A DNA stretch of 64,000 nucleotides from Phycisphaerales bacterium (lineage in GTDB: Bacteria; Planctomycetota; Phycisphaerae; Phycisphaerales; SM1A02), in contig JBFGEG010000004.1 of the NCBI GenBank assembly GCA_041580235.1, positions 1,472 through 65,471 on the forward strand, read 5' to 3'. The notes below the pieces were generated by a model. It was not told the DNA's origin. It did no database searches and was given only the letters and a program-made list of their open reading frames with translations. Of this stretch, positions 1-64,000 are shown in pieces (positions within the stretch are counted from its first letter, which is position 1; every line of letters starts with the position of its first letter). Position numbers and translations under genes: made by a program.

Positions 1-13
1 ACCACCTTGGCCA

Positions 14-787
14 TCAGCGCGGGCTTGCGATTTCCACCGGCTGGCGTCGCGACCACTCGTAGGCGAGCAGGTCGTGCGTCAGCCGGAAGCTGACGAACTG
101 CGTGTACAGCTGCATGTCCATCAGGTAGATCTCGGTGCCGTAGGCGCCGTCGGGCTCGGTACGCCCGGTGGCGTACTGCTGGAGCCAGGCGAGTGTCTGG
201 TGATTGCGTGAATCGAAGACCCCGGCCGCCTGCGCTCTGGCGCCGGTCGGACCGAGCTCGCCAATCGCCACGTCAGCGTGCGAGGCCCGCACCAGATCTC
301 GCGGGTCGATGTCGCGGCCGCGGTTGCCGGCCGCCGCGCCGAAGACCTGGACCGCCATGCCCAGCGTCGGGGGAGGGTAGGGGTCCCAGGCGCTGATCGT
401 CCCCACCACGATGGCGTCGACCTCCAGTGTCCGGATGAGCTGCATGGCCTCCGCCGGCGTGGCCACCGACGGGATGTTGCTGGCCCGCATGGCCGCGACC
501 ACGCGGTTCACGGGAACCGTGTTGATTCCGTGGACCTGCTGGAGCTCCTGGGTGAAGAGGTCCGCCACCCGGTACGTGTTGACGGTCGAGACCCCGGACT
601 CGTTGGCAAACGGCACGACCGCCCAGAGCTGCACGCCGTCGTGGGCGCTTGAAAGCCTGATGGGCTTCTGCAGCTGTGGTCGCAGGAAGCATCCGGAGGC
701 GCCGAGCGCTCCCAGAACAACCAGCGTCGAGCACATCCGCGCGAGGAATCGGCCCGTCCCTGATGAAAAGAGCTGTGCACTTGTCAT
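14..787 (-). CDS. putative lipoprotein (LpoB/DUF799-like; function unknown)
   Basis: 257-aa ORF with a signal peptide ending in lipobox-like LGASGC. The VVPFANESG...VPVNRV segment resembles LpoB/DUF799-type lipoproteins. Same strand, directly downstream of the TolB-like gene. Confidence 0.6.
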   Translation of the reverse strand: MTSAQLFSSGTGRFLARMCSTLVVLGALGASGCFLRPQLQKPIRLSSAHDGVQLWAVVPFANESGVSTVNTYRVADLFTQELQQVHGINTVPVNRVVAAMRASNIPSVATPAEAMQLIRTLEVDAIVVGTISAWDPYPPPTLGMAVQVFGAAAGNRGRDIDPRDLVRASHADVAIGELGPTGARAQAAGVFDSRNHQTLAWLQQYATGRTEPDGAYGTEIYLMDMQLYTQFVSFRLTHDLLAYEWSRRQPVEIASPR

Positions 788-877
788 GGCGTCCTGCCCG
801 AGAAGACGAGCTCCGCTCGTCGTGGTGGCCGCACCAGCGCGGCCGAAATGTCGGACGGCCCGTCAGGGCCGGCCGAC

Positions 878-2083
878 TCAGTCCTGCGACGGGTAATCGG
901 GATAGACGCTCGTGATCCGCGACGGGCGCGGCTCGGAGGCGTTCATGGCCCGGGTGGTCGTCACGGCCCAGATGTTGTCCACGCCGGTCCGGTTGGAGAC
1001 GAAGTACACGCGTCCGTCCGAGCTCCAGACCGGCTGGTAGTTCGCGTATCGCCCGTTGGTGAGGTTCGTGCGGCCCGATCCGTCGAGGTTCACGATCCAG
1101 ACGTCCGACTGGGTCGGCTTCTCACTGTCCGCGTCGGTGTCGGGCTCGACCACGGTGACGAAGACGATGCGGGTGCCGTCGGGCGACCACGACGGGTTGA
1201 TCACGGCGGCGTTGCCGGCGGAGACGATTTCCGTCGGGTGCACGGCGTCACCGTTGAGATAGTCGATGGTCCACACGCTGAAGAACCGGCTGCCACGCTG
1301 CCGGGCTCGCTGAAAGAGGATCTTCGGGCGGGCCACGTCGGGGCACCACTGCGGGAACAGGCCGTAGTCGAGGAACCGGCGGACACCGGGGTTCTCGGTG
1401 TCCACGACCCACATCTCCCAGCGGCCGGACTGCGAGCCGAGCTTGCAGTAAATGAGACGCTTGCCGTCAGGGGCCCACGAGGGGTGCAGCTCGTGCTCCA
1501 TCTCGTCGGTGACCTTCATCGGCTGGCCGCCGTTCATGGACATGACGTAGATGTCCCAGTTGCCGGAGCGGTTGGAAGCGAAGGCGACCCTCTGCCCCGA
1601 TGGATGGAAGGACGGCATGATGTCGTCGCCCCGATCCGTCGTCAGCTGCGTGAGCGTGCGGCCGGTGACGGGCTTCAGGTAGATGTCGGACGTGGTGCTG
1701 TGCTGCGTGGAGGCGAAGGTCATCCACGTTGAATCGCCGTTGACATCCGGGTCGGAGCACGCGCCTTCGCTGGCAAAGGTGATTTGCGAGACGTTGCTGC
1801 TGCCGTCCCAGACGCTGCCGGTGTCCGGCCAATCGGTCTGCAGCTCGCCGTAGAGCCCGACCAGCGCCGGCGAAAGGGACTCGCCGGACGACTCGTGCAT
1901 CATGACCGGCTTCGGCTGCGAGGCGAAGTCGGGCTCATCGGCCGGGTGACGCGAGAGCAGCTGGGCCGACTGCTGGGCATTCTCTGACAGACCGAAGCTG
2001 GCGCTGGCGGTGCAGCCGCCCAGCATCCCGGTCAAGATGGAGGCGCCGAGCAGCGCGATGCGACGAGGAAGGTTGGCGTTCAC
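878..2083 (-). CDS. TolB-like beta-propeller (PD40 repeat) lipoprotein
   Basis: Repeated PD40 motifs (PSFHPSGQRVAFAS, PSWAPDGKRLIY, PSWSPDGTRIVF) and lipobox LTGMLGGC. Start placed at GTG 2083, preceded by GGAGG with a 7-nt spacer. The ORF-track start 2158 is an upstream alternative. Confidence 0.8.
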   Translation of the reverse strand: MNANLPRRIALLGASILTGMLGGCTASASFGLSENAQQSAQLLSRHPADEPDFASQPKPVMMHESSGESLSPALVGLYGELQTDWPDTGSVWDGSSNVSQITFASEGACSDPDVNGDSTWMTFASTQHSTTSDIYLKPVTGRTLTQLTTDRGDDIMPSFHPSGQRVAFASNRSGNWDIYVMSMNGGQPMKVTDEMEHELHPSWAPDGKRLIYCKLGSQSGRWEMWVVDTENPGVRRFLDYGLFPQWCPDVARPKILFQRARQRGSRFFSVWTIDYLNGDAVHPTEIVSAGNAAVINPSWSPDGTRIVFVTVVEPDTDADSEKPTQSDVWIVNLDGSGRTNLTNGRYANYQPVWSSDGRVYFVSNRTGVDNIWAVTTTRAMNASEPRPSRITSVYPDYPSQD

Positions 2084-2421
2084 AGGTCTGCCTCCATGGG
2101 TCCTGCAGCCGCGCGACACCGCGACGGGTCGTTTGCCGGCTCCGCCGAAACCACGCAACGCTCGCTAGTGAACTCGGGCGGGATCCAACCCGTCCCGGGT
2201 TGACCGGGAAGATCCACGGCTCTTATCGGACGAATTACGAGCATTGCTTGAGTCCACGGGGCCGGCCGGCCGGCTTCTCACCGGCGTTATCGGCATCCTG
2301 TCGGGGGTGGATAAGGTGCCGGCCGGAAAAGATGCAGCCGTTTCGATGGTCGGTCTTCGAAAATGGCCCCGGCCGCCTTCCCCGTCCGGGATCAGGTACA
2401 CTTCTCGATTCGCGATTTCGC

Positions 2422-2494
2422 GGTCGTGTAGCTCAGTCGGTAGAGCAACCGCCTTTTAAGCGGTAGGTCCTGGGTTCGAGTCCCAGCGCGACCA
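2422..2494 (+). tRNA. tRNA-Lys (anticodon TTT)
   Basis: Hand-folded 73-nt cloverleaf. Acceptor GGTCGTG/CGCGACC (one G-U); D arm GCTC-AGTCGGTA-GAGC; anticodon arm ACCGC-CTTTTAA-GCGGT; 5-nt variable loop; T arm CTGGG-TTCGAGT-CCCAG; discriminator A. CCA is not encoded. Confidence 0.9.
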
Positions 2495-2533
2495 TGACCG
2501 GGCGCAGGTTCTGCGCTCGACCGTGTTCCGATC

Positions 2534-5500
2534 ATGCAGGTGCTTCACGTCAATTGGGCCGAGGGGGCGCTGCGACTCTGGTCCGAGTCGCTGTCGGCCT
2601 ATGCCGGTATGCGTCGTGACCCGAGCGCCGCCGCGGCCGGCGGCGACGTCCACCCCTTCGCCGTGCCCTCGTCGGAGCTCGCCCGTGGTCTCATCGAGAC
2701 GGAACGTCTCGAGCCCGAGCAACTCGACGAGTCATCGACGATCCACCTGCGGCTGCCGGGCGACGAGTCCGGCCCCCGCCCCAGCGATCGGCTCTCCAGC
2801 GCCGCCGGCGAGATCGAGCGAGCCGCCGGGGCCGGACTGGCGACGTTCGCCGTGCCCGCGATCGGCATCCGCAACGAGCATGCGCTGGCCGCGATGCTGC
2901 GGCTCGAGGACCGCGGCCCCGCGGATCAGATCGCCTTCGGCCACTCGCTGCCGTACTGGATCGCGGTCGTGCGGTTCGTGCTGGAGCTTCTCGTCGATCA
3001 GCGCTTCATCCCGACGGTGCTGCACCCGGCCGGTTCGGGGACGCTGCGGGCGGCGTGGCAGCCGTGGCTCCACGACGACTCGGCCCGCCAGCGTCTCGGC
3101 GTGCTGCTGGCGGCCATGCCGCCCGTGGTCCGGGCCGTTGCCGGCCCCAACGGCGAACCCTGGCACATTTTGCGCGAGGCGGTGGAGACCATGTGCGATG
3201 CCACCGCCCGGCTCGCCCTCGCGGAGGCCCGGTTCATCGAGGCGATCGAGGGTCGTGACCCGGCCGATGACCCGCAGGTCGCCTGGCTCAGCGGCCTGCT
3301 CGACCGGACCCGTGACGTGGCGCCGCACGGTGCCGCCGGGGACGGCGAGCCGGATGTCGTGCTTCCGCAGGTCAGGTCGTGGCTGAGCCGTCTCGAGGAT
3401 GCCGACCGCTCGCGGCCGTTTCGGTTGTGCTTCGGCCTTACGGAGCCCCCGCCGCAGGGTGACGCCCCCTGGCATCTCGCGTTCCACCTGCTGCTGGAGG
3501 GAGATCCGCCGATCACCGTCGCCGCCGAGTGGCGGTGGGACGGCTCTCCCACCGCCCAGGGCGTCGACGGCCACCGCATCGGCCACCCCCAGGAGCATCT
3601 CCTGGCGGAGCTGGGTCGCGCCAGCCGCATCTACCCGAAGATCGAGTCGGCGCTGAGCGATGCCCACCCCGTGGGGATCGAGCTGAGCACCGAGGAGGCA
3701 GCGCAATTCCTGCGCGAGCATCGCCAGGTGCTCGAGGAGTCCGGCTTCGGCGTCATGGTCCCCCAGTGGTGGGGTCGGCGGACGGCCCGGCTCGGCGTGC
3801 GGCTGCTCATCGACAGCTCCGCCCGGGCCGGAGGCGACGGCACCGGGGGCTCGGCCGCGGGGTCGGCCCGGCTGGGGCTCGACAGCCTCGTGCGGTTCCG
3901 CTGGCAGCTGGCCATCGGCGACGACCCGCTGACGGCGGAGCAGCTGCAACAGATGGCCCGATCCACGGCCCCCCTCATCCGGATCGCCGACCGGTGGGTG
4001 GAGAACCCCGGCTCCATCGCCCAGGCCGCCGACCTGATCCGGGAGGATCCCGGCGGTGAGGTGACGCTGCGGCAGGCCATCCGGATGGCGCAGGGCGCCG
4101 ACGCCGGCGCGGCGGCGGACGCCGGGCTGCCGGTGCTGGGAATGGACGCCCGCGGCTGGGTCGGCGAGATCCTCGAGCTCGGCGGCGGGGGCGGCACCCA
4201 GCGACTGCCGAGCCTCGATCAGCCGCGCAGCTTCGAGGGCTCGCTGCGGCCCTACCAGAAGACCGGTCTGAGCTGGCTCTCGTTCCTGGAGCGTTTCGGG
4301 TTCGGGGCGTGCCTGGCCGACGACATGGGTCTCGGCAAGACCATCCAGCTCATTGCCCTGCTGCTGCTGGAGCGCGAGGCGGCGAACGGCGGGCCGCGGC
4401 CCGGAACGACGCTGCTCGTGGTGCCGACCTCGCTCATCGAGAATTGGGCGCGAGAGCTGAAGCGTTTTGCGCCGTCCCTGACCTATCACGTGCACCATGG
4501 CCCGCAACGCCTCGCCGGCGAGGCGTTTACCGCGGCCGCCTCGGGCAGCGACCTCGTCATCACCACCTACGCGCTGGTCCCGCGCGACCGGGAGACGATG
4601 GACGAGATGACCTGGTGGCGGGTGGTTCTCGATGAAGCGCAGTTCATCAAGAACCCCCCGACGCAGCAGGCTGTCGCCATTCGCAACCTGCGGTCGCCGC
4701 GCCGGGTGGCGCTGACGGGCACGCCCGTGGAGAACCGGCTCACCGAGCTGTGGTCGATCATGGAGTTCTGCAACCCGGGCTACCTGGGGCCGGCCGAGGA
4801 GTTCCGGCGGCGCTGCGCCGTCCCCATCGAGCGGCATCGTGACCGCGACCGGGCCGAGGCGCTGCGGCAGCTCGTACACCCCTTCGTGCTGCGACGGCTC
4901 AAGACCGACCCGCGGGTCATCGTGGACCTGCCGCCGTGCCTGGAGACCAAAGAGTTCGCCACGCTCACGTCCGAGCAGGCGGCCATGTACCAGGCCGTCG
5001 TCGACGACCTGCTCGCCACGGTGGACGAGATGCAGGGCATTCAACGACGCGGGCGCGTGCTGGCGGCGCTGACGCGGCTCAAGCAGATCTGCAACCACCC
5101 GGACCAGCTGCTCACGCCGATCGGCGAGAGCCACGCCGCGGCGGCGCCCGCCGACCCGAAGCCGCTTTCGAGTCGGTCCGGCAAGTGCACGCGACTCATG
5201 GAGATGCTGGAGGAGCTGCTCGCCGCCGGCGGCAAGGCGCTCGTCTTCACCCAGTACCGTCGCATGGGCCAGCTGCTGTCGGCCATGATCCGCCAGGATC
5301 TCGACTGCGACACCCAGTTCATGCACGGCGGCACGGTCCCACGGAAGCGACAGGAGATGATCGACCGCTTCCAAAGCCCCGGCGGCTCCATCCCCGTCTT
5401 CATCCTGTCGCTCAAGACCGGCGGCATCGGCCTCAACCTCACGGCCGCCAACCACGTCTTTCACTTCGACCGCTGGTGGAATCCCGCCGTCGAGAACCAG

Positions 5501-5725
5501 GCCACCGACCGCGCCTTTCGAATCGGCCAGACCCGGACCGTGCACGTGCACAAGTTCGTCTGCGCGGGGACGCTGGAGGAGCGAATCGATCAGATGATCG
5601 AGCAGAAGATGCGGCTCGCCGACAACATCATCAGCTCGGGCGAGCAATGGCTCACCGAGCTGTCGACGAAGAAGCTGCACGAGATTCTGGAACTGCGGGC
5701 GACAGCCATGGAGGTCGAGGCGTGA
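2534..5725 (+). CDS. SNF2-family helicase with long N-terminal SNF2-associated region
   Basis: Motif I LADDMGLGKT, motif II VVLDEAQFIKN, motif III LTGTPVENRL. Helicase-C motifs GGIGLNLTAANHVFHFDRWWNPAVENQATDRAFRIGQ. The N-terminal half contains the W.L.IGDD.LT.EQL...PLIRI.DRWV pattern typical of bacterial SNF2-associated domains. Confidence 0.93.
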   Translation: MQVLHVNWAEGALRLWSESLSAYAGMRRDPSAAAAGGDVHPFAVPSSELARGLIETERLEPEQLDESSTIHLRLPGDESGPRPSDRLSSAAGEIERAAGAGLATFAVPAIGIRNEHALAAMLRLEDRGPADQIAFGHSLPYWIAVVRFVLELLVDQRFIPTVLHPAGSGTLRAAWQPWLHDDSARQRLGVLLAAMPPVVRAVAGPNGEPWHILREAVETMCDATARLALAEARFIEAIEGRDPADDPQVAWLSGLLDRTRDVAPHGAAGDGEPDVVLPQVRSWLSRLEDADRSRPFRLCFGLTEPPPQGDAPWHLAFHLLLEGDPPITVAAEWRWDGSPTAQGVDGHRIGHPQEHLLAELGRASRIYPKIESALSDAHPVGIELSTEEAAQFLREHRQVLEESGFGVMVPQWWGRRTARLGVRLLIDSSARAGGDGTGGSAAGSARLGLDSLVRFRWQLAIGDDPLTAEQLQQMARSTAPLIRIADRWVENPGSIAQAADLIREDPGGEVTLRQAIRMAQGADAGAAADAGLPVLGMDARGWVGEILELGGGGGTQRLPSLDQPRSFEGSLRPYQKTGLSWLSFLERFGFGACLADDMGLGKTIQLIALLLLEREAANGGPRPGTTLLVVPTSLIENWARELKRFAPSLTYHVHHGPQRLAGEAFTAAASGSDLVITTYALVPRDRETMDEMTWWRVVLDEAQFIKNPPTQQAVAIRNLRSPRRVALTGTPVENRLTELWSIMEFCNPGYLGPAEEFRRRCAVPIERHRDRDRAEALRQLVHPFVLRRLKTDPRVIVDLPPCLETKEFATLTSEQAAMYQAVVDDLLATVDEMQGIQRRGRVLAALTRLKQICNHPDQLLTPIGESHAAAAPADPKPLSSRSGKCTRLMEMLEELLAAGGKALVFTQYRRMGQLLSAMIRQDLDCDTQFMHGGTVPRKRQEMIDRFQSPGGSIPVFILSLKTGGIGLNLTAANHVFHFDRWWNPAVENQATDRAFRIGQTRTVHVHKFVCAGTLEERIDQMIEQKMRLADNIISSGEQWLTELSTKKLHEILELRATAMEVEA

Positions 5726-6633
5726 CCGAAGGCGATCAGGCATCGTTCGTTCGCCGGCCCGCCTCGCTACGACGCGTGCGCAACGGGGTCCGGCTGCGCC
5801 GCGAGGACCCCGATCGCGGCGGGTGGGTGGCGAGGCGATGGCTCGAGCGGCTCATGGAGCTCGTCCCGGCCCGCGAGCGAGGCAAGGGTCTGGAGTATGC
5901 CCGCCTCGGCCAGACCGTCTCTTTGGAGGTCACGCCGGGGGCGGTGGTCGCGCGTGTCCAGGGCCGCGGCTCCAAGCCCTACGGGGTGCGTTGGCGGGTG
6001 CCGGTCCTCAGCCGCGATCAATGGCAACGCGTGGTGCACGCCATGGCGGGGGAGGCGATCTACGCCGCCAAGCTCATGGCCCGAGAGCTGCCCGAGACCA
6101 TCGAGCCGCTGCTGGAGTCCCTCGATCTGACGCTGCTGCCCGCACCGGACACGCTCGTCGTGGAGTGTGACTGCCCGGCGCCGCAAGGGTGCAAGCACGC
6201 GGCCGCCGTCGCGTACCTGGTCGCGGAGCGACTCGACAACGACCCGCTGGAGGTCTTCACCCTGCGCGGCCTGCCGGGCGATCGCCTCCTGCAGCGCATC
6301 GCGGGTGCCCGCGCCGGGCGCACTCGCGGGCCCGCCTTGGCCCACGCCGAGCCGTTGGAGCCGCCGGCGAGCGAGCACAAGCCGCTCGAGAAGTGCCTTG
6401 ACACCTTCTGGCGGCACGGGCCACAGCTGGCCGCCCTTCAGCACATACCCCCGCCGGCCCACGCCCCCCACGCCCTGCTGCGGCGGCTCGGCCCGTCCCC
6501 GATGCCGGGACGTTTTCCCCTGGTCGGCCTGCTCGCCAGCGTCTACGACACCGTCGCCGAGCGGGCCATCCATCTCCGCGACCACGCCGAACGCATCGAC
6601 GATTCCCCCAACCCCCAACCACCCGACCCCTGA
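5722..6633 (+). CDS. SWIM zinc-finger protein
   Basis: CxC...CxH SWIM signature (VECDCPAPQGCKHAAAV). GTG start shares a GTGA overlap with the SNF2 stop (5722-5725). In frame within ORF 4936..6633, whose upstream part is a frame shadow of the SNF2 gene. Confidence 0.85.
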   Translation: MTEGDQASFVRRPASLRRVRNGVRLRREDPDRGGWVARRWLERLMELVPARERGKGLEYARLGQTVSLEVTPGAVVARVQGRGSKPYGVRWRVPVLSRDQWQRVVHAMAGEAIYAAKLMARELPETIEPLLESLDLTLLPAPDTLVVECDCPAPQGCKHAAAVAYLVAERLDNDPLEVFTLRGLPGDRLLQRIAGARAGRTRGPALAHAEPLEPPASEHKPLEKCLDTFWRHGPQLAALQHIPPPAHAPHALLRRLGPSPMPGRFPLVGLLASVYDTVAERAIHLRDHAERIDDSPNPQPPDP

Positions 6634-6650
6634 CCCCATTGATCCACGTC
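6601..6650 (+). other. C-rich, G-depleted junction element (site A), SWIM stop to methyltransferase start
   Basis: GATTCCCCCAACCCCCAACCACCCGACCCCTGACCCCATTG. It shares the 11-mer CCCAACCACCC with site B and CCCCTGACCCC with site C. Confidence 0.4.
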
Positions 6651-7484
6651 CACTTCGGCGACAACCTGCCGATCCTCCGGACGATGCCCGAGGCTTCGTT
6701 CGACCTGATCTATATCGACCCGCCGTTCAACACCGGCAAGGCTCAGTCCCGGCAGCGTCTGCGCACCGTGCGTGACGAGCACGGCGACCGCACGGGCTTT
6801 GGGGGGCACCGCTATCGCACCGTCAAGCTCGAACGTCGCTCCTTTGACGACGTCTTCGATGACTTCGCGGCGTTCCTGGAGCCGCGTCTCGCCGAGGCCC
6901 ACCGGCTGCTGGCGGCGCGGGGTTCGCTGTTCGTCCACCTGGATGCGCGTGAGGTCCACTACTGCAAGGTCATGCTCGACGGGATCTTCGGCCGGGCGTC
7001 GTTCATGAACGAGATCATCTGGGCATACGACTACGGCGGCCGCACGAAGCGCCGTTGGCCCGCCAAGCACGACACGATCCTCTGGTATGCGCGGGATCCG
7101 GCGCACTACACGTTCAATTACGACCAGATCGACCGCATCCCGTACATGGCGCCCGGACTGGTCGGTCCGGAGAAGGCCGCCCGGGGCAAGACACCGACCG
7201 ACGTGTGGTGGCAGACGATCGTCAGCCCCCAGGGCCGCGAGAAAACCGGTTATCCCACGCAAAAGCCCCTGCGTCTGATCGAGCGCATCGTCCGAGTTCA
7301 CTCGAACCCGGGCGACCGCCTGCTGGACTTCTTTGCCGGCAGCGGCACGCTGGGTGCCGCGGCTCACGGCCTGGGACGCGACGCCGTGCTCATCGACAAC
7401 CACCCCGAGGCGATCGCCCTCATGGCGGACCGGCTCGCCGACGCCCGGCCGGTATTCCATAACTGCGAGGACCCGGTGAACTGA
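6639..7484 (+). CDS. beta-class DNA methyltransferase (N6-adenine type DPPF motif), no adjacent restriction enzyme
   Basis: Motif IV IYIDPPFN lies near the N-terminus and SAM motif I LDFFAGSGT near the C-terminus (IV before I gives the beta class). TTG start lies 5 nt after the SWIM stop. Confidence 0.88.
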   Translation: MIHVHFGDNLPILRTMPEASFDLIYIDPPFNTGKAQSRQRLRTVRDEHGDRTGFGGHRYRTVKLERRSFDDVFDDFAAFLEPRLAEAHRLLAARGSLFVHLDAREVHYCKVMLDGIFGRASFMNEIIWAYDYGGRTKRRWPAKHDTILWYARDPAHYTFNYDQIDRIPYMAPGLVGPEKAARGKTPTDVWWQTIVSPQGREKTGYPTQKPLRLIERIVRVHSNPGDRLLDFFAGSGTLGAAAHGLGRDAVLIDNHPEAIALMADRLADARPVFHNCEDPVN

Positions 7485-7516
7485 AGGCCGCGTCGGGCCG
7501 ATCTCCTGCGGGAGCG

Positions 7517-8077
7517 ATGATCGATCCGGGGAGCCGAATATCGATGCTCGATGGCGTGGCCACCCTCGCGGGTCTTCCGGGGGCGAAGCGCGCCGTCCCG
7601 CGTGTCGAGGCCGCACCGGACCAGCCGGGCCCCGGCCGCGATCGTGTCAATCTCTCGCCGGAGGCGTGCGCGAAATGTGATCTCGACGAGCAGGAGCAGC
7701 GCGAGATCCGCGAGCTGCAGCAGCGTGATCGCTCGGTTCGCGCGCACGAGCAGGCCCATAAGGCGGCGGCCGGGCCGCACGCGGGGCCGGTCTCCTACTC
7801 GTACACGACCGGCCCCGACGGCCGGCGGTACGCCGTCAGCGGTGAGGTCCCGATCGACGTCTCCCCGGTCGAGGGCGATCCGCAGGCCACGATCGACAAG
7901 ATGCAGCAGGTCCGGCGGGCGGCACTGTCGCCGGCCGAGCCGTCGGACGCCGACCGGCAGGTGGCGGCCCGGGCGCAGGAGCTGGAGCGCGCAGCGCAAG
8001 CCGAGCTCGCTGCGCGCCGGGAAGATCCGCATGCGAGCGGAACTGAACCGGGTCAGCTGATCGACGTCACCGCCTGA
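7517..8077 (+). CDS. SprA-related / CJM1_0395-family putative metalloprotease
   Basis: Recalled family pattern ELQQRDRSVRAHEQAH...YSYTTGPDGRRYAVSGEVPIDVSPV.GDPQATI.KMQQVRRAAL.PAEPS. HEQAH is an HExxH motif. ATG is preceded by GGGAG. Confidence 0.65.
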   Translation: MIDPGSRISMLDGVATLAGLPGAKRAVPRVEAAPDQPGPGRDRVNLSPEACAKCDLDEQEQREIRELQQRDRSVRAHEQAHKAAAGPHAGPVSYSYTTGPDGRRYAVSGEVPIDVSPVEGDPQATIDKMQQVRRAALSPAEPSDADRQVAARAQELERAAQAELAARREDPHASGTEPGQLIDVTA

Positions 8078-8946
8078 GCGTCCGTGTAGTCCAGCTCGCG
8101 GAGCATCCCGCGGGTGGCCGCCTCGAAGCGGCCCAGGGCGTCCCGGTCGAAATGGTTCGCCCAGTCGCCGACGATCCCCTTGCGGAAATGCGACGATCGG
8201 TCCTCCTCGCCGCGACGCCGGCCCTTCGAGACCCGGCTGAACGCGGCCGCCTCGACACACGCGGCGACGTGCTCGTCGGCCGCGTCCACGCCGAGGAACT
8301 CCAGCAATCGCCGGGCGTGGACCTTCGGCTCGGCGTGAAGCTGCTCGTACCTGAGTTCGAGGTAGCGGTCCTTCAAGGCCGTCCCGGCCCGGCGGGCGGC
8401 GGTGATGTACGGCACCCAGTGGTGCTCGGCGAAGTACGCGGCGTAGTCGGCGAAGGTCTTGAACCGGTCGGCCGTCCCCAGCCGCTGCAGATGCGCCCAG
8501 CCTGAGACCGCCCCGTCGCGGCCGTCGCGGATGATGTGGATGTACCGCGCGCCGGGATACAGCGCGTCCATGATGGGGACGGTCAGCGCCGTTTCCGGCG
8601 TCTTGTCTCCGAGCGCGGTGACGGCCTTGGGGTTCTCGCTGCCGGCGAGGTACCCCGCGAGGATCCGGTCGGCGAACAGGCGGACGAGGCTGAGCAGGTC
8701 CTGCCCGCCGAACGACGCGTTCGTCTTGGGCAGGTCGTTGTAGGTCTTGACGGCCCTCTCCAGGATCGGACCCGCGACGTCACCGAAGTGGCCCTCGCCG
8801 CCGCAGCAGACGTGAGGGTGACCGTCGAGCAGCCGCTGCACCCACGTGGTGCCGGATTTCTGGCACCCCATGACGAAAAAGACCTGGCGCTCGCTGACTT
8901 CGGCGCTGGCGGTCAGGCTGTTGAGGAGCCAGGGCGGGAGGTTCAT
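8053..8946 (-). CDS. sulfotransferase family protein
   Basis: PAPS-binding 5'-PSB motif CQKSGTTW and 3'-PB-like IIRDGRDGAVS. The 3' end overlaps the convergent gene by 25 nt. Confidence 0.8.
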   Translation of the reverse strand: MNLPPWLLNSLTASAEVSERQVFFVMGCQKSGTTWVQRLLDGHPHVCCGGEGHFGDVAGPILERAVKTYNDLPKTNASFGGQDLLSLVRLFADRILAGYLAGSENPKAVTALGDKTPETALTVPIMDALYPGARYIHIIRDGRDGAVSGWAHLQRLGTADRFKTFADYAAYFAEHHWVPYITAARRAGTALKDRYLELRYEQLHAEPKVHARRLLEFLGVDAADEHVAACVEAAAFSRVSKGRRRGEEDRSSHFRKGIVGDWANHFDRDALGRFEAATRGMLRELDYTDAQAVTSIS

Positions 8947-9031
8947 TGCGGCTCCCTTATCGGTCCGCTTCGGCGCCGTGATAACCTCCTTCCGAACAAC
9001 TTACCGAGAACATGGGGGCTATAACGACCGC

Positions 9032-10258
9032 ATGGGGACGCCGCAGGCGAGTCTCAAGCGGGGGCTGTCGCTGCCGCTGGTCACCTTCTATGGCCTCGGC
9101 ACCATTCTCGGCGCCGGCATCTATGCGCTGGTCGGCAAGGTCGCGGATCGCGCGGGCATGCTCACCCCGCTGTCGTTCCTCCTTGCCTTCGGCCTGGCCG
9201 CCTTCACGGCGCTGTCCTACGCCGAGCTGTCCAGCCGCTTCCCGCGGAGCGCGGGCGAGGCCGTCTACGTTCACCGGGCGTTCGCCCGGCGGTGGCTGAC
9301 GCTGGGGGTGGGGATGATGGTCGTGCTGACCGGTGTCGTCTCCTCGGCGGCGATTGCCAACGCCTTTGCCGGCTATCTCGACGTGCTCGTCGCTCTCCCC
9401 GACTGGCTCGTGATCGCGATCCTGATCATCGCGCTGGGGGGGCTTGCCGCGTGGGGCATCAACGAGTCGCTCACGGCGGCGATGGTCATCGCGCTGGTCG
9501 AGATCGGTGGGCTCCTGCTGGTCGTCTGGGCCGCGCGGCACGGGATGACGCAGCTGCCGCAGCGCGCCGCCGAGCTCGTTCCGGCCGATCTGGGCGCGTG
9601 GCAGGGCGTCTGGCTCGGCGCCTTTCTGGCCTTCTACGCGTTTATCGGGTTCGAGGACATGGTCAACGTGGTGGAGGAGATCCGCGACCCCGGCCGGACG
9701 CTACCTCGGGCGATCTTCCTGGCGCTGGGGGCCGCGGCCGTCCTGTACGTGCTGGTCGCCCTGGCCGCGGTGGCGGCCCTGCCCGTCGACGAGCTGGCCG
9801 CGAGCGATGCGCCGCTGGTGGACGTGTACCTGGCCGGGACCGGAACCAACCCCCTCGTCATCACCGTGATCAGCCTGTTCGCCGTGAGCAACGGCGTGCT
9901 GGTGCAGATCATCATGGGGTCGCGGGTCCTGTACGGCCTGAGCGGCGGCGGCTGGCTGCCCGAGATCTTGGGACGCGTCCACCCCGCCACGCGCACACCG
10001 ATCGTCTCCACGGCCCTGGTCACCGGTACCGTGCTGGTCCTGGCCCTGGCGTTCCCGCTGGTGGGCCTGGCGGAGGCCACGACGTTCATCATCCTGATTG
10101 TCTTTGCCCTGGTGAACCTCGCGCTGTGGCTGGTCAAGCGACGCGATCCCCGCCCGGCGGGGGTGCGGGTGTATCCCCGGTGGATCCCCCTGGCGGGGTT
10201 CGTCGTCAGCGCCGGCTTCGCCGCGTACAAGCTCGCGAGCCTCGTCACGCGGTCCTAG
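9032..10258 (+). CDS. APC-superfamily amino acid permease
   Basis: About 12 hydrophobic segments. N-terminus LVTFYGLGTILGAGIYALVGK is typical of APC transporters. Start moved to ATG 9032, because the ORF-track start overlaps the sulfotransferase gene. Confidence 0.85.
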   Translation: MGTPQASLKRGLSLPLVTFYGLGTILGAGIYALVGKVADRAGMLTPLSFLLAFGLAAFTALSYAELSSRFPRSAGEAVYVHRAFARRWLTLGVGMMVVLTGVVSSAAIANAFAGYLDVLVALPDWLVIAILIIALGGLAAWGINESLTAAMVIALVEIGGLLLVVWAARHGMTQLPQRAAELVPADLGAWQGVWLGAFLAFYAFIGFEDMVNVVEEIRDPGRTLPRAIFLALGAAAVLYVLVALAAVAALPVDELAASDAPLVDVYLAGTGTNPLVITVISLFAVSNGVLVQIIMGSRVLYGLSGGGWLPEILGRVHPATRTPIVSTALVTGTVLVLALAFPLVGLAEATTFIILIVFALVNLALWLVKRRDPRPAGVRVYPRWIPLAGFVVSAGFAAYKLASLVTRS

Positions 10259-11478
10259 CTCACCTGCCGCAGCCAGGCGTCGATGCGGCGGCAGCCTTCC
10301 TCGATGAGCTCGTTGGAGCAGGCGAAGCTGAGGCGGACATGGTGGTGGCCGCATTCGCCGAAGTCCTCGCCCGGCACCACGGCCACGTTGGCCTCCTCCA
10401 GCAGCGCCTCCGCAAAGGTCACCGACGAGTCGATCGTGCGACCGCCCGGCGACCGCTTGCCGAAACACGAGCTGATGTCGGGAAAGATGTAGAACGCGCC
10501 GGTGGGCCGCGGGCAGCGCACGCCGGGCATGGCCGTGATCAGGCCGTGGATGAGCGAAGCCCGATCGGCAAAGGCCTGCCGCATGCGCTCCACCTCGGCC
10601 GCGGAGTTGGTCAGCGCCTCGACGATGGCCGCATAGCAGAACGACGTGATGTTGCTGGTCATCTGGCCCTGGAGCTTGGCGATCGACTTGGCGAATCCGC
10701 CAGGGGCGCTCGCGTAGCCGATGCGCCACCCGGTCATGGCATAGGCCTTGCTCATGCCGTTGACGGTGATCACGCGATCGGCCAGGCCGGCCAGCGACCC
10801 CAGCGAGAAGTGCTCGATCCCGCCGTAGATGATCTTCTCGTAGATCTCGTCGGAGATGACGGTGATCCGCTCGTGCGGCTCAACGACGGCGGCCAGCGCC
10901 CGCAGCTCGTCGGGGCTGTACATCGTGCCGCATGGATTGGAGGGGCTGTTGAAGATCACCGCCGCCGTGCGGTCGCTGATCACGGCTTCGAGCTGGGCGG
11001 GGGTGATCTTGAAGTCGCTGTCTACGGGGCCGGGGACCTCGACCACGGTGCCGCCGGCCAGCTCGATCATCGGCCGGTAGCTCACCCACGCCGGCGTGGG
11101 AACGACCACTTCCTCGTCCCCGTCCAGCAGACACTGGAGGACCATGTACAGCGCGTGCTTGCCGCCCACCGTGATCACGATGTCATCGGCCGTGCACTCG
11201 ATGCCGTTTTCGCGGCGCAGCTTGTCGGCGATGGCGGTCCGGGCTCCCGGCTCGCCAGGGACCGGCATGTAGTGCGTCTGGCCCGCCAGCAGCGCATCGA
11301 TCGCGGCCTGGCGGATGTTGTCGGGTGTGCCGAAGTCCGGCTCCCCGGCGCCGAAGCCGATCACGTCGCGGCCTTCGGCCTTCAGTTCGCGCACCCGCGC
11401 GGTGACGGCGAGGGTGGCGGAAGGCTTGAGATTCTGCACGCGCCGCGACAGCCTCATGGGTGGATCGTAGGTCTTCAT
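10255..11478 (-). CDS. class I pyridoxal-phosphate aminotransferase (aspartate aminotransferase-like)
   Basis: PLP-lysine motif NGMSKAYAMTGWRIGY and N-terminal GEPDFGTP. Start placed at ATG 11478 (MKTYDPP...). Its stop shares a CTAG with the convergent permease stop. Confidence 0.9.
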   Translation of the reverse strand: MKTYDPPMRLSRRVQNLKPSATLAVTARVRELKAEGRDVIGFGAGEPDFGTPDNIRQAAIDALLAGQTHYMPVPGEPGARTAIADKLRRENGIECTADDIVITVGGKHALYMVLQCLLDGDEEVVVPTPAWVSYRPMIELAGGTVVEVPGPVDSDFKITPAQLEAVISDRTAAVIFNSPSNPCGTMYSPDELRALAAVVEPHERITVISDEIYEKIIYGGIEHFSLGSLAGLADRVITVNGMSKAYAMTGWRIGYASAPGGFAKSIAKLQGQMTSNITSFCYAAIVEALTNSAAEVERMRQAFADRASLIHGLITAMPGVRCPRPTGAFYIFPDISSCFGKRSPGGRTIDSSVTFAEALLEEANVAVVPGEDFGECGHHHVRLSFACSNELIEEGCRRIDAWLRQVS

Positions 11479-11572
11479 GGCGCAAGCATATCCCGCGTGG
11501 CGATCGGCGCGAATGCCGGGGCGGCGGTTTGGCGTTATCCTCTGGCTGTCCCGAGGGACGAGGAACACGAGC

Positions 11573-12154
11573 ATGACGACCCGGCCGAGAATACTCGCCT
11601 TTTCCGGCAGCCTGCGGCAGGAATCCCTCAACCATCGGCTCGTCAGGGTCGCGGCGGCAGGGGCCGAGGCGGCCGGGGCGGACGTCACGGTGCTGGAGCT
11701 GCGGGAGCTGCCGCTGCCCGTCTACGACGGGGACCTGGAGCAGCGCGAGGGCTTGCCGGAGAACGCGCGAACCCTCAAGGAGATCATGAAGGCGCACGAC
11801 GGGTTTCTCATCGCGTCTCCGGAGAACAACAGCTCCGTGTCGGCGGCACTCAAGAACGCCATTGACTGGGCGTCTCGCCCCGCGGGCGACGAGCCGACGC
11901 TGGTCTGCTTCCGCGACCGGGTCGCGGTGATCATGGCCGCCTCTCCCGGAGCCCTGGGAGGCCTGCGGGGGTTGGTCGCCCTGCGGTCGATCCTGTCGAA
12001 CATCGGCGTGCTGGTGCTGCCCGACCAGAAGGCCGTCGCCGGGGCCCACGAGGCCTTCGCCGAGGACGGCCGTCTCGTGGACGCCAAGCAGCAGGCGGCG
12101 GTCGAGCAGCTTGGGGCGAAACTGGCCGGGGTGATGTCCCGGCTTCAGGGGTGA
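11573..12154 (+). CDS. NADPH-dependent FMN reductase family protein
   Basis: RILAFSGSLRQESLNHRL...LIASPENNSSVSAALKNAIDW pattern. ATG 11573 is preceded by GAGGAA. Confidence 0.85.
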   Translation: MTTRPRILAFSGSLRQESLNHRLVRVAAAGAEAAGADVTVLELRELPLPVYDGDLEQREGLPENARTLKEIMKAHDGFLIASPENNSSVSAALKNAIDWASRPAGDEPTLVCFRDRVAVIMAASPGALGGLRGLVALRSILSNIGVLVLPDQKAVAGAHEAFAEDGRLVDAKQQAAVEQLGAKLAGVMSRLQG

Positions 12155-12158
12155 CTCG

Positions 12159-13028
12159 ATGAAGGGGAACCGAGCGACACGTCATGGGAGGACGGCAGCG
12201 GGCCTGCTGGCGGCGGCGGCCGCCCCCGGCTGCGCGACGGCTCCCTCCAGCCCTCCGCTCGTCGCGCTCACCACGCGGCCGGCGGCTGAGAGCGTCTCGG
12301 CTGCAGTCGCATCCGCCATGCGGATCGAGGCCGCCCACGGCATGCCCGCGTGGCTGGCCCGGCCCGTCTTCGCGACGGAGATCCAGGTCAGCTTCGGCGG
12401 CTCGCCGGTCCTCGACGGGACGATGCTCTACGACCACGCAGGGGGCCGCGTCCGGATGGACTTGACCGACGGCACGGTCCTCGTGTTCGACGGCCGGCGG
12501 GCCTGGGTGTCGCCCCGCGCGGCCGAGATTCAGATGCCGCGTTTTCATCTGCTCACGTGGCCGTATTTCGTCGCCGCCCCGTACAAGCTGCGGGATCCGG
12601 GCTCGGTGCTCACCCCGCACGGCCGGCACCCGCTCGACGGGACCGATCACGTCACCGCCCTGCTCACGTTCGATCCGGGCATCGGCGACACGCCCGACGA
12701 CTGGTACGTCCTCTACGAGGACCCCGAGACCCACCGCCTGGTCGCAATGGCGTACATCGTCACCTATGGCAAGACGCCCCAGGAAGCGGAGCAGGACCCC
12801 CACGCAATCGTGTACCGGGACTTCGAGGATGTTGACGGAGCCGTCATCTCGACCCGCTGGACGTTCCATCACTGGACGATCGAGCAGGGGCCGGACGCCC
12901 CGCTGGACGCAGGGGTGCAGCTGACCAACCCCCGGTTCGAGACACTCGATGAGGCGGTCTTTGCCCGTCCCCCCGACGCCCGCGAAGCTCCTCTGCCTAC
13001 CATCACCCAACCACCCCCTAATCCCTAA
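12159..13028 (+). CDS. hypothetical lipoprotein
   Basis: Signal peptide plus lipobox AAAPGC; coding-like codon usage; no recognisable catalytic motif. Ends in QPPPNP-stop inside a C-rich element. Confidence 0.6.
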   Translation: MKGNRATRHGRTAAGLLAAAAAPGCATAPSSPPLVALTTRPAAESVSAAVASAMRIEAAHGMPAWLARPVFATEIQVSFGGSPVLDGTMLYDHAGGRVRMDLTDGTVLVFDGRRAWVSPRAAEIQMPRFHLLTWPYFVAAPYKLRDPGSVLTPHGRHPLDGTDHVTALLTFDPGIGDTPDDWYVLYEDPETHRLVAMAYIVTYGKTPQEAEQDPHAIVYRDFEDVDGAVISTRWTFHHWTIEQGPDAPLDAGVQLTNPRFETLDEAVFARPPDAREAPLPTITQPPPNP

Positions 13029-13066
13029 CCCCCAACCCCTCTCCATGCATTACGAAACACACCAGC
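12989..13066 (+). other. C-rich, G-depleted junction element (site B) spanning a stop codon and the prfB start
   Basis: I count only 4 G in about 78 nt of a G+C-rich genome. Contains CCCAACCACCC and CCCTAACCCCC. Confidence 0.45.
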
Positions 13067-14170
13067 CGGTGATCGACGATCTCGAGGCGCGGATCACAAC
13101 AATCCGCGACTCTCTTTGACTACGACAACAAGATCACCCGGCGGGAAACGCTCCAGCAGAAGATGAACGAAGCGGACTTCTGGAATGACCGCGCCGCCGC
13201 GCAGCGCGTCATCGGGGAGTACCAGCAGCTCAAGGCCCAGACCGAGGACCTTGCCGAGGTCATTGCGCGGTTCGAGGATGCCAAGGTCGGTTACGAGCTG
13301 GCGCGGGAGGCCGACGACCAGGACCTGCTGGCCGAGACGGATGAACAGCTCTTCGAGCTCAGCGGCCGGATGGACAAGGTGGAGACGCAGTCGCTGCTCT
13401 CCGGCCCGCATGACCATCGCACGTGCTTCGTGGCCATTCAGGCCGGCGACGGCGGCACCGAGGCCAACGACTGGGCCTCGATGCTGGAGCGCATGTATCT
13501 CTACTACTGGGAGAACATGCGCTGGAAGGTCAAGGAGATCAACCGCGTGCCGGGCACGGAGGTCGGCATCAGCGAGGTCGTCTACCACGTCACGGGACCG
13601 TACGCCTACGGCCTGATGTCGTGCGAGCGCGGCACGCATCGACTGGCCCGGGTCAGCCCCTTCAACGCCCAGGGCAAGCGGCAGACGAGCTTCGCCACCG
13701 TCGACGTCATCCCGGAGTTCGAGGAAAGTGACGTCACGATCGACGACAACGACATCGAGCTGACGACGTTCGCCCGCTCGTCCGGGCCGGGCGGCCAGAA
13801 CGTCAACAAGGTGGCCTCGGCCGTGCGGATCGTGCACCACCCGACCGGCATTCAGGTCACGGCGTCGACGTTCCGCGATCAGCTCCAGAACCGTCGCCAG
13901 GCCATGAGCATCCTGACGGCCAAGCTTGCCCAGATCGAGGAGGAGAGGCGTCAGGCGGAGCTCGACGAGGCGACCGGGGGCAAGGTCGATCGCGGCTGGG
14001 GCACCCAGATCAGGAGCTACGTGTTCTACGACAATCGCGCCAAGGACCATCGGACCGGGTTCGAGGTCGGCAACCCGCAGACGGTCCTGGACGGCGCCCT
14101 GGACGGGTTCATCGACGCGGAGCTCAAGCGGCGTCGAGCCGAGCGGGAGAAGTCAGCCGGGGCGGCGTGA
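13045..14170 (+). CDS. prfB: peptide chain release factor 2, requires programmed +1 frameshift at 13117
   Basis: The downstream frame carries the SPF ([14 protein letters not shown]) and GGQ (GPGGQNVN) motifs. A 24-codon upstream frame (ATG 13045, [24 protein letters not shown]) ends at CTT TGA C. Shifting +1 reads GAC TAC GAC..., in frame with ORF 13163..14170. Confidence 0.93.
13114..13120 (+). promoter_or_regulatory. prfB +1 ribosomal frameshift site CTT TGA C
   Basis: Exact match to the canonical RF2 autoregulatory slippery site. No obvious internal Shine-Dalgarno upstream (CGC GAC TCT precedes it). Confidence 0.85.
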
Positions 14171-14754
14171 CGGGAGACGGAGTTCGGGGGGGCGGGGGTC
14201 AAGCGGCTCGAATGAACGCGACGGAAGGGGAGCGAGGGTTGCTGGCCGAGGAGCAACGCGTGTTCGCGGACTGCGTGGAGGACGTCCTGGCGTCGACGCC
14301 CGGACTGCAGTACGCGCGGCTGCTGGGGCCGGCCGAGGTCCAGAGCCGCGATCGCACGGTGTTCGCGCAGTTCCTGGTGGCGACCAGCCCGGCCCACGAC
14401 CTGGTGCTGGCCATCGAGCTCTCGAACCGGTCCTTCATCGTCCGGGTCAACGGGATGTCATTCGTCCGCAAACGGGGATTGGGGACCCGCCTCGAGTGGT
14501 GGGTCGATCGCCGCTGTCGTGACCTGGAGCGTCTGGTCGGTGGTGACCTCAAGCTCGTCCAGCAGAGGCTCCTGACGCTGCCGATGTCGAGCACGCTGCA
14601 GGTTGGCAACGACAAGAAGTGGCACCGTCTGGGCTCGCGAGAGAACGGGTGGCTGGCGGTGCTCACGTTCTTCATCCCCTACGCATTCCTGATGGCCGGC
14701 GAGAAGAGCACCGTCTACACGAACTGGTTCTCCGTTGACGCCGGCTCGCGCTGA
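14167..14754 (+). CDS. hypothetical protein
   Basis: 195-aa ORF. GTG start shares a GTGA overlap with the prfB stop; ATG 14212 is an alternative start. C-terminal hydrophobic segment; no recognisable domain. Confidence 0.45.
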
Positions 14755-14778
14755 TGATGGGGCTTGACTCGCGGTCGA

Positions 14779-15594
14779 ATGCCGCTGAAAGGCCGCCGGC
14801 CCGATTCGGAACAACTCCCCGGACCGATGCTGCGTCGCATGATTCCAAGCCGCCGGTCACTGGGCCCCTTCGCCGTCGGGGCGGCGTGGTTCTTCATCGT
14901 CGTCAGCCTCCTGCACGTGGTCTGGGCCGCCGTGGTCAAGCTCGGCGACCCCGGCGCCACCTTCAAGACGTACCACACCGTGGTCGGGGGCGTCTCCTAT
15001 GACGCCTGGGGGCTGACCTACTCCGGCATCGTCGGCGTGCTGCTGGTGCTCTTGCAGCTTCTCGTCGTCTCGGGCGCGACGGCAGCCAGCGTGCTGTCCC
15101 GGCCGGGCCTGGTCCGCTGGCGACGTCTCGGCCACGTGGTGCTGATCGGCTGGGCCGCCCTGTGGATGCTCAACCTGGTGCGGCTGGCGGCCATCGACGG
15201 TCAACTCGACTCAATCGCCCAGGCGACCCTGCTGTGCGTGCTCTTCGGGTGCACGGCCTACCGAGCGACCAGGGGCTGGTCGTCCGGGCGTTCACGGAGC
15301 ACCTTCGGCGGACCGGCCGGGGGCGTGGGTGACCCTGCACCAGGAGCGGTACCCGTCCCGCCGCCGCCCCCGGTCCCGCCGGAGGACCCGGAGCCCGACG
15401 TCGGTTCCGCCCGCACCATCGGCCGGCACCTCGGATCGCTGATCGTGGTCGGCGCCGCCGGGATCAGGTCGGTGAAACCGGCAGCGCAGGGTGCCGCCAC
15501 GTCGGCGCGACGCAAGGCCGCCGCCGGGCTCCACCGCGTCGCGGAGTTCACCCGCCGCCAGGCCGACCGCGTGGCGCCCGACACGGGCGAATGA
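14779..15594 (+). CDS. hypothetical integral membrane protein with Pro-rich linker
   Basis: Four hydrophobic helices followed by a PVPPPPPVPPEDPEP tract. Start uncertain: TTG 14764, or ATG 14779/14827/14839. Confidence 0.5.
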   Translation: MPLKGRRPDSEQLPGPMLRRMIPSRRSLGPFAVGAAWFFIVVSLLHVVWAAVVKLGDPGATFKTYHTVVGGVSYDAWGLTYSGIVGVLLVLLQLLVVSGATAASVLSRPGLVRWRRLGHVVLIGWAALWMLNLVRLAAIDGQLDSIAQATLLCVLFGCTAYRATRGWSSGRSRSTFGGPAGGVGDPAPGAVPVPPPPPVPPEDPEPDVGSARTIGRHLGSLIVVGAAGIRSVKPAAQGAATSARRKAAAGLHRVAEFTRRQADRVAPDTGE

Positions 15595-15787
15595 CGACGA
15601 GAGCATCCAGGTCGTGAACGATGATGCAGCGTCTGGCCATGGGGACCGCGTGGTTCTTTGCCGTGAGCACGCTTGGCGCGCCGGTCACGTTCATCGCCCT
15701 CGGCTTGCCGGGTGGCGGCACGACGACGCTCACGTCCACGACGGTCAACGAAGAGACAGACGCGGCGTTTGGTCGCTCAACGACAAC

Positions 15788-15811
15788 GCCCCGGCCTCGA
15801 GAGACCGGGGC
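15788..15811. terminator. possible bidirectional hairpin between convergent genes
   Basis: GCCCCGG-N10-CCGGGGC, a 7-bp GC stem. No clear T tract. Confidence 0.3.
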
Positions 15812-15837
15812 TCACTGGTGCGCAAGACGGAGCGCGT

Positions 15838-18375
15838 CTATTCGGGGCACGGACCCCAGTTGCCCAGCACGATGAGGAAGTCGTTGATGCCGACGACCCC
15901 GTCGCCGTCGAGGTCCGCCGGATGGCCGGGATTGTCACCCCAGGCGCCGAGCACCGCCAGGAAGTCGTTGATCCCGACGCTGCCGTCGCCGTTGGTGTCG
16001 CCCGGGCACGCGGGCCCGACGGGCGCCAGCAGGATCGTCGCCTCCTCCATGATCTCGGGCGGGCACTTGCCGTTGTCGTTCCAGAGGTCGTACATGAACT
16101 GGCCCCTGGAATCCGTGGTGTTCTCGTCCCGCAGGAACTCGATGAACTCCTTGCTCGTGCTCTGGTAGTAGAGGGTCACCTCCGCCGACGTGGCGCCGGC
16201 GGGAATCAGGTACGCCGTCGTATCCCAGTACTGGCCGTCGGCGTAGCTGTGGTCGACGGGGGCACCGCCGAAGGCCTCGTACGCGGCGTTGGTGAAGCCA
16301 CGCGGGGGGATGCGGTTGTCCTTGAAGACCTTGTTGTTGAGCACGAAGTGAAAGGTCGGCCCGGGAGCCACGCCGAGCAGCGGCGCGATCGTCTCGTCCA
16401 CGCCGGGTTTGACCTCGTAGATCTTGACCTCGGCATCGTGGGTGAGCACGCCGGTGGCCGGGTCATAGGCTCCGGACTCCGACAGCAGGTTGGAGTCGGC
16501 GTCGAAGAACTGCACGTTGATCCATATCCGCCGCCCCTCCGGGTAGCCCGTCGGCAGCTTGTGGCCCGTGTTGTTGGTCACCGTCACGAGCAGGTCGATG
16601 CCGTCCTGATCCAACGTCATGTCGGCGGCATGGTCGAGCATGTACAGGGCCCGCGTGATGCCGGCGTTGATCGCGGCGGCATCGGTCTGGTCCGGGTAGA
16701 GCGTCGCGAGCAACCCCGGCAGCCAGGTGCTGCCGCCGGTCATGTCGTGCAGCGGCAGATCGGGGCGAACCGGGGGATCGCCGAAGTTGCAGCCCTGGCC
16801 CGTGACGTCCTGCATGTGGCAGTCCTGGCATGTCGAGACGAAGTCCAGGTTGCCGCCGAAGGCCTCGGAGAAGACGCCCTGGGGCGTGTTGTACTCGCTG
16901 TAGAACCACTCGCTGTAGGTCCGCTCCACCGGCAGCAGGGTGTGGGCCGAGAAGCTTCCCGCCATCTCGTCGAACGTGTTGGGCACGAAGTTGCCCTGCC
17001 CGTCCGTCTCGAAGGCGGGGTTGCTCACGTCGTGGCACGTGCCGCACAGGGCCGCCTCCCGGTGAAACGGCGAGACGAGTACCGGGTGTCCGCCGTCGGC
17101 ATCTGAGAACGGCCCGCGGCGCGCCCCGGTCGGATCGATCACGTACATGCCGTTGCCGATGTCGGTGGGCGGCATGGAGAGCGCGGCCAGGATGGTCTGG
17201 TCCTCCGGCGGGTTCACGCCCGGCTCGTAGAACGGGTCGACCAGCCGGTGGCAGAAGTCGCACGCGACGCCGCTGAAGTCCTCCGGCAGCGCCGCGCTGC
17301 CGTCGGTGGGCACCGAGCGGCCGTCGAGCCAGGCCCGCGGCAGGTGACAGCGCAGGCACAGGTCGCCGGAGTCGGGCGCGTCCTGGTTGGCGATGACCAT
17401 GTTGGCCTCGAAGATCGGATCGATCGAGGCCTGGGCCATCATGCTGCCCTGCCAGTTGAAGTACGGCTCAACGGCCGTGTCGTAGCCGCCGTGGCACACC
17501 TGGCACGCCTCCGGCGGGTTCAGGATGCCCGCCTCGAACGGCTGGCTGCCCGGCTGATCGAAGTCGCGCAGCGTCGTCGGCGCGATGCCGCCGGGCGGCG
17601 ACTGGATCGTGAAGACCCCGTCACTGCCGTCCTCGGCCGTGTTGAACGCGTTGTCCGTGGCCACGACGAGAAAGACCGCCTGGGTGGTCGGGCGGTTGGC
17701 GGGGAACCATGTGTGGCTGCCGCTGTTGGACACGCCCAGTCCCACCGGCTTGAAGGTCGCGCCGCCGTCGAGTGACAGATACAGGTCGATGGCCGCGATG
17801 CCGCTGTCGTCGCTGGCGGTCCAGGTGACCGTCGTGGAGGCGTTGGCGGTGAGCACCTCGCCCCCGTTCGGCGTGAACAGCTCGACAAACGGCGGCGTGA
17901 GGTCGGCGCCGGTGCTGGGCACCAGCGAGTTCTGGATCTCCGTGGTGTCCACGTCGCTCACGTTGCCGAGGTTGGCGGGGGTGAGCCCGGGAAACGTCGG
18001 CGTGTTGGAGAACGTGACGACGTCGGTCACCTCGATAAAGGTGCTGAAGCCGTCGCCGTCGGGGTCCTGCGTCTCGATGGACAGGACGGCCTGACGCCGG
18101 CCGTTGGGGTTGTTCGGGAAGCTCTCCAGCGCGCCCTCCAGCAGGACGCCGTAGGGGTTGCGTTGTCCGCCTCCGCCGAACGAGTAGTGGCACACCCCGC
18201 AGTGCTGCGGGTGGCTGGCCACGGACTCGATGGTGGTCCCGATCGCGTCGGGGTACACCTCGAAGAAGGCGGAGCGGATGCTGTTTCTCGCCTGTGCCGT
18301 CTGGGGCAGGGCCACGAGGCCCGCGGCGAGCATGCCGAGCGAAGCAAGACAGGTGACTGGTGCATGCCGTGACAT
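15838..18375 (-). CDS. secreted multiheme c-type cytochrome (6 CXXCH) with C-terminal dockerin-like repeats
   Basis: Heme motifs CGVCH, CQVCH, CLRCH, CDFCH, CGTCH, CQDCH. Signal peptide MSRHAPVTCLASLGMLAAGLVALPQTAQA. Tail GDTNGDGSVGINDFLAVLGAWG...DLDGDGVVGINDFLIVLGNWGPCPE. Start ATG 18375 is preceded by AAGGAGGAA. Confidence 0.85.
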   Translation of the reverse strand: MSRHAPVTCLASLGMLAAGLVALPQTAQARNSIRSAFFEVYPDAIGTTIESVASHPQHCGVCHYSFGGGGQRNPYGVLLEGALESFPNNPNGRRQAVLSIETQDPDGDGFSTFIEVTDVVTFSNTPTFPGLTPANLGNVSDVDTTEIQNSLVPSTGADLTPPFVELFTPNGGEVLTANASTTVTWTASDDSGIAAIDLYLSLDGGATFKPVGLGVSNSGSHTWFPANRPTTQAVFLVVATDNAFNTAEDGSDGVFTIQSPPGGIAPTTLRDFDQPGSQPFEAGILNPPEACQVCHGGYDTAVEPYFNWQGSMMAQASIDPIFEANMVIANQDAPDSGDLCLRCHLPRAWLDGRSVPTDGSAALPEDFSGVACDFCHRLVDPFYEPGVNPPEDQTILAALSMPPTDIGNGMYVIDPTGARRGPFSDADGGHPVLVSPFHREAALCGTCHDVSNPAFETDGQGNFVPNTFDEMAGSFSAHTLLPVERTYSEWFYSEYNTPQGVFSEAFGGNLDFVSTCQDCHMQDVTGQGCNFGDPPVRPDLPLHDMTGGSTWLPGLLATLYPDQTDAAAINAGITRALYMLDHAADMTLDQDGIDLLVTVTNNTGHKLPTGYPEGRRIWINVQFFDADSNLLSESGAYDPATGVLTHDAEVKIYEVKPGVDETIAPLLGVAPGPTFHFVLNNKVFKDNRIPPRGFTNAAYEAFGGAPVDHSYADGQYWDTTAYLIPAGATSAEVTLYYQSTSKEFIEFLRDENTTDSRGQFMYDLWNDNGKCPPEIMEEATILLAPVGPACPGDTNGDGSVGINDFLAVLGAWGDNPGHPADLDGDGVVGINDFLIVLGNWGPCPE

Positions 18376-18635
18376 GACTGTTCCTCCTTGAACGGAGGCA
18401 GCCGTCGTCCGCGGCAATGGAGCGTTCTCCAGGACAGGCGAGCTGCCGCCCGTTCAGCACGATCGCGTCGCCGCGCGACACTCGCGGCGGCCGGCGCTTC
18501 CACGGGATTATGCCGTCGCTGTCGCCGCGCGGATATCAGGAGATGGCCCCGATTCCGCTGCCGCGAGAATGAGTCGGAATCCCGATTGACAGAATGGCAA
18601 GCGAGTCGTGCGACCTTTCTTCAGCATCACGTTCA

Positions 18636-18701
18636 GTTGCCCAGGAGGGTCAGGACATCGCTGATGCCGACCACGCAGTCGCCGTCGATGCCGCGACGCA
18701 C
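18636..18701 (-). pseudogene. orphan dockerin-like repeat remnant (VRRGIDGDCVVGISDVLTLLGN-stop)
   Basis: Hand translation of the minus strand in the intergenic region. It resembles the second dockerin-like repeat of the EEP protein (DVDCDCIVGISDFLLVLGLWG). There is no supporting upstream ORF, and the frame runs into the dehydratase 3' end. Confidence 0.3.
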
Positions 18702-18727
18702 GGCGGCGGGCAGCCGCGGCGTCGCCG

Positions 18728-19696
18728 TCACCAGGGCAGGTGGTCGAGGTCGATATTGCCGCCGGACAGGATGACGCCCACGCGTTGCAGGCCGTCGAGT
18801 GAATTGAGCTCGTCGGAAAGGGCGACGGCAACCGCCACGGCGGCGCTGGGTTCGATGAGGATCTTCATGCGTTGCCAGACGTGACGCATCGCCTCGATGA
18901 TCCGGTCGTCGTCCACCGTGATCACCCGCTCAACGTGATCGCGAACGATGGGCCAGGTGAGCTCACCCAGGCTCGTGAGCAGTCCGTCGCAGATCGTGTG
19001 GGGGGCGGTCTGGGGAATGAGCCGGCCGGCGGCCAGGGAACGGGCCGCGTCGTCGGCGCCGGCGGGCTCGGCAGCGAGGAGGCGGACTGCGGGCCGCAGC
19101 CCGCGAGCCGCGATGCAGGTGCCGGCCATCAGGCCGCCGCCGCCGATGGGGGCGATGACGGCGTCGAGCTCGGAGACGTCCTCCAGAAGCTCCAGCGCCG
19201 CGGTCCCCTGGCCCGCGATGATGTCGGGGTGGTCGTAGGGAGGGATCATGACCGCGCCGCTGCGCTGCCGGACCTCGTCGGCCATGGCCTCACGGGCGAC
19301 CAGCGTCGGCTCGCACAGGTACACGCGGCCGCCGTAGCCCGCGGTCGCCTGGCGTTTCACCGGGTGGGCGTTGTCGGGCATCACGATGTGGGCGTCGACG
19401 CCACGGAGCCGGGCGGCAAGGGCCAGCGCCTGCGCGTGGTTGCCGCTGGAGTGGGTGGCCACGCCGCGAGCGGCGCGGTCGTCGGGCAGCCTCATCACGG
19501 CATTGCACGCACCGCGGAACTTGAACGCACCCACCTTCTGGAACGGCTCGCACTTGAAGAACAGCGTCCGTCCGGCCATCTCGTCGAGGGCGGCGCAGGT
19601 CATGACCGGTGTGCGGTGCGCGTACGGCGCGATGCGAACGGCCGCTTCACGCACGACATCGAGGTCGGCGGCGTAGGTGACGGCCTGCGGCGTCAC
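18728..19696 (-). CDS. PLP-dependent threonine/serine dehydratase family protein (serine racemase-like)
   Basis: PLP-lysine motif KVGAFKFRGA and Gly-rich loop APIGGGGLMAG. GTG start 19696 shares a GTGA overlap with the dapL stop. The ORF-track N-terminal extension is a shadow over dapL. Confidence 0.88.
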   Translation of the reverse strand: MTPQAVTYAADLDVVREAAVRIAPYAHRTPVMTCAALDEMAGRTLFFKCEPFQKVGAFKFRGACNAVMRLPDDRAARGVATHSSGNHAQALALAARLRGVDAHIVMPDNAHPVKRQATAGYGGRVYLCEPTLVAREAMADEVRQRSGAVMIPPYDHPDIIAGQGTAALELLEDVSELDAVIAPIGGGGLMAGTCIAARGLRPAVRLLAAEPAGADDAARSLAAGRLIPQTAPHTICDGLLTSLGELTWPIVRDHVERVITVDDDRIIEAMRHVWQRMKILIEPSAAVAVAVALSDELNSLDGLQRVGVILSGGNIDLDHLPW

Positions 19697-20940
19697 GCCT
19701 GCACCGGCGCCACCGATCTGAGCCGATCGACGACCTCCTCGACGTTGGCCCGCGTGTTGAAGGCCGAGATCCGGAAGAACCCCTCGCCGCAGCGCCCGAA
19801 GCCGCTGCCCGGCACCACCACCACGTTGGCCCCGCTCAGGAGGTGGTCGAACATCTGCCAGCTCGTCTCGCCGTTGGGGCACGCGACCCACACGTAGGGT
19901 GCGTTGACGCCGCCCCAGACCCGCCATCCGAGTGATTCGCAGCCCTCGCGCAGGATGCGGGCGTTGGTCAGGTAGTGCTCGATGAGCGCCGACACCTGCT
20001 GCCTTCCCGCGGGCGAATACAACGACTCGGCCGCCCGCTGCACGGGGTAGCTCACGCCGTTGGAGCGCGTGTTCCAGCGGCGCTCCCACAAGTCGCGCAG
20101 CGGCACGCGGCGGCCGTCGCGGGTGGTCGCCTCGACGCCGCGGGGGCAGACCGTATAGCCGCAACGGAGCCCCGTGAACCCGCCGTTCTTTGAGAAGCTG
20201 TGGAACTCGACCGCGCAGCGGCACGCGCCGGGAGCCTCGTAGATCGACCGGGGCAGGTTGGGGTCGCTGATGTACTCCATGTAGGCGACGTCATAGAGGA
20301 GGATCGCGTCGTGCCGCAGTGCATAGTCCACCCACACGCGGAGCTGCTCATGGGTGATCATCGAGCCCGTGGGGTTGTTGGGGAAGCACAGGTAGACCAG
20401 ATCGACCTTCTCGGCAGGAGGCGCGGCCACGAAGCCGTTGTCGGGCGTGCACGGAAGGTACACGATGCCCTCGTAGCCGCCGTCCTTGCCGGCGGGGCCC
20501 GTGTTGCCGCACATGACGTTCGTGTCCACGTAGACTGGGTACACCGGGTCAGTCACCGCGACGCGGTTGCCGGCGCCGAGGATCTCCAGGATGTGGCCGC
20601 AGTCGCCCTTGGAGCCGTCGGAGACGAAGACCTCCGAGGCATCGATGTCGAGGCCCCGATCGCGGAAGTCGTGCTCGGCGACGGCACTCCGGAGGAAGTC
20701 GTAGCCCGCGCCCGGCCCGTAGCCGCGAAAGGTCTCGCGATGGGCCAGCTCGTCGATCGCCTTGTGCACGGCCTCGACGGCGGTGTGCGGCAGCGGTTCG
20801 GTGACGTCACCAACACCGCAATGGATGATCCGTCCGGCCGCCTCCGGGTGAGCGCGGCTGAACGCGTCGATGCGGCGTCCGATCTCGGGAAACAGGTACC
20901 CGCCGGCGAGCTTCAGGTAGTGCTCGTTGACAAAGGCCAC
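19693..20940 (-). CDS. dapL: LL-diaminopimelate aminotransferase
   Basis: Characteristic N-terminus VNEHYLKLAGGYLFPEIGRRI and class I aminotransferase core. GTG start shares one nucleotide with the rplT stop (TAGTG). Confidence 0.9.
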   Translation of the reverse strand: MAFVNEHYLKLAGGYLFPEIGRRIDAFSRAHPEAAGRIIHCGVGDVTEPLPHTAVEAVHKAIDELAHRETFRGYGPGAGYDFLRSAVAEHDFRDRGLDIDASEVFVSDGSKGDCGHILEILGAGNRVAVTDPVYPVYVDTNVMCGNTGPAGKDGGYEGIVYLPCTPDNGFVAAPPAEKVDLVYLCFPNNPTGSMITHEQLRVWVDYALRHDAILLYDVAYMEYISDPNLPRSIYEAPGACRCAVEFHSFSKNGGFTGLRCGYTVCPRGVEATTRDGRRVPLRDLWERRWNTRSNGVSYPVQRAAESLYSPAGRQQVSALIEHYLTNARILREGCESLGWRVWGGVNAPYVWVACPNGETSWQMFDHLLSGANVVVVPGSGFGRCGEGFFRISAFNTRANVEEVVDRLRSVAPVQA

Positions 20941-21350
20941 TAGACCGAAGCGTGGTTGGGTTTCTGCTCTCTGGCAGTGTCCGCAGCCGGAGCCGGCGCC
21001 GACTGGGTCCCTGCCAGGGTGACCAGCTGGTCAAAGACCGTGGGCTGCTCGATGGCGAGCTGGCTGAGCATCTTGCGGTTGAGCAGCACGCCGGCTCGCT
21101 GGAGACCGTGGATGAACCGGCTGTATCGCGTGCCGCGCATGCGGCAGGCAGCAGAGAGCCGGATGATCCACAGACGCCTCAGGTCACGACGCCGCGCCCG
21201 CCGATCGCGATAGGCGAACTGCCCCGCCCGCAGCACGGCGACCTTTGCCTGCTGCTTGTGCTTGCTGTGCGTGCCGCGATAACCGCGCACGGCCCGCAGC
21301 AGTCGCCGTCGGGCCTGAGTTCGCGCAGCACCTTTGCGGGCACGGGGCAT
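20940..21350 (-). CDS. rplT: 50S ribosomal protein L20 (with about 20-aa C-terminal extension)
   Basis: MPRARKGAARTQARRRLL...GYRG...FAYRDRR..RRDLRRLWI.R..AA.R canonical L20 sequence. Confidence 0.95.
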   Translation of the reverse strand: MPRARKGAARTQARRRLLRAVRGYRGTHSKHKQQAKVAVLRAGQFAYRDRRARRRDLRRLWIIRLSAACRMRGTRYSRFIHGLQRAGVLLNRKMLSQLAIEQPTVFDQLVTLAGTQSAPAPAADTAREQKPNHASV

Positions 21351-21385
21351 GGTTCTTCTCCAGGGCAGTAAGCACCGCCCAAATA

Positions 21386-21682
21386 CTATTCCTTCGCGGC
21401 CTTGGACGGCTTGGCGGCCGCCGGGCCGGCCTTGGCGACCGTCGGGGACGCCTTTCCGGCGGCCCCATCGGAGCGGCGAGATCTCACCTTGAGCTGCAGC
21501 AGCTCCCGCAACCGGCCCGCATCCGCGTCCGAGGCGTACGTGGGGAGCCGGTAGCTGCGGATCGTCTGCCCCGACTTGTGGCTGCGCAGGTGCCGGCCGA
21601 AGGCCCGCTGGAACTTGATCTTCCCGCTCTTGGTGATCCGCACCCGCTTGAGCAGGCCCTTGTGTGACTTGTTCTTTGGCAT
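21386..21682 (-). CDS. rpmI: 50S ribosomal protein L35 with Ala/Lys/Pro-rich C-terminal tail
   Basis: MPKNKSHKGLLKRVRITKSGKIKFQRAFGRHL canonical L35 core. Start ATG 21682. Extra tail GKASPTVAKAGPAAAKPSKAAKE. Confidence 0.9.
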   Translation of the reverse strand: MPKNKSHKGLLKRVRITKSGKIKFQRAFGRHLRSHKSGQTIRSYRLPTYASDADAGRLRELLQLKVRSRRSDGAAGKASPTVAKAGPAAAKPSKAAKE

Positions 21683-22000
21683 GACAGCGATACCGCCTTC
21701 GGATCTGGCCCGCCGGGGCCGGGTCCCACCCGCATCCTCCGTGAAAGGCTGGACCGCGAAGCGTAGCAAGGGGGGATGGTGAATGTCAATAAGAGAGGGG
21801 TTAAGCGGTGAGGGGTTGGTCAAGAGCCATGAGGGGAGAGGCGGCCACCGCGCGGCCCCGGTTCCAGGGATGCCGGGGTGTGCCGAGCGAGGCGAGGGTT
21901 CCAATCCGAGGCAGGATGCCTCGGATCTGACAGGACCCGTCCGCGGTACGGATGCCGCGGTCGGACCGCCACGACGCCGACGGCAGTACGAGAAGCACCC

Positions 22001-22023
22001 GCCGCGCGAGGACGCCGCGCGGC
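22001..22023 (-). terminator. GC hairpin immediately after the anti-sigma gene
   Basis: GCCGCGCG-N7-CGCGCGGC, an 8-bp stem. No T tract, so factor-independent termination is uncertain. Confidence 0.35.
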
Positions 22024-22024
22024 T

Positions 22025-22942
22025 TCAGTGAGCCAGGAAAACGTCCGTCGGGTCATCCACGGGCTGGTTGGCCTTGAGGATCGGCGCCCTGGCCGGCAGC
22101 CAGATGTTGTCGTTGCCGCCCACCACCGGCTGCACCAGCCAGACCGTCTGCGCGTCGGATCCAAGGACCCACTGACCGCGCCCGCCGTGGTTGATCGAAA
22201 CGGTCAACGGCGGGATGCTCCGGCCGGACCGGACGGCGTCGATGATCGGGTTACGGTCGCCCAGAACCAGCGTGACACGCCCGGTGCCCCAGTGGGGCAG
22301 ATGGCCGGGCACCTGCCACTGATAGCTGTAGCTCTCGCCGGGCAGACCATCGTGCCCGGGGCAGGTCAGGTGGCCGCGCTCGCAGTAGCCGTTGTCGATG
22401 AGCGGCTTGAGGTTCACCACGTTGTGGTTCGTCGGGGACCATGAGCTGAACAGTCCCGCCCGGGCGATGGGCATCGCACCGTTGTAGTCTTCGGAATACT
22501 GGTTGAACGCCCACGCCATCTGACGCAGGTTGTTGTTACACCCGCTGTCCACGGACCGCTGGCGAATGTAGCTCATCACCGGCCAGACGACGCTCGCCCC
22601 GATGAGGATCACCGCGGCGATCGAGATGAAGTCGGGCAGCCGGCGGCCCCGCCCGGTCCGCTCGGCGTCGAGGGCCGCATTCTCGAACGCCAGACGAGCT
22701 GCGCGATCGTCCTCCGCCCGGTCGATCCTGGCCAGCGTCGCGTGAACGAGGGTGTCGTCGGCGTCCTCGACGGGGTAGTCCTCGAGCAGCTCGAAGAGGC
22801 CCGTCAGCGTGTCGGCGCGGCGCTGATCGCTCGGCGACAGCCCCTCCAGCGCCTCGGCGTCGAAGCCGCCCTCGACCAGGGCGTCAAGCAGACGCTGATC
22901 GTCCGGTGAAAGCCCCCCCGGTTGATCGGTGTGTGTGGTCAT
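22025..22942 (-). CDS. putative anti-sigma factor, single-pass, with DUF1559-like (H-X9-DG-type) extracytoplasmic domain
   Basis: ATGA overlap with the ECF sigma stop (22939-22942). Acidic N-terminal domain, then one TM (FISIAAVILIGASVVWPV). Then SGCNNNLRQMAWAFNQYSEDYNGAMP, matching the DUF1559 QC.NNLKQ...NY core, and a degenerate C-terminal INHGGRGQWVLGSDA motif. Confidence 0.7.
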   Translation of the reverse strand: MTTHTDQPGGLSPDDQRLLDALVEGGFDAEALEGLSPSDQRRADTLTGLFELLEDYPVEDADDTLVHATLARIDRAEDDRAARLAFENAALDAERTGRGRRLPDFISIAAVILIGASVVWPVMSYIRQRSVDSGCNNNLRQMAWAFNQYSEDYNGAMPIARAGLFSSWSPTNHNVVNLKPLIDNGYCERGHLTCPGHDGLPGESYSYQWQVPGHLPHWGTGRVTLVLGDRNPIIDAVRSGRSIPPLTVSINHGGRGQWVLGSDAQTVWLVQPVVGGNDNIWLPARAPILKANQPVDDPTDVFLAH

Positions 22943-23538
22943 ATTGAGCGACCCTCTCGAACCATGGCTGCCTTCCACGCCTTGGCAAAGGCTGCGACCG
23001 CCGTGTGAAGCCTGCTCTTGACCGTCCCCAGTGGGATGTGCAGGGCATCGGCGATCTGGTTGTAGCTCAGCCGCTGGAAGTAGCTGAGCAGCAGGATTTC
23101 CCGCAGGTGCGGGGGCATCGAGTCCACCACCGCCTTGACCAGCCGGCTCCGCTCGGCGTCGAGGATGGGCGCGGACGGGCTGGGCAGGTCCGCCTCCAGC
23201 AGATCGACGTACGGCCGGCCCTCCTGCTCGCGATTCATGGGGGCCGAGAGCGAGACGGTGGGCTCGCGCCCGTGCTTGCGGTGGTAGTCGCGGGCCTTGT
23301 TGGCCGCGATCGTAAAGAGCCAGGGCTTGAAACGACGAGTGATATCGAAGGTCTCGGCGGACAGGTGGACCTGAACGAACGTCTCCTGGAAGACGTCCTC
23401 CGCCGCCGACCGGGATCCCAGAAAGCGGATCAGAAAGTGCAGCAGCTGATTGCGATACCGCCCGATAATCTCCGCGAACACCTCACGGTCTCCGTGGACG
23501 TAGTCGTCGATCAGGGTCTCGTCGGTGCGTTCCTCCAC
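22939..23538 (-). CDS. ECF-type RNA polymerase sigma factor
   Basis: Region 2 (GDREVFAEIIGRYRNQLLHFL...DVFQETFVQVH...PWLFTIAANKARDYHRK) and region 4 (LREILLLSYFQRLSYNQIADALHIPLGTVKSRLH). GTG 23538 is preceded by GGAG. ATG 23649 is an upstream alternative. Confidence 0.85.
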   Translation of the reverse strand: MEERTDETLIDDYVHGDREVFAEIIGRYRNQLLHFLIRFLGSRSAAEDVFQETFVQVHLSAETFDITRRFKPWLFTIAANKARDYHRKHGREPTVSLSAPMNREQEGRPYVDLLEADLPSPSAPILDAERSRLVKAVVDSMPPHLREILLLSYFQRLSYNQIADALHIPLGTVKSRLHTAVAAFAKAWKAAMVREGRSI

Positions 23539-23772
23539 CGCAGTTCTCCGGTCCCTGATGATACGCCCCGACGTGCCCTCCGACGGGTGGCGAAGTGGCC
23601 GCGTCGGAAGTCCGGGAAAAGCGCAGGCGGAGACCGGAATTGCAAGCATCTCGACGGTACTACGCCCCGGTCCCGGGGGGCGTTCGCGCTTTCCCCGGCG
23701 GCTTTTTGCCCCGGCCCGCGGGGCGGTGTGACGACCCCCCCAGGCGTGAAAAATCGGATATCTTCCTGACCG

Positions 23773-24912
23773 ATGCCTGTCCCGGTCTCCCAGATGTCGG
23801 CGGTGGCGTGGTACGTGCTGAAGCAGAAGCTCCGGCGGCGCAAGCACTATCCGCTGGTCCTCATGCTGGAGCCGCTCTTTCGCTGCAACCTGGCGTGTGC
23901 AGGCTGCGGCAAGATCCAGTACCCCGCTCACATCCTCAAGCGTCACCTGACGGTGGAGCAGTGCCTGCGGGCGGTGGACGAGTGCGGGGCGCCGATGGTG
24001 TCCGTCCCCGGAGGGGAACCGCTGCTGTACCCCCACATTGCCGAGCTCGTTGAGCGACTCATCGAGCGCCGGAAATACATTTACCTGTGCACCAACGCCC
24101 TGCTGCTCAAGGAGAAGATCGAGCAGGGGGCCTTCAAGCCGTCCAAGTACCTGACCTTCTCGGTGCACATGGACGGGCAGGAAGAGCACCACGACTTCGC
24201 GGTGTGCCGCGAAGGGACCTACGAGAAGGCGGCGGAGGCCATCCGGCTCGCCGTCGAGAAGGGCTTCCGGGTGACCACCAATACCACGCTCTTCGAGGGG
24301 GCCGACCCCAACTCCGTGCGCGCCTTCTTCGACGAGATGATGACGGTGGGCGTCGAAGGTCTCATGGTCAGCCCCGGCTATGCCTACGACAAGGCGCCCG
24401 ACCAGCAGAGCTTTCTGAAGCGTCGGCAGACCAACGAGCTCTTCGAGATGATCCTCTCCAACCGCTCGAAGCGGTGGCGGTTCAACCAGTCGCCGCTGTT
24501 CCTCGAGTTCCTGATGGGGCGCCGCGACTACGAGTGCACGCCCTGGGGCAACCCCACCTACAACATGTTCGGCTGGCAGAAACCGTGCTACCTGCTGCAG
24601 GACGGGTACGCCGACACGTTCCAGGAGCTCCTGGACGACACCGACTGGGACGCCTACGGCCGCGCCTCCGGCAATCCCCAGTGCCAGCAGTGCATGGTCC
24701 ATTGCGGCCACGAGCCGACGGCGGTGGACCACACCTTTTCGAGCTTCGGCGGGCTCTTTGCGACGTTGCGGGCCATCGTCTTCAACGCATATGCAAACCC
24801 GGCCGCGCGAACGAAGCTGGGCAACGAGGCCAAGAAGCCTCACGGCCCGCTGGCGCGGCTGGTGGAGCTGGGCTTCGCCGACGACCTCAAAGCGAAGGCG
24901 GGGGCGGCCTGA
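23773..24912 (+). CDS. hpnH: adenosyl-hopene transferase, radical SAM (hopanoid side-chain biosynthesis)
   Basis: N-terminus YVLKQKL..RK.YPLVLMLEPLFRCNLACAGCGKIQYP with the CxxxCxxC cluster; full-length HpnH-like sequence. Confidence 0.9.
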   Translation: MPVPVSQMSAVAWYVLKQKLRRRKHYPLVLMLEPLFRCNLACAGCGKIQYPAHILKRHLTVEQCLRAVDECGAPMVSVPGGEPLLYPHIAELVERLIERRKYIYLCTNALLLKEKIEQGAFKPSKYLTFSVHMDGQEEHHDFAVCREGTYEKAAEAIRLAVEKGFRVTTNTTLFEGADPNSVRAFFDEMMTVGVEGLMVSPGYAYDKAPDQQSFLKRRQTNELFEMILSNRSKRWRFNQSPLFLEFLMGRRDYECTPWGNPTYNMFGWQKPCYLLQDGYADTFQELLDDTDWDAYGRASGNPQCQQCMVHCGHEPTAVDHTFSSFGGLFATLRAIVFNAYANPAARTKLGNEAKKPHGPLARLVELGFADDLKAKAGAA

Positions 24913-25031
24913 CCGGCTTCGTCCGCGGCGTGCCCCCTGACCGGGAATAGAATGCCCGGCCCCATCGGTCTGTATCAAGCCCGATGTCGTTTCACGCGAT
25001 CTTCTAAGGATCCACAAGGGGAAAGCCCACC

Positions 25032-26471
25032 ATGAACGGGAAAGTCACGGCCACGGCCCTCCTGATCGGCTTGTCCGCCACCCTGGCCACGCCGCCCGCA
25101 CACGCCCAGATGCAGGCCCAGCGAGACGCGGTCCGCATGGCCAACGACCTGTCGCTCGCGTTCCAGCGGGCGTCCAGGCTCATCGCCCCGTCAGTGGTCA
25201 ACATCACGGCCCGGCAGCGTGTCGCGGCCGGCGGCTCGGGTGGCTCGCCCGAGCTCGACGAGTTCCTCGAGCGTTTCTTCGGCGGGAGAGCCCCCGACAA
25301 CCGGGGAGGTCAGGGAGAAGGACGGTCGTTCGAGAGCATCGGTCAGGGCAGCGGCGTCATTGTCAAGTCCGACGGCTACATCCTCACGAACAACCACGTG
25401 GTCGAGGGGGCTGTCGAGCTGAAGGTCACGCTTCCCAGCGGCCGGCAGTACGACGCCGAGCTGATCGGCACCGACGAGGAGACGGACCTCGCCGTCATCA
25501 AGATCGATGTCAAGGGTCTGGAGCCGGCCGACTTTGCCGACTCCGACGAAATCAAGGTCGGACAGTGGGTGCTGGCCGTCGGCAACCCGTTCGGGCTCGA
25601 CAACACGGTGACGGCCGGCATCGTCAGCGCCGTCGGCCGACCCGCGATGGGTCTGGCCGAGTACGGCAACCTCATCCAGACCGATGCCGCCATCAACCCC
25701 GGCAACAGCGGGGGGCCCCTGGTGAACCTTGACGGAGAGGTCATCGGCATCAACAACGCGATCACCACCCAGACCGGCGGCTACATGGGGATCGGTTTTG
25801 CCATTCCCGCCAACATGGCGAGCAGCGTGCTCGACAGCCTGCTGGAGTCGGGCGAGGTCGTTCGCGGGTGGCTGGGGATCACGATGCGTCCGCTGCTGCC
25901 CGAGGAGGCCGAATCCGTCGGATACCAGGGCCGCGGGGTGATCGTCATCAACGTGTCCGAGGGGAGCCCCGCCGAGAGCTCGGGCCTGGCGGAGGGCGAC
26001 ATCATCACGGCCCTCAACGGACGGCCCGTGGACACCTCGAGCCAGCTCCAGAACGCCGTCGCCCGCCGCGCCCCCGGGACCACGATCGACATGTCCGTCC
26101 TTCGCGAGGGTCGCGCCCTTCAGGTCCCGGTCACGCTCGGCGAGCGGCCGCCGCTGGCCCTGCTGCGGACGGGCCAGAGCGCGGCGCGGGCCTTAGCGGA
26201 CCTCGGCCTGATCATCGGGCCCCTGACCCAGCAGCGCGCCGAGGAGCTCGGCGCGGACTCCAGCGAGGGCGTTCTCGTGCTGGGGGTCGAGCCCGGCGGC
26301 TTCGCCGACGAGCTGAACATACGCGCCGACGACATCATCGTGCGGTTCGACGGTGCGTCGATCAGGACCGTCGACGACCTCAGCCGGGCCACGGTCGGTT
26401 TCGATCCGGACGGAAGCGTCCGCATCGAGGTTCTGCGTCGCGGCCGCCGGCGGACGTTCGCCGTCGAGTAG
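25032..26471 (+). CDS. HtrA/DegP-family periplasmic serine protease with two PDZ domains
   Basis: Signal peptide, catalytic TNNHV...DLAVIKI...GNSGGPLVN triad context, and two PDZ-like C-terminal segments. Confidence 0.92.
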   Translation: MNGKVTATALLIGLSATLATPPAHAQMQAQRDAVRMANDLSLAFQRASRLIAPSVVNITARQRVAAGGSGGSPELDEFLERFFGGRAPDNRGGQGEGRSFESIGQGSGVIVKSDGYILTNNHVVEGAVELKVTLPSGRQYDAELIGTDEETDLAVIKIDVKGLEPADFADSDEIKVGQWVLAVGNPFGLDNTVTAGIVSAVGRPAMGLAEYGNLIQTDAAINPGNSGGPLVNLDGEVIGINNAITTQTGGYMGIGFAIPANMASSVLDSLLESGEVVRGWLGITMRPLLPEEAESVGYQGRGVIVINVSEGSPAESSGLAEGDIITALNGRPVDTSSQLQNAVARRAPGTTIDMSVLREGRALQVPVTLGERPPLALLRTGQSAARALADLGLIIGPLTQQRAEELGADSSEGVLVLGVEPGGFADELNIRADDIIVRFDGASIRTVDDLSRATVGFDPDGSVRIEVLRRGRRRTFAVE

Positions 26472-26501
26472 CATGGACGGGTGGTTCCCCTGGAGTGACC
26501 C

Positions 26502-27200
26502 ATGTCCTGGTGGGTGAGCAGCTTTGCGCAGTCCGGCCGCTACATCGAGCTGGTCAGCTGGATCTTCTGGGTGCTGCTCTCGATCACGCTGCACGAGCTC
26601 GCGCACGGGTGGGCCGCGCTGTGGCAGGGCGACGACACGCCGGCCCGGCTCAATCGCCTGACGCTGAATCCCGTGGTCCACATGGGCGTGCCGTCGCTGG
26701 TGATGTTCGCGCTGTGCGGCATCGCCTGGGGGGCAATGCCCGTGAACCCTCACCGGTTCAAGGACGGGCACCGCGGTGACATCTACGTCTCGGCGGCGGG
26801 CCCGGCGATGAACCTGCTGATCGCGCTGGCATGCCTGGTGATGCTGACTCTCTGGGGGGCGGTCGGACCGGAGGACTCGCCCCTGGCCCGCAACGTCACC
26901 GTCTTCTTGTACTTCGGCGTCGCGCTGAACTTCATCCTGGCGCCCTTCAACCTCATGCCGATACCGCCCCTGGACGGCGCCCACATCCTGGCGGGTTTCT
27001 CCCCGCGTATTCGCGAGCTGTACCGGCATCCGCAGGCCGCGCTGTTCGGCCTGTTCATCTTCATCGCCGTCTTCTTCATGAGCCCCATCGGCGGCATCTT
27101 CATCGAGCTCGCCTGGGGCGGGGCCCGCTCGCTCGCCGACGCCGCGGGCCGCCTTGTCGGCAACCCCCCGCTGGCCCAGGCCCTGGCGGGGTCGTTCTGA
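26502..27200 (+). CDS. M50 site-2 protease family membrane metalloprotease (no PDZ)
   Basis: HELAHGW zinc motif in the first TM region, multiple TMs, and a second NLMPIPPLDG motif. Confidence 0.85.
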   Translation: MSWWVSSFAQSGRYIELVSWIFWVLLSITLHELAHGWAALWQGDDTPARLNRLTLNPVVHMGVPSLVMFALCGIAWGAMPVNPHRFKDGHRGDIYVSAAGPAMNLLIALACLVMLTLWGAVGPEDSPLARNVTVFLYFGVALNFILAPFNLMPIPPLDGAHILAGFSPRIRELYRHPQAALFGLFIFIAVFFMSPIGGIFIELAWGGARSLADAAGRLVGNPPLAQALAGSF

Positions 27201-27284
27201 CGGCCGCGTTGATCTTGCCCGACGGGCTGCTATCCTTTCGCGTTCGTCCCCGGGCCTCCGGGGAAGGGTTCGAAGGAGATCGTC

Positions 27285-27554
27285 ATGGTCGTGCTCCGTC
27301 TCAAGCGGCTGGGTCGTACGCATCGCCCGTTCTACCGGGTCAACGCGATGGACCGGCGTTCACCCCGCGACGGCCGCGTGATCGAGCAGCTCGGCTGGTA
27401 CGACCCGCTGGCTCCGGAGGACCGCCAGGTCGAGATCAACGTCGAGCGGGCCGACTACTGGCTCAGCGTCGGCGCCCAGCCGAGCCGGACCGTGGCCAGC
27501 CTGCTGAAGCGTCTCGGCTGCGAGCCCAAGCCAGGAAAAGCCATCAGCCAGTAA
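27285..27554 (+). CDS. rpsP: 30S ribosomal protein S16
   Basis: MVVLRLKRLGRTHRPFYRVNAMD...LGWYDPL canonical S16. GAAGGAGA RBS. Confidence 0.95.
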   Translation: MVVLRLKRLGRTHRPFYRVNAMDRRSPRDGRVIEQLGWYDPLAPEDRQVEINVERADYWLSVGAQPSRTVASLLKRLGCEPKPGKAISQ

Positions 27555-27574
27555 TCGCCGTGGTTCGCGGCCTC

Positions 27575-28294
27575 ATGGCTCTCCGCATCGACATACTGAC
27601 CCTGTTTCCCGAGATGCTTGCCGGGGCGCTGCAGTCGAGCATCCTCGGTCGAGCCGCCAAAGGAGGGTTCGCCGACTACCACCTGCACAACATCCGCCAG
27701 TGGTCGCAGGACAAGCACGACAAGGTGGACGATCGACCCTTCGGAGGCGAGCCGGGCATGGTCATGATGTGCCAGCCGCTCTACGACGCGGTCATGGCCG
27801 TCGAGAAGGCGGACCCAACCCCGGCCACCCGCATCCTCCTCACGCCGCAGGGTGAGCGGTTGAGCCAGCCCCGGATCGAGTCGCTGGCCGGCGAGCCACG
27901 TCTCCTGCTCATCGCCGGTCATTACGAGGGCGTGGACGAGCGGGTGATCGAGGAGCTCCAACCGCAGGAGCTCAGCGTCGGCGACTTCGTGCTCAGCGGT
28001 GGCGAGATCCCCGCCCTGGTCGTGATCGACGCCGTGGTCCGGCTCATCCCAGGCGTGCTCGGCCACGAGAGCTCGGCGGCCGAGGACTCGTTCGCCCCCC
28101 GCGGGCCCCAGGGCCGGCGGCTCCTGGAGGGGCCCCACTACACTCGGCCCAGGGAGTGGCGGGGCCGCCCGGTCCCCGAAGTGCTGGTCTCCGGCGACCA
28201 CGATGCTGTCCGCCGGTGGCGATTGCGTATGATGCTCGATCGCACACGGGAGCGACGCCCGGACCTGCTGACCACTGAACCCCCTGTCCCCTGA
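27575..28294 (+). CDS. trmD: tRNA (guanine37-N1)-methyltransferase
   Basis: MALRIDILTLFPEM...DDRPFGGEPGMVM...GHYEGVDERV...SVGDFVLSGGE canonical TrmD. Start ATG 27575 lies within the longer ORF 26831..28294. Ends in EPPVP-stop inside a C-rich element. Confidence 0.95.
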   Translation: MALRIDILTLFPEMLAGALQSSILGRAAKGGFADYHLHNIRQWSQDKHDKVDDRPFGGEPGMVMMCQPLYDAVMAVEKADPTPATRILLTPQGERLSQPRIESLAGEPRLLLIAGHYEGVDERVIEELQPQELSVGDFVLSGGEIPALVVIDAVVRLIPGVLGHESSAAEDSFAPRGPQGRRLLEGPHYTRPREWRGRPVPEVLVSGDHDAVRRWRLRMMLDRTRERRPDLLTTEPPVP

Positions 28295-28310
28295 CCCCCG
28301 ACCAATCATG
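28271..28310 (+). other. C-rich, G-depleted junction element (site C), trmD stop to rplS start
   Basis: ACCACTGAACCCCCTGTCCCCTGACCCCCGACCAATCATG. It shares CCCCTGACCCC with site A. Confidence 0.4.
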
Positions 28311-28778
28311 AACGTGCAAGAAACCATTGAATCAGTCACCACCGACCAGCTGAAGCCGGACGAGGCGTTCCCCGTCTTTGGCGTCGGCGACACGATTAAC
28401 GTCCACGTCCGGATCATCGAAGGCGACAAGGAGCGCATCCAGATCTACCAGGGCGTGCTGATCGCGCAGCGCGGCCGCGGGATCAACCGCACGATCACGG
28501 TGCGTCGCATCGTCGCCAATGAGGGCGTGGAGCGGATCTTCCCCCTGCACTCGCCGCGGATCGCCAAGATCGAGGTGGTCCGGCGCGGTGACGCGCGGCG
28601 GGCCAAGCTGTACTTCCTCAGGGAGCGTGTGGGCAAGAGCCGGCGACTCCGGGATCAGCGCCGAGGCCTGAGCCACGTCAAGGATCTCCCCGCTCCGGCC
28701 GTTCCGGAGGAGCCGATCCCCGACGCCGAGACGCCCGGTGAGCCCGAGGCCGCCGAGGCCACTGAGTCTACCGAGTAG
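28308..28778 (+). CDS. rplS: 50S ribosomal protein L19 (acidic C-terminal extension)
   Basis: GDTINVHVRIIEGDKERIQIYQGVLIA.RG.G...TVRRI..GVERIFPLHSP canonical L19. Confidence 0.95.
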   Translation: MNVQETIESVTTDQLKPDEAFPVFGVGDTINVHVRIIEGDKERIQIYQGVLIAQRGRGINRTITVRRIVANEGVERIFPLHSPRIAKIEVVRRGDARRAKLYFLRERVGKSRRLRDQRRGLSHVKDLPAPAVPEEPIPDAETPGEPEAAEATESTE

Positions 28779-28799
28779 ATCCGCGGTCTGGGCCTGCTG

Positions 28800-29264
28800 C
28801 TAGCTGCGCTCAATCGCCGCCAGCGCGCTGGGCACGTCGTGGCAGATCGGGAAGAGCCGATCAAGCCGCGTGATGCGGAACAGATCCTGGACGTTGCCGT
28901 CCCCGTTGACCACGGCGATCCGCCCGCCGTCCGACACGGCGTGGTTGAGCGCCTTGACGAGACAGCCGAGGCACACCGAATCGAGGTACTCGAGGTTCTG
29001 GATGTCCAGCACCAGGGAGCTCGCACCCGAGTGCGTGACATCGCTGAACAGCTCGCTCAACATCGCCACGCCCTCATAGGTGGCCAGCTGGGTGACCGTC
29101 AGGGTGGCCACCGCCGTCGGCCCGATACGATCGATCTTGGCGATGGAGTTGTTGACGACCGATCCCCACGCGTGCTCGTCGGGGCGGTCGGTGCCTGTCG
29201 TCCTTGAGCGGGGCCGGTTCTGAGGGGAGTGGGGGCGGGACTTTCGCGAGAAGAAGCCGGGCAT
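28800..29264 (-). CDS. STAS-domain protein (anti-sigma-factor antagonist family)
   Basis: STAS pattern LVLDIQNLEYLDSVCLGCLVKA...GRIAVVNGDGNVQDLFRITRLD. ATG 29264 is preceded by GGAGGG. Confidence 0.75.
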   Translation of the reverse strand: MPGFFSRKSRPHSPQNRPRSRTTGTDRPDEHAWGSVVNNSIAKIDRIGPTAVATLTVTQLATYEGVAMLSELFSDVTHSGASSLVLDIQNLEYLDSVCLGCLVKALNHAVSDGGRIAVVNGDGNVQDLFRITRLDRLFPICHDVPSALAAIERS

Positions 29265-29407
29265 GGAGTCGCCCTCCGCTGCCTCCTCGGTGGCCTCAGG
29301 TTATCACTCATTTCGGCCGGATCGGGACGCGGTATGAGCCGCATCGCGGCGCAACACCGACTTCGATCCGAAGAGGGGGGCGAGCGAAGCTCGGGCCTGC
29401 GTGACGG

Positions 29408-29656
29408 TTACACCGCCTCGGCGCGGTAGTCCGAGCCCTCGTAGTGGGGCATCGTCGGGGTGGCCCGCTTCGGGCGGGCCTTGCGACGGGGTATCTCGGA
29501 GTTGTTGTCGTCGGTGGGGGGCTCGACGGCGGCAGGCCGGGGCGCAGTCGGAGTGTCGGTGTCGTGCAGCCGACGCCGCCGCGCCGTCTCGATCGACCGT
29601 TCCATGGCCTGCAGGATGGGCCTGATGCGCTCTGCAGTCGATCGTGAACTCTTCAT
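29408..29656 (-). CDS. small basic hypothetical protein
   Basis: 82-aa ORF with a strong RBS (GGGAGGG about 9 nt upstream of the ATG), upstream of the STAS gene on the same strand. No recognisable domain. Confidence 0.35.
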   Translation of the reverse strand: MKSSRSTAERIRPILQAMERSIETARRRRLHDTDTPTAPRPAAVEPPTDDNNSEIPRRKARPKRATPTMPHYEGSDYRAEAV

Positions 29657-29843
29657 GGACGGCGCCCTCCCTTGCGCGCAGCCGGTATCTGCACTTGCTG
29701 AGAAGTGCTATCGGCCTTTGCCCGACGAAAGTTGCCTGTCGTGTCGATCAGGTAATAAGTTTGCCGCCCACGGGGCCGCATAACCGGAACCGGGGCCGCA
29801 GTCGCCGCGTCTCCCCGTGCCCGCCCGATCGATAAAGACGGAC

Positions 29844-31454
29844 CTAAGCCAGTTCCACGCTGGCGACGCTCAGGATGCCGGGGGCGCGGCCCAGCTCGTC
29901 GAGCAGCTTCGCCGTCGGCGCCGCGTCGAGCTTGAGGATCATCATGGCGATCGTGCCGCTGCCGGTGTCGGGCTTGCGGCCGATCACCATCTCGGCGATG
30001 TTCACTCCCGCGTCGCCGAACAGGCGGCCGACCAGGCCGATCCGCCCCGGCTCGTCGGCGTTGGTCAGCAACACCATGTGCCCAGCGGGGACCATGTCCA
30101 TCGTGAATCCATCAAGGCTGGTGATACGCCCCAGCTCGTCGGCGTAAATCGCCCCCTCCACGCGGCGGGGTCGGCCGTCCTGCTCGATCTCGATCGACAG
30201 GCGGTCCTCGCCGTGGTCGGCGGCGATGACCGTCTCGGTATCGATGTGCCGCTGCTCGGCGATGAGCCCCGCATTGATGACGCTGACGGGCTCATCGAGG
30301 ACGCTGCTGAGCAGCTCGACCAGTGCGTAGCGGGCCACCGTATCGGCCCGGCCCGCCAGGGATTCGCCGCGGACGGTGAACCGCACCCGCTCCAGGCGAC
30401 GCGGGGCCACGGCGGCTTTGAGCAGGGCGATCATGCGGCTCGCCAGATCCACGAAGGCCCGCTGGCGATCGGTGAGGTCGAGGGTCAGCCCGGCAGCGTT
30501 GACGGCGCCGATGATACCCTCGCCCCGCAGGTACGTGACCAGCGCCCGGCAGGCATCCACGGCCACCGCCTCCTGAGCCTCGGCCGTCGACGCGCCCAGA
30601 TGGGGCGTGGTGAGGATGCGCCGATGATTGCGCAGGGGGCTGTCGGCGGGCGGGGGCTCCGGGTCGAAGACGTCCAGCGCAGCGCCGCCGCAGCGGCCGT
30701 CCTGGAGCGCTTCCAGCAGCGCTTCCTCGTCGACGATGCCGCCCCGTGACGCGTTGATCACGAGAAGTCCCGGCTTCGCCCTCGAAAAGCCGCTGGCCCC
30801 CAGCATGCTCACCGTCGCAGCGGTCCTGGGAACATGGAAGCTGACCACGTCCACCCGGGAGATCAGATCCTCGAACGAGTCGAGCAGGGGGACCTTCCCT
30901 TCGAGCGCTGATTTGGCATTGATGAACGGGTCGTGGGCGCAGACACTCATACCGAACGCAAGGGCGCGTTGGGCGAGCGTGAGCCCGATCCGGCCCAGAC
31001 CCACGACGCCCAGGGTCTTGCCGTGCAGCTCCCGGCCGACAAACTTGTTGCGGTCCCATCCTCCGGCGGCCATGGCCGCGTGGGCCCAGGGGATGTTGCG
31101 AGCCAGGGCGATCATCAGGGCGAAGGCGTGCTCGGCGGTCGTGATCGTGCTCGCCGAAGCTGCGTTCATGACGGCGATCCCCAGCCGGGTTGCGGTCTCC
31201 AGGTCGATGTTGTCCACGCCCACGCCGGCCCTCGCGATGGCCCGCAGCCGCCAGCCGTTGCCGCCCGCGCACTGCTCCAGGACGGGTCCGGTCACCTGGA
31301 CCGCCGATCGGACGACCACGCCGTCGTGCTCGCGCAAGGCCTCGGCCAGCTCGTCGCCGGCGAGACCCGTCTTGACGGTCACCTGCGTGTCCCCCTGGCT
31401 GCGGAGAAACTCCGCTCCCTCCGCGGCGAGCTTGTCGGCGATGAGAATCCTCAT
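29844..31454 (-). CDS. serA: D-3-phosphoglycerate dehydrogenase (long form with ASB/ACT C-terminus)
   Basis: MRILIADKL...GVVVRS, NAD motif GVVGLGRIG, catalytic ...NASRGGIVDE...TPHLGAST, and a C-terminal ACT-like domain. ATG 31454 is preceded by GGAGGG. Confidence 0.93.
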   Translation of the reverse strand: MRILIADKLAAEGAEFLRSQGDTQVTVKTGLAGDELAEALREHDGVVVRSAVQVTGPVLEQCAGGNGWRLRAIARAGVGVDNIDLETATRLGIAVMNAASASTITTAEHAFALMIALARNIPWAHAAMAAGGWDRNKFVGRELHGKTLGVVGLGRIGLTLAQRALAFGMSVCAHDPFINAKSALEGKVPLLDSFEDLISRVDVVSFHVPRTAATVSMLGASGFSRAKPGLLVINASRGGIVDEEALLEALQDGRCGGAALDVFDPEPPPADSPLRNHRRILTTPHLGASTAEAQEAVAVDACRALVTYLRGEGIIGAVNAAGLTLDLTDRQRAFVDLASRMIALLKAAVAPRRLERVRFTVRGESLAGRADTVARYALVELLSSVLDEPVSVINAGLIAEQRHIDTETVIAADHGEDRLSIEIEQDGRPRRVEGAIYADELGRITSLDGFTMDMVPAGHMVLLTNADEPGRIGLVGRLFGDAGVNIAEMVIGRKPDTGSGTIAMMILKLDAAPTAKLLDELGRAPGILSVASVELA

Positions 31455-31651
31455 CGAAACCCTCCATTGCGGCCGGGGATCGACCCCAGGCCGCTCGCGG
31501 CACACGCCCCCGACCACCCAGACACGCCCGCACGCGGCCGGAACCCGCCGCCCGGCCCCCCGCGGCGCCGCTTGGACGTCACCGGCCCCTGGGGCTACAC
31601 TTGTCGATTCCTGACGGTTCACCCCAGTTTACTTCTTTCGAGTGACAGCAT

Positions 31652-31921
31652 ATGGCGATCGCCGAGGCCCGCAGACAGGAGTTGATCCAGGACTACCGCC
31701 GCCAGGAGGGCGATTCGGGGTCTCCGGAGGTGCAGGTCGCTCTTCTGACCGAGCGGATCCGGGATCTCACGGAGCACCTGCAGACCCACAAGCACGACTT
31801 CGCGTCGCGGCGGGGCCTGCTGTTGATGGTGGGTAAGAGGAATCGCCTGCTCAAGTACCTCTCACGAACGAGACGAGAGGATTATCAAGCGTTGATCAAG
31901 CGGCTCGGCCTGCGAAAGTAG
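31652..31921 (+). CDS. rpsO: 30S ribosomal protein S15
   Basis: [43 protein letters not shown] canonical S15. Confidence 0.95.
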
Positions 31922-31976
31922 CAGCGGGCCGTTGACGGATTGATGAAACGCGGCCGCATCGGCGAAAGGCGGCAGT

Positions 31977-32013
31977 AGGCAAGCCACAGTAGGACAACGG
32001 CTGTTGCTTGCCT
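31977..32013 (+). terminator. hairpin downstream of rpsO (candidate terminator/attenuator)
   Basis: AGGCAAGC/GCTTGCCT 8-bp stem, one mismatch, then 4 further bp (ACAG/CTGT), with an 11-nt loop. Followed by a pyrimidine-rich TCTGCCCTCT rather than a T run. Confidence 0.4.
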
Positions 32014-32047
32014 TCTGCCCTCTGGGAGTCGGCGGTCGCACCCCAGA

Positions 32048-32068
32048 ACCGCGCGGGATCCGCGCGGT
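32048..32068 (+). promoter_or_regulatory. perfect 9-bp stem / 3-nt loop hairpin in the pnp leader
   Basis: ACCGCGCGG-GAT-CCGCGCGGT, 26 nt upstream of the pnp ATG. Its position is analogous to the processed pnp leader stem known in E. coli. Confidence 0.5.
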
Positions 32069-32093
32069 GGAACTCCTATCGAGGACAGAGGCA

Positions 32094-34253
32094 ATGCCAC
32101 ATGTAGTTGTTGAACGAGAGATCGGCGGTAGGACCATGAGGTTCGAGACCGGCAAGGTGGCCCGGCTGGCCAGCGGCGCGGTCATGGCCAGCTATGCGGA
32201 CACCACGGTGCTGACGACCGCCATGCGGGCGGAACCGCGGCCCGGCCTGGACTTCTTCCCCCTGCAGTGCGATTACCGTGAGAAGCTCGGGGCCGGCGGC
32301 AAGTTCCCCGGCGGCTTTCGAAAGCGCGAGGGGCCGCCGCAGGAAAAAGAGATCGTCACCATGCGGATGATGGATCGTCCCATCCGCCCGCTGTTCCCAG
32401 ACGGCTTCATCGATGAGATCCAGCTGCAGTCGTCGGTGATGAGCCACGACGGCCAGAACGACGCCGACGTGCTCGCCTGCAGCAGCGCTTCGGCGGCCCT
32501 GTGCCTGACCGACGCCCCGTTCGAGGGCCCCGTGGCCACGGTGCGGGTGGGACGGATCGTCACCGATGACGGCGAGCAGTTCGTGCTCAACCCGACCCAC
32601 GCTCAGATGGAGTTCACCGACCTCGACCTCGTGCTGTCCGGTCACGCCGACGGCATCAACATGATCGAGATCGGCGCAGCCGAGGTGCCCGACGCCGATG
32701 TTCTGGCCGCCATCAGGTTCGGGTTCGAAGAGGGAATCAAACCCATCCTCGACATGCAGCGCGAGCTCATGGAGAAGGCGGGCCGCCGCGAGAAGCACCT
32801 CGGCGAGCTGAGCCTTCCCGCCGAGGACGTGGTCGAGAAGGTCAGGGCGGTGGCCGAGTCCGACCTCACGCAGGCCCGCCAGATCAAGGGCAAGCAGGAG
32901 CGGTCCGACGCGATCGATGCCCTCCGCGAGCGCATGCTGGAGGAGCACTTCAGCCTGCCGGAGACGGGCACCTTCCAGGAGTACAGGGAAGCCGAGAAGC
33001 GCTACGCCGACGCCAAGGAGGCATTCCGGCGGCTCGAGAAGAAGATCGCCCACAAGCTCCTCGGCGAGCAGGGCATCCGCGCCGACGGCCGAAAGGCCGA
33101 CGAGATCCGGCCCCTGGAGATGGAGGTGGGGATCTTCACCCGCACGCACGGCTCGGCCTTCTTCCAGAGGGGCGAGACGCAGTCGCTCGTGGTGTGCACG
33201 CTCGGCACCACCCGCGACGAGCAGATCGTCGACGGCCTCATGCCCGAGTACGCAAAGAAGTTCTACCTGCACTACAACTTCCCGCCCTTCGCCACCGGAG
33301 AGGTCAAGCGGATCATGGGGCCGGGCCGCCGGGAGATCGGCCACGGGGCGCTCGCCGAGCGCTCGCTGCTGGCGATCCTGCCGGAGCTGGAGGAGTTCCC
33401 CTACACGATTCGACTGGTCAGCGACATCACCGAGTCCAACGGGTCGTCGTCGATGGCCTCCGTCTGCGGCGGCTGCCTCGCCCTGATGGACGCCGGCGTG
33501 CCGATCAAGGCCACGTGCGCGGGGATCTCCGTGGGCCGGTTCACCGACGGTGACGGAAAGGTGACCCACGTCACCGACATCATCGGCGAGGAGGACTTCT
33601 TCGGCGAGATGGACTTCAAGGTGTCCGGCACGCGGGACGGGGTCACCGGCGTGCAGCTGGACCTCAAGGCTCGCGGTCTCGGCATGGACGAGATTGCCAC
33701 GATCTTCGCCCAGGCGAGAGAAGGCCGCCTCGATCTCATTCAGAAGATGGAAGCGATCCTGCCCGAGCCGCGGGCGGAGCTCTCACCGCACGCGCCGCGC
33801 ATTCTCACGGTCATGATCGATCCTGAGAAGATCGGCAAGCTCATCGGACCGGGCGGCAAGACGATCCGCGGTATCCAGGAGCGCACCGGCGCCACGATCG
33901 ACGTCGAGGAGGACGGCACCGTCTTCATCGCGTCCACCGACGCCGCCGGCGGCGAGCAGGCCAAGGCGGAGGTTGAGGCCCTGGGGGCGGAGATCAAGGT
34001 CGGTGCCATCTATCAGGGCACCGTCGTCTCCACCAAGGACTTCGGGGCGTTCGTGGAGCTCGTGCCCGGCACCGACGGGATGTGTCACATCTCCGAGCTG
34101 GCCGAGGGCTTCGTCAAGTCCGTCACGGACGTTGTCAAGGTCGGCGACGTCGTCAAGGTGAAGGTGATCGAGGTCGACGAGTCGTCGGGCAAGATCAGAC
34201 TCTCCCGCCGCGCCGCCATGAAGGACGAGACGCCGGAGCCGGTGGAGGCCTGA
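32094..34253 (+). CDS. pnp: polyribonucleotide nucleotidyltransferase (PNPase)
   Basis: Two RNase PH-like domains, a KH domain (KIGKLIGPGGKTIRGIQE) and an S1 domain (GTVVSTKDFGAFVEL). Start ATG 32094 lies within ORF 32004..34253. Confidence 0.96.
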   Translation: MPHVVVEREIGGRTMRFETGKVARLASGAVMASYADTTVLTTAMRAEPRPGLDFFPLQCDYREKLGAGGKFPGGFRKREGPPQEKEIVTMRMMDRPIRPLFPDGFIDEIQLQSSVMSHDGQNDADVLACSSASAALCLTDAPFEGPVATVRVGRIVTDDGEQFVLNPTHAQMEFTDLDLVLSGHADGINMIEIGAAEVPDADVLAAIRFGFEEGIKPILDMQRELMEKAGRREKHLGELSLPAEDVVEKVRAVAESDLTQARQIKGKQERSDAIDALRERMLEEHFSLPETGTFQEYREAEKRYADAKEAFRRLEKKIAHKLLGEQGIRADGRKADEIRPLEMEVGIFTRTHGSAFFQRGETQSLVVCTLGTTRDEQIVDGLMPEYAKKFYLHYNFPPFATGEVKRIMGPGRREIGHGALAERSLLAILPELEEFPYTIRLVSDITESNGSSSMASVCGGCLALMDAGVPIKATCAGISVGRFTDGDGKVTHVTDIIGEEDFFGEMDFKVSGTRDGVTGVQLDLKARGLGMDEIATIFAQAREGRLDLIQKMEAILPEPRAELSPHAPRILTVMIDPEKIGKLIGPGGKTIRGIQERTGATIDVEEDGTVFIASTDAAGGEQAKAEVEALGAEIKVGAIYQGTVVSTKDFGAFVELVPGTDGMCHISELAEGFVKSVTDVVKVGDVVKVKVIEVDESSGKIRLSRRAAMKDETPEPVEA

Positions 34254-34269
34254 GCATTTCGCAGCCGGA

Positions 34270-34302
34270 GGGGTGGGTGCCCGGCACCCACCCCTTTTTT
34301 TT
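34270..34302 (+). terminator. intrinsic terminator after pnp
   Basis: GGGGTGGGTGCC/GGCACCCACCCC stem followed by 8 T (34295-34302). Confidence 0.85.
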
Positions 34303-34374
34303 GGTGAATGCCGCTCGCCGGCATCGGCATCGGCTCACGGGGACCGGCCGGCGGATGACCCTAAGATAGGGATC

Positions 34375-35238
34375 GTGTGGGTGCTCTGGGTACTCCTCGG
34401 TATCGTCACGGGTCTGCTGTGCGCGGCACCATTGCTGCAGGTGCTGCTTCGTCGGGCCGAGCATCGCGCCCGGCGGGCGGAGCGCCGGGCCCGCAACGCC
34501 GAGCGACTGGCGGAGCTGGGCTCGATGACGGCGGGGCTCGCCCACGAGATCAAGAACCCGCTCTCGACCATCGGCCTCAACGCGCAGCTGCTGGCCGAGG
34601 GCATCAACGACGCGGACCTGCCCGGCGAGGACCGGACGCAGCTGCTGCGGCGTCTCGACGCCCTGTCGAGAGAGGCGGAGCGGCTCGGCGCCATCCTGAC
34701 CGACTTTCTCCAGTTCGCCGGACGGGTCCGGCTCGACGCCCAGCCTCGCGACCTCGTCGGGATTGTCAATGACCTGCGCGACTTCTTCCACCCTCAGTGC
34801 GACCAGAACCGCATCGTCATGAGGACGAACCTTCCCGAAGAGCCGGTCGCCGTTCACGTCGACGAAAGCCTGCTCAAGCAGGCCCTGCTCAACCTCATGA
34901 TCAACGCCACCCAGGCCATGAGCGACGGCGTCGCCGGCGACGACTCGCCGGGCGCCCGCGGAGAGCTGATTCTGCGGGTGGAGTCCGATCAGGACGAGGC
35001 GCGGGTGCACGTCATCGACACCGGGCCCGGCATCGAGCCGCAGCGTCTGGAGCAGATCTTCCACCCGTACGTCTCGCACACGGCCGGCGGCACGGGGTTG
35101 GGGCTCTCCACGGCGAGACGGATCATCGAGGAGCACGGGGGGCGACTGGAAGCGCACTCCGACATCGGCCGGGGCAGCGACTTCGTCATTCACCTGCCTC
35201 GCAAGGGCCCCGCGGCCGCGTCTCCCGCGGCGTCCTGA
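34375..35238 (+). CDS. sensor histidine kinase (one N-terminal TM, HisKA + HATPase_c)
   Basis: H-box MTAGLAHEIKNPLSTI, N-box LLNLMINATQAM, G-boxes DTGPGI and GTGLGLS. Start placed at GTG 34375 or 34381, because ATG 34273 lies inside the pnp terminator. Confidence 0.85.
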   Translation: MWVLWVLLGIVTGLLCAAPLLQVLLRRAEHRARRAERRARNAERLAELGSMTAGLAHEIKNPLSTIGLNAQLLAEGINDADLPGEDRTQLLRRLDALSREAERLGAILTDFLQFAGRVRLDAQPRDLVGIVNDLRDFFHPQCDQNRIVMRTNLPEEPVAVHVDESLLKQALLNLMINATQAMSDGVAGDDSPGARGELILRVESDQDEARVHVIDTGPGIEPQRLEQIFHPYVSHTAGGTGLGLSTARRIIEEHGGRLEAHSDIGRGSDFVIHLPRKGPAAASPAAS

Positions 35239-35341
35239 CGCTTCCTCGCGGATCACGCCGCGCTGCATGACGAGCTCCTCGATCACGGCCTCGATCGCGT
35301 CGTCCGCGCGGCTTCACGGTCAACGGCGCCGATCTGCAGGC

Positions 35342-35350
35342 TGGTACAAT
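35342..35350 (+). promoter_or_regulatory. candidate extended -10 promoter element (TGgTACAAT) for the ParB-like gene
   Basis: TGnTACAAT lies 24 nt upstream of ATG 35374, with GGGAG at 35362-35366. No good -35 element. Confidence 0.3.
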
Positions 35351-35373
35351 GCCTCCGACGCGGGAGCTGACTG

Positions 35374-36408
35374 ATGGCGACAGCAGCGAAGAAGAAGAAA
35401 AAGAAGACGAAGAAAACGGCCCGCAAGACGGGGCGCAAGAAGGCCCCGGCCCGCAAGCGGCTCACCCCGGCCAGTCAGAAGCGGGGGCTGGCGGCGGGCG
35501 AAATCTCGCTGGCGCTCGACGACCGGGACGTTGCACCGCTCGTGGCCGAGGTCGCGGCGGCCGGCGGCACGGCCATCGGCGCGTATCACGAGCCGTTGTC
35601 GGGGCGCCCCATCCTGCTCGCCTCGCTGCCACTGAAGTCCGTGGACCCCACGCCCTTCCAGCGGGATCTCTCGCCCACCCACACCAAGAGACTCGCGAAG
35701 AAGATCGAGGAGAGCGGCTCGTTCCTCGATCCGCTGATCGTCGTCCGCGGCGCCGACGGACGGCTGTGGACCCCCAACGGTCGCCACCGCCTGGCCGCGG
35801 CCAAGGTGCTCGGGCTACAACAGATCACCGCCCTCGTGTCGCCCGACGAGGATCTCGCCTTTCGCATCCTCGCCCTCAACACGGAGAAGGCCCACAACCT
35901 CAAGGACCGCAGCCTCGAGGTGATCCGCATGGCCCGGGCGCTCGCCGCCCGCCGCCCGCGGGCGAAGGAGTCGTCCTACGCCGCCGAGTTCGAGGAACCG
36001 CAGCTGCTCACCCTGGGGATCGTCTACGAGCAGAACAAGCGGTTTGCCGGTGGTGCGTACAGCCCGTTTCTCAAGAAGGTGGATCGTTTCACCGACGCCA
36101 CGCTGCCCGCGGGCCTGCGCAAGCGAACCGACTACGCGGCCCGCGTCACGGAAATCGACGCCAGGGTCAAGAGAATCATCGAGGCCCTTCGCGAGCGGGG
36201 CTTCAAGTCGCCGTACCTGCGCACGTACGTGGTGGCCCGAATCAACCCCGTGCGGTTTCATCGGGCCAAGAAGGGCGACACCAAGCCGCCCATGGCCATG
36301 GCTGCCGCCCTCACCCGCATGGCGGCGTCGGCGAAGAAGTTCAACATGGACTCGGTCAAGCCCGGCGACCTCGCCCTGGTCGCTGCCGTCGCGAGCGACG
36401 AAGAGTGA
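35374..36408 (+). CDS. ParB/Srx-fold N-terminal domain protein with Lys-rich N-terminal tail
   Basis: ParB-N pattern PLKSVDPTPFQRDLS..H.KRLAKKI...G.FLDPLIVV...DGRLWTPNGRHRLAAAKVLG. N-terminus MATAAKKKKKKTKKTARKTGRKKAPARKR. Confidence 0.75.
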   Translation: MATAAKKKKKKTKKTARKTGRKKAPARKRLTPASQKRGLAAGEISLALDDRDVAPLVAEVAAAGGTAIGAYHEPLSGRPILLASLPLKSVDPTPFQRDLSPTHTKRLAKKIEESGSFLDPLIVVRGADGRLWTPNGRHRLAAAKVLGLQQITALVSPDEDLAFRILALNTEKAHNLKDRSLEVIRMARALAARRPRAKESSYAAEFEEPQLLTLGIVYEQNKRFAGGAYSPFLKKVDRFTDATLPAGLRKRTDYAARVTEIDARVKRIIEALRERGFKSPYLRTYVVARINPVRFHRAKKGDTKPPMAMAAALTRMAASAKKFNMDSVKPGDLALVAAVASDEE

Positions 36409-36857
36409 GCGCGAGCCACATCACCGACGAGGAGTTCCTGGCCCGGTTCGAGGCGCGTACGCTGCCGTTCGAGAAATGGACGCACCGCGCCCACGTCAAG
36501 GTCGCCTATCTGTACCTCAAGGATCACTCTGTTCAGGAAGCAACCGAGCGAATGCGGGCCGGCATCAAGGCGTACAACGCCGCGCACCACGTGCCCCAGG
36601 GCCCGGGTGAGGGCTACAACGAGACGATGACGGTGGCGTTCATGCAGATCATCGACGCGACGATGCAGGCCTACGGCGCGATGTTCCCGGTGAGCAACGC
36701 CGACGAGTTCTGCGACACCCACCCCCACCTGCTGCACAAGACGCTCATGCGTCTTTTCTACTCGCCGCGCGGTCGCGACCTCGAGGCCGAGGAGCACGGC
36801 TTCGTGGAGCCCGACATGTGCCCGTTGCCCCGCTATGAGCCGGCACCCGCTTCATGA
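36405..36857 (+). CDS. hypothetical protein, translationally coupled to the ParB-like gene
   Basis: GTG start shares a GTGA overlap with the ParB-like stop. 150 aa with coding-like codon usage; no domain recognised. Confidence 0.55.
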   Translation: MSASHITDEEFLARFEARTLPFEKWTHRAHVKVAYLYLKDHSVQEATERMRAGIKAYNAAHHVPQGPGEGYNETMTVAFMQIIDATMQAYGAMFPVSNADEFCDTHPHLLHKTLMRLFYSPRGRDLEAEEHGFVEPDMCPLPRYEPAPAS

Positions 36858-36866
36858 CGTGCCGGC

Positions 36867-37757
36867 TTACGGGCGGTCCGGGCCCGCGACGATCTTGTCC
36901 ATCATCCGTGAGACGTGGGGCGGGAACCCTCTGAGCCGGTCCCATCCGGCCCGAGAGTCATACCGATCGGGCTTGAGGTTCGAGCCGGTGCTCACGTTCA
37001 GATGCAGCATGATGCGGGTGGAGGTTTCCTTGTACACGGCGCGATGGAAGCCGTTTCCGGCATCGAAGAGGAACAGCGTGCCCTTGGGGCCGGTGACCGG
37101 CTCCATGCGATAGCGTCGGGCCACGTCGTGCTGGGAGATGCTGCCTCGGTCGGTGAAGTGGGTGGTCTGCTGCCACTGCCGATGGGTGCCGAGCGCATAC
37201 TCCATGTGCGTGTCGCTCTCGGTGACGTCGTTGAGCAGGAGCATGTAGCTGATCTGATGGATGCCGCCGTCCTTGTGATAGAGGCCCTGGTTGTGCGGGC
37301 GGTTCCTGCCGCTGTAGGACGTGTTCACGATCACCGGATAGTTGCGGTAGTACGGCTGGCGGTGGAAGTAGTTGTAGAGCATGCCGAGCAGATCCCGGTG
37401 AAAGTACAGATGCTCCAGGGCCGGATCCTTGAACGAGAGCGAGGCAACGTACGGGCGGTCGATCTCCGGTTGGGATTGGATCCTGACGATATGGTCATGC
37501 GAGACGTCGCCGCCGTCGCGCGCGAAGCGCTCGAGCTGCGGCAGGTAGCGCTGACACAAGTGCTCGGCGACGGGCAGGAACTCACCGGGGATACGGACGA
37601 GACCACCTGACCGCAGCGTCTCCAGATAGCCACGATACGTCGGGGAGATCGGCACGCTCGGCCGGAGCACGTTGGGGGTGAGATAGTACGCCTGCCGCGC
37701 GCGGAACTGCGCCTCGGCATAGCACGCTCTGGTGACTCGGCGCAGCGTTCCCTGCAT
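36867..37757 (-). CDS. putative Fe(II)/2-oxoglutarate-dependent oxygenase (PhyH-like)
   Basis: Candidate HxD...H facial triad (LYHKDGG ... GNGFHRAV). G+C is visibly lower than in neighbouring genes. The product call is tentative. Confidence 0.55.
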   Translation of the reverse strand: MQGTLRRVTRACYAEAQFRARQAYYLTPNVLRPSVPISPTYRGYLETLRSGGLVRIPGEFLPVAEHLCQRYLPQLERFARDGGDVSHDHIVRIQSQPEIDRPYVASLSFKDPALEHLYFHRDLLGMLYNYFHRQPYYRNYPVIVNTSYSGRNRPHNQGLYHKDGGIHQISYMLLLNDVTESDTHMEYALGTHRQWQQTTHFTDRGSISQHDVARRYRMEPVTGPKGTLFLFDAGNGFHRAVYKETSTRIMLHLNVSTGSNLKPDRYDSRAGWDRLRGFPPHVSRMMDKIVAGPDRP

Positions 37758-37802
37758 TGGCGTTGCTCCGGTCGGATCGCCCGCGGACCTTACGGCATTC
37801 GT

Positions 37803-39359
37803 TCAGCTTCGTCCAACCAGCCGCCGGGTTCCCTTCGCCATCGGCCGCGGGCGCACGGGGCCGCCGTAATGCCGGATGAAGTTGCCCATGATCCGGTCAA
37901 CGGTCGGCGTCTTGCGGATGTGACGGTTGTCGTCGGCGTAGGGCCAGTCCGGCAGACGCGTCGCGATCTCGTAGCTTGGGAAGTAGATCACATCGGGATG
38001 GGATCGGCAGAAGGCATCGATGGCGACCCGCAGCACGGCCTTGCTCACGGTGTCCGACACCACGGCGTGGCGATCGAGATAGGTCGCCAGCAGCGGCACC
38101 GGGCTCAGCGTGACGACCAGACGAAGGCCGGGATTGGCGGTGCGGACGATGCCGTAGATGCGCTCGAGGTTGTCCACGTTCTCGGCGACGGTGAGCAGCG
38201 CGTGCTCGTGGCGGTCCGGGTCGTGGATCTCCGGGGGCGGCATGAGGTGAAAGACGCAGCCGTCACGTCGGTTCCGCCAGACCTCGGACAGGCCCAGGGT
38301 GACGATGAGGACCTCCGAGTCGCGTAGCATCCGCCGCACGGCGTCGAAGTGCGCGGCCCGCTCGGCCTCGGCGGAGGCCTCGTCCGGCCAGCAGATCGCC
38401 TTGCGGTAGGGATCGAAGAGCCACTCGTCCACGGGCCAGTAACGCTCGTCGGCGTCGAAGCCCTCGCACGCCCACTCCATGAGCTGGCGGAGGCTTCCGG
38501 TGTTGAAGATCGGCCCGCAGCGAACCGAGCCCATGTTCGCCATGGGGCCGTCCTCGAACTGGCAGAAGTTGTAACCGTGCTCCACGAGCCACTTCTTGAA
38601 CCGCACGGCGAAGCAGCTTCCCACCACCGAGATCCGCGTGTCGGGCGTGATCAGCCCCGGCTCCGGCCGGGTGACGAAGTCGTCGTTGCGGATGTCGTCG
38701 ATGGGCCTCTGGTCGCTGCCGGGATACAGCTGGTGGGGCTTGAAGATGTCGGGGATCGAAAGACGCAGCGCATGCAGGTGAACCCGGTACGACGGAGTCT
38801 CCAGCAGCGTCACGTAATCCATCACCGGCTCGACCGTGCCGGGAACGCGGTCGGGCGGTCGCCGGGGCTGTGTCACCGTCGGCCGGGGCACCGCGGCGTG
38901 CCGTGTCACGGGGCCGCCCGATGCGCGCTGACGCACCAGGAGACCCGGAAACGTCTCATAGGGCCCGTCGGGGAGGTCTTCGTAGAGCCCGACGACGGCG
39001 GGACGGCGGCCGGGCTTCGCCCGCGCCGCCCAGCGCCGCGCCCGCGCGCCCAGCTGCTCCTGAAGGGTGTCGGTCGAGATGACCACCGCAGCGACTGACG
39101 AGGGGTCCGTCGATTCGGGGTCGCGCACGGGAATGCCTTCGATCTCGCTTGTCTCGCCGGGCCCGTCGTCGAAGATCACGATCACCGACGGGCCCCCCTC
39201 CTGGTCGCGAACGATGCGTAGCAGGCGGTGCGTGTGCCTGCCCGCGCCGTAGAGGGCGATCGGGCGACCGGCCGTTTCGAAGCCGATGCGGCGCCAGGCT
39301 TCCCTGAGATACAGCGACCTGAACCACGAGGCGAGATCGCTGGGCGTGTGCTTCGTCAC
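37803..39359 (-). CDS. GSCFA-domain protein
   Basis: Literal GSCFA motif (VVGSCFAVRFKKWL). The C-terminal half matches the GSCFA family pattern. The N-terminal ~200 aa is Rossmann-like (IALYGAGRHT). Confidence 0.8.
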   Translation of the reverse strand: MTKHTPSDLASWFRSLYLREAWRRIGFETAGRPIALYGAGRHTHRLLRIVRDQEGGPSVIVIFDDGPGETSEIEGIPVRDPESTDPSSVAAVVISTDTLQEQLGARARRWAARAKPGRRPAVVGLYEDLPDGPYETFPGLLVRQRASGGPVTRHAAVPRPTVTQPRRPPDRVPGTVEPVMDYVTLLETPSYRVHLHALRLSIPDIFKPHQLYPGSDQRPIDDIRNDDFVTRPEPGLITPDTRISVVGSCFAVRFKKWLVEHGYNFCQFEDGPMANMGSVRCGPIFNTGSLRQLMEWACEGFDADERYWPVDEWLFDPYRKAICWPDEASAEAERAAHFDAVRRMLRDSEVLIVTLGLSEVWRNRRDGCVFHLMPPPEIHDPDRHEHALLTVAENVDNLERIYGIVRTANPGLRLVVTLSPVPLLATYLDRHAVVSDTVSKAVLRVAIDAFCRSHPDVIYFPSYEIATRLPDWPYADDNRHIRKTPTVDRIMGNFIRHYGGPVRPRPMAKGTRRLVGRS

Positions 39360-39417
39360 GTCCGGAGTTATCGGCCCGGCTCCGCGGGCGGCTGCACAAG
39401 GGGCGTACCATCAACGG

Positions 39418-40047
39418 ATGGGCGTGAAACGCGAGGACATCACGCGGATGCTCAAGGACGTCAACGACGGCCGGGACGGCGCGATGGACGAGCTGATGAA
39501 GGTCGTCTACGACGACCTTCAGAAGGTCGCCGAGGGGCACATGGCGAAGCGTTTCGGCCGCGGGCTGGCCGGCATCACGATGGAGCCGGCCGCGCTGGTC
39601 AACGAGTCATTCCTGGACATCATCAGGCAGCGCAAGGCCTATGACAACCGCGGCCAGTTCTTCGCGATCGCCACGAAGATCATGCTGCGCGTCCTGGTTG
39701 ACTACCAGCGACGCCGGGCGGCCGCCAAACGCGGCGGCGACGTGCAGAAGGTGACGCTGGACCTGAACCGGCACGCCGCGTCCGATGACGGCCGGGGGCG
39801 CACGGAGGGCGGGGGTTCGCAGATCGAGGTCGAGGCACTTGTGGAAGCGCTGGAGCGGCTCGAGACCGTCGATTCACGCAAGGCGGACGTCGTCAAGCTG
39901 AAGGTCATCTGGGGTCTCGCAATGCGCGAGATCGCCGGGTCGCTGGAGATCTCGGTGGCGACGGTGGAGCGGGACTGGGCGTTCGCCAAGGCCTGGCTGG
40001 CCCGCGAGGCCGCGATGAGGGACGGCCCGGCGGAATCCCGCGTGTAA
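39418..40047 (+). CDS. ECF sigma factor of the Ser/Thr-kinase-associated type (TIGR02999/ECF43-like)
   Basis: N-terminus ITRMLKDVNDGRDGAMDELMKVVYDDL..VA...M.....G.TMEPAALVNESFL.I, typical of this subgroup. Region 4 IWGLAMREIAGSLEISVATVERDWAFAKAWL. Start ATG 39418. Confidence 0.85.
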   Translation: MGVKREDITRMLKDVNDGRDGAMDELMKVVYDDLQKVAEGHMAKRFGRGLAGITMEPAALVNESFLDIIRQRKAYDNRGQFFAIATKIMLRVLVDYQRRRAAAKRGGDVQKVTLDLNRHAASDDGRGRTEGGGSQIEVEALVEALERLETVDSRKADVVKLKVIWGLAMREIAGSLEISVATVERDWAFAKAWLAREAAMRDGPAESRV

Positions 40048-40054
40048 GGGTGGC

Positions 40055-42148
40055 ATGATGACGAACGACCGACTCCACAGGATCGAGGAGCTCTTTCACA
40101 AGGCGAGGGTGCTGGATCCCGCCGACCGCGCCTCCTTCCTGGATGAAGAGTGTGATGCCGCGCTGGACCTGCGGGCGGAGGTGGAATCGCTTCTGGCCCA
40201 CACCGACAGCGGCACCTCGCGGATGAAGCTCCGCCCGGACGACAGCGTGACGAAGGCGGTCCTGGTCGATCGAGGCCCCGTGTCGGAGGGTCCCGGCACT
40301 CGGATCGGCCCCTACAAGATCCTCCAGCAGATCGGCGAGGGCGGCTTCGGCGTCGTCTACATGGCCGAGCAGCAGGAGCCGGTTCAGCGCCGGGTCGCCC
40401 TCAAGATCATCAAGCTCGGCATGGACACGAAGCAGGTCATCGCCCGCTTCGAGGCCGAGCGGCAGGCCCTGGCCATGATGGATCATCCCAACATCGCCCG
40501 GGTGCTGGACGCCGGCGCGACCGAGACGGGGCGGCCCTACTTCGTGATGGAGCTCGTCAAGGGCATCTCCGTCACCGAGTACTGCGACAAGGGCAAGCTC
40601 TCCATGCGGCAGCGTCTGGATCTCTTTCTCGACGTGTGCCACGCCGTGCAGCACGCCCACCAGAAGGGCGTCATTCATCGGGACATCAAGCCGTCCAACG
40701 TGCTCGTGACGCTTCACGACACCAGGCCCGTTCCCAAGGTGATCGACTTCGGCATCGCCAAGGCGACGAGTCACAGGCTCACGGAGAAGACCCTCTTCAC
40801 GGAGTTCCGCTACTTCATCGGAACGCCCGAGTACATGAGCCCCGACCAGGCCGAGATCAGCGGCCTCGACGTGGACACCCGCACCGACATCTACTCCCTG
40901 GGCGTGCTGCTCTACGAGCTGTTGACGGGCACGACCCCGTTCGACTCCCAGACGCTGCGAGCGGGCGGCTACGGGGAGATCCAGCGGATCATCCGGGAGG
41001 TGGAGCCGCCCAAGCCGTCGACGCGGCTGGGAACGCTCGAGGGCAAGGAAGGGACCGACATCGCCCTGTTCAGGCGGGCCGAGCCCGGATCGCTCAGCCG
41101 GCTCATGCGCGGCGACCTGGACTGGGTGGTCATGAAGGCCCTGGAGAAGGACCGCACCCGGCGGTACCAGTCCGCGAGCGAGCTCGCCGGCGACATCGAG
41201 CGGTACCTCGAGAACCAGCCGGTGATCGCGGGGCCGCCGAGCGTCGGGTACAAGTTCCGCAAGTTCGTGCAGCGTCACCGGCTGGGGGTCACCGCGGTCG
41301 CGCTGATCGCGGTCGCGCTCGTGACCGGTCTCGGGCTGGCGACGGCCGGCTTCGTCCAGGCCCGACGCGAGGCGCAACGCTCCCAGCAGATCGCCGACTT
41401 CCTTCAGAGTCTGTTTGTCTCGACGAGCCCCGACCAGGCGATCTCCGCCGACGCCGACGTCGAGCGGGTGCTGGTCACGGCCCGCGAAGTCTTCGGCAAC
41501 GACCACGCCACCGTCGCGGCGACGCTGAGCAGCCGGGCGCTCCAGCTCCAGTCCGAGGGCGACCTCGAGGGCGCCGAGGCGCTCTACCGCGAGTCCATGC
41601 GGCTCTGGAGCGAGCAGTTCGGCGCAGACGACATCCACGTCGCCAACACGCTCGGCCGCCTTGGCATCCTGCTGGTGACCAAGGGTGACGACGAGGCCGC
41701 CGAGGAAGCACTGCGTGAGTCCGTGCGGATCGCCCTGGCGCAGCCGGGGGCGGACAACCTCGCGGTGAGCGAGACGCTGGCCGTGCTGGGCGGGTTTCTC
41801 GTCAACCAGAGCAAGTTCGACGAAGCGGCGGCGTTCCTGAGGGAGTCGATTCGCATTCGAAAGCAGCTGGCGCCGCACCAGCGGTTCCAGATCGCCCTGA
41901 CCATCAACTCCCTGGTCAACGTGGTCGCCATGGCGGGCATGGACGCGGAGGCCGACGAGCTGATGCCCGAGCTGCTCGAGTCGTGGCGACGGGCGGTCCC
42001 GGCCGACAGCACCTTCCTGGCCCGCGTGCTCATCGACATCGCCGCGCAGTGGCACTTCGGGCGTGGCGAGTATGACACGGCAGAACCGCTACTCGTGGAG
42101 GCGCTGAACATCTTTCGAAACAGCGGGTCGCCCGTGAACCGGCCGTAG
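40055..42148 (+). CDS. Ser/Thr protein kinase, single TM, TPR-repeat C-terminal region (ends at in-frame TAG)
   Basis: Kinase motifs GEGGFGVVY, VALKIIK, HRDIKPSNVL, DFGIAK, GTPEYMSPDQ. TM LGVTAVALIAVALVTGLGLA, then TPR-like repeats. Confidence 0.92.
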   Translation: MMTNDRLHRIEELFHKARVLDPADRASFLDEECDAALDLRAEVESLLAHTDSGTSRMKLRPDDSVTKAVLVDRGPVSEGPGTRIGPYKILQQIGEGGFGVVYMAEQQEPVQRRVALKIIKLGMDTKQVIARFEAERQALAMMDHPNIARVLDAGATETGRPYFVMELVKGISVTEYCDKGKLSMRQRLDLFLDVCHAVQHAHQKGVIHRDIKPSNVLVTLHDTRPVPKVIDFGIAKATSHRLTEKTLFTEFRYFIGTPEYMSPDQAEISGLDVDTRTDIYSLGVLLYELLTGTTPFDSQTLRAGGYGEIQRIIREVEPPKPSTRLGTLEGKEGTDIALFRRAEPGSLSRLMRGDLDWVVMKALEKDRTRRYQSASELAGDIERYLENQPVIAGPPSVGYKFRKFVQRHRLGVTAVALIAVALVTGLGLATAGFVQARREAQRSQQIADFLQSLFVSTSPDQAISADADVERVLVTAREVFGNDHATVAATLSSRALQLQSEGDLEGAEALYRESMRLWSEQFGADDIHVANTLGRLGILLVTKGDDEAAEEALRESVRIALAQPGADNLAVSETLAVLGGFLVNQSKFDEAAAFLRESIRIRKQLAPHQRFQIALTINSLVNVVAMAGMDAEADELMPELLESWRRAVPADSTFLARVLIDIAAQWHFGRGEYDTAEPLLVEALNIFRNSGSPVNRP

Positions 42149-42151
42149 GTC

Positions 42152-42706
42152 ATGGCGGTCCGGGTCCTCTTCAAGATCAGTATGAGCCGCGGCGATCCCG
42201 CCGCGGCGCTGCCGATCGCCCGCGAGCAGGTCGAGCTCGCCCGCGAGTGGGAGCACGGAGCGCGGCTCGACGACGCACTCAAGGAGCTTGGCAACACGGC
42301 GTGGCAGATCGCCCGCGAGCCGCAACAGCCCGAGCAGGATTATCGCGCGGCACTCGACGCCATCGAGCTGGTGCTCGCCGAGAAGCCCGACGGCGCCGCC
42401 TACATCAACACGAAGGGCATCCTGCACTACCGCCTCGGCGACGACGAAGCCGCCCTGGAGACCCTTGCCCGCTCGCACGCCCACTACTCGCAGCAGTACC
42501 AGGGCGGAGTGCCCGCCGATCTCGCGTTCATGGCGATGGCCCACCACCGGCTCGGCCACGCAAAGGAGGCCCGCCAGGCCATGACGCAGCTCCGGGGGGC
42601 GATGAGCAACCCGGATCTCGGCCAGTCCGAGGACAACCGCAAGCACATGGAGGAGGCCGAGGCTCTTCTCGGCGTCATCGATCCGGAGGATCCCGGCCGT
42701 GACTGA
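42152..42706 (+). CDS. TPR-like protein; same frame as the kinase and likely its severed C-terminus
   Basis: Separated from the kinase ORF only by TAG plus one GTC codon, in the same reading frame (42152-40055 is divisible by 3). Helical-repeat sequence continues. Confidence 0.55.
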   Translation: MAVRVLFKISMSRGDPAAALPIAREQVELAREWEHGARLDDALKELGNTAWQIAREPQQPEQDYRAALDAIELVLAEKPDGAAYINTKGILHYRLGDDEAALETLARSHAHYSQQYQGGVPADLAFMAMAHHRLGHAKEARQAMTQLRGAMSNPDLGQSEDNRKHMEEAEALLGVIDPEDPGRD

Positions 42707-43352
42707 CATGATCGATCTTGCCGACTCCATCCCCGGCCGCGTTGTGAAGATCGTGGACGCCCGCGGCCGCGAGACGACCCAGCTCGACCCGCTGCGCATG
42801 CACCTGATGCCGCGTCGGGGCGCGATCGAGCCCCGTGAGCTGGAGCAGATCGTCGAGTCCATCGTCCCCGGACGGGCCAGGTGCCGGCCGCTGGCCCTCG
42901 TCGCGCTCGTGCTCGGCGTGCTCTTGCTGGGGGGCTTCGGAGCCGCGGTCCTGCTCGAGGGCCGGGTGGCGTGGAAGGACCTCGTCAGCACCCTCACCAA
43001 CCCGGCGATCCTGGCGCCGAGCCTCGCGGGGATCGTCTTTCTCCCGGTGTGGCTCGCCCGACGTCGGCGGGCTCAACGCCACCGGGTCACGGCGGTTCTG
43101 CTCAAGCACCGCCGCTGTCCGCACTGCGGTTACGGGCTGACGGGCCTGCCCGTTGATCCGGCGGACGGGGTCACGGTGTGCCCGGAGTGCGCCGCCGCGT
43201 GGCGGCTCGACGACCCCGCGATCGATCGGCACTGCGCGGCCGGCGTGGACTGTGCCCTGTCCGGCCGCACGTGCCGGATCAAGCTGGTGCTTTTCGGGCT
43301 GACCGTCGCCGCGGTCGGGGCGACGGTCCTGTTCGTGTTCGCGCGCGGCTGA
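42699..43352 (+). CDS. hypothetical membrane protein with zinc-ribbon (CPHCGY...CPEC)
   Basis: GTG 42699 lies 8 nt after GGAGGA and overlaps the previous stop. Has 2-3 TMs and a CxxC...CxxC motif. Confidence 0.55.
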   Translation: MTDMIDLADSIPGRVVKIVDARGRETTQLDPLRMHLMPRRGAIEPRELEQIVESIVPGRARCRPLALVALVLGVLLLGGFGAAVLLEGRVAWKDLVSTLTNPAILAPSLAGIVFLPVWLARRRRAQRHRVTAVLLKHRRCPHCGYGLTGLPVDPADGVTVCPECAAAWRLDDPAIDRHCAAGVDCALSGRTCRIKLVLFGLTVAAVGATVLFVFARG

Positions 43353-43358
43353 ACGGGC

Positions 43359-44009
43359 TCAGGCGCTTCCCATCATCTTGATGAAGGAGTCGGCCTCGGC
43401 GATGGCCGCCTCCATCTCTTCGACCAGCGCCGCGATGTCGGACTCGAGCGCCACGACCTCGCCCTGCAGCGATGCGATGGCCTGCGCGTTGAGATTGTGC
43501 TTCAGATACAGCACGTGGTCCCGGAACGCGACGAGGACCGGCTCCATACGGCCCTCCGCCCGCTTCATCGTCCGCAGGAGCTGATCGTATCGGTCCTGGG
43601 TCGTGCGGAGCTGCTCCTGGCTGCGGCGTCGCAGGTCCGCGCTCGAGTACTGGGTCAGCTCGCGCTCCCACTCCTCGAACAACGCACCGGAAACGTCCTC
43701 GATTCCGCTGATACGGTCCCGCACACGTGTGGCGTCCGCCTCGCAGCGCTCCAGCTCGGTCGCGAGCTGGTCGTATTTGACACGCAGGTCACCGCCCTGG
43801 ACGCCCACCACCGCGGTGAACTGCTCAAGGGCGTTCTGGAACTGCGTCTTGGCCTCCTGCTGCTCGTCACGCGCCGACTCCACCCGCGAGACGAGGATGT
43901 CCCGCTTGTGCTGGCCGAGCTTCTCCATCGCCCCGTAGTACACCGACTGGCAGCCGGCCAGGCACAGGACACCGGTCATCGTGACGTTTCGCATCGTGAG
44001 CAATCGCAT
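43359..44009 (-). CDS. DUF2959-family lipoprotein
   Basis: Lipobox VLCLAGC, then YYGAMEKLGQHKRDILVSRVE.ARDEQ.EAK.QF..ALE.F, the family pattern as I recall it. Coiled-coil rich. Confidence 0.75.
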   Translation of the reverse strand: MRLLTMRNVTMTGVLCLAGCQSVYYGAMEKLGQHKRDILVSRVESARDEQQEAKTQFQNALEQFTAVVGVQGGDLRVKYDQLATELERCEADATRVRDRISGIEDVSGALFEEWERELTQYSSADLRRRSQEQLRTTQDRYDQLLRTMKRAEGRMEPVLVAFRDHVLYLKHNLNAQAIASLQGEVVALESDIAALVEEMEAAIAEADSFIKMMGSA

Positions 44010-44243
44010 CGAACAGCTCCCTGCGGCTCCCTGGTCAAAGGCGGGCATTGTATCGAGTGCGGTCGCGGGCGTTTCCGACGGCCGCTCACCCGCCAACCAG
44101 GCTCCGGTAATCCGGTCCTCGTTGTGTCGGCGGGCGACACGCGGGCTTGCCCCGCTTCCCCGCGGCCGCGGTCTCAAGGTGGGGGGATCGGCAGCCGACG
44201 TCATAGGGAATACGCCGGGGCCGAGATCGGCGGGGGGGCTGTC

Positions 44244-45182
44244 GTGCGGGACCAGCAGATCGATCGTTCACCGGGGAGCCCGAAGTCGAACCAGCCTGCG
44301 GAGGAGCTGGCGGCCGCCCTCCGGGAGCTCCAGACCACACAGAGCCATCTCGCCCAGTCGGAGAAGATGGCCTCCATCGGCCAGCTGGCGGCCGGCGTGG
44401 CCCACGAGATCAACAACCCGATCGGTTTCATCTCGAGCAACTTGAACTCCCTGCGGCAGTACGTGAAGGATCTCCAGCGCATGTTCGCCGCCTACCACGA
44501 GCTCGTAGGGGCACACGGGCCGGGTGGCTCGAAGCTGGACGCGAGGCTGGACGAGATCCAGCGTGTTCGCGAGGAGATCGATCTCGATTTCATTCTCGCG
44601 GATGTGACGGATCTCATCAGCGAGTCGATCGAGGGCGCCAACCGTGTTCGCGAGATCGTTGCCGACCTCCGCGACTTCGCCCACGTTGACAGCCCGGACG
44701 TCGCCGAGGAGGACGTCAACGATCTCCTGGACAAGACGATCAACGTCGCCTGGAACGAGCTCAAGTACAAGGCCGACATCGTCCGTGAGTTCGGCGACGT
44801 TCCGGGGCTGCCGTGCTACGGAGGCAAGCTCGGACAGGTCTTCCTGAATCTGCTGGTCAATGCCGCCCAGGCCATCGCGGATCACGGCACCATCACCATC
44901 CGCACGGGTCACGACGGGGACATCGTCTGGATCGAGGTCGCCGACACCGGTTGCGGCATGCCGGCCGAGATCCTCAGCCGCGTCTTCGAGCCGTTCTTCA
45001 CGACCAAGGAGATGGGCCGGGGCACGGGTCTGGGGCTGCACCTCGCCTACAAGATCGTGGAAGCCCACGGGGGCCGGATCGATGTCCGGAGCACGGCAGG
45101 CGCCGGCACGATGTTCCGCATCGAGCTGCCGGTCACCGGTCCTCCCGAAGCGAAGGAGAGCCACGGTGAACTCGCCGCTTGA
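44244..45182 (+). CDS. soluble histidine kinase (no TM or sensor domain)
   Basis: H-box [18 protein letters not shown]-box [13 protein letters not shown]-boxes DTGCGM and GTGLGLH. GTG 44244 follows a G-rich tract. The upstream part of ORF 43497..45182 is antisense to the DUF2959 gene. Confidence 0.85.
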
Positions 45183-46032
45183 TCTCGCCGCCGTCCAATC
45201 CATCCAACCGGCCGGAGACGCTGGTGGGGCCGAGAGCCGCCGTCATCGTGTCCTGCTGGTCGATGACGAAGAGGGCATCGTGCGGTCGCTGCGCCGTCTG
45301 CTCAGACGAGAGCCGTACGACCTGGACACCGCCGGCAGCGGGGAGGAGGCGCTCGAGAAGCTCGCCAGCCATCCGGCTCATCTGATCCTGACCGATCAGC
45401 GGATGCCGGGCATGACCGGGGTCGAGCTGCTCCGCGAGGTCCGCAACCGGTGGCCGGACACCATCCGCATCATTCTGAGCGGCTACACCAAGGTAGACAC
45501 CATCATCGATGCCATCAACGACGGTGAGGTTTACAAGTACCTCACCAAGCCGTGGAATGACGAGGAGCTGAAGCTCAACCTGCGGCGGGCTCTCGAGCAG
45601 TACGAGCTCGAGGCGGAGAACCGACGGCTTGCCGAGCAGGTTCTCGCGCAGAACCGAAAGCTCATCGAGCTCAACAAGATGCTCGAGGAGCGCGCCCTCG
45701 ACGCCGCGGCCGGGCTGAGCTCGTGGCAGACGCTGCTGGAGACCCTCCGCGTGGGCGTGGTGGCGATCGACGAGAATGAGCTGATCGTGGCGGCGAATCG
45801 CCAGGCGATGGAGCTGGCCGCGGCCACCCAGGAGTTCGTCGGGAGCCCGGCGGATACCGCCCTCAAGCGCGATCTCTACGCGATCGTCAAACAGACCGCG
45901 GGCCGATCTCGCTGCGGCCTCTCCGGTCGTCTGCAGCTCGACGGGCGAGCCTGCCAGTGGCACGTTGAGCCGCTACGCGACGGAGACATGTGCTTCGGCA
46001 ACGTGATCACGATCTGGGAGGAGGTCAAATGA
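45166..46032 (+). CDS. response regulator (REC) with coiled-coil and PAS-like C-terminal domain
   Basis: VLLVDDE...LILTDQRMPGMTG...KPW receiver motifs. GTG 45166 is preceded by GAAGGAGAG and overlaps the HK 3' end. Confidence 0.85.
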   Translation: MNSPLDLAAVQSIQPAGDAGGAESRRHRVLLVDDEEGIVRSLRRLLRREPYDLDTAGSGEEALEKLASHPAHLILTDQRMPGMTGVELLREVRNRWPDTIRIILSGYTKVDTIIDAINDGEVYKYLTKPWNDEELKLNLRRALEQYELEAENRRLAEQVLAQNRKLIELNKMLEERALDAAAGLSSWQTLLETLRVGVVAIDENELIVAANRQAMELAAATQEFVGSPADTALKRDLYAIVKQTAGRSRCGLSGRLQLDGRACQWHVEPLRDGDMCFGNVITIWEEVK

Positions 46033-47261
46033 CCGTCACCAGCAAGACGAAGTTCATCGATCAGATCGAGAGCTTGCCTCCGCTGCCGAGGATCGTCGGC
46101 CGGGTCCTGGAGGTTACCAAGTCGCCGCAGACTTCGGCGGAGGATCTGGCCAGGGTCCTTTCCGAGGACCAGGCCATGGCCGCCAAGATTCTCCGCGTCG
46201 CCAACTCGCCTTTCTACGGGGCGAGAGGGCGGGTGACCCAGCTGACAAGGGCCGTCGTGATGCTGGGCTCGGTGGCCGTACGCAACCAGGTCATCGGTAT
46301 CTGCGCCCGCAGTGCCGTGGCTCCCACCGCCCAAGCGAGCGAGGATCACGAGACCCTCTGGCGGCACGCCATTGCGGTGGCCTCGGCGTCGGAGCTCATC
46401 GGTCGCCGGATCGGCTTCCGGCCGCCGGTCGATGCGTTTATCGCAGGTCTGCTTCACGACATCGGGCAGCTGGCGATGGTGGTCTTTCAACCCAAGGCGT
46501 TCGGCGAGGTCTTGCGCGACCGCAGCGGCAAAGTCAATCTGCTCGAGCTGGAGCGGGAGCGTCTCGGCCTTGATCACACCGAGGCGGGCTACCGGATCCT
46601 TACCCGGTGGGGCCTGCCCGATCCCGTCTGCCGAGTCGTTCAGCACCATCATGACGAGAGCTTCGATGAGAAGGATTCCATTGCGCAGCTGCTGGCCATC
46701 GTCATGCTGGGAGACACGCTGGCCCAGGTGATGGGCATGGGGTTTGACTTTCCGCTGGAGCTCGCGAAACGGGCGGAGGCAGCGGTGAGCTTCCTGGGCA
46801 TCACGGAATCCGACCAGCTGTATGTCCTCAGCTGGCTCGAGGGCCGGGTGGCGGAGACGGACGAGATGCTGGCGATCGAGGATTCCCCGACCGAGCCCGG
46901 TGAGGAAGCACCCCCGAAGCCCGCGGTGTGGTTCTCCGGCGAGTCGGGGGCCCAGGATGTCGGACGGATTCTCCTTCAGCACTTCGGTTATGAGGTCAGA
47001 CACGCTTCGGGCGTCGACACCGACGCCGAGCTGCCCGGCGACGCCCTGATGATCATCGCGCTGTCGGAGGACCGTAAGCCCGATGCGTGCCGGCTGGCGT
47101 CCACGCTGGCCGCGAAGGGACACCGCAAGCTCGTCATGCTCGCCGACCCCGTGGAGAGCGATCCGCCGCGGCGGCGTCATGCCGGCAGCGGCGTCCTGCT
47201 GATCCCCCGGAGCTTCACCGCGTTTGATCTCCGCTGGGCCGAGGAGCAGCTTGCGGCGTGA
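46029..47261 (+). CDS. HDOD-domain protein with unassigned C-terminal domain
   Basis: HDOD pattern LPPLPRIVGRVLEVTKSP.TSAEDLARVLSEDQAMAAKILRVANSPFYG...AVVMLG...LWRHAIAVA..........AFIAGLLHDIG. ATGA overlap with the preceding stop; GGGAGGAGG RBS. Confidence 0.85.
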   Translation: MTVTSKTKFIDQIESLPPLPRIVGRVLEVTKSPQTSAEDLARVLSEDQAMAAKILRVANSPFYGARGRVTQLTRAVVMLGSVAVRNQVIGICARSAVAPTAQASEDHETLWRHAIAVASASELIGRRIGFRPPVDAFIAGLLHDIGQLAMVVFQPKAFGEVLRDRSGKVNLLELERERLGLDHTEAGYRILTRWGLPDPVCRVVQHHHDESFDEKDSIAQLLAIVMLGDTLAQVMGMGFDFPLELAKRAEAAVSFLGITESDQLYVLSWLEGRVAETDEMLAIEDSPTEPGEEAPPKPAVWFSGESGAQDVGRILLQHFGYEVRHASGVDTDAELPGDALMIIALSEDRKPDACRLASTLAAKGHRKLVMLADPVESDPPRRRHAGSGVLLIPRSFTAFDLRWAEEQLAA

Positions 47262-47304
47262 ACGAGGCCCGCGGGCACGAGCCCGCGAGCACAAGGAGGG
47301 CGCG

Positions 47305-48456
47305 ATGGCAGCGAAGGTCCTGTTGATCGATGACGAGCCGCTGGTGCTGCGGGCGCTGCAGCGCACACTCCGTCGCGCGGGGCACGAGCTGCTCACCGCC
47401 TCCGGCGGCGCCGAGGCGCTCGAAATCCTCGAGCAGCAAGACGTGGCCGTGATCATCTGCGACCAGCAGATGCCGGGGATGGCCGGCGCCGAGGTGCTGA
47501 AGCGATCCATCGCCATTCGCCCCGACGCCATCCGCATCACGCTGACGGGTTATGCCGACCTCCAGGCGACCGTCGCGACCGTCAATGAGGGGAAGGTCAG
47601 CCACTTTCTGTTCAAGCCCTGGGATGACGATCACCTGCGGGCGATCGTCAGCGAGGCGGTCCGCAGCTGCGAGATGCATCGGGAGATCCAGCGGCTCAAC
47701 GATCTCACGCGGCGGCAACGCGACGAGCTGCAGGAGTGGAGCGAGCTCCTGGAGCAGCGTGTCCGTGACCGCACGGTCGCCCTGAACTCCAGCTACGAGC
47801 AGACGCTCAGCGCCCTGATGCTCGCTCTGGATGCCCGCGAGCACGCCACCGTGGGCCACTCACGTCGGGTGACCATCTACTCCCTCTTTCTCGCCCTTCA
47901 GCTTGGTGTCGAGTTCGAGCGGCTTGAAGACCTGTATCGCGGCGCATTGCTTCACGACATCGGCAAGATTGGCACCCCCGACGCGGTGCTCCTCAAGCCG
48001 GGCAAGCTCGATCCCGAAGAGCGCGCGATCATCGAGGAGCACGTCGTGATCGGCACCCGGATCATCGAGGACATCTCCTATCTCCGCGACGCCATCGCCA
48101 TCCCGCGCTATCACCACGAGAAGTACGACGGCACGGGCTACGCCGAGGGGCTCGCGGGCGATGCCATTCCGATCGAGGCCCGGATCTTCGCCATCGTCGA
48201 TGTCTACGACGCCCTGCGTAACGACCGCCCCTACAAGAAGGCCATGCCCTACGAGAAGACGATGCAGATCATCCACGAAGGCGACGGCACGCACTTTGAT
48301 CCGGCGGTCGTCGCCGCGTTTGCGAACGTGCCCGTGTCCACCTGGACCTCCCTTGCCGCGGCCGCGGAGGGCATCAACAACTTCCAGGAGATGCTCGTGA
48401 CCTGCCTCAGCACCCAGGAGCGCTCCTCCCGGCCCCGGACGAGCGAGGCGGCGTAG
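47305..48456 (+). CDS. response regulator with HD-GYP-type phosphodiesterase domain (GYP degenerate to GYA)
   Basis: REC motifs (VLLIDDE, IICDQQMPGMAG, KPW). HD domain GHSRRV...LLHDIGK...HHEKYDGTGYAEGL. AAGGAGGG RBS. Confidence 0.9.
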   Translation: MAAKVLLIDDEPLVLRALQRTLRRAGHELLTASGGAEALEILEQQDVAVIICDQQMPGMAGAEVLKRSIAIRPDAIRITLTGYADLQATVATVNEGKVSHFLFKPWDDDHLRAIVSEAVRSCEMHREIQRLNDLTRRQRDELQEWSELLEQRVRDRTVALNSSYEQTLSALMLALDAREHATVGHSRRVTIYSLFLALQLGVEFERLEDLYRGALLHDIGKIGTPDAVLLKPGKLDPEERAIIEEHVVIGTRIIEDISYLRDAIAIPRYHHEKYDGTGYAEGLAGDAIPIEARIFAIVDVYDALRNDRPYKKAMPYEKTMQIIHEGDGTHFDPAVVAAFANVPVSTWTSLAAAAEGINNFQEMLVTCLSTQERSSRPRTSEAA

Positions 48457-48536
48457 ACCCGCACCCCCACCGGTCGCGAAACGAATCAAGCGGGTCGCGC
48501 GAAGCTGAAGTGAAGCTCGGTCGGCGAGGATGTCGC

Positions 48537-49748
48537 TCATCCGCTCGAAGCGGATGATGCGCCGCTGCCCGATGTGTCTTGACTCGTCGATAGCGGCAGC
48601 GTCTCAGTGTTCATCAGACCCTCCGCCTCGATGATCGCAAGGACGCGGCGGGCGATCCGTCGGTCGGCGTCGGCGGTGAAGTGGCCGTCGGGCAGAAAGC
48701 TGTCGAGGTCCGACGCGGGGGCGATCTCGTGGGTCGAGACGAAGGCGAGATCGAGATCCCGCAGGATCGGGCCCAGCAGCGTGTGCAGGTGGTCGGCGAA
48801 GCCCTGCTCGTGAAAGAGCACGACGATGGCAGACCGGCCGTCGGCGCGCACGGTCTCGGCGAACGATCGCACGATCGCGCGGGCAACGGGCCCGACCGTC
48901 GAGTCGGGCCGGTATCCGTCCGTGTCGTGCACCCGCGCCAGTTGACGGCGTATGTGACGCTGGCCCCAGCCACGACGCAGCAGACGCACGAGCGTCGATT
49001 CATCGAGCCGTCCACCCCTGAAGACGAGATCGTCGTAGTAGGCGTCGTGCTCGGCGAGCTGGCGGCGGAACGCCTCCCAGCGGTCGGCGTCGCCCATGGC
49101 ACGGCGGAGCTCGTCGAGCGATTGAACGAGCGGCTCCGTGGCGACGAGCTCGCCGTCGCTGATCCGGTACAGGGGATAGGTGTACGGCGCGGGCGCGTCG
49201 AAGTGGATGAGCATCTGCGTCATGGATTCCAGACCGGCCAGCGCCCAGGCGGAGATACCCAGCATCACGACGTCGGCATCGTGGCGGTCGCGGTCTTTCT
49301 GGTAGCTGTCGTAGGAGTGGCTCAGCGGCGCGTTGGGACCACCGGTGAGTCGAAACGTCAGCGTGGGGTCCAGCGCCTGCATGGCGTAGCACACCCGGAA
49401 CGACGTGGACATGCCGTACGCCGCCACCAGCAGCCCGCCGTCGTGGGCAGCACGGGTCGGCTCGTCGGGCCGGGATCCGTACCACCCGGCCGCCGCCATC
49501 GGGGCCGAGGACCGGTCGGTCGCGCCGACCATTCGGGCCAGCTGCCCCTCCACGGACCGCCCCTGGTCGAAGCGGCGTTGCAAGGGTCCGGGCCGGACGC
49601 CGGCGGGCGGCGACGCGAACAGCCGTCCCACCGCAAAGTCGATGACCGCCAGGCACACCAGCGTCCACAGCACGACCACCACCGCCTGTCGAAACGGCGA
49701 CGGAGGTGACTGGTCAAAACTGGAAGTAGATGAACTCAGTAGGCTCAT
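48537..49748 (-). CDS. membrane-anchored SGNH/DltD/AlgJ-like partner of the MBOAT (putative extracytoplasmic acyltransferase)
   Basis: N-terminal TM (AVVVVLWTLVCLAVIDFAV). Candidate block I Ser (AAYGMSTSF) and block V DGHFTADADRRIARRV (DxxH-like). Immediately downstream of, and overlapping, the MBOAT gene. Start uncertain (49748 or 49787). Confidence 0.6.
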   Translation of the reverse strand: MSLLSSSTSSFDQSPPSPFRQAVVVVLWTLVCLAVIDFAVGRLFASPPAGVRPGPLQRRFDQGRSVEGQLARMVGATDRSSAPMAAAGWYGSRPDEPTRAAHDGGLLVAAYGMSTSFRVCYAMQALDPTLTFRLTGGPNAPLSHSYDSYQKDRDRHDADVVMLGISAWALAGLESMTQMLIHFDAPAPYTYPLYRISDGELVATEPLVQSLDELRRAMGDADRWEAFRRQLAEHDAYYDDLVFRGGRLDESTLVRLLRRGWGQRHIRRQLARVHDTDGYRPDSTVGPVARAIVRSFAETVRADGRSAIVVLFHEQGFADHLHTLLGPILRDLDLAFVSTHEIAPASDLDSFLPDGHFTADADRRIARRVLAIIEAEGLMNTETLPLSTSQDTSGSGASSASSG

Positions 49749-51351
49749 TGCCGGTTCCCATGACGAAGACGAAGATGAGCAATGCATACAGCGCGCCCCT
49801 GCACCACGCCGGCAGCCTGCGATAGGCGAGGGCGTCGCCGGTGGCGTACTCGAGCAGATCGAGACCGAGCAGGACGGGAATCCCGACCACCGCGGAGAGC
49901 GCCGGAAGCTTCATGGACAGGTGCGTGCCGCCGGCCCCGGTGACCAGCGTCGCGGTGAAATCGAAGATCTGAGCGAACGATCCCGCTCGAAACAGCAGAA
50001 AGCTGTACCAGTTGATCGCGAAGAACACCGCGATCCCGGCCGCGACACGCCATCGGCGGCCGGTCCGGTCGGCGTCGGGCCGCGGGGCCCGGTCGCGATA
50101 GACGGCGTGGATGACCAGCAGCAGCCCGTGGAATCCGCCCCAGAGAACGAAGTTCCACGACGCCCCGTGCCAGAGCCCGCCCAGCAGCATCGTGATCATG
50201 AGGGCCGGATAGATGCGACGCCTCGGATCCAGGAACACCAGCGGCATGAACAGGTAGTCCCGCAGCCACGTCGAGAGGCTGATGTGCCACCGCTGCCAGT
50301 ACTCGGCGGGGTTCCGCGCGAAGAACGGCGCGCGGAAGTTCGTCACGAGGTCGATGCCCAGCAGCTTGGACGCGCCCCGGGCGATGTCCGAGTAGCCGGA
50401 AAAGTCGCAGTAGACCTGGAGGCAGAACAGCAGCGTCGCCGCCGCGACGTCCACGGCGCCGACGGTCCCCGTCGAGCTGTAGATCGAGTCGACGCTCGCG
50501 GCGACCCCGTCGGCGATCGCCACCTTCTTGAAGAGCCCCTGCAGGATCAGGAAGCACCCGTGCTGGAAGCGGGCGAGCTCGAAGCGGCGCGGGCTCTGCA
50601 GGCGGGGCAGCAGCTCGCCGGGTCGCTCGATCGGGCCCGCCACAAGCTGCGGGAAGTACGCCACGTACAACGCGAAGTCGAGGAAGCGATCGGTCGGCGG
50701 CAGCTTCCGCCGGTACACGTCGATCGTGTAGCACATCGTCTGAAACGTGTAGAACGAGATGCCCACGGGCAGCACGACGTCGAGGCGGATCAGCCGGGCA
50801 TCGACCCCCATACCCTGCAGCGCCTGCTCCGCGGAGCCGACGAAGAAGTCGAAGTACTTGAAGACGCCGAGGATGGTGAGGTTGACCAAGACGCTCGCCC
50901 ACAGGCCGATCGTGCGGCGGCGGTCATCATCGAGCCGCGACACCAGCCGGTGAGACGCGTTGGCTACAGCGACGAGAGCCAGCGCTCCGCCGAGCGCCCA
51001 GACGCCCAGCGGCTCGAGCAGCGCGGCCCAGTCGACGCCGGACCCGTCGGCCCCGCCGATCCGTACGGCCGACCAGTTGATGGTGACGAAACACAGCGCC
51101 GAGAGCGTGAGCCACGTCGAAGCGCCGAGACGCTGGCGGCCGGTCAGCCCGCCGCGTCCGATGGTCAGCCCGCACCAGTAGTCGACGACGGTTGACAGGG
51201 CGATGAGGAAGAGAAATCGCTCATCCCACGATCCGTAGAAGACATAGCTCGCGACCAGCAGCATGCGGTTCTGCCCGCGGTGAGGCAGCAGCGCATAGAT
51301 GGCGAGCACTGCGGGCAGGAACAGCAGGAACTGGACCGAGTTGAACAGCAC
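49714..51351 (-). CDS. MBOAT-family membrane O-acyltransferase (AlgI/DltB/PatA-like)
   Basis: N-terminus LFNSVQFLLFLP, RWHISLSTWLRDYLFMPL, and catalytic-His region GGLWHGASWNFVLWGGFHG. GTG start at 51351. Confidence 0.92.
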   Translation of the reverse strand: MLFNSVQFLLFLPAVLAIYALLPHRGQNRMLLVASYVFYGSWDERFLFLIALSTVVDYWCGLTIGRGGLTGRQRLGASTWLTLSALCFVTINWSAVRIGGADGSGVDWAALLEPLGVWALGGALALVAVANASHRLVSRLDDDRRRTIGLWASVLVNLTILGVFKYFDFFVGSAEQALQGMGVDARLIRLDVVLPVGISFYTFQTMCYTIDVYRRKLPPTDRFLDFALYVAYFPQLVAGPIERPGELLPRLQSPRRFELARFQHGCFLILQGLFKKVAIADGVAASVDSIYSSTGTVGAVDVAAATLLFCLQVYCDFSGYSDIARGASKLLGIDLVTNFRAPFFARNPAEYWQRWHISLSTWLRDYLFMPLVFLDPRRRIYPALMITMLLGGLWHGASWNFVLWGGFHGLLLVIHAVYRDRAPRPDADRTGRRWRVAAGIAVFFAINWYSFLLFRAGSFAQIFDFTATLVTGAGGTHLSMKLPALSAVVGIPVLLGLDLLEYATGDALAYRRLPAWCRGALYALLIFVFVMGTGNEPTEFIYFQF

Positions 51352-51434
51352 GGCCCGTCTTCATCGGCCGGTTACCGGACGTGCCGAAGTCGATCTCGCG
51401 GTTCGAGGGGCTTTTTTGCGCGCTTGAAGCAGCT

Positions 51435-52382
51435 CTACCAGATGTCGTTGACCCGCTTCTGAACAAGCAACGCCATGGAGCGGGGCAGGAACCGCGCATC
51501 GGGCAGCGTTCGCTCGGGGCTGCCGGAGTACGTTTCCAGCACGCGGAGGCCGTGGTCCTCCGCCAGCACGACGAGCTCCGACTCGCGGCGGAACTCGGCG
51601 ATGTGGTCAGTGTGCGCTGCGGTCAGGGCGCCGGTGATGAACGCGGTGCCGTGAGGGCGCAGCAGCCCGCTGATTGCCGCGAAGAGGGCGTCGGGGCGCT
51701 CCAGGTGCTCCACGAGAAAGCAGCAGATGCATGCATCGGCGGGGTCGGACGGTTTCGGCAGCCCGAGAGCGTCCTGACGCTCGAAGTCGGCACGATCGCG
51801 GACGCCCGCCGCCTCGGCAATCGATTCTGCGATGGCGATCGAGCCGGGGCTGATGTCGTAGCCTCGGACACGGGCCCCGGAGAGGGCCGTCAGCGCCCAC
51901 ACGCCCCAGCTTCCGTGGCCCGGCGCAAGCTCGACGATTCGCACCGAGTTGTCCAGCCTCGCCACGAACCGATCGCGGAACATCATCGCGATCTCCAGGT
52001 GATGGGGCCAGAGAAAATTGGTCAGGTACGCCCCCCACAGGTACTCGGTCATGCTGTCCGCACCGTACACCGCCTGGTAGACGTCGTCGTAGGTGCGCTG
52101 CCCGTAACTTCCTCGGCGCTCGTACCGCGCCTGCTCCAGGCCGACGTCCGTGCAGAATCGGACGTATGCATCCACCATCTCGCCAATCGAGAGCCGGCCC
52201 GGCGCGGCCATCGCCCATTCCAGGTGCATCTCGACGATCTCATCGAACCGTGCGGGGTTCACGGCCCGCGTCTCCTGGAGACCTGGCAGGGACCGTGGAT
52301 GGCGAGCTTCGACGTAGGCCGTCAGCTCGTCGAGCAATGGGCGACCGACGCGTGTTCGAGTGGGGGGGGCAGTGGTGCTCAC
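51435..52382 (-). CDS. class I SAM-dependent methyltransferase
   Basis: Motif I IVELAPGHGSWG, motif II-like VRGYDISP, and post-I acidic residues. GTG start shares a GTGA overlap with the ACP stop. Confidence 0.8.
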   Translation of the reverse strand: MSTTAPPTRTRVGRPLLDELTAYVEARHPRSLPGLQETRAVNPARFDEIVEMHLEWAMAAPGRLSIGEMVDAYVRFCTDVGLEQARYERRGSYGQRTYDDVYQAVYGADSMTEYLWGAYLTNFLWPHHLEIAMMFRDRFVARLDNSVRIVELAPGHGSWGVWALTALSGARVRGYDISPGSIAIAESIAEAAGVRDRADFERQDALGLPKPSDPADACICCFLVEHLERPDALFAAISGLLRPHGTAFITGALTAAHTDHIAEFRRESELVVLAEDHGLRVLETYSGSPERTLPDARFLPRSMALLVQKRVNDIW

Positions 52383-52654
52383 GCCTGTCCCGCGGGCTGC
52401 CCGGCCGGTCGGTCGGCCAGCTTCTCGTGAATCAGTCCACGCAACTCGCCGACGTTCGTGAGCCTGATGACCTCTTCACTACGGAACCTGACGCCGAGCT
52501 CCTGCTCGAGATGGATCATCAGGCTGACGTGCTTGAGCGAGTCCCAGCCGTCAACGTCCGCGGAGGTCATGTCGTCACGCAGCTCGAGCCCGGGCCGGCG
52601 GAACAGCGTCCGGAAGACGTCGGTCACGATCTCGTCGATTGTGTTCTTGTCCAT
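52379..52654 (-). CDS. acyl carrier protein
   Basis: 91 aa with a phosphopantetheine attachment motif DGWDSLKHVSL in a four-helix-length protein. Start ATG 52654. Confidence 0.85.
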   Translation of the reverse strand: MDKNTIDEIVTDVFRTLFRRPGLELRDDMTSADVDGWDSLKHVSLMIHLEQELGVRFRSEEVIRLTNVGELRGLIHEKLADRPAGQPAGQA

Positions 52655-54593
52655 CGTGTTGATCCCAGGAGTCGGTTCTGAGCTCGACCAGGTGCGTCGG
52701 GGGTGTATCGGCAGTCGGGTCGCATTCCCACCACTCGTGATCTCCGGACGAATCGGCGAGGACGCGACGGAAGCCGAGGCGGGCGTAGAGATCGGCGACG
52801 ATGCCGTTCTTGACCGTGGCGATGAACTCGCCCCGCAGGGGACGGGTGCCGGCACGTTGCATCATCCATGCGGCGATCGCCTGCTCGACGGTCCGGTTGA
52901 GGACGCGGCAGCTCATGACCCAGCTGTCGATACGCAGTTGACCGCCGTTCGGGACGAGAACGACGGCGGCGATCACGCCCTGTGATCCGAAGACGTCCTC
53001 GTAGGAAAAGACGCCGATCACGGCGCCCTGCTTGCGCAGCGTGTCGAGATCGTGTTCCGTGTGCCGCCGCGTGGTGAGGTTGAACTGGTTCGACTTCTGC
53101 AGCATCTGGGCGACCCGTCGGCGGTTGGGCTCACCGTACGGCTGCACGTCGACGCGGATTCGGATCGCCGCCAGGTAGTCGTCGTAGTCGTCAAAGCTCG
53201 TGCGAAGCTCGGCGGCGGCTCGCCGGGCCGCCAGGTGGCGATGGCGGCTCAAGTCCGTGTCCGTGATTCGGACCGTGTGGAAGTAGCGACCGGCGGCGAG
53301 GGCGGCCAGCGTGTCCGCCGCGGCCGGCCCCGCCCGTATGACGTCCAGGTGCGGGTGCCGCCCCAGCGCTTCGGCGAGCTCGAAGAGGTTGTCGTCGACG
53401 AACAGCATGAACTCCGGTCCAAAGCCGAGGTCCGAACTGATGTTGGCGATCGAGCTGCTCTTGGGATCCCAGCCGATCTGCATGGAAGAGAAGTCGTCGC
53501 TCCCCAGCGCCAGGTTCGGGTTGCGCTCGAAGATCGATCTCACCTCAGGCGAGTTCTTGCTCGCGACCGCCAGCGCGACGCCCAGCGACGTCAGGTTGCG
53601 GCAGTACAGCTGGAGCCGGTGATAGCCCCTGCCGTCGGCGTCGTCAGGTCCGGAGACGATGCCGTGCGGCCCGGCATCGCCGACGGTGCCGCCCCACAAC
53701 GTGTTGTCGAGATCCAGCACGAGGGCCCGGTGGGTCTTGCCGCACAGGGCGGCAACGGAGAACGCGACCTCGCGGGCGAGGGTGACGAGACACGCCGCGT
53801 CATAGGGAATCCCCGCCCGTTGCTCGTTGGCGGCGCTGTACGCGCGCTGTCCGCCCGCTGCGTGGACGGCGTGTGCCCGGTCGATCACTGTGACCCGGGG
53901 CGACTGCATGGCGTGCAAGTGTGCGTTGAGCCGCCCGAGGGCGGCAGCGTAGCCGATGCGGTCCTCCCCGTGCGCGTACCCGCCCGGGACCGCGACGGCA
54001 CCGGGGGCGAAGTTCGTGATGAGAACCTCCGCATGCTCGACGATCGGACCAACGAGGCGGTCGAGCATGTCGGCCGCCTGCTCGATCCGCTCGGACGCGA
54101 CGAGGCCGCCGGGCCCGAGCTGACGGTGCAGCCACGTCTCCCCCAGCGCGATCAGCACGAAGTCGGCGGGCTGCCGGTGCAGCGCAGAGGTGGGGTCGAG
54201 GGCATGAGCCTCGACCGAGTCGAACGCCATGACCTGCACGTCGACATGGACGCCGAGACCGGCGCTGAGTGCCGTCACGAGCGGTGCGAGGTTGTCAATG
54301 GTGTGGTCGGAGAGCACGGCGATCCGCCGGGTGACCGGATTGGGCTTCAACGGCGGCCGGCCGAGATCGTCCCAGCGGTTCAGGAGCTTCTGATACCACA
54401 GCATCGTGCGTCCCGGCTGCAGAAGCGCCAGCCTCAGCAGCGTCTGCGCGGCCGAGGTCGCGCCGCAGCCCAAGAGCTCGTCAAGGGCGCCGGCCAGGGC
54501 CCGCGAGTCGTCTCCAAGTGCGAGAGGCAGACCGGTGCCGAGTGCGGCGGCCGCGGGCTTGTGACTCGAACTGGACATGGATGGGGTCGTCAT
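52575..54593 (-). CDS. FkbH-like HAD-IIIC phosphatase/loader with C-terminal GNAT-like domain
   Basis: HAD motif I LVLDLDNTLWGG, motif II VASKN, and FVDDN acid motif, matching the FkbH/HAD-IIIC pattern. The C-terminal ~170 aa is acyltransferase-like. The 3' end overlaps the ACP gene by 80 nt. Start uncertain (54593, 54578 or 54689). Confidence 0.85.
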   Translation of the reverse strand: MTTPSMSSSSHKPAAAALGTGLPLALGDDSRALAGALDELLGCGATSAAQTLLRLALLQPGRTMLWYQKLLNRWDDLGRPPLKPNPVTRRIAVLSDHTIDNLAPLVTALSAGLGVHVDVQVMAFDSVEAHALDPTSALHRQPADFVLIALGETWLHRQLGPGGLVASERIEQAADMLDRLVGPIVEHAEVLITNFAPGAVAVPGGYAHGEDRIGYAAALGRLNAHLHAMQSPRVTVIDRAHAVHAAGGQRAYSAANEQRAGIPYDAACLVTLAREVAFSVAALCGKTHRALVLDLDNTLWGGTVGDAGPHGIVSGPDDADGRGYHRLQLYCRNLTSLGVALAVASKNSPEVRSIFERNPNLALGSDDFSSMQIGWDPKSSSIANISSDLGFGPEFMLFVDDNLFELAEALGRHPHLDVIRAGPAAADTLAALAAGRYFHTVRITDTDLSRHRHLAARRAAAELRTSFDDYDDYLAAIRIRVDVQPYGEPNRRRVAQMLQKSNQFNLTTRRHTEHDLDTLRKQGAVIGVFSYEDVFGSQGVIAAVVLVPNGGQLRIDSWVMSCRVLNRTVEQAIAAWMMQRAGTRPLRGEFIATVKNGIVADLYARLGFRRVLADSSGDHEWWECDPTADTPPTHLVELRTDSWDQHDGQEHNRRDRDRRLPDAVPPARARAA

Positions 54594-55035
54594 GGCGATG
54601 GGCACCGCCGGGCCCCCGAGAGACCGGCTTATTGTCTGTCGGATGCGATCGGCCTTCGCTGCAGGCCAAATCGCACCCCGTGCAGGCACCGGACCGTGGG
54701 TTTCGGCCAGCTGATCGTCTGGCCCGTGGCGGGCGCGGGTACCGGTAGACCCTGAGAAGGCAGAAACTTACATCGAATCTTCGGGCCCCCGTTGGTGCTG
54801 TCAGCCCGCTCAGGGCAATTCCGAGGCGAGGCGGCGAACCAGTATCTGGAACTCGTTGAGTCCTGCCCCGACCTCACCGGCGACGGCGTGGTCGGGATCG
54901 CCGCGTTGTTCCGGTCGGCACGCTCCGGATCCTGAACGTCCCGGCCGGATTCCCCAGCTTGACAGCGTCTGCGGACGCCGCCCGTGACACTTCCGCGGAG
55001 GAGCCGAGACGCCTGGACTCGCGCCCGGCACGATC

Positions 55036-56559
55036 TTGTGGCGGCGTGCACCGGAATATACTCGCCCCGTGGTTGGACACCGGCTGAGAACGAGCGCGTG
55101 GGCGTGGCTGGCACTGGTGCCGGCGGCGGGTCTCGCCGGCTGCGATCGACCCGACGAGACGCGGCCGCCCAACGTCGTGCTCGTCTCGGCCGACACGCTG
55201 CGGGCCGACGCCCTCAACTGCTACGGGTACCGGGACCACGTGGTGAGCCCCCACCTTGACGCGCTGGCCCGCGACGGCATTCTCTTCGAGAGCTTCATCG
55301 CCGCTTCGCCGTGGACGACGCCGTCGCACATGAGCCTCGTCACGTCGCTGCACCCGACGTCCCACGGCATCGTGCAGCCGTTCTCGACCCTCATGCTCCG
55401 CATGCGGATGGGCAAGGGATACGACCGGCTTGCCGACGACCGGATCACGCTCGCCGAGGTGCTTCGCGACAACGGCTACGAGACGGCTGCGTTCACTGGC
55501 GGCATCACCCTGGATCCGGCCATCGGTTTCGACCAGGGCTTCGACCGGTACGAGACGTCCATGTACAAACTCGATGAGCGGAACATGGGCGCCATGTTCG
55601 AGTGGATCGTGGCCAACGAGGCAAGGCCGTTCTTTCTCTTCTTCCACACGTTCGAGGTGCACGCGCCGTATCTGCACGGCGATTTTCTGCCCGACGAGCA
55701 TGCCGCCCTGCGAACGGCCCTGGCCGCTCGGATCGGCGACCTGACGTCGGCGTCCGCGACAAGCGAGCAGCACAAGGGGCACAACGACATGATGCGCCGG
55801 CTGCTCGTCGATCGGGACGCCTGGGATCCCCGGATCACGCGGGCGATGTACGGCGGCGGCGTCCGATCCTTCGACGGCTGGCTGGGGCGTCTCGTGGAGA
55901 CGCTCCGCGAGCGGGGGCTCTACGACGACACGCTGATCGTCTTCGTCAGCGACCACGGCGATGAGTTTGCGGACCACGACCCGGCGCACTTCTACGACAT
56001 GCACGGGCACACGCTGTACGAGGAGCTCGTTCGCGTGCCGCTCATCATCAAGCTGCCGGGGGGGGAGCACGCCGGCACGCGAGTACGCCCGGTCGCCCGC
56101 GGGGTGGATGTCATGCCCACGATCGTGGACCTGCTCGACCTCGCGCCGCCGGGCCCGGTCATGCAGGGTCTCTCGCTGGAGCCGCTGTGGGACGGCGGCA
56201 CCAACCCGCGGCCGCGTGTGGCGTTCTGCGAGGCCTCAGCATTACCAAACGAGCTCAAGTGCGTCCGGACCGCCCGTTACAAGTACATCGTCGATGTCCC
56301 CGCGTCGAGCGTCAGCGAGAACGGCCGTGCCTGGCTGCCGGAGCAGATCGAGACGCGTCTGCTGTTTGATCTGCAGTCGGACCCCTTTGAGCGCACCAAC
56401 CTGCTGGCCGGCGAACCGTCGGCGACCGTGCAGGCACTTGTCGCAGCGCTCGACACGCGTCTGCGGGGATTCCTCAATGAAGACGCCGCCGAGACCGAGG
56501 AGGTTTTCCTCGACGAGGAGACCATCAGGAAGCTGCGCGCCCTGGGATATCTCGAGTAA
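55036..56559 (+). CDS. sulfatase-like (alkaline-phosphatase superfamily) lipoprotein with Thr in place of the formylglycine Cys/Ser
   Basis: NVVLVSADTLRAD metal site and C-terminal DHGDEF. The nucleophile motif reads W-T-T-P-S-H where sulfatases have C/S-x-P-x-R. Lipobox LAGC. Start is TTG 55036 or GTG 55069. Confidence 0.85.
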   Translation: MWRRAPEYTRPVVGHRLRTSAWAWLALVPAAGLAGCDRPDETRPPNVVLVSADTLRADALNCYGYRDHVVSPHLDALARDGILFESFIAASPWTTPSHMSLVTSLHPTSHGIVQPFSTLMLRMRMGKGYDRLADDRITLAEVLRDNGYETAAFTGGITLDPAIGFDQGFDRYETSMYKLDERNMGAMFEWIVANEARPFFLFFHTFEVHAPYLHGDFLPDEHAALRTALAARIGDLTSASATSEQHKGHNDMMRRLLVDRDAWDPRITRAMYGGGVRSFDGWLGRLVETLRERGLYDDTLIVFVSDHGDEFADHDPAHFYDMHGHTLYEELVRVPLIIKLPGGEHAGTRVRPVARGVDVMPTIVDLLDLAPPGPVMQGLSLEPLWDGGTNPRPRVAFCEASALPNELKCVRTARYKYIVDVPASSVSENGRAWLPEQIETRLLFDLQSDPFERTNLLAGEPSATVQALVAALDTRLRGFLNEDAAETEEVFLDEETIRKLRALGYLE

Positions 56560-56810
56560 CGGTCTCGCTTGATCACGGGCTTCGGGCGGCCTTGGCACGA
56601 TCAGTCGCCCAAGACCATCTCGGATCCGTCGTCGACGTTATAGAGCACCGGCCGCGGCTGGTCGGGAATGTCAAGACAAACCCTCAGGTCTGTTGCGCCG
56701 CGTCCGAAGTGCGTGCGGGTTACGAGAGTCCTTCATCGGATTATCGATCGGTGGGCCGCTGCACCCGTGCCTCGCTGCGAGGGATTGATCCGGCTCCCAG
56801 GATCGTGCGA

Positions 56811-56824
56811 CGTCTGATCAGACG
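56811..56824. promoter_or_regulatory. perfect 14-bp palindrome CGTCTGATCAGACG upstream of the EEP gene (candidate operator)
   Basis: Verified by hand as self-complementary. Lies about 30 nt upstream of a TTGACC -35-like hexamer (56854-56859) and about 60 nt upstream of the first ATG. Confidence 0.3.
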
Positions 56825-56881
56825 ACTTTGCTCAGATACCGTGCTCCTGCCCGTTGACCGACATCGGTATTCTTGGTCACA

Positions 56882-58084
56882 ATGGGGCCGATGCGGTGGC
56901 GGCGGACCATTCAGGGAATCGGGATCCCGCTCCTGGCGGGGTGCGCGGCGGTCCCTGCGGAAGCCGGACCCGGTCATCTCCGCATCGTCACCTACAACGT
57001 CGCCAGGCTCAACAGCGAGGCGTGCACCCCGGGCGCGCTGGAGTCCGTTTTTACAGCCCTGAACGAGGATGAGTCTCCGCCCGTTGCGGACGCGCCTCAT
57101 GTCTATGTCTTCCAGGAGGTACGGTCCGCCGACGTCGTCCCCCTCGGGGAGATGCTCAACGCGGTCGCGCCTTCCGGTGTGACCTATGTTCTTGGCACTT
57201 ACACCAACAACAACGAGGACGTCGCCGCCGGCGCCCAGGCGCTGTTTTACCGCCCGGACACGCTGGCCGAGGTTACGAGCGAGCATGCGGACTTCGTGAC
57301 CGGGGGCGGCCGCCAGGCCGACCGCTGGAAGCTGCAGCTGACCTGCCATAGCGGGGTCAGTGTCTACATCTACGGCAACCACCTCATGCACGCATCGGGT
57401 GCCGCCAGCGAACAGCTGCGTCTGGAGGGAGCCATGGTGATCCGCGAGGATGCGGACACGCTGCCGGAGGGCACCGCCGTCATCTATGCCGGTGACATGA
57501 ACCTCTATCACAGCGAGGAGCCCGCGTACGCGCACTTCCTCTCGCCCGGTCCCGGCCAGGCCTTCGATCCGCTCGGCACCGAGCCCTGGAACTGCACCGA
57601 GGATCCCTCGGCCGCGGTCAAGCACACCCAGTCGCCCCGCTGCGTTCAAAGTTGCGCGCTCACCGGCGGCTGCATGAACGACCGGTTTGATTTTCAGCTC
57701 ATGACGGATGAGCTGCTGGACGGCGTCGGGATCGACTATCTGCCGGGCAGCTACCGCGCCCTAGGCAACGATGGCCAGCACTGCGAGATCGCCATCAACG
57801 AGGGCGACAACTTTTACTACGGCGACGTCACCCGCTCCAACGCGCTCGCCGACGCGCTCCACGACGCCTCGGACCATCTTCCGGTCGTGGTCGACTATGA
57901 ATACACGACCATTAGCGGCGACATCGATGGCAACGGCACGGTGGGGCTCGCCGACCTTCTCGCGGTGGTCGGGAACTGGGGTAACTGTCCCCAGCCCTGC
58001 ACCGCCGCCTGCGCCGGTGATGTGGACTGCGACTGCATCGTCGGCATCAGCGACTTCCTGCTCGTTCTGGGACTCTGGGGTTAG
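56882..58084 (+). CDS. secreted endonuclease/exonuclease/phosphatase (EEP) family protein with dockerin-like tail
   Basis: EEP motifs LRIVTYNV, VFQEV, GDMN, SDHLPVVVDY. Lipobox/signal IPLLAGC. Tail GDIDGNGTVGLADLLAVVGNWGNCP...GDVDCDCIVGISDFLLVLGLWG. Start 56882 or 56891. Confidence 0.8.
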   Translation: MGPMRWRRTIQGIGIPLLAGCAAVPAEAGPGHLRIVTYNVARLNSEACTPGALESVFTALNEDESPPVADAPHVYVFQEVRSADVVPLGEMLNAVAPSGVTYVLGTYTNNNEDVAAGAQALFYRPDTLAEVTSEHADFVTGGGRQADRWKLQLTCHSGVSVYIYGNHLMHASGAASEQLRLEGAMVIREDADTLPEGTAVIYAGDMNLYHSEEPAYAHFLSPGPGQAFDPLGTEPWNCTEDPSAAVKHTQSPRCVQSCALTGGCMNDRFDFQLMTDELLDGVGIDYLPGSYRALGNDGQHCEIAINEGDNFYYGDVTRSNALADALHDASDHLPVVVDYEYTTISGDIDGNGTVGLADLLAVVGNWGNCPQPCTAACAGDVDCDCIVGISDFLLVLGLWG

Positions 58085-58201
58085 GTCGGAGCTGACGGCT
58101 TGCGCCGAGAACCGACACGCGGCGTGAGCGACAGGATCCGGACCCGCTCACCCTATACTCTAACGCTTCGGAGAAAGAGGACTCCCCGGAATAGGTGAGC
58201 G

Positions 58202-59680
58202 ATGGATTCCACGCCCTTGTCCGCCGCCCGTCACCTGATCCATGGGAGCGCACGCGTCCTTCTCGCCGAGGCCCTGGTTCTGCCGACCGGTCTCCTGACC
58301 GCGGTGTATCTCACGCGGCGGCTGGGGCCCGCCGACTACGGACTGTTCACGCTGGCGTCGGTCGTCGCGGTATGGCTGGAGTGGGGAATCGCGTCCTTCT
58401 TCTCGCGGGCGACGATCCAGCTCGTGGGCGAAGCGGACGACTGGAAACCGATCGGGACACTGGTGGTGCGCGGCCATCTCGTCGTGAGCGGCAGCGCGGC
58501 TGTTGCGCTGTGGCTGGCGGCCTCTACCGTGGCGGGGGCGCTGGGCGAGCCGGAGCTCACAGGCTACCTGCGGCTCTTCGCCGTCGGTCTTCCGCTGTTC
58601 AGCCTGGTCCAGGGGCATCGCCACATCCTGGTGGGGACCGGCGCCTTTCAAGCGCGGGCACTCACCAGCGCGAGTCGATGGATCGCGCGGCTGCTGCTGA
58701 TCATTCTCCTCGTGGAGCTGGGTCTCTCCGTCAGCGGAGCCATCCTCGGCAGCATCGGTGCATCGTTGGTTGAGCTCGTCGTCGCGCGTTGCCATGTCCG
58801 ACCGTCGCCCTTCGGACATGCAGGGCTTCCCTGGCGGCGGCTCATCGGCTACGCCGTGCCGCTGTCCCTGTTCGCGCTGAGCCTGCGGATCTTCGAGAAG
58901 CTGGACCTCATCATGTTCAAGATCCTCGGCGCCACGGCGCCCGAGGCGGGTGTCTACGGGGCTGCCCAGAGCCTGTCACTCATCCCCGTGCTGTTCGGTC
59001 TCACCTTCGCGTCACTGCTGCTCTCGACGCTCACACGAACACTGCGAGCGGGAAGCCTTCAGGAGGCTCGCGATCTCGGACGCGACTCGATGCGGCTGGT
59101 GCTCGTGCTCCTGCCCGGGGCGGCGCTGGTGGCGGGAGCTTCCGCCGAGATCGTCGACCTGCTGTTCGGGGCCCCCTTCGCCGGCGCGTCCGGCCCGCTG
59201 GCGCCGTTGATCTTGGCCGGCCTGGCCATTGTGATGATCGGTGTGACCACCGCGATCCTGACGGCGGCGGGCAAGCCCGCCTGGACGTTCGGCCTGGTCG
59301 GACCGCTGGTCCCTCTGGCCCTGCTGGGGCACCTGCTGCTGATTCCGAGTCTTGGAATGATCGGAGCCGCGCTGGTGACCACCGCCCTCGCCCTGCTGGC
59401 GGCAATGGTCGCGGTGGCTGCCGTCCACCGGATCTGGCGGATCATGCCTCCGCCCGCCACGCTGGCACGCAGCGTCCTCGTGAGTGGTGTGACCTTCGGA
59501 CTGGCCGTGGCGTGGCCCACGCCGGGGTTATGGCTCCTTTTGAAGTTCGCGGTGATCGCACTCGTGATCGCCTGCGCCTTTGTGCTTCTGCGGGAATTCA
59601 GCGTTCGCGAGATCCTGGATGGCGCGCTGGGCGGCGTACGGGCCACGCAACGCGGTGACCGGACCGATCCCCGTGAATGA
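58202..59680 (+). CDS. polysaccharide biosynthesis protein / Wzx-like MOP-family flippase
   Basis: About 14 predicted TM helices. N-terminal ...GSARVLLAEALVLPTGLLTAVYLTRRLGPADYGLF pattern typical of oligosaccharide flippases. Confidence 0.8.
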   Translation: MDSTPLSAARHLIHGSARVLLAEALVLPTGLLTAVYLTRRLGPADYGLFTLASVVAVWLEWGIASFFSRATIQLVGEADDWKPIGTLVVRGHLVVSGSAAVALWLAASTVAGALGEPELTGYLRLFAVGLPLFSLVQGHRHILVGTGAFQARALTSASRWIARLLLIILLVELGLSVSGAILGSIGASLVELVVARCHVRPSPFGHAGLPWRRLIGYAVPLSLFALSLRIFEKLDLIMFKILGATAPEAGVYGAAQSLSLIPVLFGLTFASLLLSTLTRTLRAGSLQEARDLGRDSMRLVLVLLPGAALVAGASAEIVDLLFGAPFAGASGPLAPLILAGLAIVMIGVTTAILTAAGKPAWTFGLVGPLVPLALLGHLLLIPSLGMIGAALVTTALALLAAMVAVAAVHRIWRIMPPPATLARSVLVSGVTFGLAVAWPTPGLWLLLKFAVIALVIACAFVLLREFSVREILDGALGGVRATQRGDRTDPRE

Positions 59681-60932
59681 CGTCCTGCTGCGCGTGTTCC
59701 GGGCGCTCGAGGAGCAAGGCATCAGCTACTGCCTGATGCGGGACTACGACCAGCTCGATCAGGTCGGCAACGGCCGCGACGTGGACCTGCTCGTTGAAGA
59801 GAGCCGGTTCGCCGAGACGTACCGCATCCTGGACGGGCTTGGGTTTCTCCGCCTCCCGTATCGAGGGCATGCGCCCCATCACTTCTTCGTGGCCTACGAC
59901 GAGGACTCGGACCTCTGGCTGGAGCTCGATGTCGTGACCGAGGTCGCGTGCGGCCGGCCGGTTTACGCACTGCGCACCGGGCTCGCTTCACACTGCCTTG
60001 GCGGACGGAGACGCCGGGGGCCGACCTACGTCGCGTCGCCGGCCGACGAGCTGGTGATGCTTCTGCTGCACTGCGTCGTCGACAAACGCGAGGTGACCGC
60101 GGTCCGGCGCGAGCGTCTGGTCGCCCTGGTTGGCGAGGTTACTGACGAGCAGGAAATCTCCGAGCGGCTGGCAAGCTGCTCGACGTTGAGCTGGCCGCAA
60201 CTTACCGCGTGCATCAGGGCCGGCGAGTGGGACCGGCTGCTTGCCGAGCGGCCTGCCATCGAGCGTCGCCTGGCCGCACGGGATCAGTTCGGCACGCTCG
60301 GGCGGAAGATCCGGGACCGTGTCCTTCGCCACCTGGACCGGGCGGCAGGCCTGCTGCGACCCCGTGCCCTGAGTGTGGCCCTGCTGGCACCCGACGGAGC
60401 CGGTAAGACGACGCTCGCGCAAGGACTTCGGCGGACGTACTACGGGCCCGTCCGGTCGATGTACATGGGTCCCTACCGGGCCGGGGGCGGGGGGCCTCCC
60501 GGCCGCCGGCGTTCACCTTTCGGCGTGCCGTGGCGGTTTGCCCGGCAGTGGTGCCGGTTCCTCGCGGCGCGATATCACCGGACACGGGGGCGCACGGTGA
60601 TCTTCGACCGTTACGGCTACGACGCCCTGGCTCCGCCTTCGCCGCCCCGCACCCGCCTGGAGAAGACGCACGCGTGGCTGCTGAGCCGCGCCTGCCCTGC
60701 GCCCGATCTCGTCCTCGTGCTCGACGCTCCGGGCGAGGTGCTCCACGCCCGCAAGAGCGAAAGCAGCACATCCGTCCTGGAGCGACAGCGGCAGTGCTAT
60801 CTCGATCTTCGCGATCGACTTCCCCGAGTGATCGTCGTCGACGCCACGCCGGACGCCGAACAGGTCCGGCGACACGTCGTATCCTTGATCTGGAGGCAGT
60901 ACGTGGCGGCGTGCAGGAAGAGGCGGCGATGA
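59673..60932 (+). CDS. fusion protein: uncharacterised nucleotidyltransferase-like N-domain + P-loop (dTMP-kinase-like) kinase C-domain
   Basis: N-domain VFRALEEQGISYCLMRDYD....GRDVDLLV resembles the NTP_transf_5-type family. Walker A LLAPDGAGKTTLAQGL, followed by VIFDRY and LVLVLDAP (Walker B/lid-like). GTG 59673 overlaps the flippase 3' end by 8 nt. Confidence 0.65.
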   Translation: MNDVLLRVFRALEEQGISYCLMRDYDQLDQVGNGRDVDLLVEESRFAETYRILDGLGFLRLPYRGHAPHHFFVAYDEDSDLWLELDVVTEVACGRPVYALRTGLASHCLGGRRRRGPTYVASPADELVMLLLHCVVDKREVTAVRRERLVALVGEVTDEQEISERLASCSTLSWPQLTACIRAGEWDRLLAERPAIERRLAARDQFGTLGRKIRDRVLRHLDRAAGLLRPRALSVALLAPDGAGKTTLAQGLRRTYYGPVRSMYMGPYRAGGGGPPGRRRSPFGVPWRFARQWCRFLAARYHRTRGRTVIFDRYGYDALAPPSPPRTRLEKTHAWLLSRACPAPDLVLVLDAPGEVLHARKSESSTSVLERQRQCYLDLRDRLPRVIVVDATPDAEQVRRHVVSLIWRQYVAACRKRRR

Positions 60933-61552
60933 CCGGGCGAAACGGACGGAGACCCTTCGACGCCGCGCTGCGATCGTCACGGCGACTCGACTGGCGTTTT
61001 CTTCTGCCGAATCCCATGTTGGGGCGGGTGGGTTATCTCGGTCCGCGCGGGGGGAGGCTGCGGGAATCACTGCAGGAGTTCAGCGAGGAGTGCATGGATC
61101 TCGAATGCGACGGCCGGGAAGGCCCCCCCGCGCCGAGGAACCTCCTCGACGTGGTGGTCGTGACGGACCCGCGACTGAAAACGCTGCAGTCCGCGGTGGC
61201 GTCGCTGAAGACCGGCGGCTGGCTCTACGCAGAGGTGGATCGCGGCTGGGCACGCAGCGGGCCGCTGCGTCATCTGCCGCGCCCGTCGGTCCGGCCACGC
61301 GTCACCTCAATGCTCCGACGACTCGGCATGGAGGACATCGCCGTCTCCTGGCACTGGCCTGACTTCGACGCCTCGAATGCGATCCTGGGGGTGCGCGACC
61401 GCGCGGCGGTCTTGTACGCCCTTCGCTTTCGACCGGACACCCCCGGCCTGCGCTGGGCGTCGATCGCCGCCCATGGCATTCTCCGCTCGCCGCTGCTTGG
61501 GCTGGTCGTTCCGTGCGTCAGCGTCGTGGCCCGCCGCGGAGGTGCCGCGTGA
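60929..61552 (+). CDS. hypothetical protein (possibly degenerate methyltransferase fold)
   Basis: ATGA overlap with the upstream stop. RVGYLGPRGG....LDVVVVTDP...LKTGGWLYAEV is reminiscent of class I MTase strands, but without a clean SAM motif. Confidence 0.5.
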   Translation: MTGRNGRRPFDAALRSSRRLDWRFLLPNPMLGRVGYLGPRGGRLRESLQEFSEECMDLECDGREGPPAPRNLLDVVVVTDPRLKTLQSAVASLKTGGWLYAEVDRGWARSGPLRHLPRPSVRPRVTSMLRRLGMEDIAVSWHWPDFDASNAILGVRDRAAVLYALRFRPDTPGLRWASIAAHGILRSPLLGLVVPCVSVVARRGGAA

Positions 61553-62577
61553 ACGCCGTCCTCACGTTCCTGGAGACGAACCGACAACGCTTGCACCTCG
61601 ACGACCACGGCGTCCCCCAACCGGCCTCCTGGGTGATCCGGACGGGGCAGTCGCGGACATCGAGTCACGTGGTGGTACTGATCCTGGACCCGCGGCACGG
61701 CCACCCGCGTCTGGTGGCCAAGGTGGGGCGTCTTCCGGGCGTGACCGGCCGACTCGCCACGGAGGCGTCGAACCTGGAGGCGGTGCACGCACTGCGCCCG
61801 GGCGGATTCGACTCCATACCCCGACTCGTCTCCGTCGAGACGTTTCACGGTCATTGCCTCCTGCTGCTGACCGCGCTGGTCGGAGCGCCGCTCGAACCAG
61901 CGCTCCGCGGCGACCTCGCGGGCGTCTGCTCAACGGTCACGGAGTGGCTCATCGAGCTGCATCGCCACAGCCGGTCGAGTCACGAGGGGTGGTACGAGCG
62001 GCTGGTTGAGCAGCCGTCGGATCACTTCGCACAGATCTTTCCCCTGTCACCGGACGAGGCATCGCTCGTGGATCGCACACGCCAGCTCGCCGAGAGCGTG
62101 CGGCGGGATTCCCTCCCGCTCGTGTTCGAGCAAGGTGACATGAGCCGTCCCAACATCCTGCTCCTGGAGAAAGGCGGGGCGGGCGTCGTCGATTGGGAGC
62201 TGGCGCAACCAACGGGCCTGCCCGCATGCGACCTCTTCTTCTTTCTCGCCAACGCGTCCTTCGCCCGGGCCGGCTCCCACAGGACGGGCGATTACGTGAC
62301 GGCATTCCGGGCGGCGTACTTCGGTCGAGGGGCGTGGGCGCGGCCCTATGTCAGGCGATACGCCGAAGCGATCGGCCTTGACGAAGCAATGCTCACACCG
62401 CTGTTCGTCCTGTGCTGGGCTCGGTATACGGACAACCTGCTGCGGCGTCTTGACGAGCCGAGCGCCGCCCGTGAGAGGCCGAGACCGGAGACGGTGCACT
62501 GGCTGCGTGGATATCGCTTGTACACGCTGTGGCAGTACACGATCGCGCACATCGATGAGCTCGACTGGGAAGACTGA
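61549..62577 (+). CDS. aminoglycoside/choline-kinase-type phosphotransferase (APH family)
   Basis: Catalytic loop QGDMSRPNILL and Mg-binding VVDWE. GTGA overlap with the upstream stop. Confidence 0.75.
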   Translation: MNAVLTFLETNRQRLHLDDHGVPQPASWVIRTGQSRTSSHVVVLILDPRHGHPRLVAKVGRLPGVTGRLATEASNLEAVHALRPGGFDSIPRLVSVETFHGHCLLLLTALVGAPLEPALRGDLAGVCSTVTEWLIELHRHSRSSHEGWYERLVEQPSDHFAQIFPLSPDEASLVDRTRQLAESVRRDSLPLVFEQGDMSRPNILLLEKGGAGVVDWELAQPTGLPACDLFFFLANASFARAGSHRTGDYVTAFRAAYFGRGAWARPYVRRYAEAIGLDEAMLTPLFVLCWARYTDNLLRRLDEPSAARERPRPETVHWLRGYRLYTLWQYTIAHIDELDWED

Positions 62578-63467
62578 TGCCAGAGACAGATCTTGATTTC
62601 TCCATCGTCGTACCGGTGCACAACGAGGAGCGGCATCTCGAGGGCTGTATTGACGCACTGCTCGGCCTGGACTATCCGGCTGATCGATTCGAGATCATCA
62701 TGGTCGACAACAACTCCACGGATCGATCGGTGGAGATCATTCGGCGTTATCCCCGTCTCCGGCTCTTCGAGGAGACGCGACAGGGGGACTTCGCGGCCCG
62801 CAATCGGGGCATCGCGGAGTCCACGGGGGCGATCATCGCGTTCACCGACTCGGACACCGCGCCTTCCGGGAGCTGGCTGACGAGCATCGCGGCGGTGATG
62901 GGCGATCCGGGCATCCAGATCGTCGTCGGCCGCATCCGGTTCGCGTCCGAGAGCCGGCTGATGTCCATGCTGGCGGAGTACGAGGCGCAGAAGAACGAGC
63001 ACATCTTCTCCAGCGGCATCAAGGAGCTCTACTACGGGTACACCTGCAACATGGCTGTGCGGAGAACGGTGTTTGACCGCGGAGGGCTGTTCCCGGAGGT
63101 CTACCGCAGCTCTGACGTCATGCTCGTGCAACGGGTCGTGGACGAGCACTGCACCGACGCCGTGTCGTACGGTCCGGAGGTGGACGTTCGTCGCCTGGAG
63201 ATATCGACCTTCCGGGAGTATCTCCAGAAGCTCAACACCCACGGCCGTGATTTCCGGCGGTACGGCAAGCTCGCATCGGTTCGAGCACTGACCGTATCCG
63301 AGCGGCTGCGCCTGTTCAGGAGCGCCGCGCGGAGTGCGGGTTGCTCGCTGCCCGCGGCGGCGCGGTTTTTCGTCAGCCTCGCGTGCGGGGCGGTCGCCTA
63401 CGAGCTGGGCCGTCTGCAGGGCCCGGGGTCGTCAACGGCCGCGGCCCCGCTGCCGGCAAGCCAGTGA
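62577..63467 (+). CDS. family 2 glycosyltransferase
   Basis: FSIVVPVHNEE, IIMVDNNSTDRS, and DxD FTDSDT. TGATG one-nucleotide overlap with the upstream stop. Confidence 0.9.
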   Translation: MPETDLDFSIVVPVHNEERHLEGCIDALLGLDYPADRFEIIMVDNNSTDRSVEIIRRYPRLRLFEETRQGDFAARNRGIAESTGAIIAFTDSDTAPSGSWLTSIAAVMGDPGIQIVVGRIRFASESRLMSMLAEYEAQKNEHIFSSGIKELYYGYTCNMAVRRTVFDRGGLFPEVYRSSDVMLVQRVVDEHCTDAVSYGPEVDVRRLEISTFREYLQKLNTHGRDFRRYGKLASVRALTVSERLRLFRSAARSAGCSLPAAARFFVSLACGAVAYELGRLQGPGSSTAAAPLPASQ

Positions 63468-63659
63468 TTCGCCAACGTCCTCTAAGAGAGCTGCCAGACG
63501 GCGATGACCGCGTGTCGGTCCGGGGGACGGTCTGCCCAGCCGGAGCACAACGCCCACCTTCACGGCGGCCTCGGACCTTCGTGTCTTGAAGGCGGCCGGA
63601 GCGGGTTTCCAATGGTAGGGTGAGTGGTCGGAGGCGTGGACTGGCAAGGGAGTCAGGGA

Positions 63660-64000
63660 ATGCGACTCAGGAGATGGTGGTCACTTCGCGCCCAAGGTGC
63701 GTGGCGACTGACGACCGCGGCGGCCGTTCCCGCTCTCATTCTGCTCGAGCCGGCGAGCGGGTCCGGTGAAACGTCAATCACGGAAATGGTCATGTACGCC
63801 GTCGACGACGACACGGACGAGCTCGTGCGGTACAGCTTCAACGAGGACGAGTATGTCGTCATCGGCGAAGTCGTCGACGACAGCGGCAACCTCGTGGACG
63901 AGATCGAGTCGCTCGGCTACATCCCCAGCGGTCCCCACCGGGGTCTGTACGGCGTGACCAACTTCGACGGCGATCTGCAGACGAGGCTCGTGAAGATCGA
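63660..64000 (+). CDS. hypothetical secreted protein, 3'-truncated by the window end
   Basis: Not in the ORF track because it is open-ended. ATG 63660 follows GGGAG. Signal-like MRLRRWWSLRAQGAWRLTTAAAVPALILL. No stop through 64000; GC-rich third positions. Confidence 0.5.
   Translation, partial: MRLRRWWSLRAQGAWRLTTAAAVPALILLEPASGSGETSITEMVMYAVDDDTDELVRYSFNEDEYVVIGEVVDDSGNLVDEIESLGYIPSGPHRGLYGVTNFDGDLQTRLVKI

Follow-up and report, generated by a model that had tools for sequence, protein, structure and literature searches.

The window, by which we mean the whole 64,000-nucleotide stretch of DNA that was analysed, raises the question of what an FkbH-like loading enzyme and a carrier protein are doing beside an MBOAT and an SGNH-like protein. 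Five genes occupy positions 48537-54593 in the order FkbH-like, ACP, methyltransferase, MBOAT and SGNH-like partner, all on one strand as the first-pass annotation had claimed; it is the minus strand, and no terminator-like site lies on it inside the cassette. The reading that we favor, with a probability of about 0.55, is that the cassette encodes a Dlt-like MBOAT-SGNH acylation pathway that depends on a carrier protein and loads it by a different enzyme. In the best version of this reading, an extracytoplasmic glycan would be esterified with a glycerate-derived, probably O-methylated unit, where we infer both the acyl group and the acceptor.

The loading enzyme (672 aa; 52575..54593, minus strand) combines FkbH_N at the N-terminus with a HAD-IIIC phosphatase and, at the C-terminus, a GNAT fold; on identical contigs, gene callers chose a start four codons earlier, at 54605. 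It scores above the cutoff of the FkbH model TIGR01686 (230.1 bits; cutoff 146.65), reaches 54.5 bits with the HAD-IIIC model TIGR01681 and matches PDB 3slr at 2e-27, while its AF2 model (pLDDT 91.2) also matches 3slr in Foldseek, with a TM-score normalised to the target (TMt) of 0.87. The GNAT-like C-terminal domain seen by the first-pass annotation has no Pfam match and was confirmed by its predicted fold, which GNAT acetyltransferases match at TMt 0.6-0.72. The motifs DLDNT, VASKN and FVDDN, which that annotation had picked out as FkbH/HAD-IIIC hallmarks, are present and fall on family-invariant columns. Catalytic residues are observed directly: D294/D296/T298, S345, K378 and D400/D401 of the HAD domain and the S561-C562-R563 motif of the GNAT-fold domain are all invariant in 45 FkbH sequences, and codons were verified for the window protein. 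Both sets of residues, including the candidate acyl-transfer Cys, are kept on an alignment whose invariant columns also take in sequences labelled methoxymalonyl-ACP FkbH or D-glyceryl-ACP synthase.

The next gene encodes a stand-alone ACP of 91 aa (52379..52654, minus strand), which passes the PP-binding cutoff (23.4 bits; cutoff 20.8) and matches a putative ACP, PDB 2lml, at 6e-12. The DSL site noted earlier is the phosphopantetheine site, with Ser39 (52538-52540) in W-D-S-L-x-H, and the protein is 49-68% identical to the FkbH-adjacent ACPs of loci L082 and L087-L089. The reported 80-nt overlap of the FkbH-like gene with the 5′ end of the ACP gene proved real; the ACP start agrees with homologue N-termini, and the overlap falls on the non-conserved, low-pLDDT FkbH tail (residues 644-672). 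A GTGA overlap joins the ACP stop to a class I SAM methyltransferase (315 aa; 51435..52382, minus strand), and both the overlap and the enzyme class were verified. The enzyme has Methyltransf_25/11/12/23 matches, belongs to the Methyltransf_25/11 class and not to the FkbG (cation-dependent O-methyltransferase) type, and has MitM and a glucose O-methyltransferase as its closest solved structures. Its homologues adjoin FkbH in L087 (43% identity), L090, L092, L117, L145, L088 and L082, and it is proposed to be the tailoring enzyme of the carrier-bound unit.

The fourth gene encodes a long-type MBOAT (545 aa; 49714..51351, minus strand). The conserved His region ascribed to it stands, as the protein matches PF03062 (84.7 bits, cutoff 27; 9.4e-24) and DltB 6bug (6e-30, with WHG aligned), where His395 (50167-50169) in LWHG aligns with the FWHG of 6bug; across 112 MBOATs, conservation of this catalytic histidine is 95% or more. 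Because the score against the DltB equivalog TIGR04091 is 164.4 bits, below the cutoff of 375, the window MBOAT is a relative of DltB and not an orthologue. Its C-terminus carries the putative acyl-shuttle hexapeptide FIYFQF (49717..49734, minus strand; Tyr542 at 49726-49728), a directly observed instance of FxYxxF. When 86 MBOAT ORFs (from L001-L088, including fragments and four short FkbH-linked MBOATs) were checked with a regular expression, 75 ended in F.Y..[FWYLM] and four more in YIYSQF. For PatA and DltX, experiments have established FxYxxF as an acyl-Tyr shuttle (PMC12148441), and its fused form in the window MBOAT, a finding that goes beyond the first-pass annotation, strengthens the analogy with Dlt.

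The last protein is a membrane-anchored SGNH-like partner (403 aa; 48537..49748, minus strand), whose gene overlaps the MBOAT stop by 35 nt from the start at 49748, or by 74 nt from an alternative start at 49787 that gives 416 aa. HMM searches, which had been suggested for all five proteins, assigned four of them and left the partner with no Pfam or NCBIfam match (Lipase_GDSL, SGNH, DltD and AlgX models included); a profile search against PDB sequences also returned no match, and hhalign of the partner family against other partner classes was not significant. Its assignment comes from the fold, which is predicted like the other folds of the cassette proteins. The AF2 model (pLDDT 92.7) has a flavodoxin-like SGNH fold that Foldseek matches with probability 1.0 to TesA (TMt 0.64-0.66) and GDSL lipases and with probability 0.98 to PatB 7tjb; Axe2 also matched, and DltD 3bma appeared at rank 46 with probability 0.57. 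The resemblance to SGNH proteins is at the fold level only, with modest E-values of 2e-4 to 2e-2. Across 53 homologues, S114 of the AYGMSTS block and H356 never vary and D354 is kept in 90% or more, the latter two both in DGHF. When the block II Gly and block III Asn of the oxyanion hole were looked for, G137 and P138 proved conserved after strand 2 and a clear block III Asn was not found. The putative triad (codons 49407-49409 for Ser114, 48687-48689 for Asp354 and 48681-48683 for His356) fits the SGNH order in the secondary structure of the model, with Ser following strand 1 and Asp/His preceding the last helix. The earlier description of an MBOAT-overlapping, membrane-anchored protein with SGNH-like blocks is upheld by this predicted fold and the invariant Ser and Asp-x-His, and the SGNH/DltD-like fold that it called for is found in a model that matches SGNH hydrolases. 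The partner family comprises 965 cluster representatives, and among 80 partner loci, nearly every one that includes upstream DNA has an MBOAT immediately upstream.

In the mechanism that we propose, the FkbH-like enzyme would take a phosphorylated three-carbon acid, most likely 1,3-bisphosphoglycerate, which its HAD domain would dephosphorylate and Cys562 would carry as an acyl thioester. The acyl would move from Cys562 to the phosphopantetheine arm of the ACP, creating glyceryl-S-ACP, and the adjacent methyltransferase would probably O-methylate this tethered unit. The MBOAT would then take the acyl from the ACP at the cytoplasmic face and use His395 to transfer it to Tyr542 of its own C-terminal motif at the outer face. 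Finally, the membrane-anchored partner would receive the acyl on Ser114 and esterify an extracytoplasmic acceptor, most probably a polysaccharide. Here, we infer which way the acyl flows, what the acyl unit is, what is methylated and which acceptor is used.

Comparative genomics supports this wiring, which the first-pass annotation had put forward. FkbH/ACP/MBOAT/SGNH-like synteny is observed directly and recurs across diverse metagenomes, with the same ACP type in 63 of 80 metagenomic FkbH loci, an MBOAT in 22 of the 38 that have at least 4 kb downstream, and a recognisable membrane-anchored SGNH-like gene in 18 of 29 MBOAT-bearing loci; the neighbourhood conservation that was to be checked is strong. 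Three FkbH loci hold an AcpS-type PPTase family ORF, whose representative, just upstream of FkbH in L126, matches PF01648. The FkbH homologues of highest identity (46-57%) belong to cassettes with an ACP, a short MBOAT, a microprotein of 49-51 aa ending in FIY(Q/A)GF and an SGNH-like gene, along with a methyltransferase and sometimes a MaoC/SDR fusion, an architecture that is that of Dlt with FkbH replacing DltA. DltX-like microproteins are found in sister cassettes L082, L087, L088, L109 and L145, a second finding that goes beyond the first-pass annotation and strengthens the Dlt analogy. The five-gene cassette itself is intact in L086 in an unrelated genomic context, where the flippase and GT2 genes that neighbour the window cassette are both missing, a point that weighs against the favored reading. 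In L082, the gene directly before the orthologous MBOAT encodes an ACP paralogue, and other carrier modules stand beside window-type pairs elsewhere: an FkbH-ACP-TE fusion (L073), an ACP (L069) and KS-AT-KR-DH-ACP-TE (L051). The FkbH-ACP-MBOAT cassettes come from many taxonomically unassigned metagenomes, and relatives of their components from MAGs labelled Planctomycetota, Cyanobacteria, Proteobacteria and Hydrogenedentota.

Taken by itself, the MBOAT-partner pair looks like an acyl-CoA-type O-acetyltransferase, and it could be an ordinary acetyl-CoA-dependent pair of the PatA/PatB or AlgI/AlgJ type, with FkbH, ACP and methyltransferase serving a separate cytoplasmic step, such as attaching the acyl to a sugar nucleotide or a lipid through an enzyme whose gene lies elsewhere. 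We consider this unlikely, though a reading to be taken seriously: the window MBOAT nests in a clade of about 70 orthologous MBOAT-partner pairs from other phyla with no ACP or FkbH within 8-10 kb, it is of the long type with a fused FxYxxF, like the acetyl-CoA-using PatA, and the methyltransferase and MBOAT genes are 83 nt apart, which counts against the carrier-fed reading. Because most orthologous pairs elsewhere have no nearby carrier gene, the MBOAT-ACP link in the window lineage would be drawn from operon structure, cassette portability and the loss of a sequence motif, PLGGN[R/K]. However, the cassette holds no other acyltransferase to use the acyl-ACP, it travels as a five-gene unit, and long MBOATs with a fused motif lie directly behind FkbH-ACP in many unrelated loci. 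The sequence motif would also argue against an acetyl-CoA donor, since this near-invariant feature of the clade has been lost in the window lineage alone. The window MBOAT reads FMPLVFL in its place and all seven window-clade MBOATs lack it, whereas glycine occupies the tested position in 67 of the 70 clade relatives that have no carrier gene close by; 33 of 34 FkbH-linked MBOATs lack the motif too, as does DltB. PLGGN[R/K] is not a perfect predictor of donor type, because L051 (GSNR) and L069 (GGNR) keep a GGNR-like motif beside carrier domains.

If the wiring is carrier-fed, the unit might still not derive from glycerate, in that this FkbH-like branch would load some other small acid, phosphorylated or activated, and the methyltransferase would act on the final polymer. 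The identity of only about 30% to PKS-type FkbH proteins and the widely differing accessory enzymes of related cassettes (MaoC, SDR, glyoxalase-like, methyltransferase) are consistent with such a unit, which we judge less probable still, given that no family member departs from the HAD phosphatase residues or the Cys motif, those with methoxymalonyl-ACP FkbH and D-glyceryl-ACP synthase annotations included, and that the characterised FkbH enzymes known to us all start from 1,3-bisphosphoglycerate. A further point against this reading is that the methyltransferase of L145 sits between FkbH and ACP. A highly improbable reading is that FkbH, ACP and methyltransferase supply a polyketide or non-ribosomal synthase, whose genes would lie elsewhere, with a building block such as methoxymalonyl-ACP, a methylglycerate starter or the glyceryl unit of a tetronate, even though this is the only experimentally characterised FkbH-type role (PMC7489565, PMC13122637). 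In agreement with the first-pass annotation, Pfam scans of 34 window ORFs, which span most of the 64 kb apart from the ORFs at 60.5-62.6 kb (61513-62577 among them), found no KS, AT, C or A domains or FkbI/FkbK-type dehydrogenases. Nor are the related loci PKS/NRPS clusters, as 847 ORFs from 83 related FkbH loci hold no KS/AT signature motifs, and the methyltransferase class again speaks against this role.

The Dlt-like pathway that we prefer can be set against known systems. As in Dlt, a stand-alone carrier protein is encoded with the MBOAT (the window ACP lies two genes upstream of it), the MBOAT core can be aligned with that of DltB so that the conserved histidines coincide, an FxYxxF motif is present and PLGGN[R/K] missing, and the partner, of SGNH type and roughly 400 aa, is anchored in the membrane and has its Ser near the domain N-terminus and Asp/His near the C-terminus; the sister cassettes share DltX-like microproteins as well. 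In contrast to Dlt, the loader is an FkbH/HAD-IIIC enzyme with no DltA, and no AMP-binding protein that could be a DltA-type adenylation enzyme was found in the cassette or its flanks; the expected acyl is therefore a hydroxy-acid and not D-alanine. The window cassette also adds a methyltransferase, has the shuttle motif fused to its MBOAT where Dlt has it on a microprotein, and encodes an MBOAT below the DltB equivalog cutoff and a partner with no DltD Pfam match. Its host appears to be a planctomycete and, to our knowledge, would lack teichoic acids.

PatA/PatB carries out O-acetylation of peptidoglycan, AlgI/AlgJ/AlgX of alginate and WssH/WssI of cellulose. These systems share with the window a long-type MBOAT with a fused C-terminal FxYxxF, an SGNH-type partner encoded immediately downstream and the polysaccharide-related genomic context of the wider family. 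They use an acetyl-CoA donor and no carrier protein (PMC12148441), whereas the window operon holds an ACP, a loader and a tailoring enzyme, its clade is without the PLGGN[R/K] that its carrier-less relatives keep, and its partner forms a sequence family of its own that no Pfam model covers. With the FkbH/OzmB-type glyceryl-ACP synthases of methoxymalonyl-ACP and tetronate pathways, the loader shares TIGR01686, the HAD residues and the invariant Cys motif, and it likewise comes with a dedicated carrier. The FkbH-OMT loading module BslA of suomilide and banyaside also resembles the window in having a methyltransferase and no FkbI/FkbK dehydrogenases, and the route put forward for suomilide combines FkbH with an O-methyltransferase that acts on carrier-bound glycerate (PMC13122637). 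Unlike the FkbH polyketide systems, the window has no KS, AT, FabH-like or NRPS partner, its methyltransferase is not FkbG-like, and no methoxymalonyl-ACP set (FkbI, FkbK, FkbG-type) was found beside FkbH and ACP at the window locus. With a membrane MBOAT-SGNH pair as the apparent consumer, the pathway would yield a surface ester and not a secondary metabolite.

A search of the literature found no pathway in which an FkbH-loaded carrier feeds an MBOAT-SGNH pair, and current models place a carrier protein and DltX in the Dlt pathway only, with other bacterial MBOAT-SGNH systems using acyl-CoA (PMC12148441). We tentatively suggest, at somewhat less than even odds, that FkbH-fed MBOAT-SGNH cassettes make up a class of envelope acylation, widespread but uncharacterised, in which a C3 unit from glycolysis (1,3-bisphosphoglycerate) is tailored on a carrier and esterified onto extracytoplasmic glycans. 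The proposed tailoring is methylation in the window and dehydration and reduction to lactyl elsewhere. The window lineage would then have an acyl-CoA-type long MBOAT rewired to a carrier donor, a switch marked by the loss of PLGGN[R/K], a motif that would predict donor type and may provide a testable sequence rule across bacterial MBOATs. If this is true, carrier-protein-fed surface acylation would reach far beyond Firmicutes, and its different loading chemistry would predict glyceryl, O-methylglyceryl or lactyl esters on environmental polysaccharides. FkbH enzymes would gain a role outside secondary metabolism, and the partner family would gain a function.

The five minus-strand genes at 48537-54593 are read here as an MBOAT-SGNH acylation system whose donor is a carrier protein loaded by an FkbH enzyme, a reading that we hold to be slightly better than even (a probability of roughly 0.55). 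All five ORFs show the codon-position G+C bias of real genes in a window of ~67% G+C, and the placement of the cassette in the first-pass annotation is confirmed. The FkbH-like gene (52575-54593; 672 aa), which matches TIGR01686 at 230 bits against a cutoff of 146.65 as well as HAD-IIIC TIGR01681, is followed by the ACP (52379-52654; 91 aa; PP-binding, 23.4 bits against a cutoff of 20.8), a class I SAM methyltransferase (51435-52382; 315 aa), the MBOAT (49714-51351; 545 aa; PF03062, 9.4e-24) and its partner (48537-49748; 403 aa). HMM searches thus assigned the first four proteins to the families originally named, while the partner was left without a match in either Pfam or NCBIfam. The junctions are also as first described, with an 80-nt overlap of the FkbH and ACP genes, a GTGA overlap between ACP and methyltransferase, and an MBOAT/partner overlap of 35 nt; the methyltransferase and MBOAT genes are separated by 83 nt. 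A promoter and terminator scan, informative only for the absence of minus-strand terminators, placed no such site within the cassette.

The remainder of the window is ordinary chromosome, and close relatives of both the FkbH-like protein and the partner are found in MAGs bearing the label Planctomycetes or Planctomycetota. Adjoining the cassette and divergently transcribed are genes for a sulfatase, a Wzx-type flippase and a GT2 glycosyltransferase. The sulfatase gene (55036-56559, plus strand) lies across a 440-nt intergenic region from the FkbH gene, and a sulfotransferase (8053-9000, minus strand) is also encoded in the window. A 403-aa protein with a signal-like N-terminus and no Pfam match (56873-58084, plus strand) carries two C-terminal repeats, DIDGNGTVGLADLL... 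and DVDCDCIVGISDFL..., resembling dockerin or EF-hand-type repeats. The end of the Wzx-like flippase gene is overlapped by ~100 nt by a 450-aa ORF (59580-60932, plus strand) whose sole recognizable feature is a weak, C-terminal P-loop region of thymidylate-kinase-like type, and a 354-aa ORF without assignment follows (61513-62577). Farther away, a radical SAM protein with a DUF3463 domain (23770-24912, plus strand) has an architecture that we take to be that of the hopanoid side-chain enzyme HpnH.

In the FkbH-like protein, the HAD residues Asp294, Asp296, Thr298, Ser345, Lys378, Asp400 and Asp401, and a Ser-Cys-Arg motif containing the putative acyl-transfer cysteine (Cys562), are invariant across 45 family members, a set that includes proteins annotated as methoxymalonyl-ACP FkbH and D-glyceryl-ACP synthase. 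In the AF2 model (pLDDT 91.2), domains 1 and 2 match PDB 3slr with a target-normalised TM-score (TMt) of 0.87, and the C-terminal domain overlays GNAT acetyltransferases at TMt 0.6-0.72. A relaxed Pfam scan of the C-terminal domain gave no match, and it is this fold that confirms the GNAT-like identity suggested in the first-pass annotation. The last 29 residues (52575-52661, minus strand) are non-conserved, are modelled with low confidence, and owe their existence only to a stop codon placed 80 nt within the ACP gene; homologues such as that in the related locus L082 end ~27 residues earlier. The ACP is a member of a distinct family in which the pantetheine serine sits within an invariant W-[D/T]-S-x-x-H.

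At the other end of the cassette, the partner has 53 full-length homologues, all unnamed, among which Tyr111, Gly112, Ser114 and His356 are invariant and Asp354 nearly so. Its family comprises 965 cluster representatives at 50% identity. The model (pLDDT 92.7) consists of an N-terminal transmembrane helix and a five-stranded alpha/beta domain, for which Foldseek retrieved SGNH enzymes (TesA, GDSL lipases, PatB and Axe2, with DltD at rank 46). The serine is predicted to open the helix that follows strand 1 and the Asp-x-His to precede the last helix, which is the SGNH layout, and this fold, with the conserved Ser, His and Asp, upholds the SGNH-like nature first proposed. The family profile gave only chance matches against PDB sequences, and hhalign comparisons with three other SGNH-like partner classes (from loci L103, L087 and L082) aligned the block V regions with scores that were not significant.

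The MBOAT aligns with DltB, conserves the WHG histidine, and ends in FIYFQF. Anderson et al. (JBC 2025, PMC12148441) show that PatA acetylates itself on the tyrosine of a C-terminal hexapeptide, FXYXXF, which hands the acyl group on to PatB, an SGNH protein; as they describe for the Dlt pathway, DltB carries D-alanine from DltC, the carrier protein, to an FXYXXF on the DltX microprotein, and DltD then transfers it. Because it carries an FxYxxF-type motif, the window MBOAT is equipped for an acyl-Tyr relay. By regular expression across related loci L001-L088, F.Y..[FWYLM] ends 75 of 86 listed MBOAT ORFs, a set that includes fragments and four short FkbH-linked MBOATs, and YIYSQF ends four more.

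Whether a carrier protein feeds this relay is where the evidence divides. The partner family was found in 80 loci (one genome per species), spanning Cyanobacteria, Hydrogenedentota, Planctomycetota, Methylococcales, Bradyrhizobium, Syntrophus and others; where sequence upstream of the partner gene is present, the adjacent gene is nearly always an MBOAT. The usual neighbors are glycosyltransferase, Wzy, epimerase and deacetylase genes; FkbH, ACP and methyltransferase genes are missing near the pairs in these loci, so the conserved unit is a two-gene MBOAT-partner module, and this is evidence against an ACP-MBOAT wiring. Against L001-L080, a phmmer search with the window ACP returned a single marginal match, in L069. 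In favor of such a wiring, carrier modules follow pairs of the window type in three loci: an FkbH-ACP-thioesterase fusion of 976 aa (L073 2309-5239, plus strand), a single-module KS-AT-KR-DH-ACP-TE synthase beside a sugar transferase (L051 11691-18074, plus strand), and an 81-aa PP-binding protein together with a P450 (L069 11346-11591, plus strand). Separately, the pair in a Hydrogenedentota locus is immediately preceded by an acyl-ACP thioesterase gene (PF01643; L020 7700-8578, plus strand), one of four such cases in the neighbor census, the others probably being L030 7431-8288, L034 7691-8569 and one more locus. The arrangement hints that this branch uses fatty-acyl donors.

Loci found through FkbH argue for the carrier-fed system. 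The closest FkbH relatives (46-57% identity; L082, L087 and L088) each head a cassette of ACP, short MBOAT without the motif, microprotein of 49-51 aa ending FIYQGF or FIYAGF, and membrane-anchored SGNH-like protein, which is the Dlt architecture with FkbH in the place of DltA. L089 begins with FkbH, ACP and MBOAT before its contig ends, and some of these four cassettes also include methyltransferase and MaoC/SDR genes. Among 80 more distant metagenomic FkbH loci, an ACP of the window type is present in 63 and an MBOAT in 22 of the 38 having at least 4 kb downstream, mostly of the long type with fused motif; long motif-bearing MBOATs therefore routinely adjoin FkbH and ACP. A recognizable membrane-anchored SGNH-like gene occurs in 18 of 29 MBOAT-bearing FkbH loci, and recurrent accessory genes encode glyoxalase-like, SDR, MaoC, methyltransferase and AcpS-type PPTase proteins. 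Closer to the window, all five genes are intact in L086 (partner identity 81%) in a completely different genomic context, and in L082 the gene immediately preceding the orthologous MBOAT-partner pair encodes an ACP paralogue that shares 68% identity with that of the window, with the FkbH cassette running divergently alongside. Just after the WRWH motif, relatives in the clade that have no nearby carrier gene read Y[I/V]PLGGN[R/K], with glycine at the position of residue 372 of the window MBOAT in 67 of 70; the window clade reads FMPLVFL (7/7), GGN[R/K] is missing from 33 of 34 FkbH-linked MBOATs, and DltB, also lacking it, reads FMRLVIV. We infer from these motifs that loss of GGN[R/K] in the window clade may mark a donor switch towards a carrier protein. 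The NJ tree of the MBOATs gives no ancestral states, since its FkbH-linked members entered the sample by way of FkbH.

These cassettes, locus counts and motifs support the Dlt-like reading of the first-pass annotation, which had proposed to test for a conserved FkbH-ACP-MBOAT neighborhood. The cassette would work like Dlt, but it is not a member of that family, since it has no DltA and its MBOAT falls under the DltB equivalog cutoff. A polyketide extender-unit role, already thought unlikely, is rejected for the absence of KS, AT or dehydrogenase genes among 34 ORFs scanned across most of the window; nor do related clusters sit in PKS/NRPS loci, since neither KS nor AT signature motifs occur among 847 ORFs of related FkbH loci.

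To our knowledge, all characterised FkbH enzymes convert 1,3-bisphosphoglycerate to glyceryl-S-ACP via a cysteine thioester. MaoC dehydratase and SDR reductase genes replace or accompany the methyltransferase in many FkbH-ACP-MBOAT cassettes, as fusions (L082 and L088, e.g., L088 11421-12962) or separately (L136, L150 and L166), and could convert glyceryl-ACP to lactyl-ACP, by analogy with the bryostatin loading module. The FkbH role in forming glyceryl-S-ACP is described (PMC7489565; PMC13122637), and in suomilide an FkbH domain and an O-methyltransferase acting on carrier-bound glycerate, without FkbI/FkbK dehydrogenases, are the proposed route to 2-O-methylglycerate (PMC13122637). The window methyltransferase probably acts on the tethered unit, since its homologues adjoin FkbH in at least eight other loci and lie between FkbH and ACP in L145. 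By analogy with FkbH chemistry and the suomilide route, and given this placement, the acyl group would most likely be glyceryl or O-methylglyceryl, with lower confidence than for the wiring, and the MBOAT-partner neighborhoods point to a polysaccharide as acceptor.

Literature joining FkbH or HAD-IIIC with MBOAT, DltB, AlgI, polysaccharide or carrier protein yielded no description of an FkbH-ACP-MBOAT-SGNH wiring, and an FkbH-loaded carrier feeding an MBOAT-SGNH pair is undescribed within what was searched. Non-Dlt MBOAT-SGNH pathways are stated to have neither a carrier protein nor a microprotein of the DltX kind (PMC12148441). Five FkbH-ACP cassettes encode, beside short MBOATs without the fused C-terminal motif, small membrane proteins of 42-51 aa ending FIYQGF, FIYAGF or VVYQGF (L082 2464-2613, minus strand; L087 11457-11612, L088 9188-9340, L109 3213-3341 and L145 8079-8210, plus strand). 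These look like DltX analogues outside the Dlt pathway, in contrast to the absence stated in 2025.
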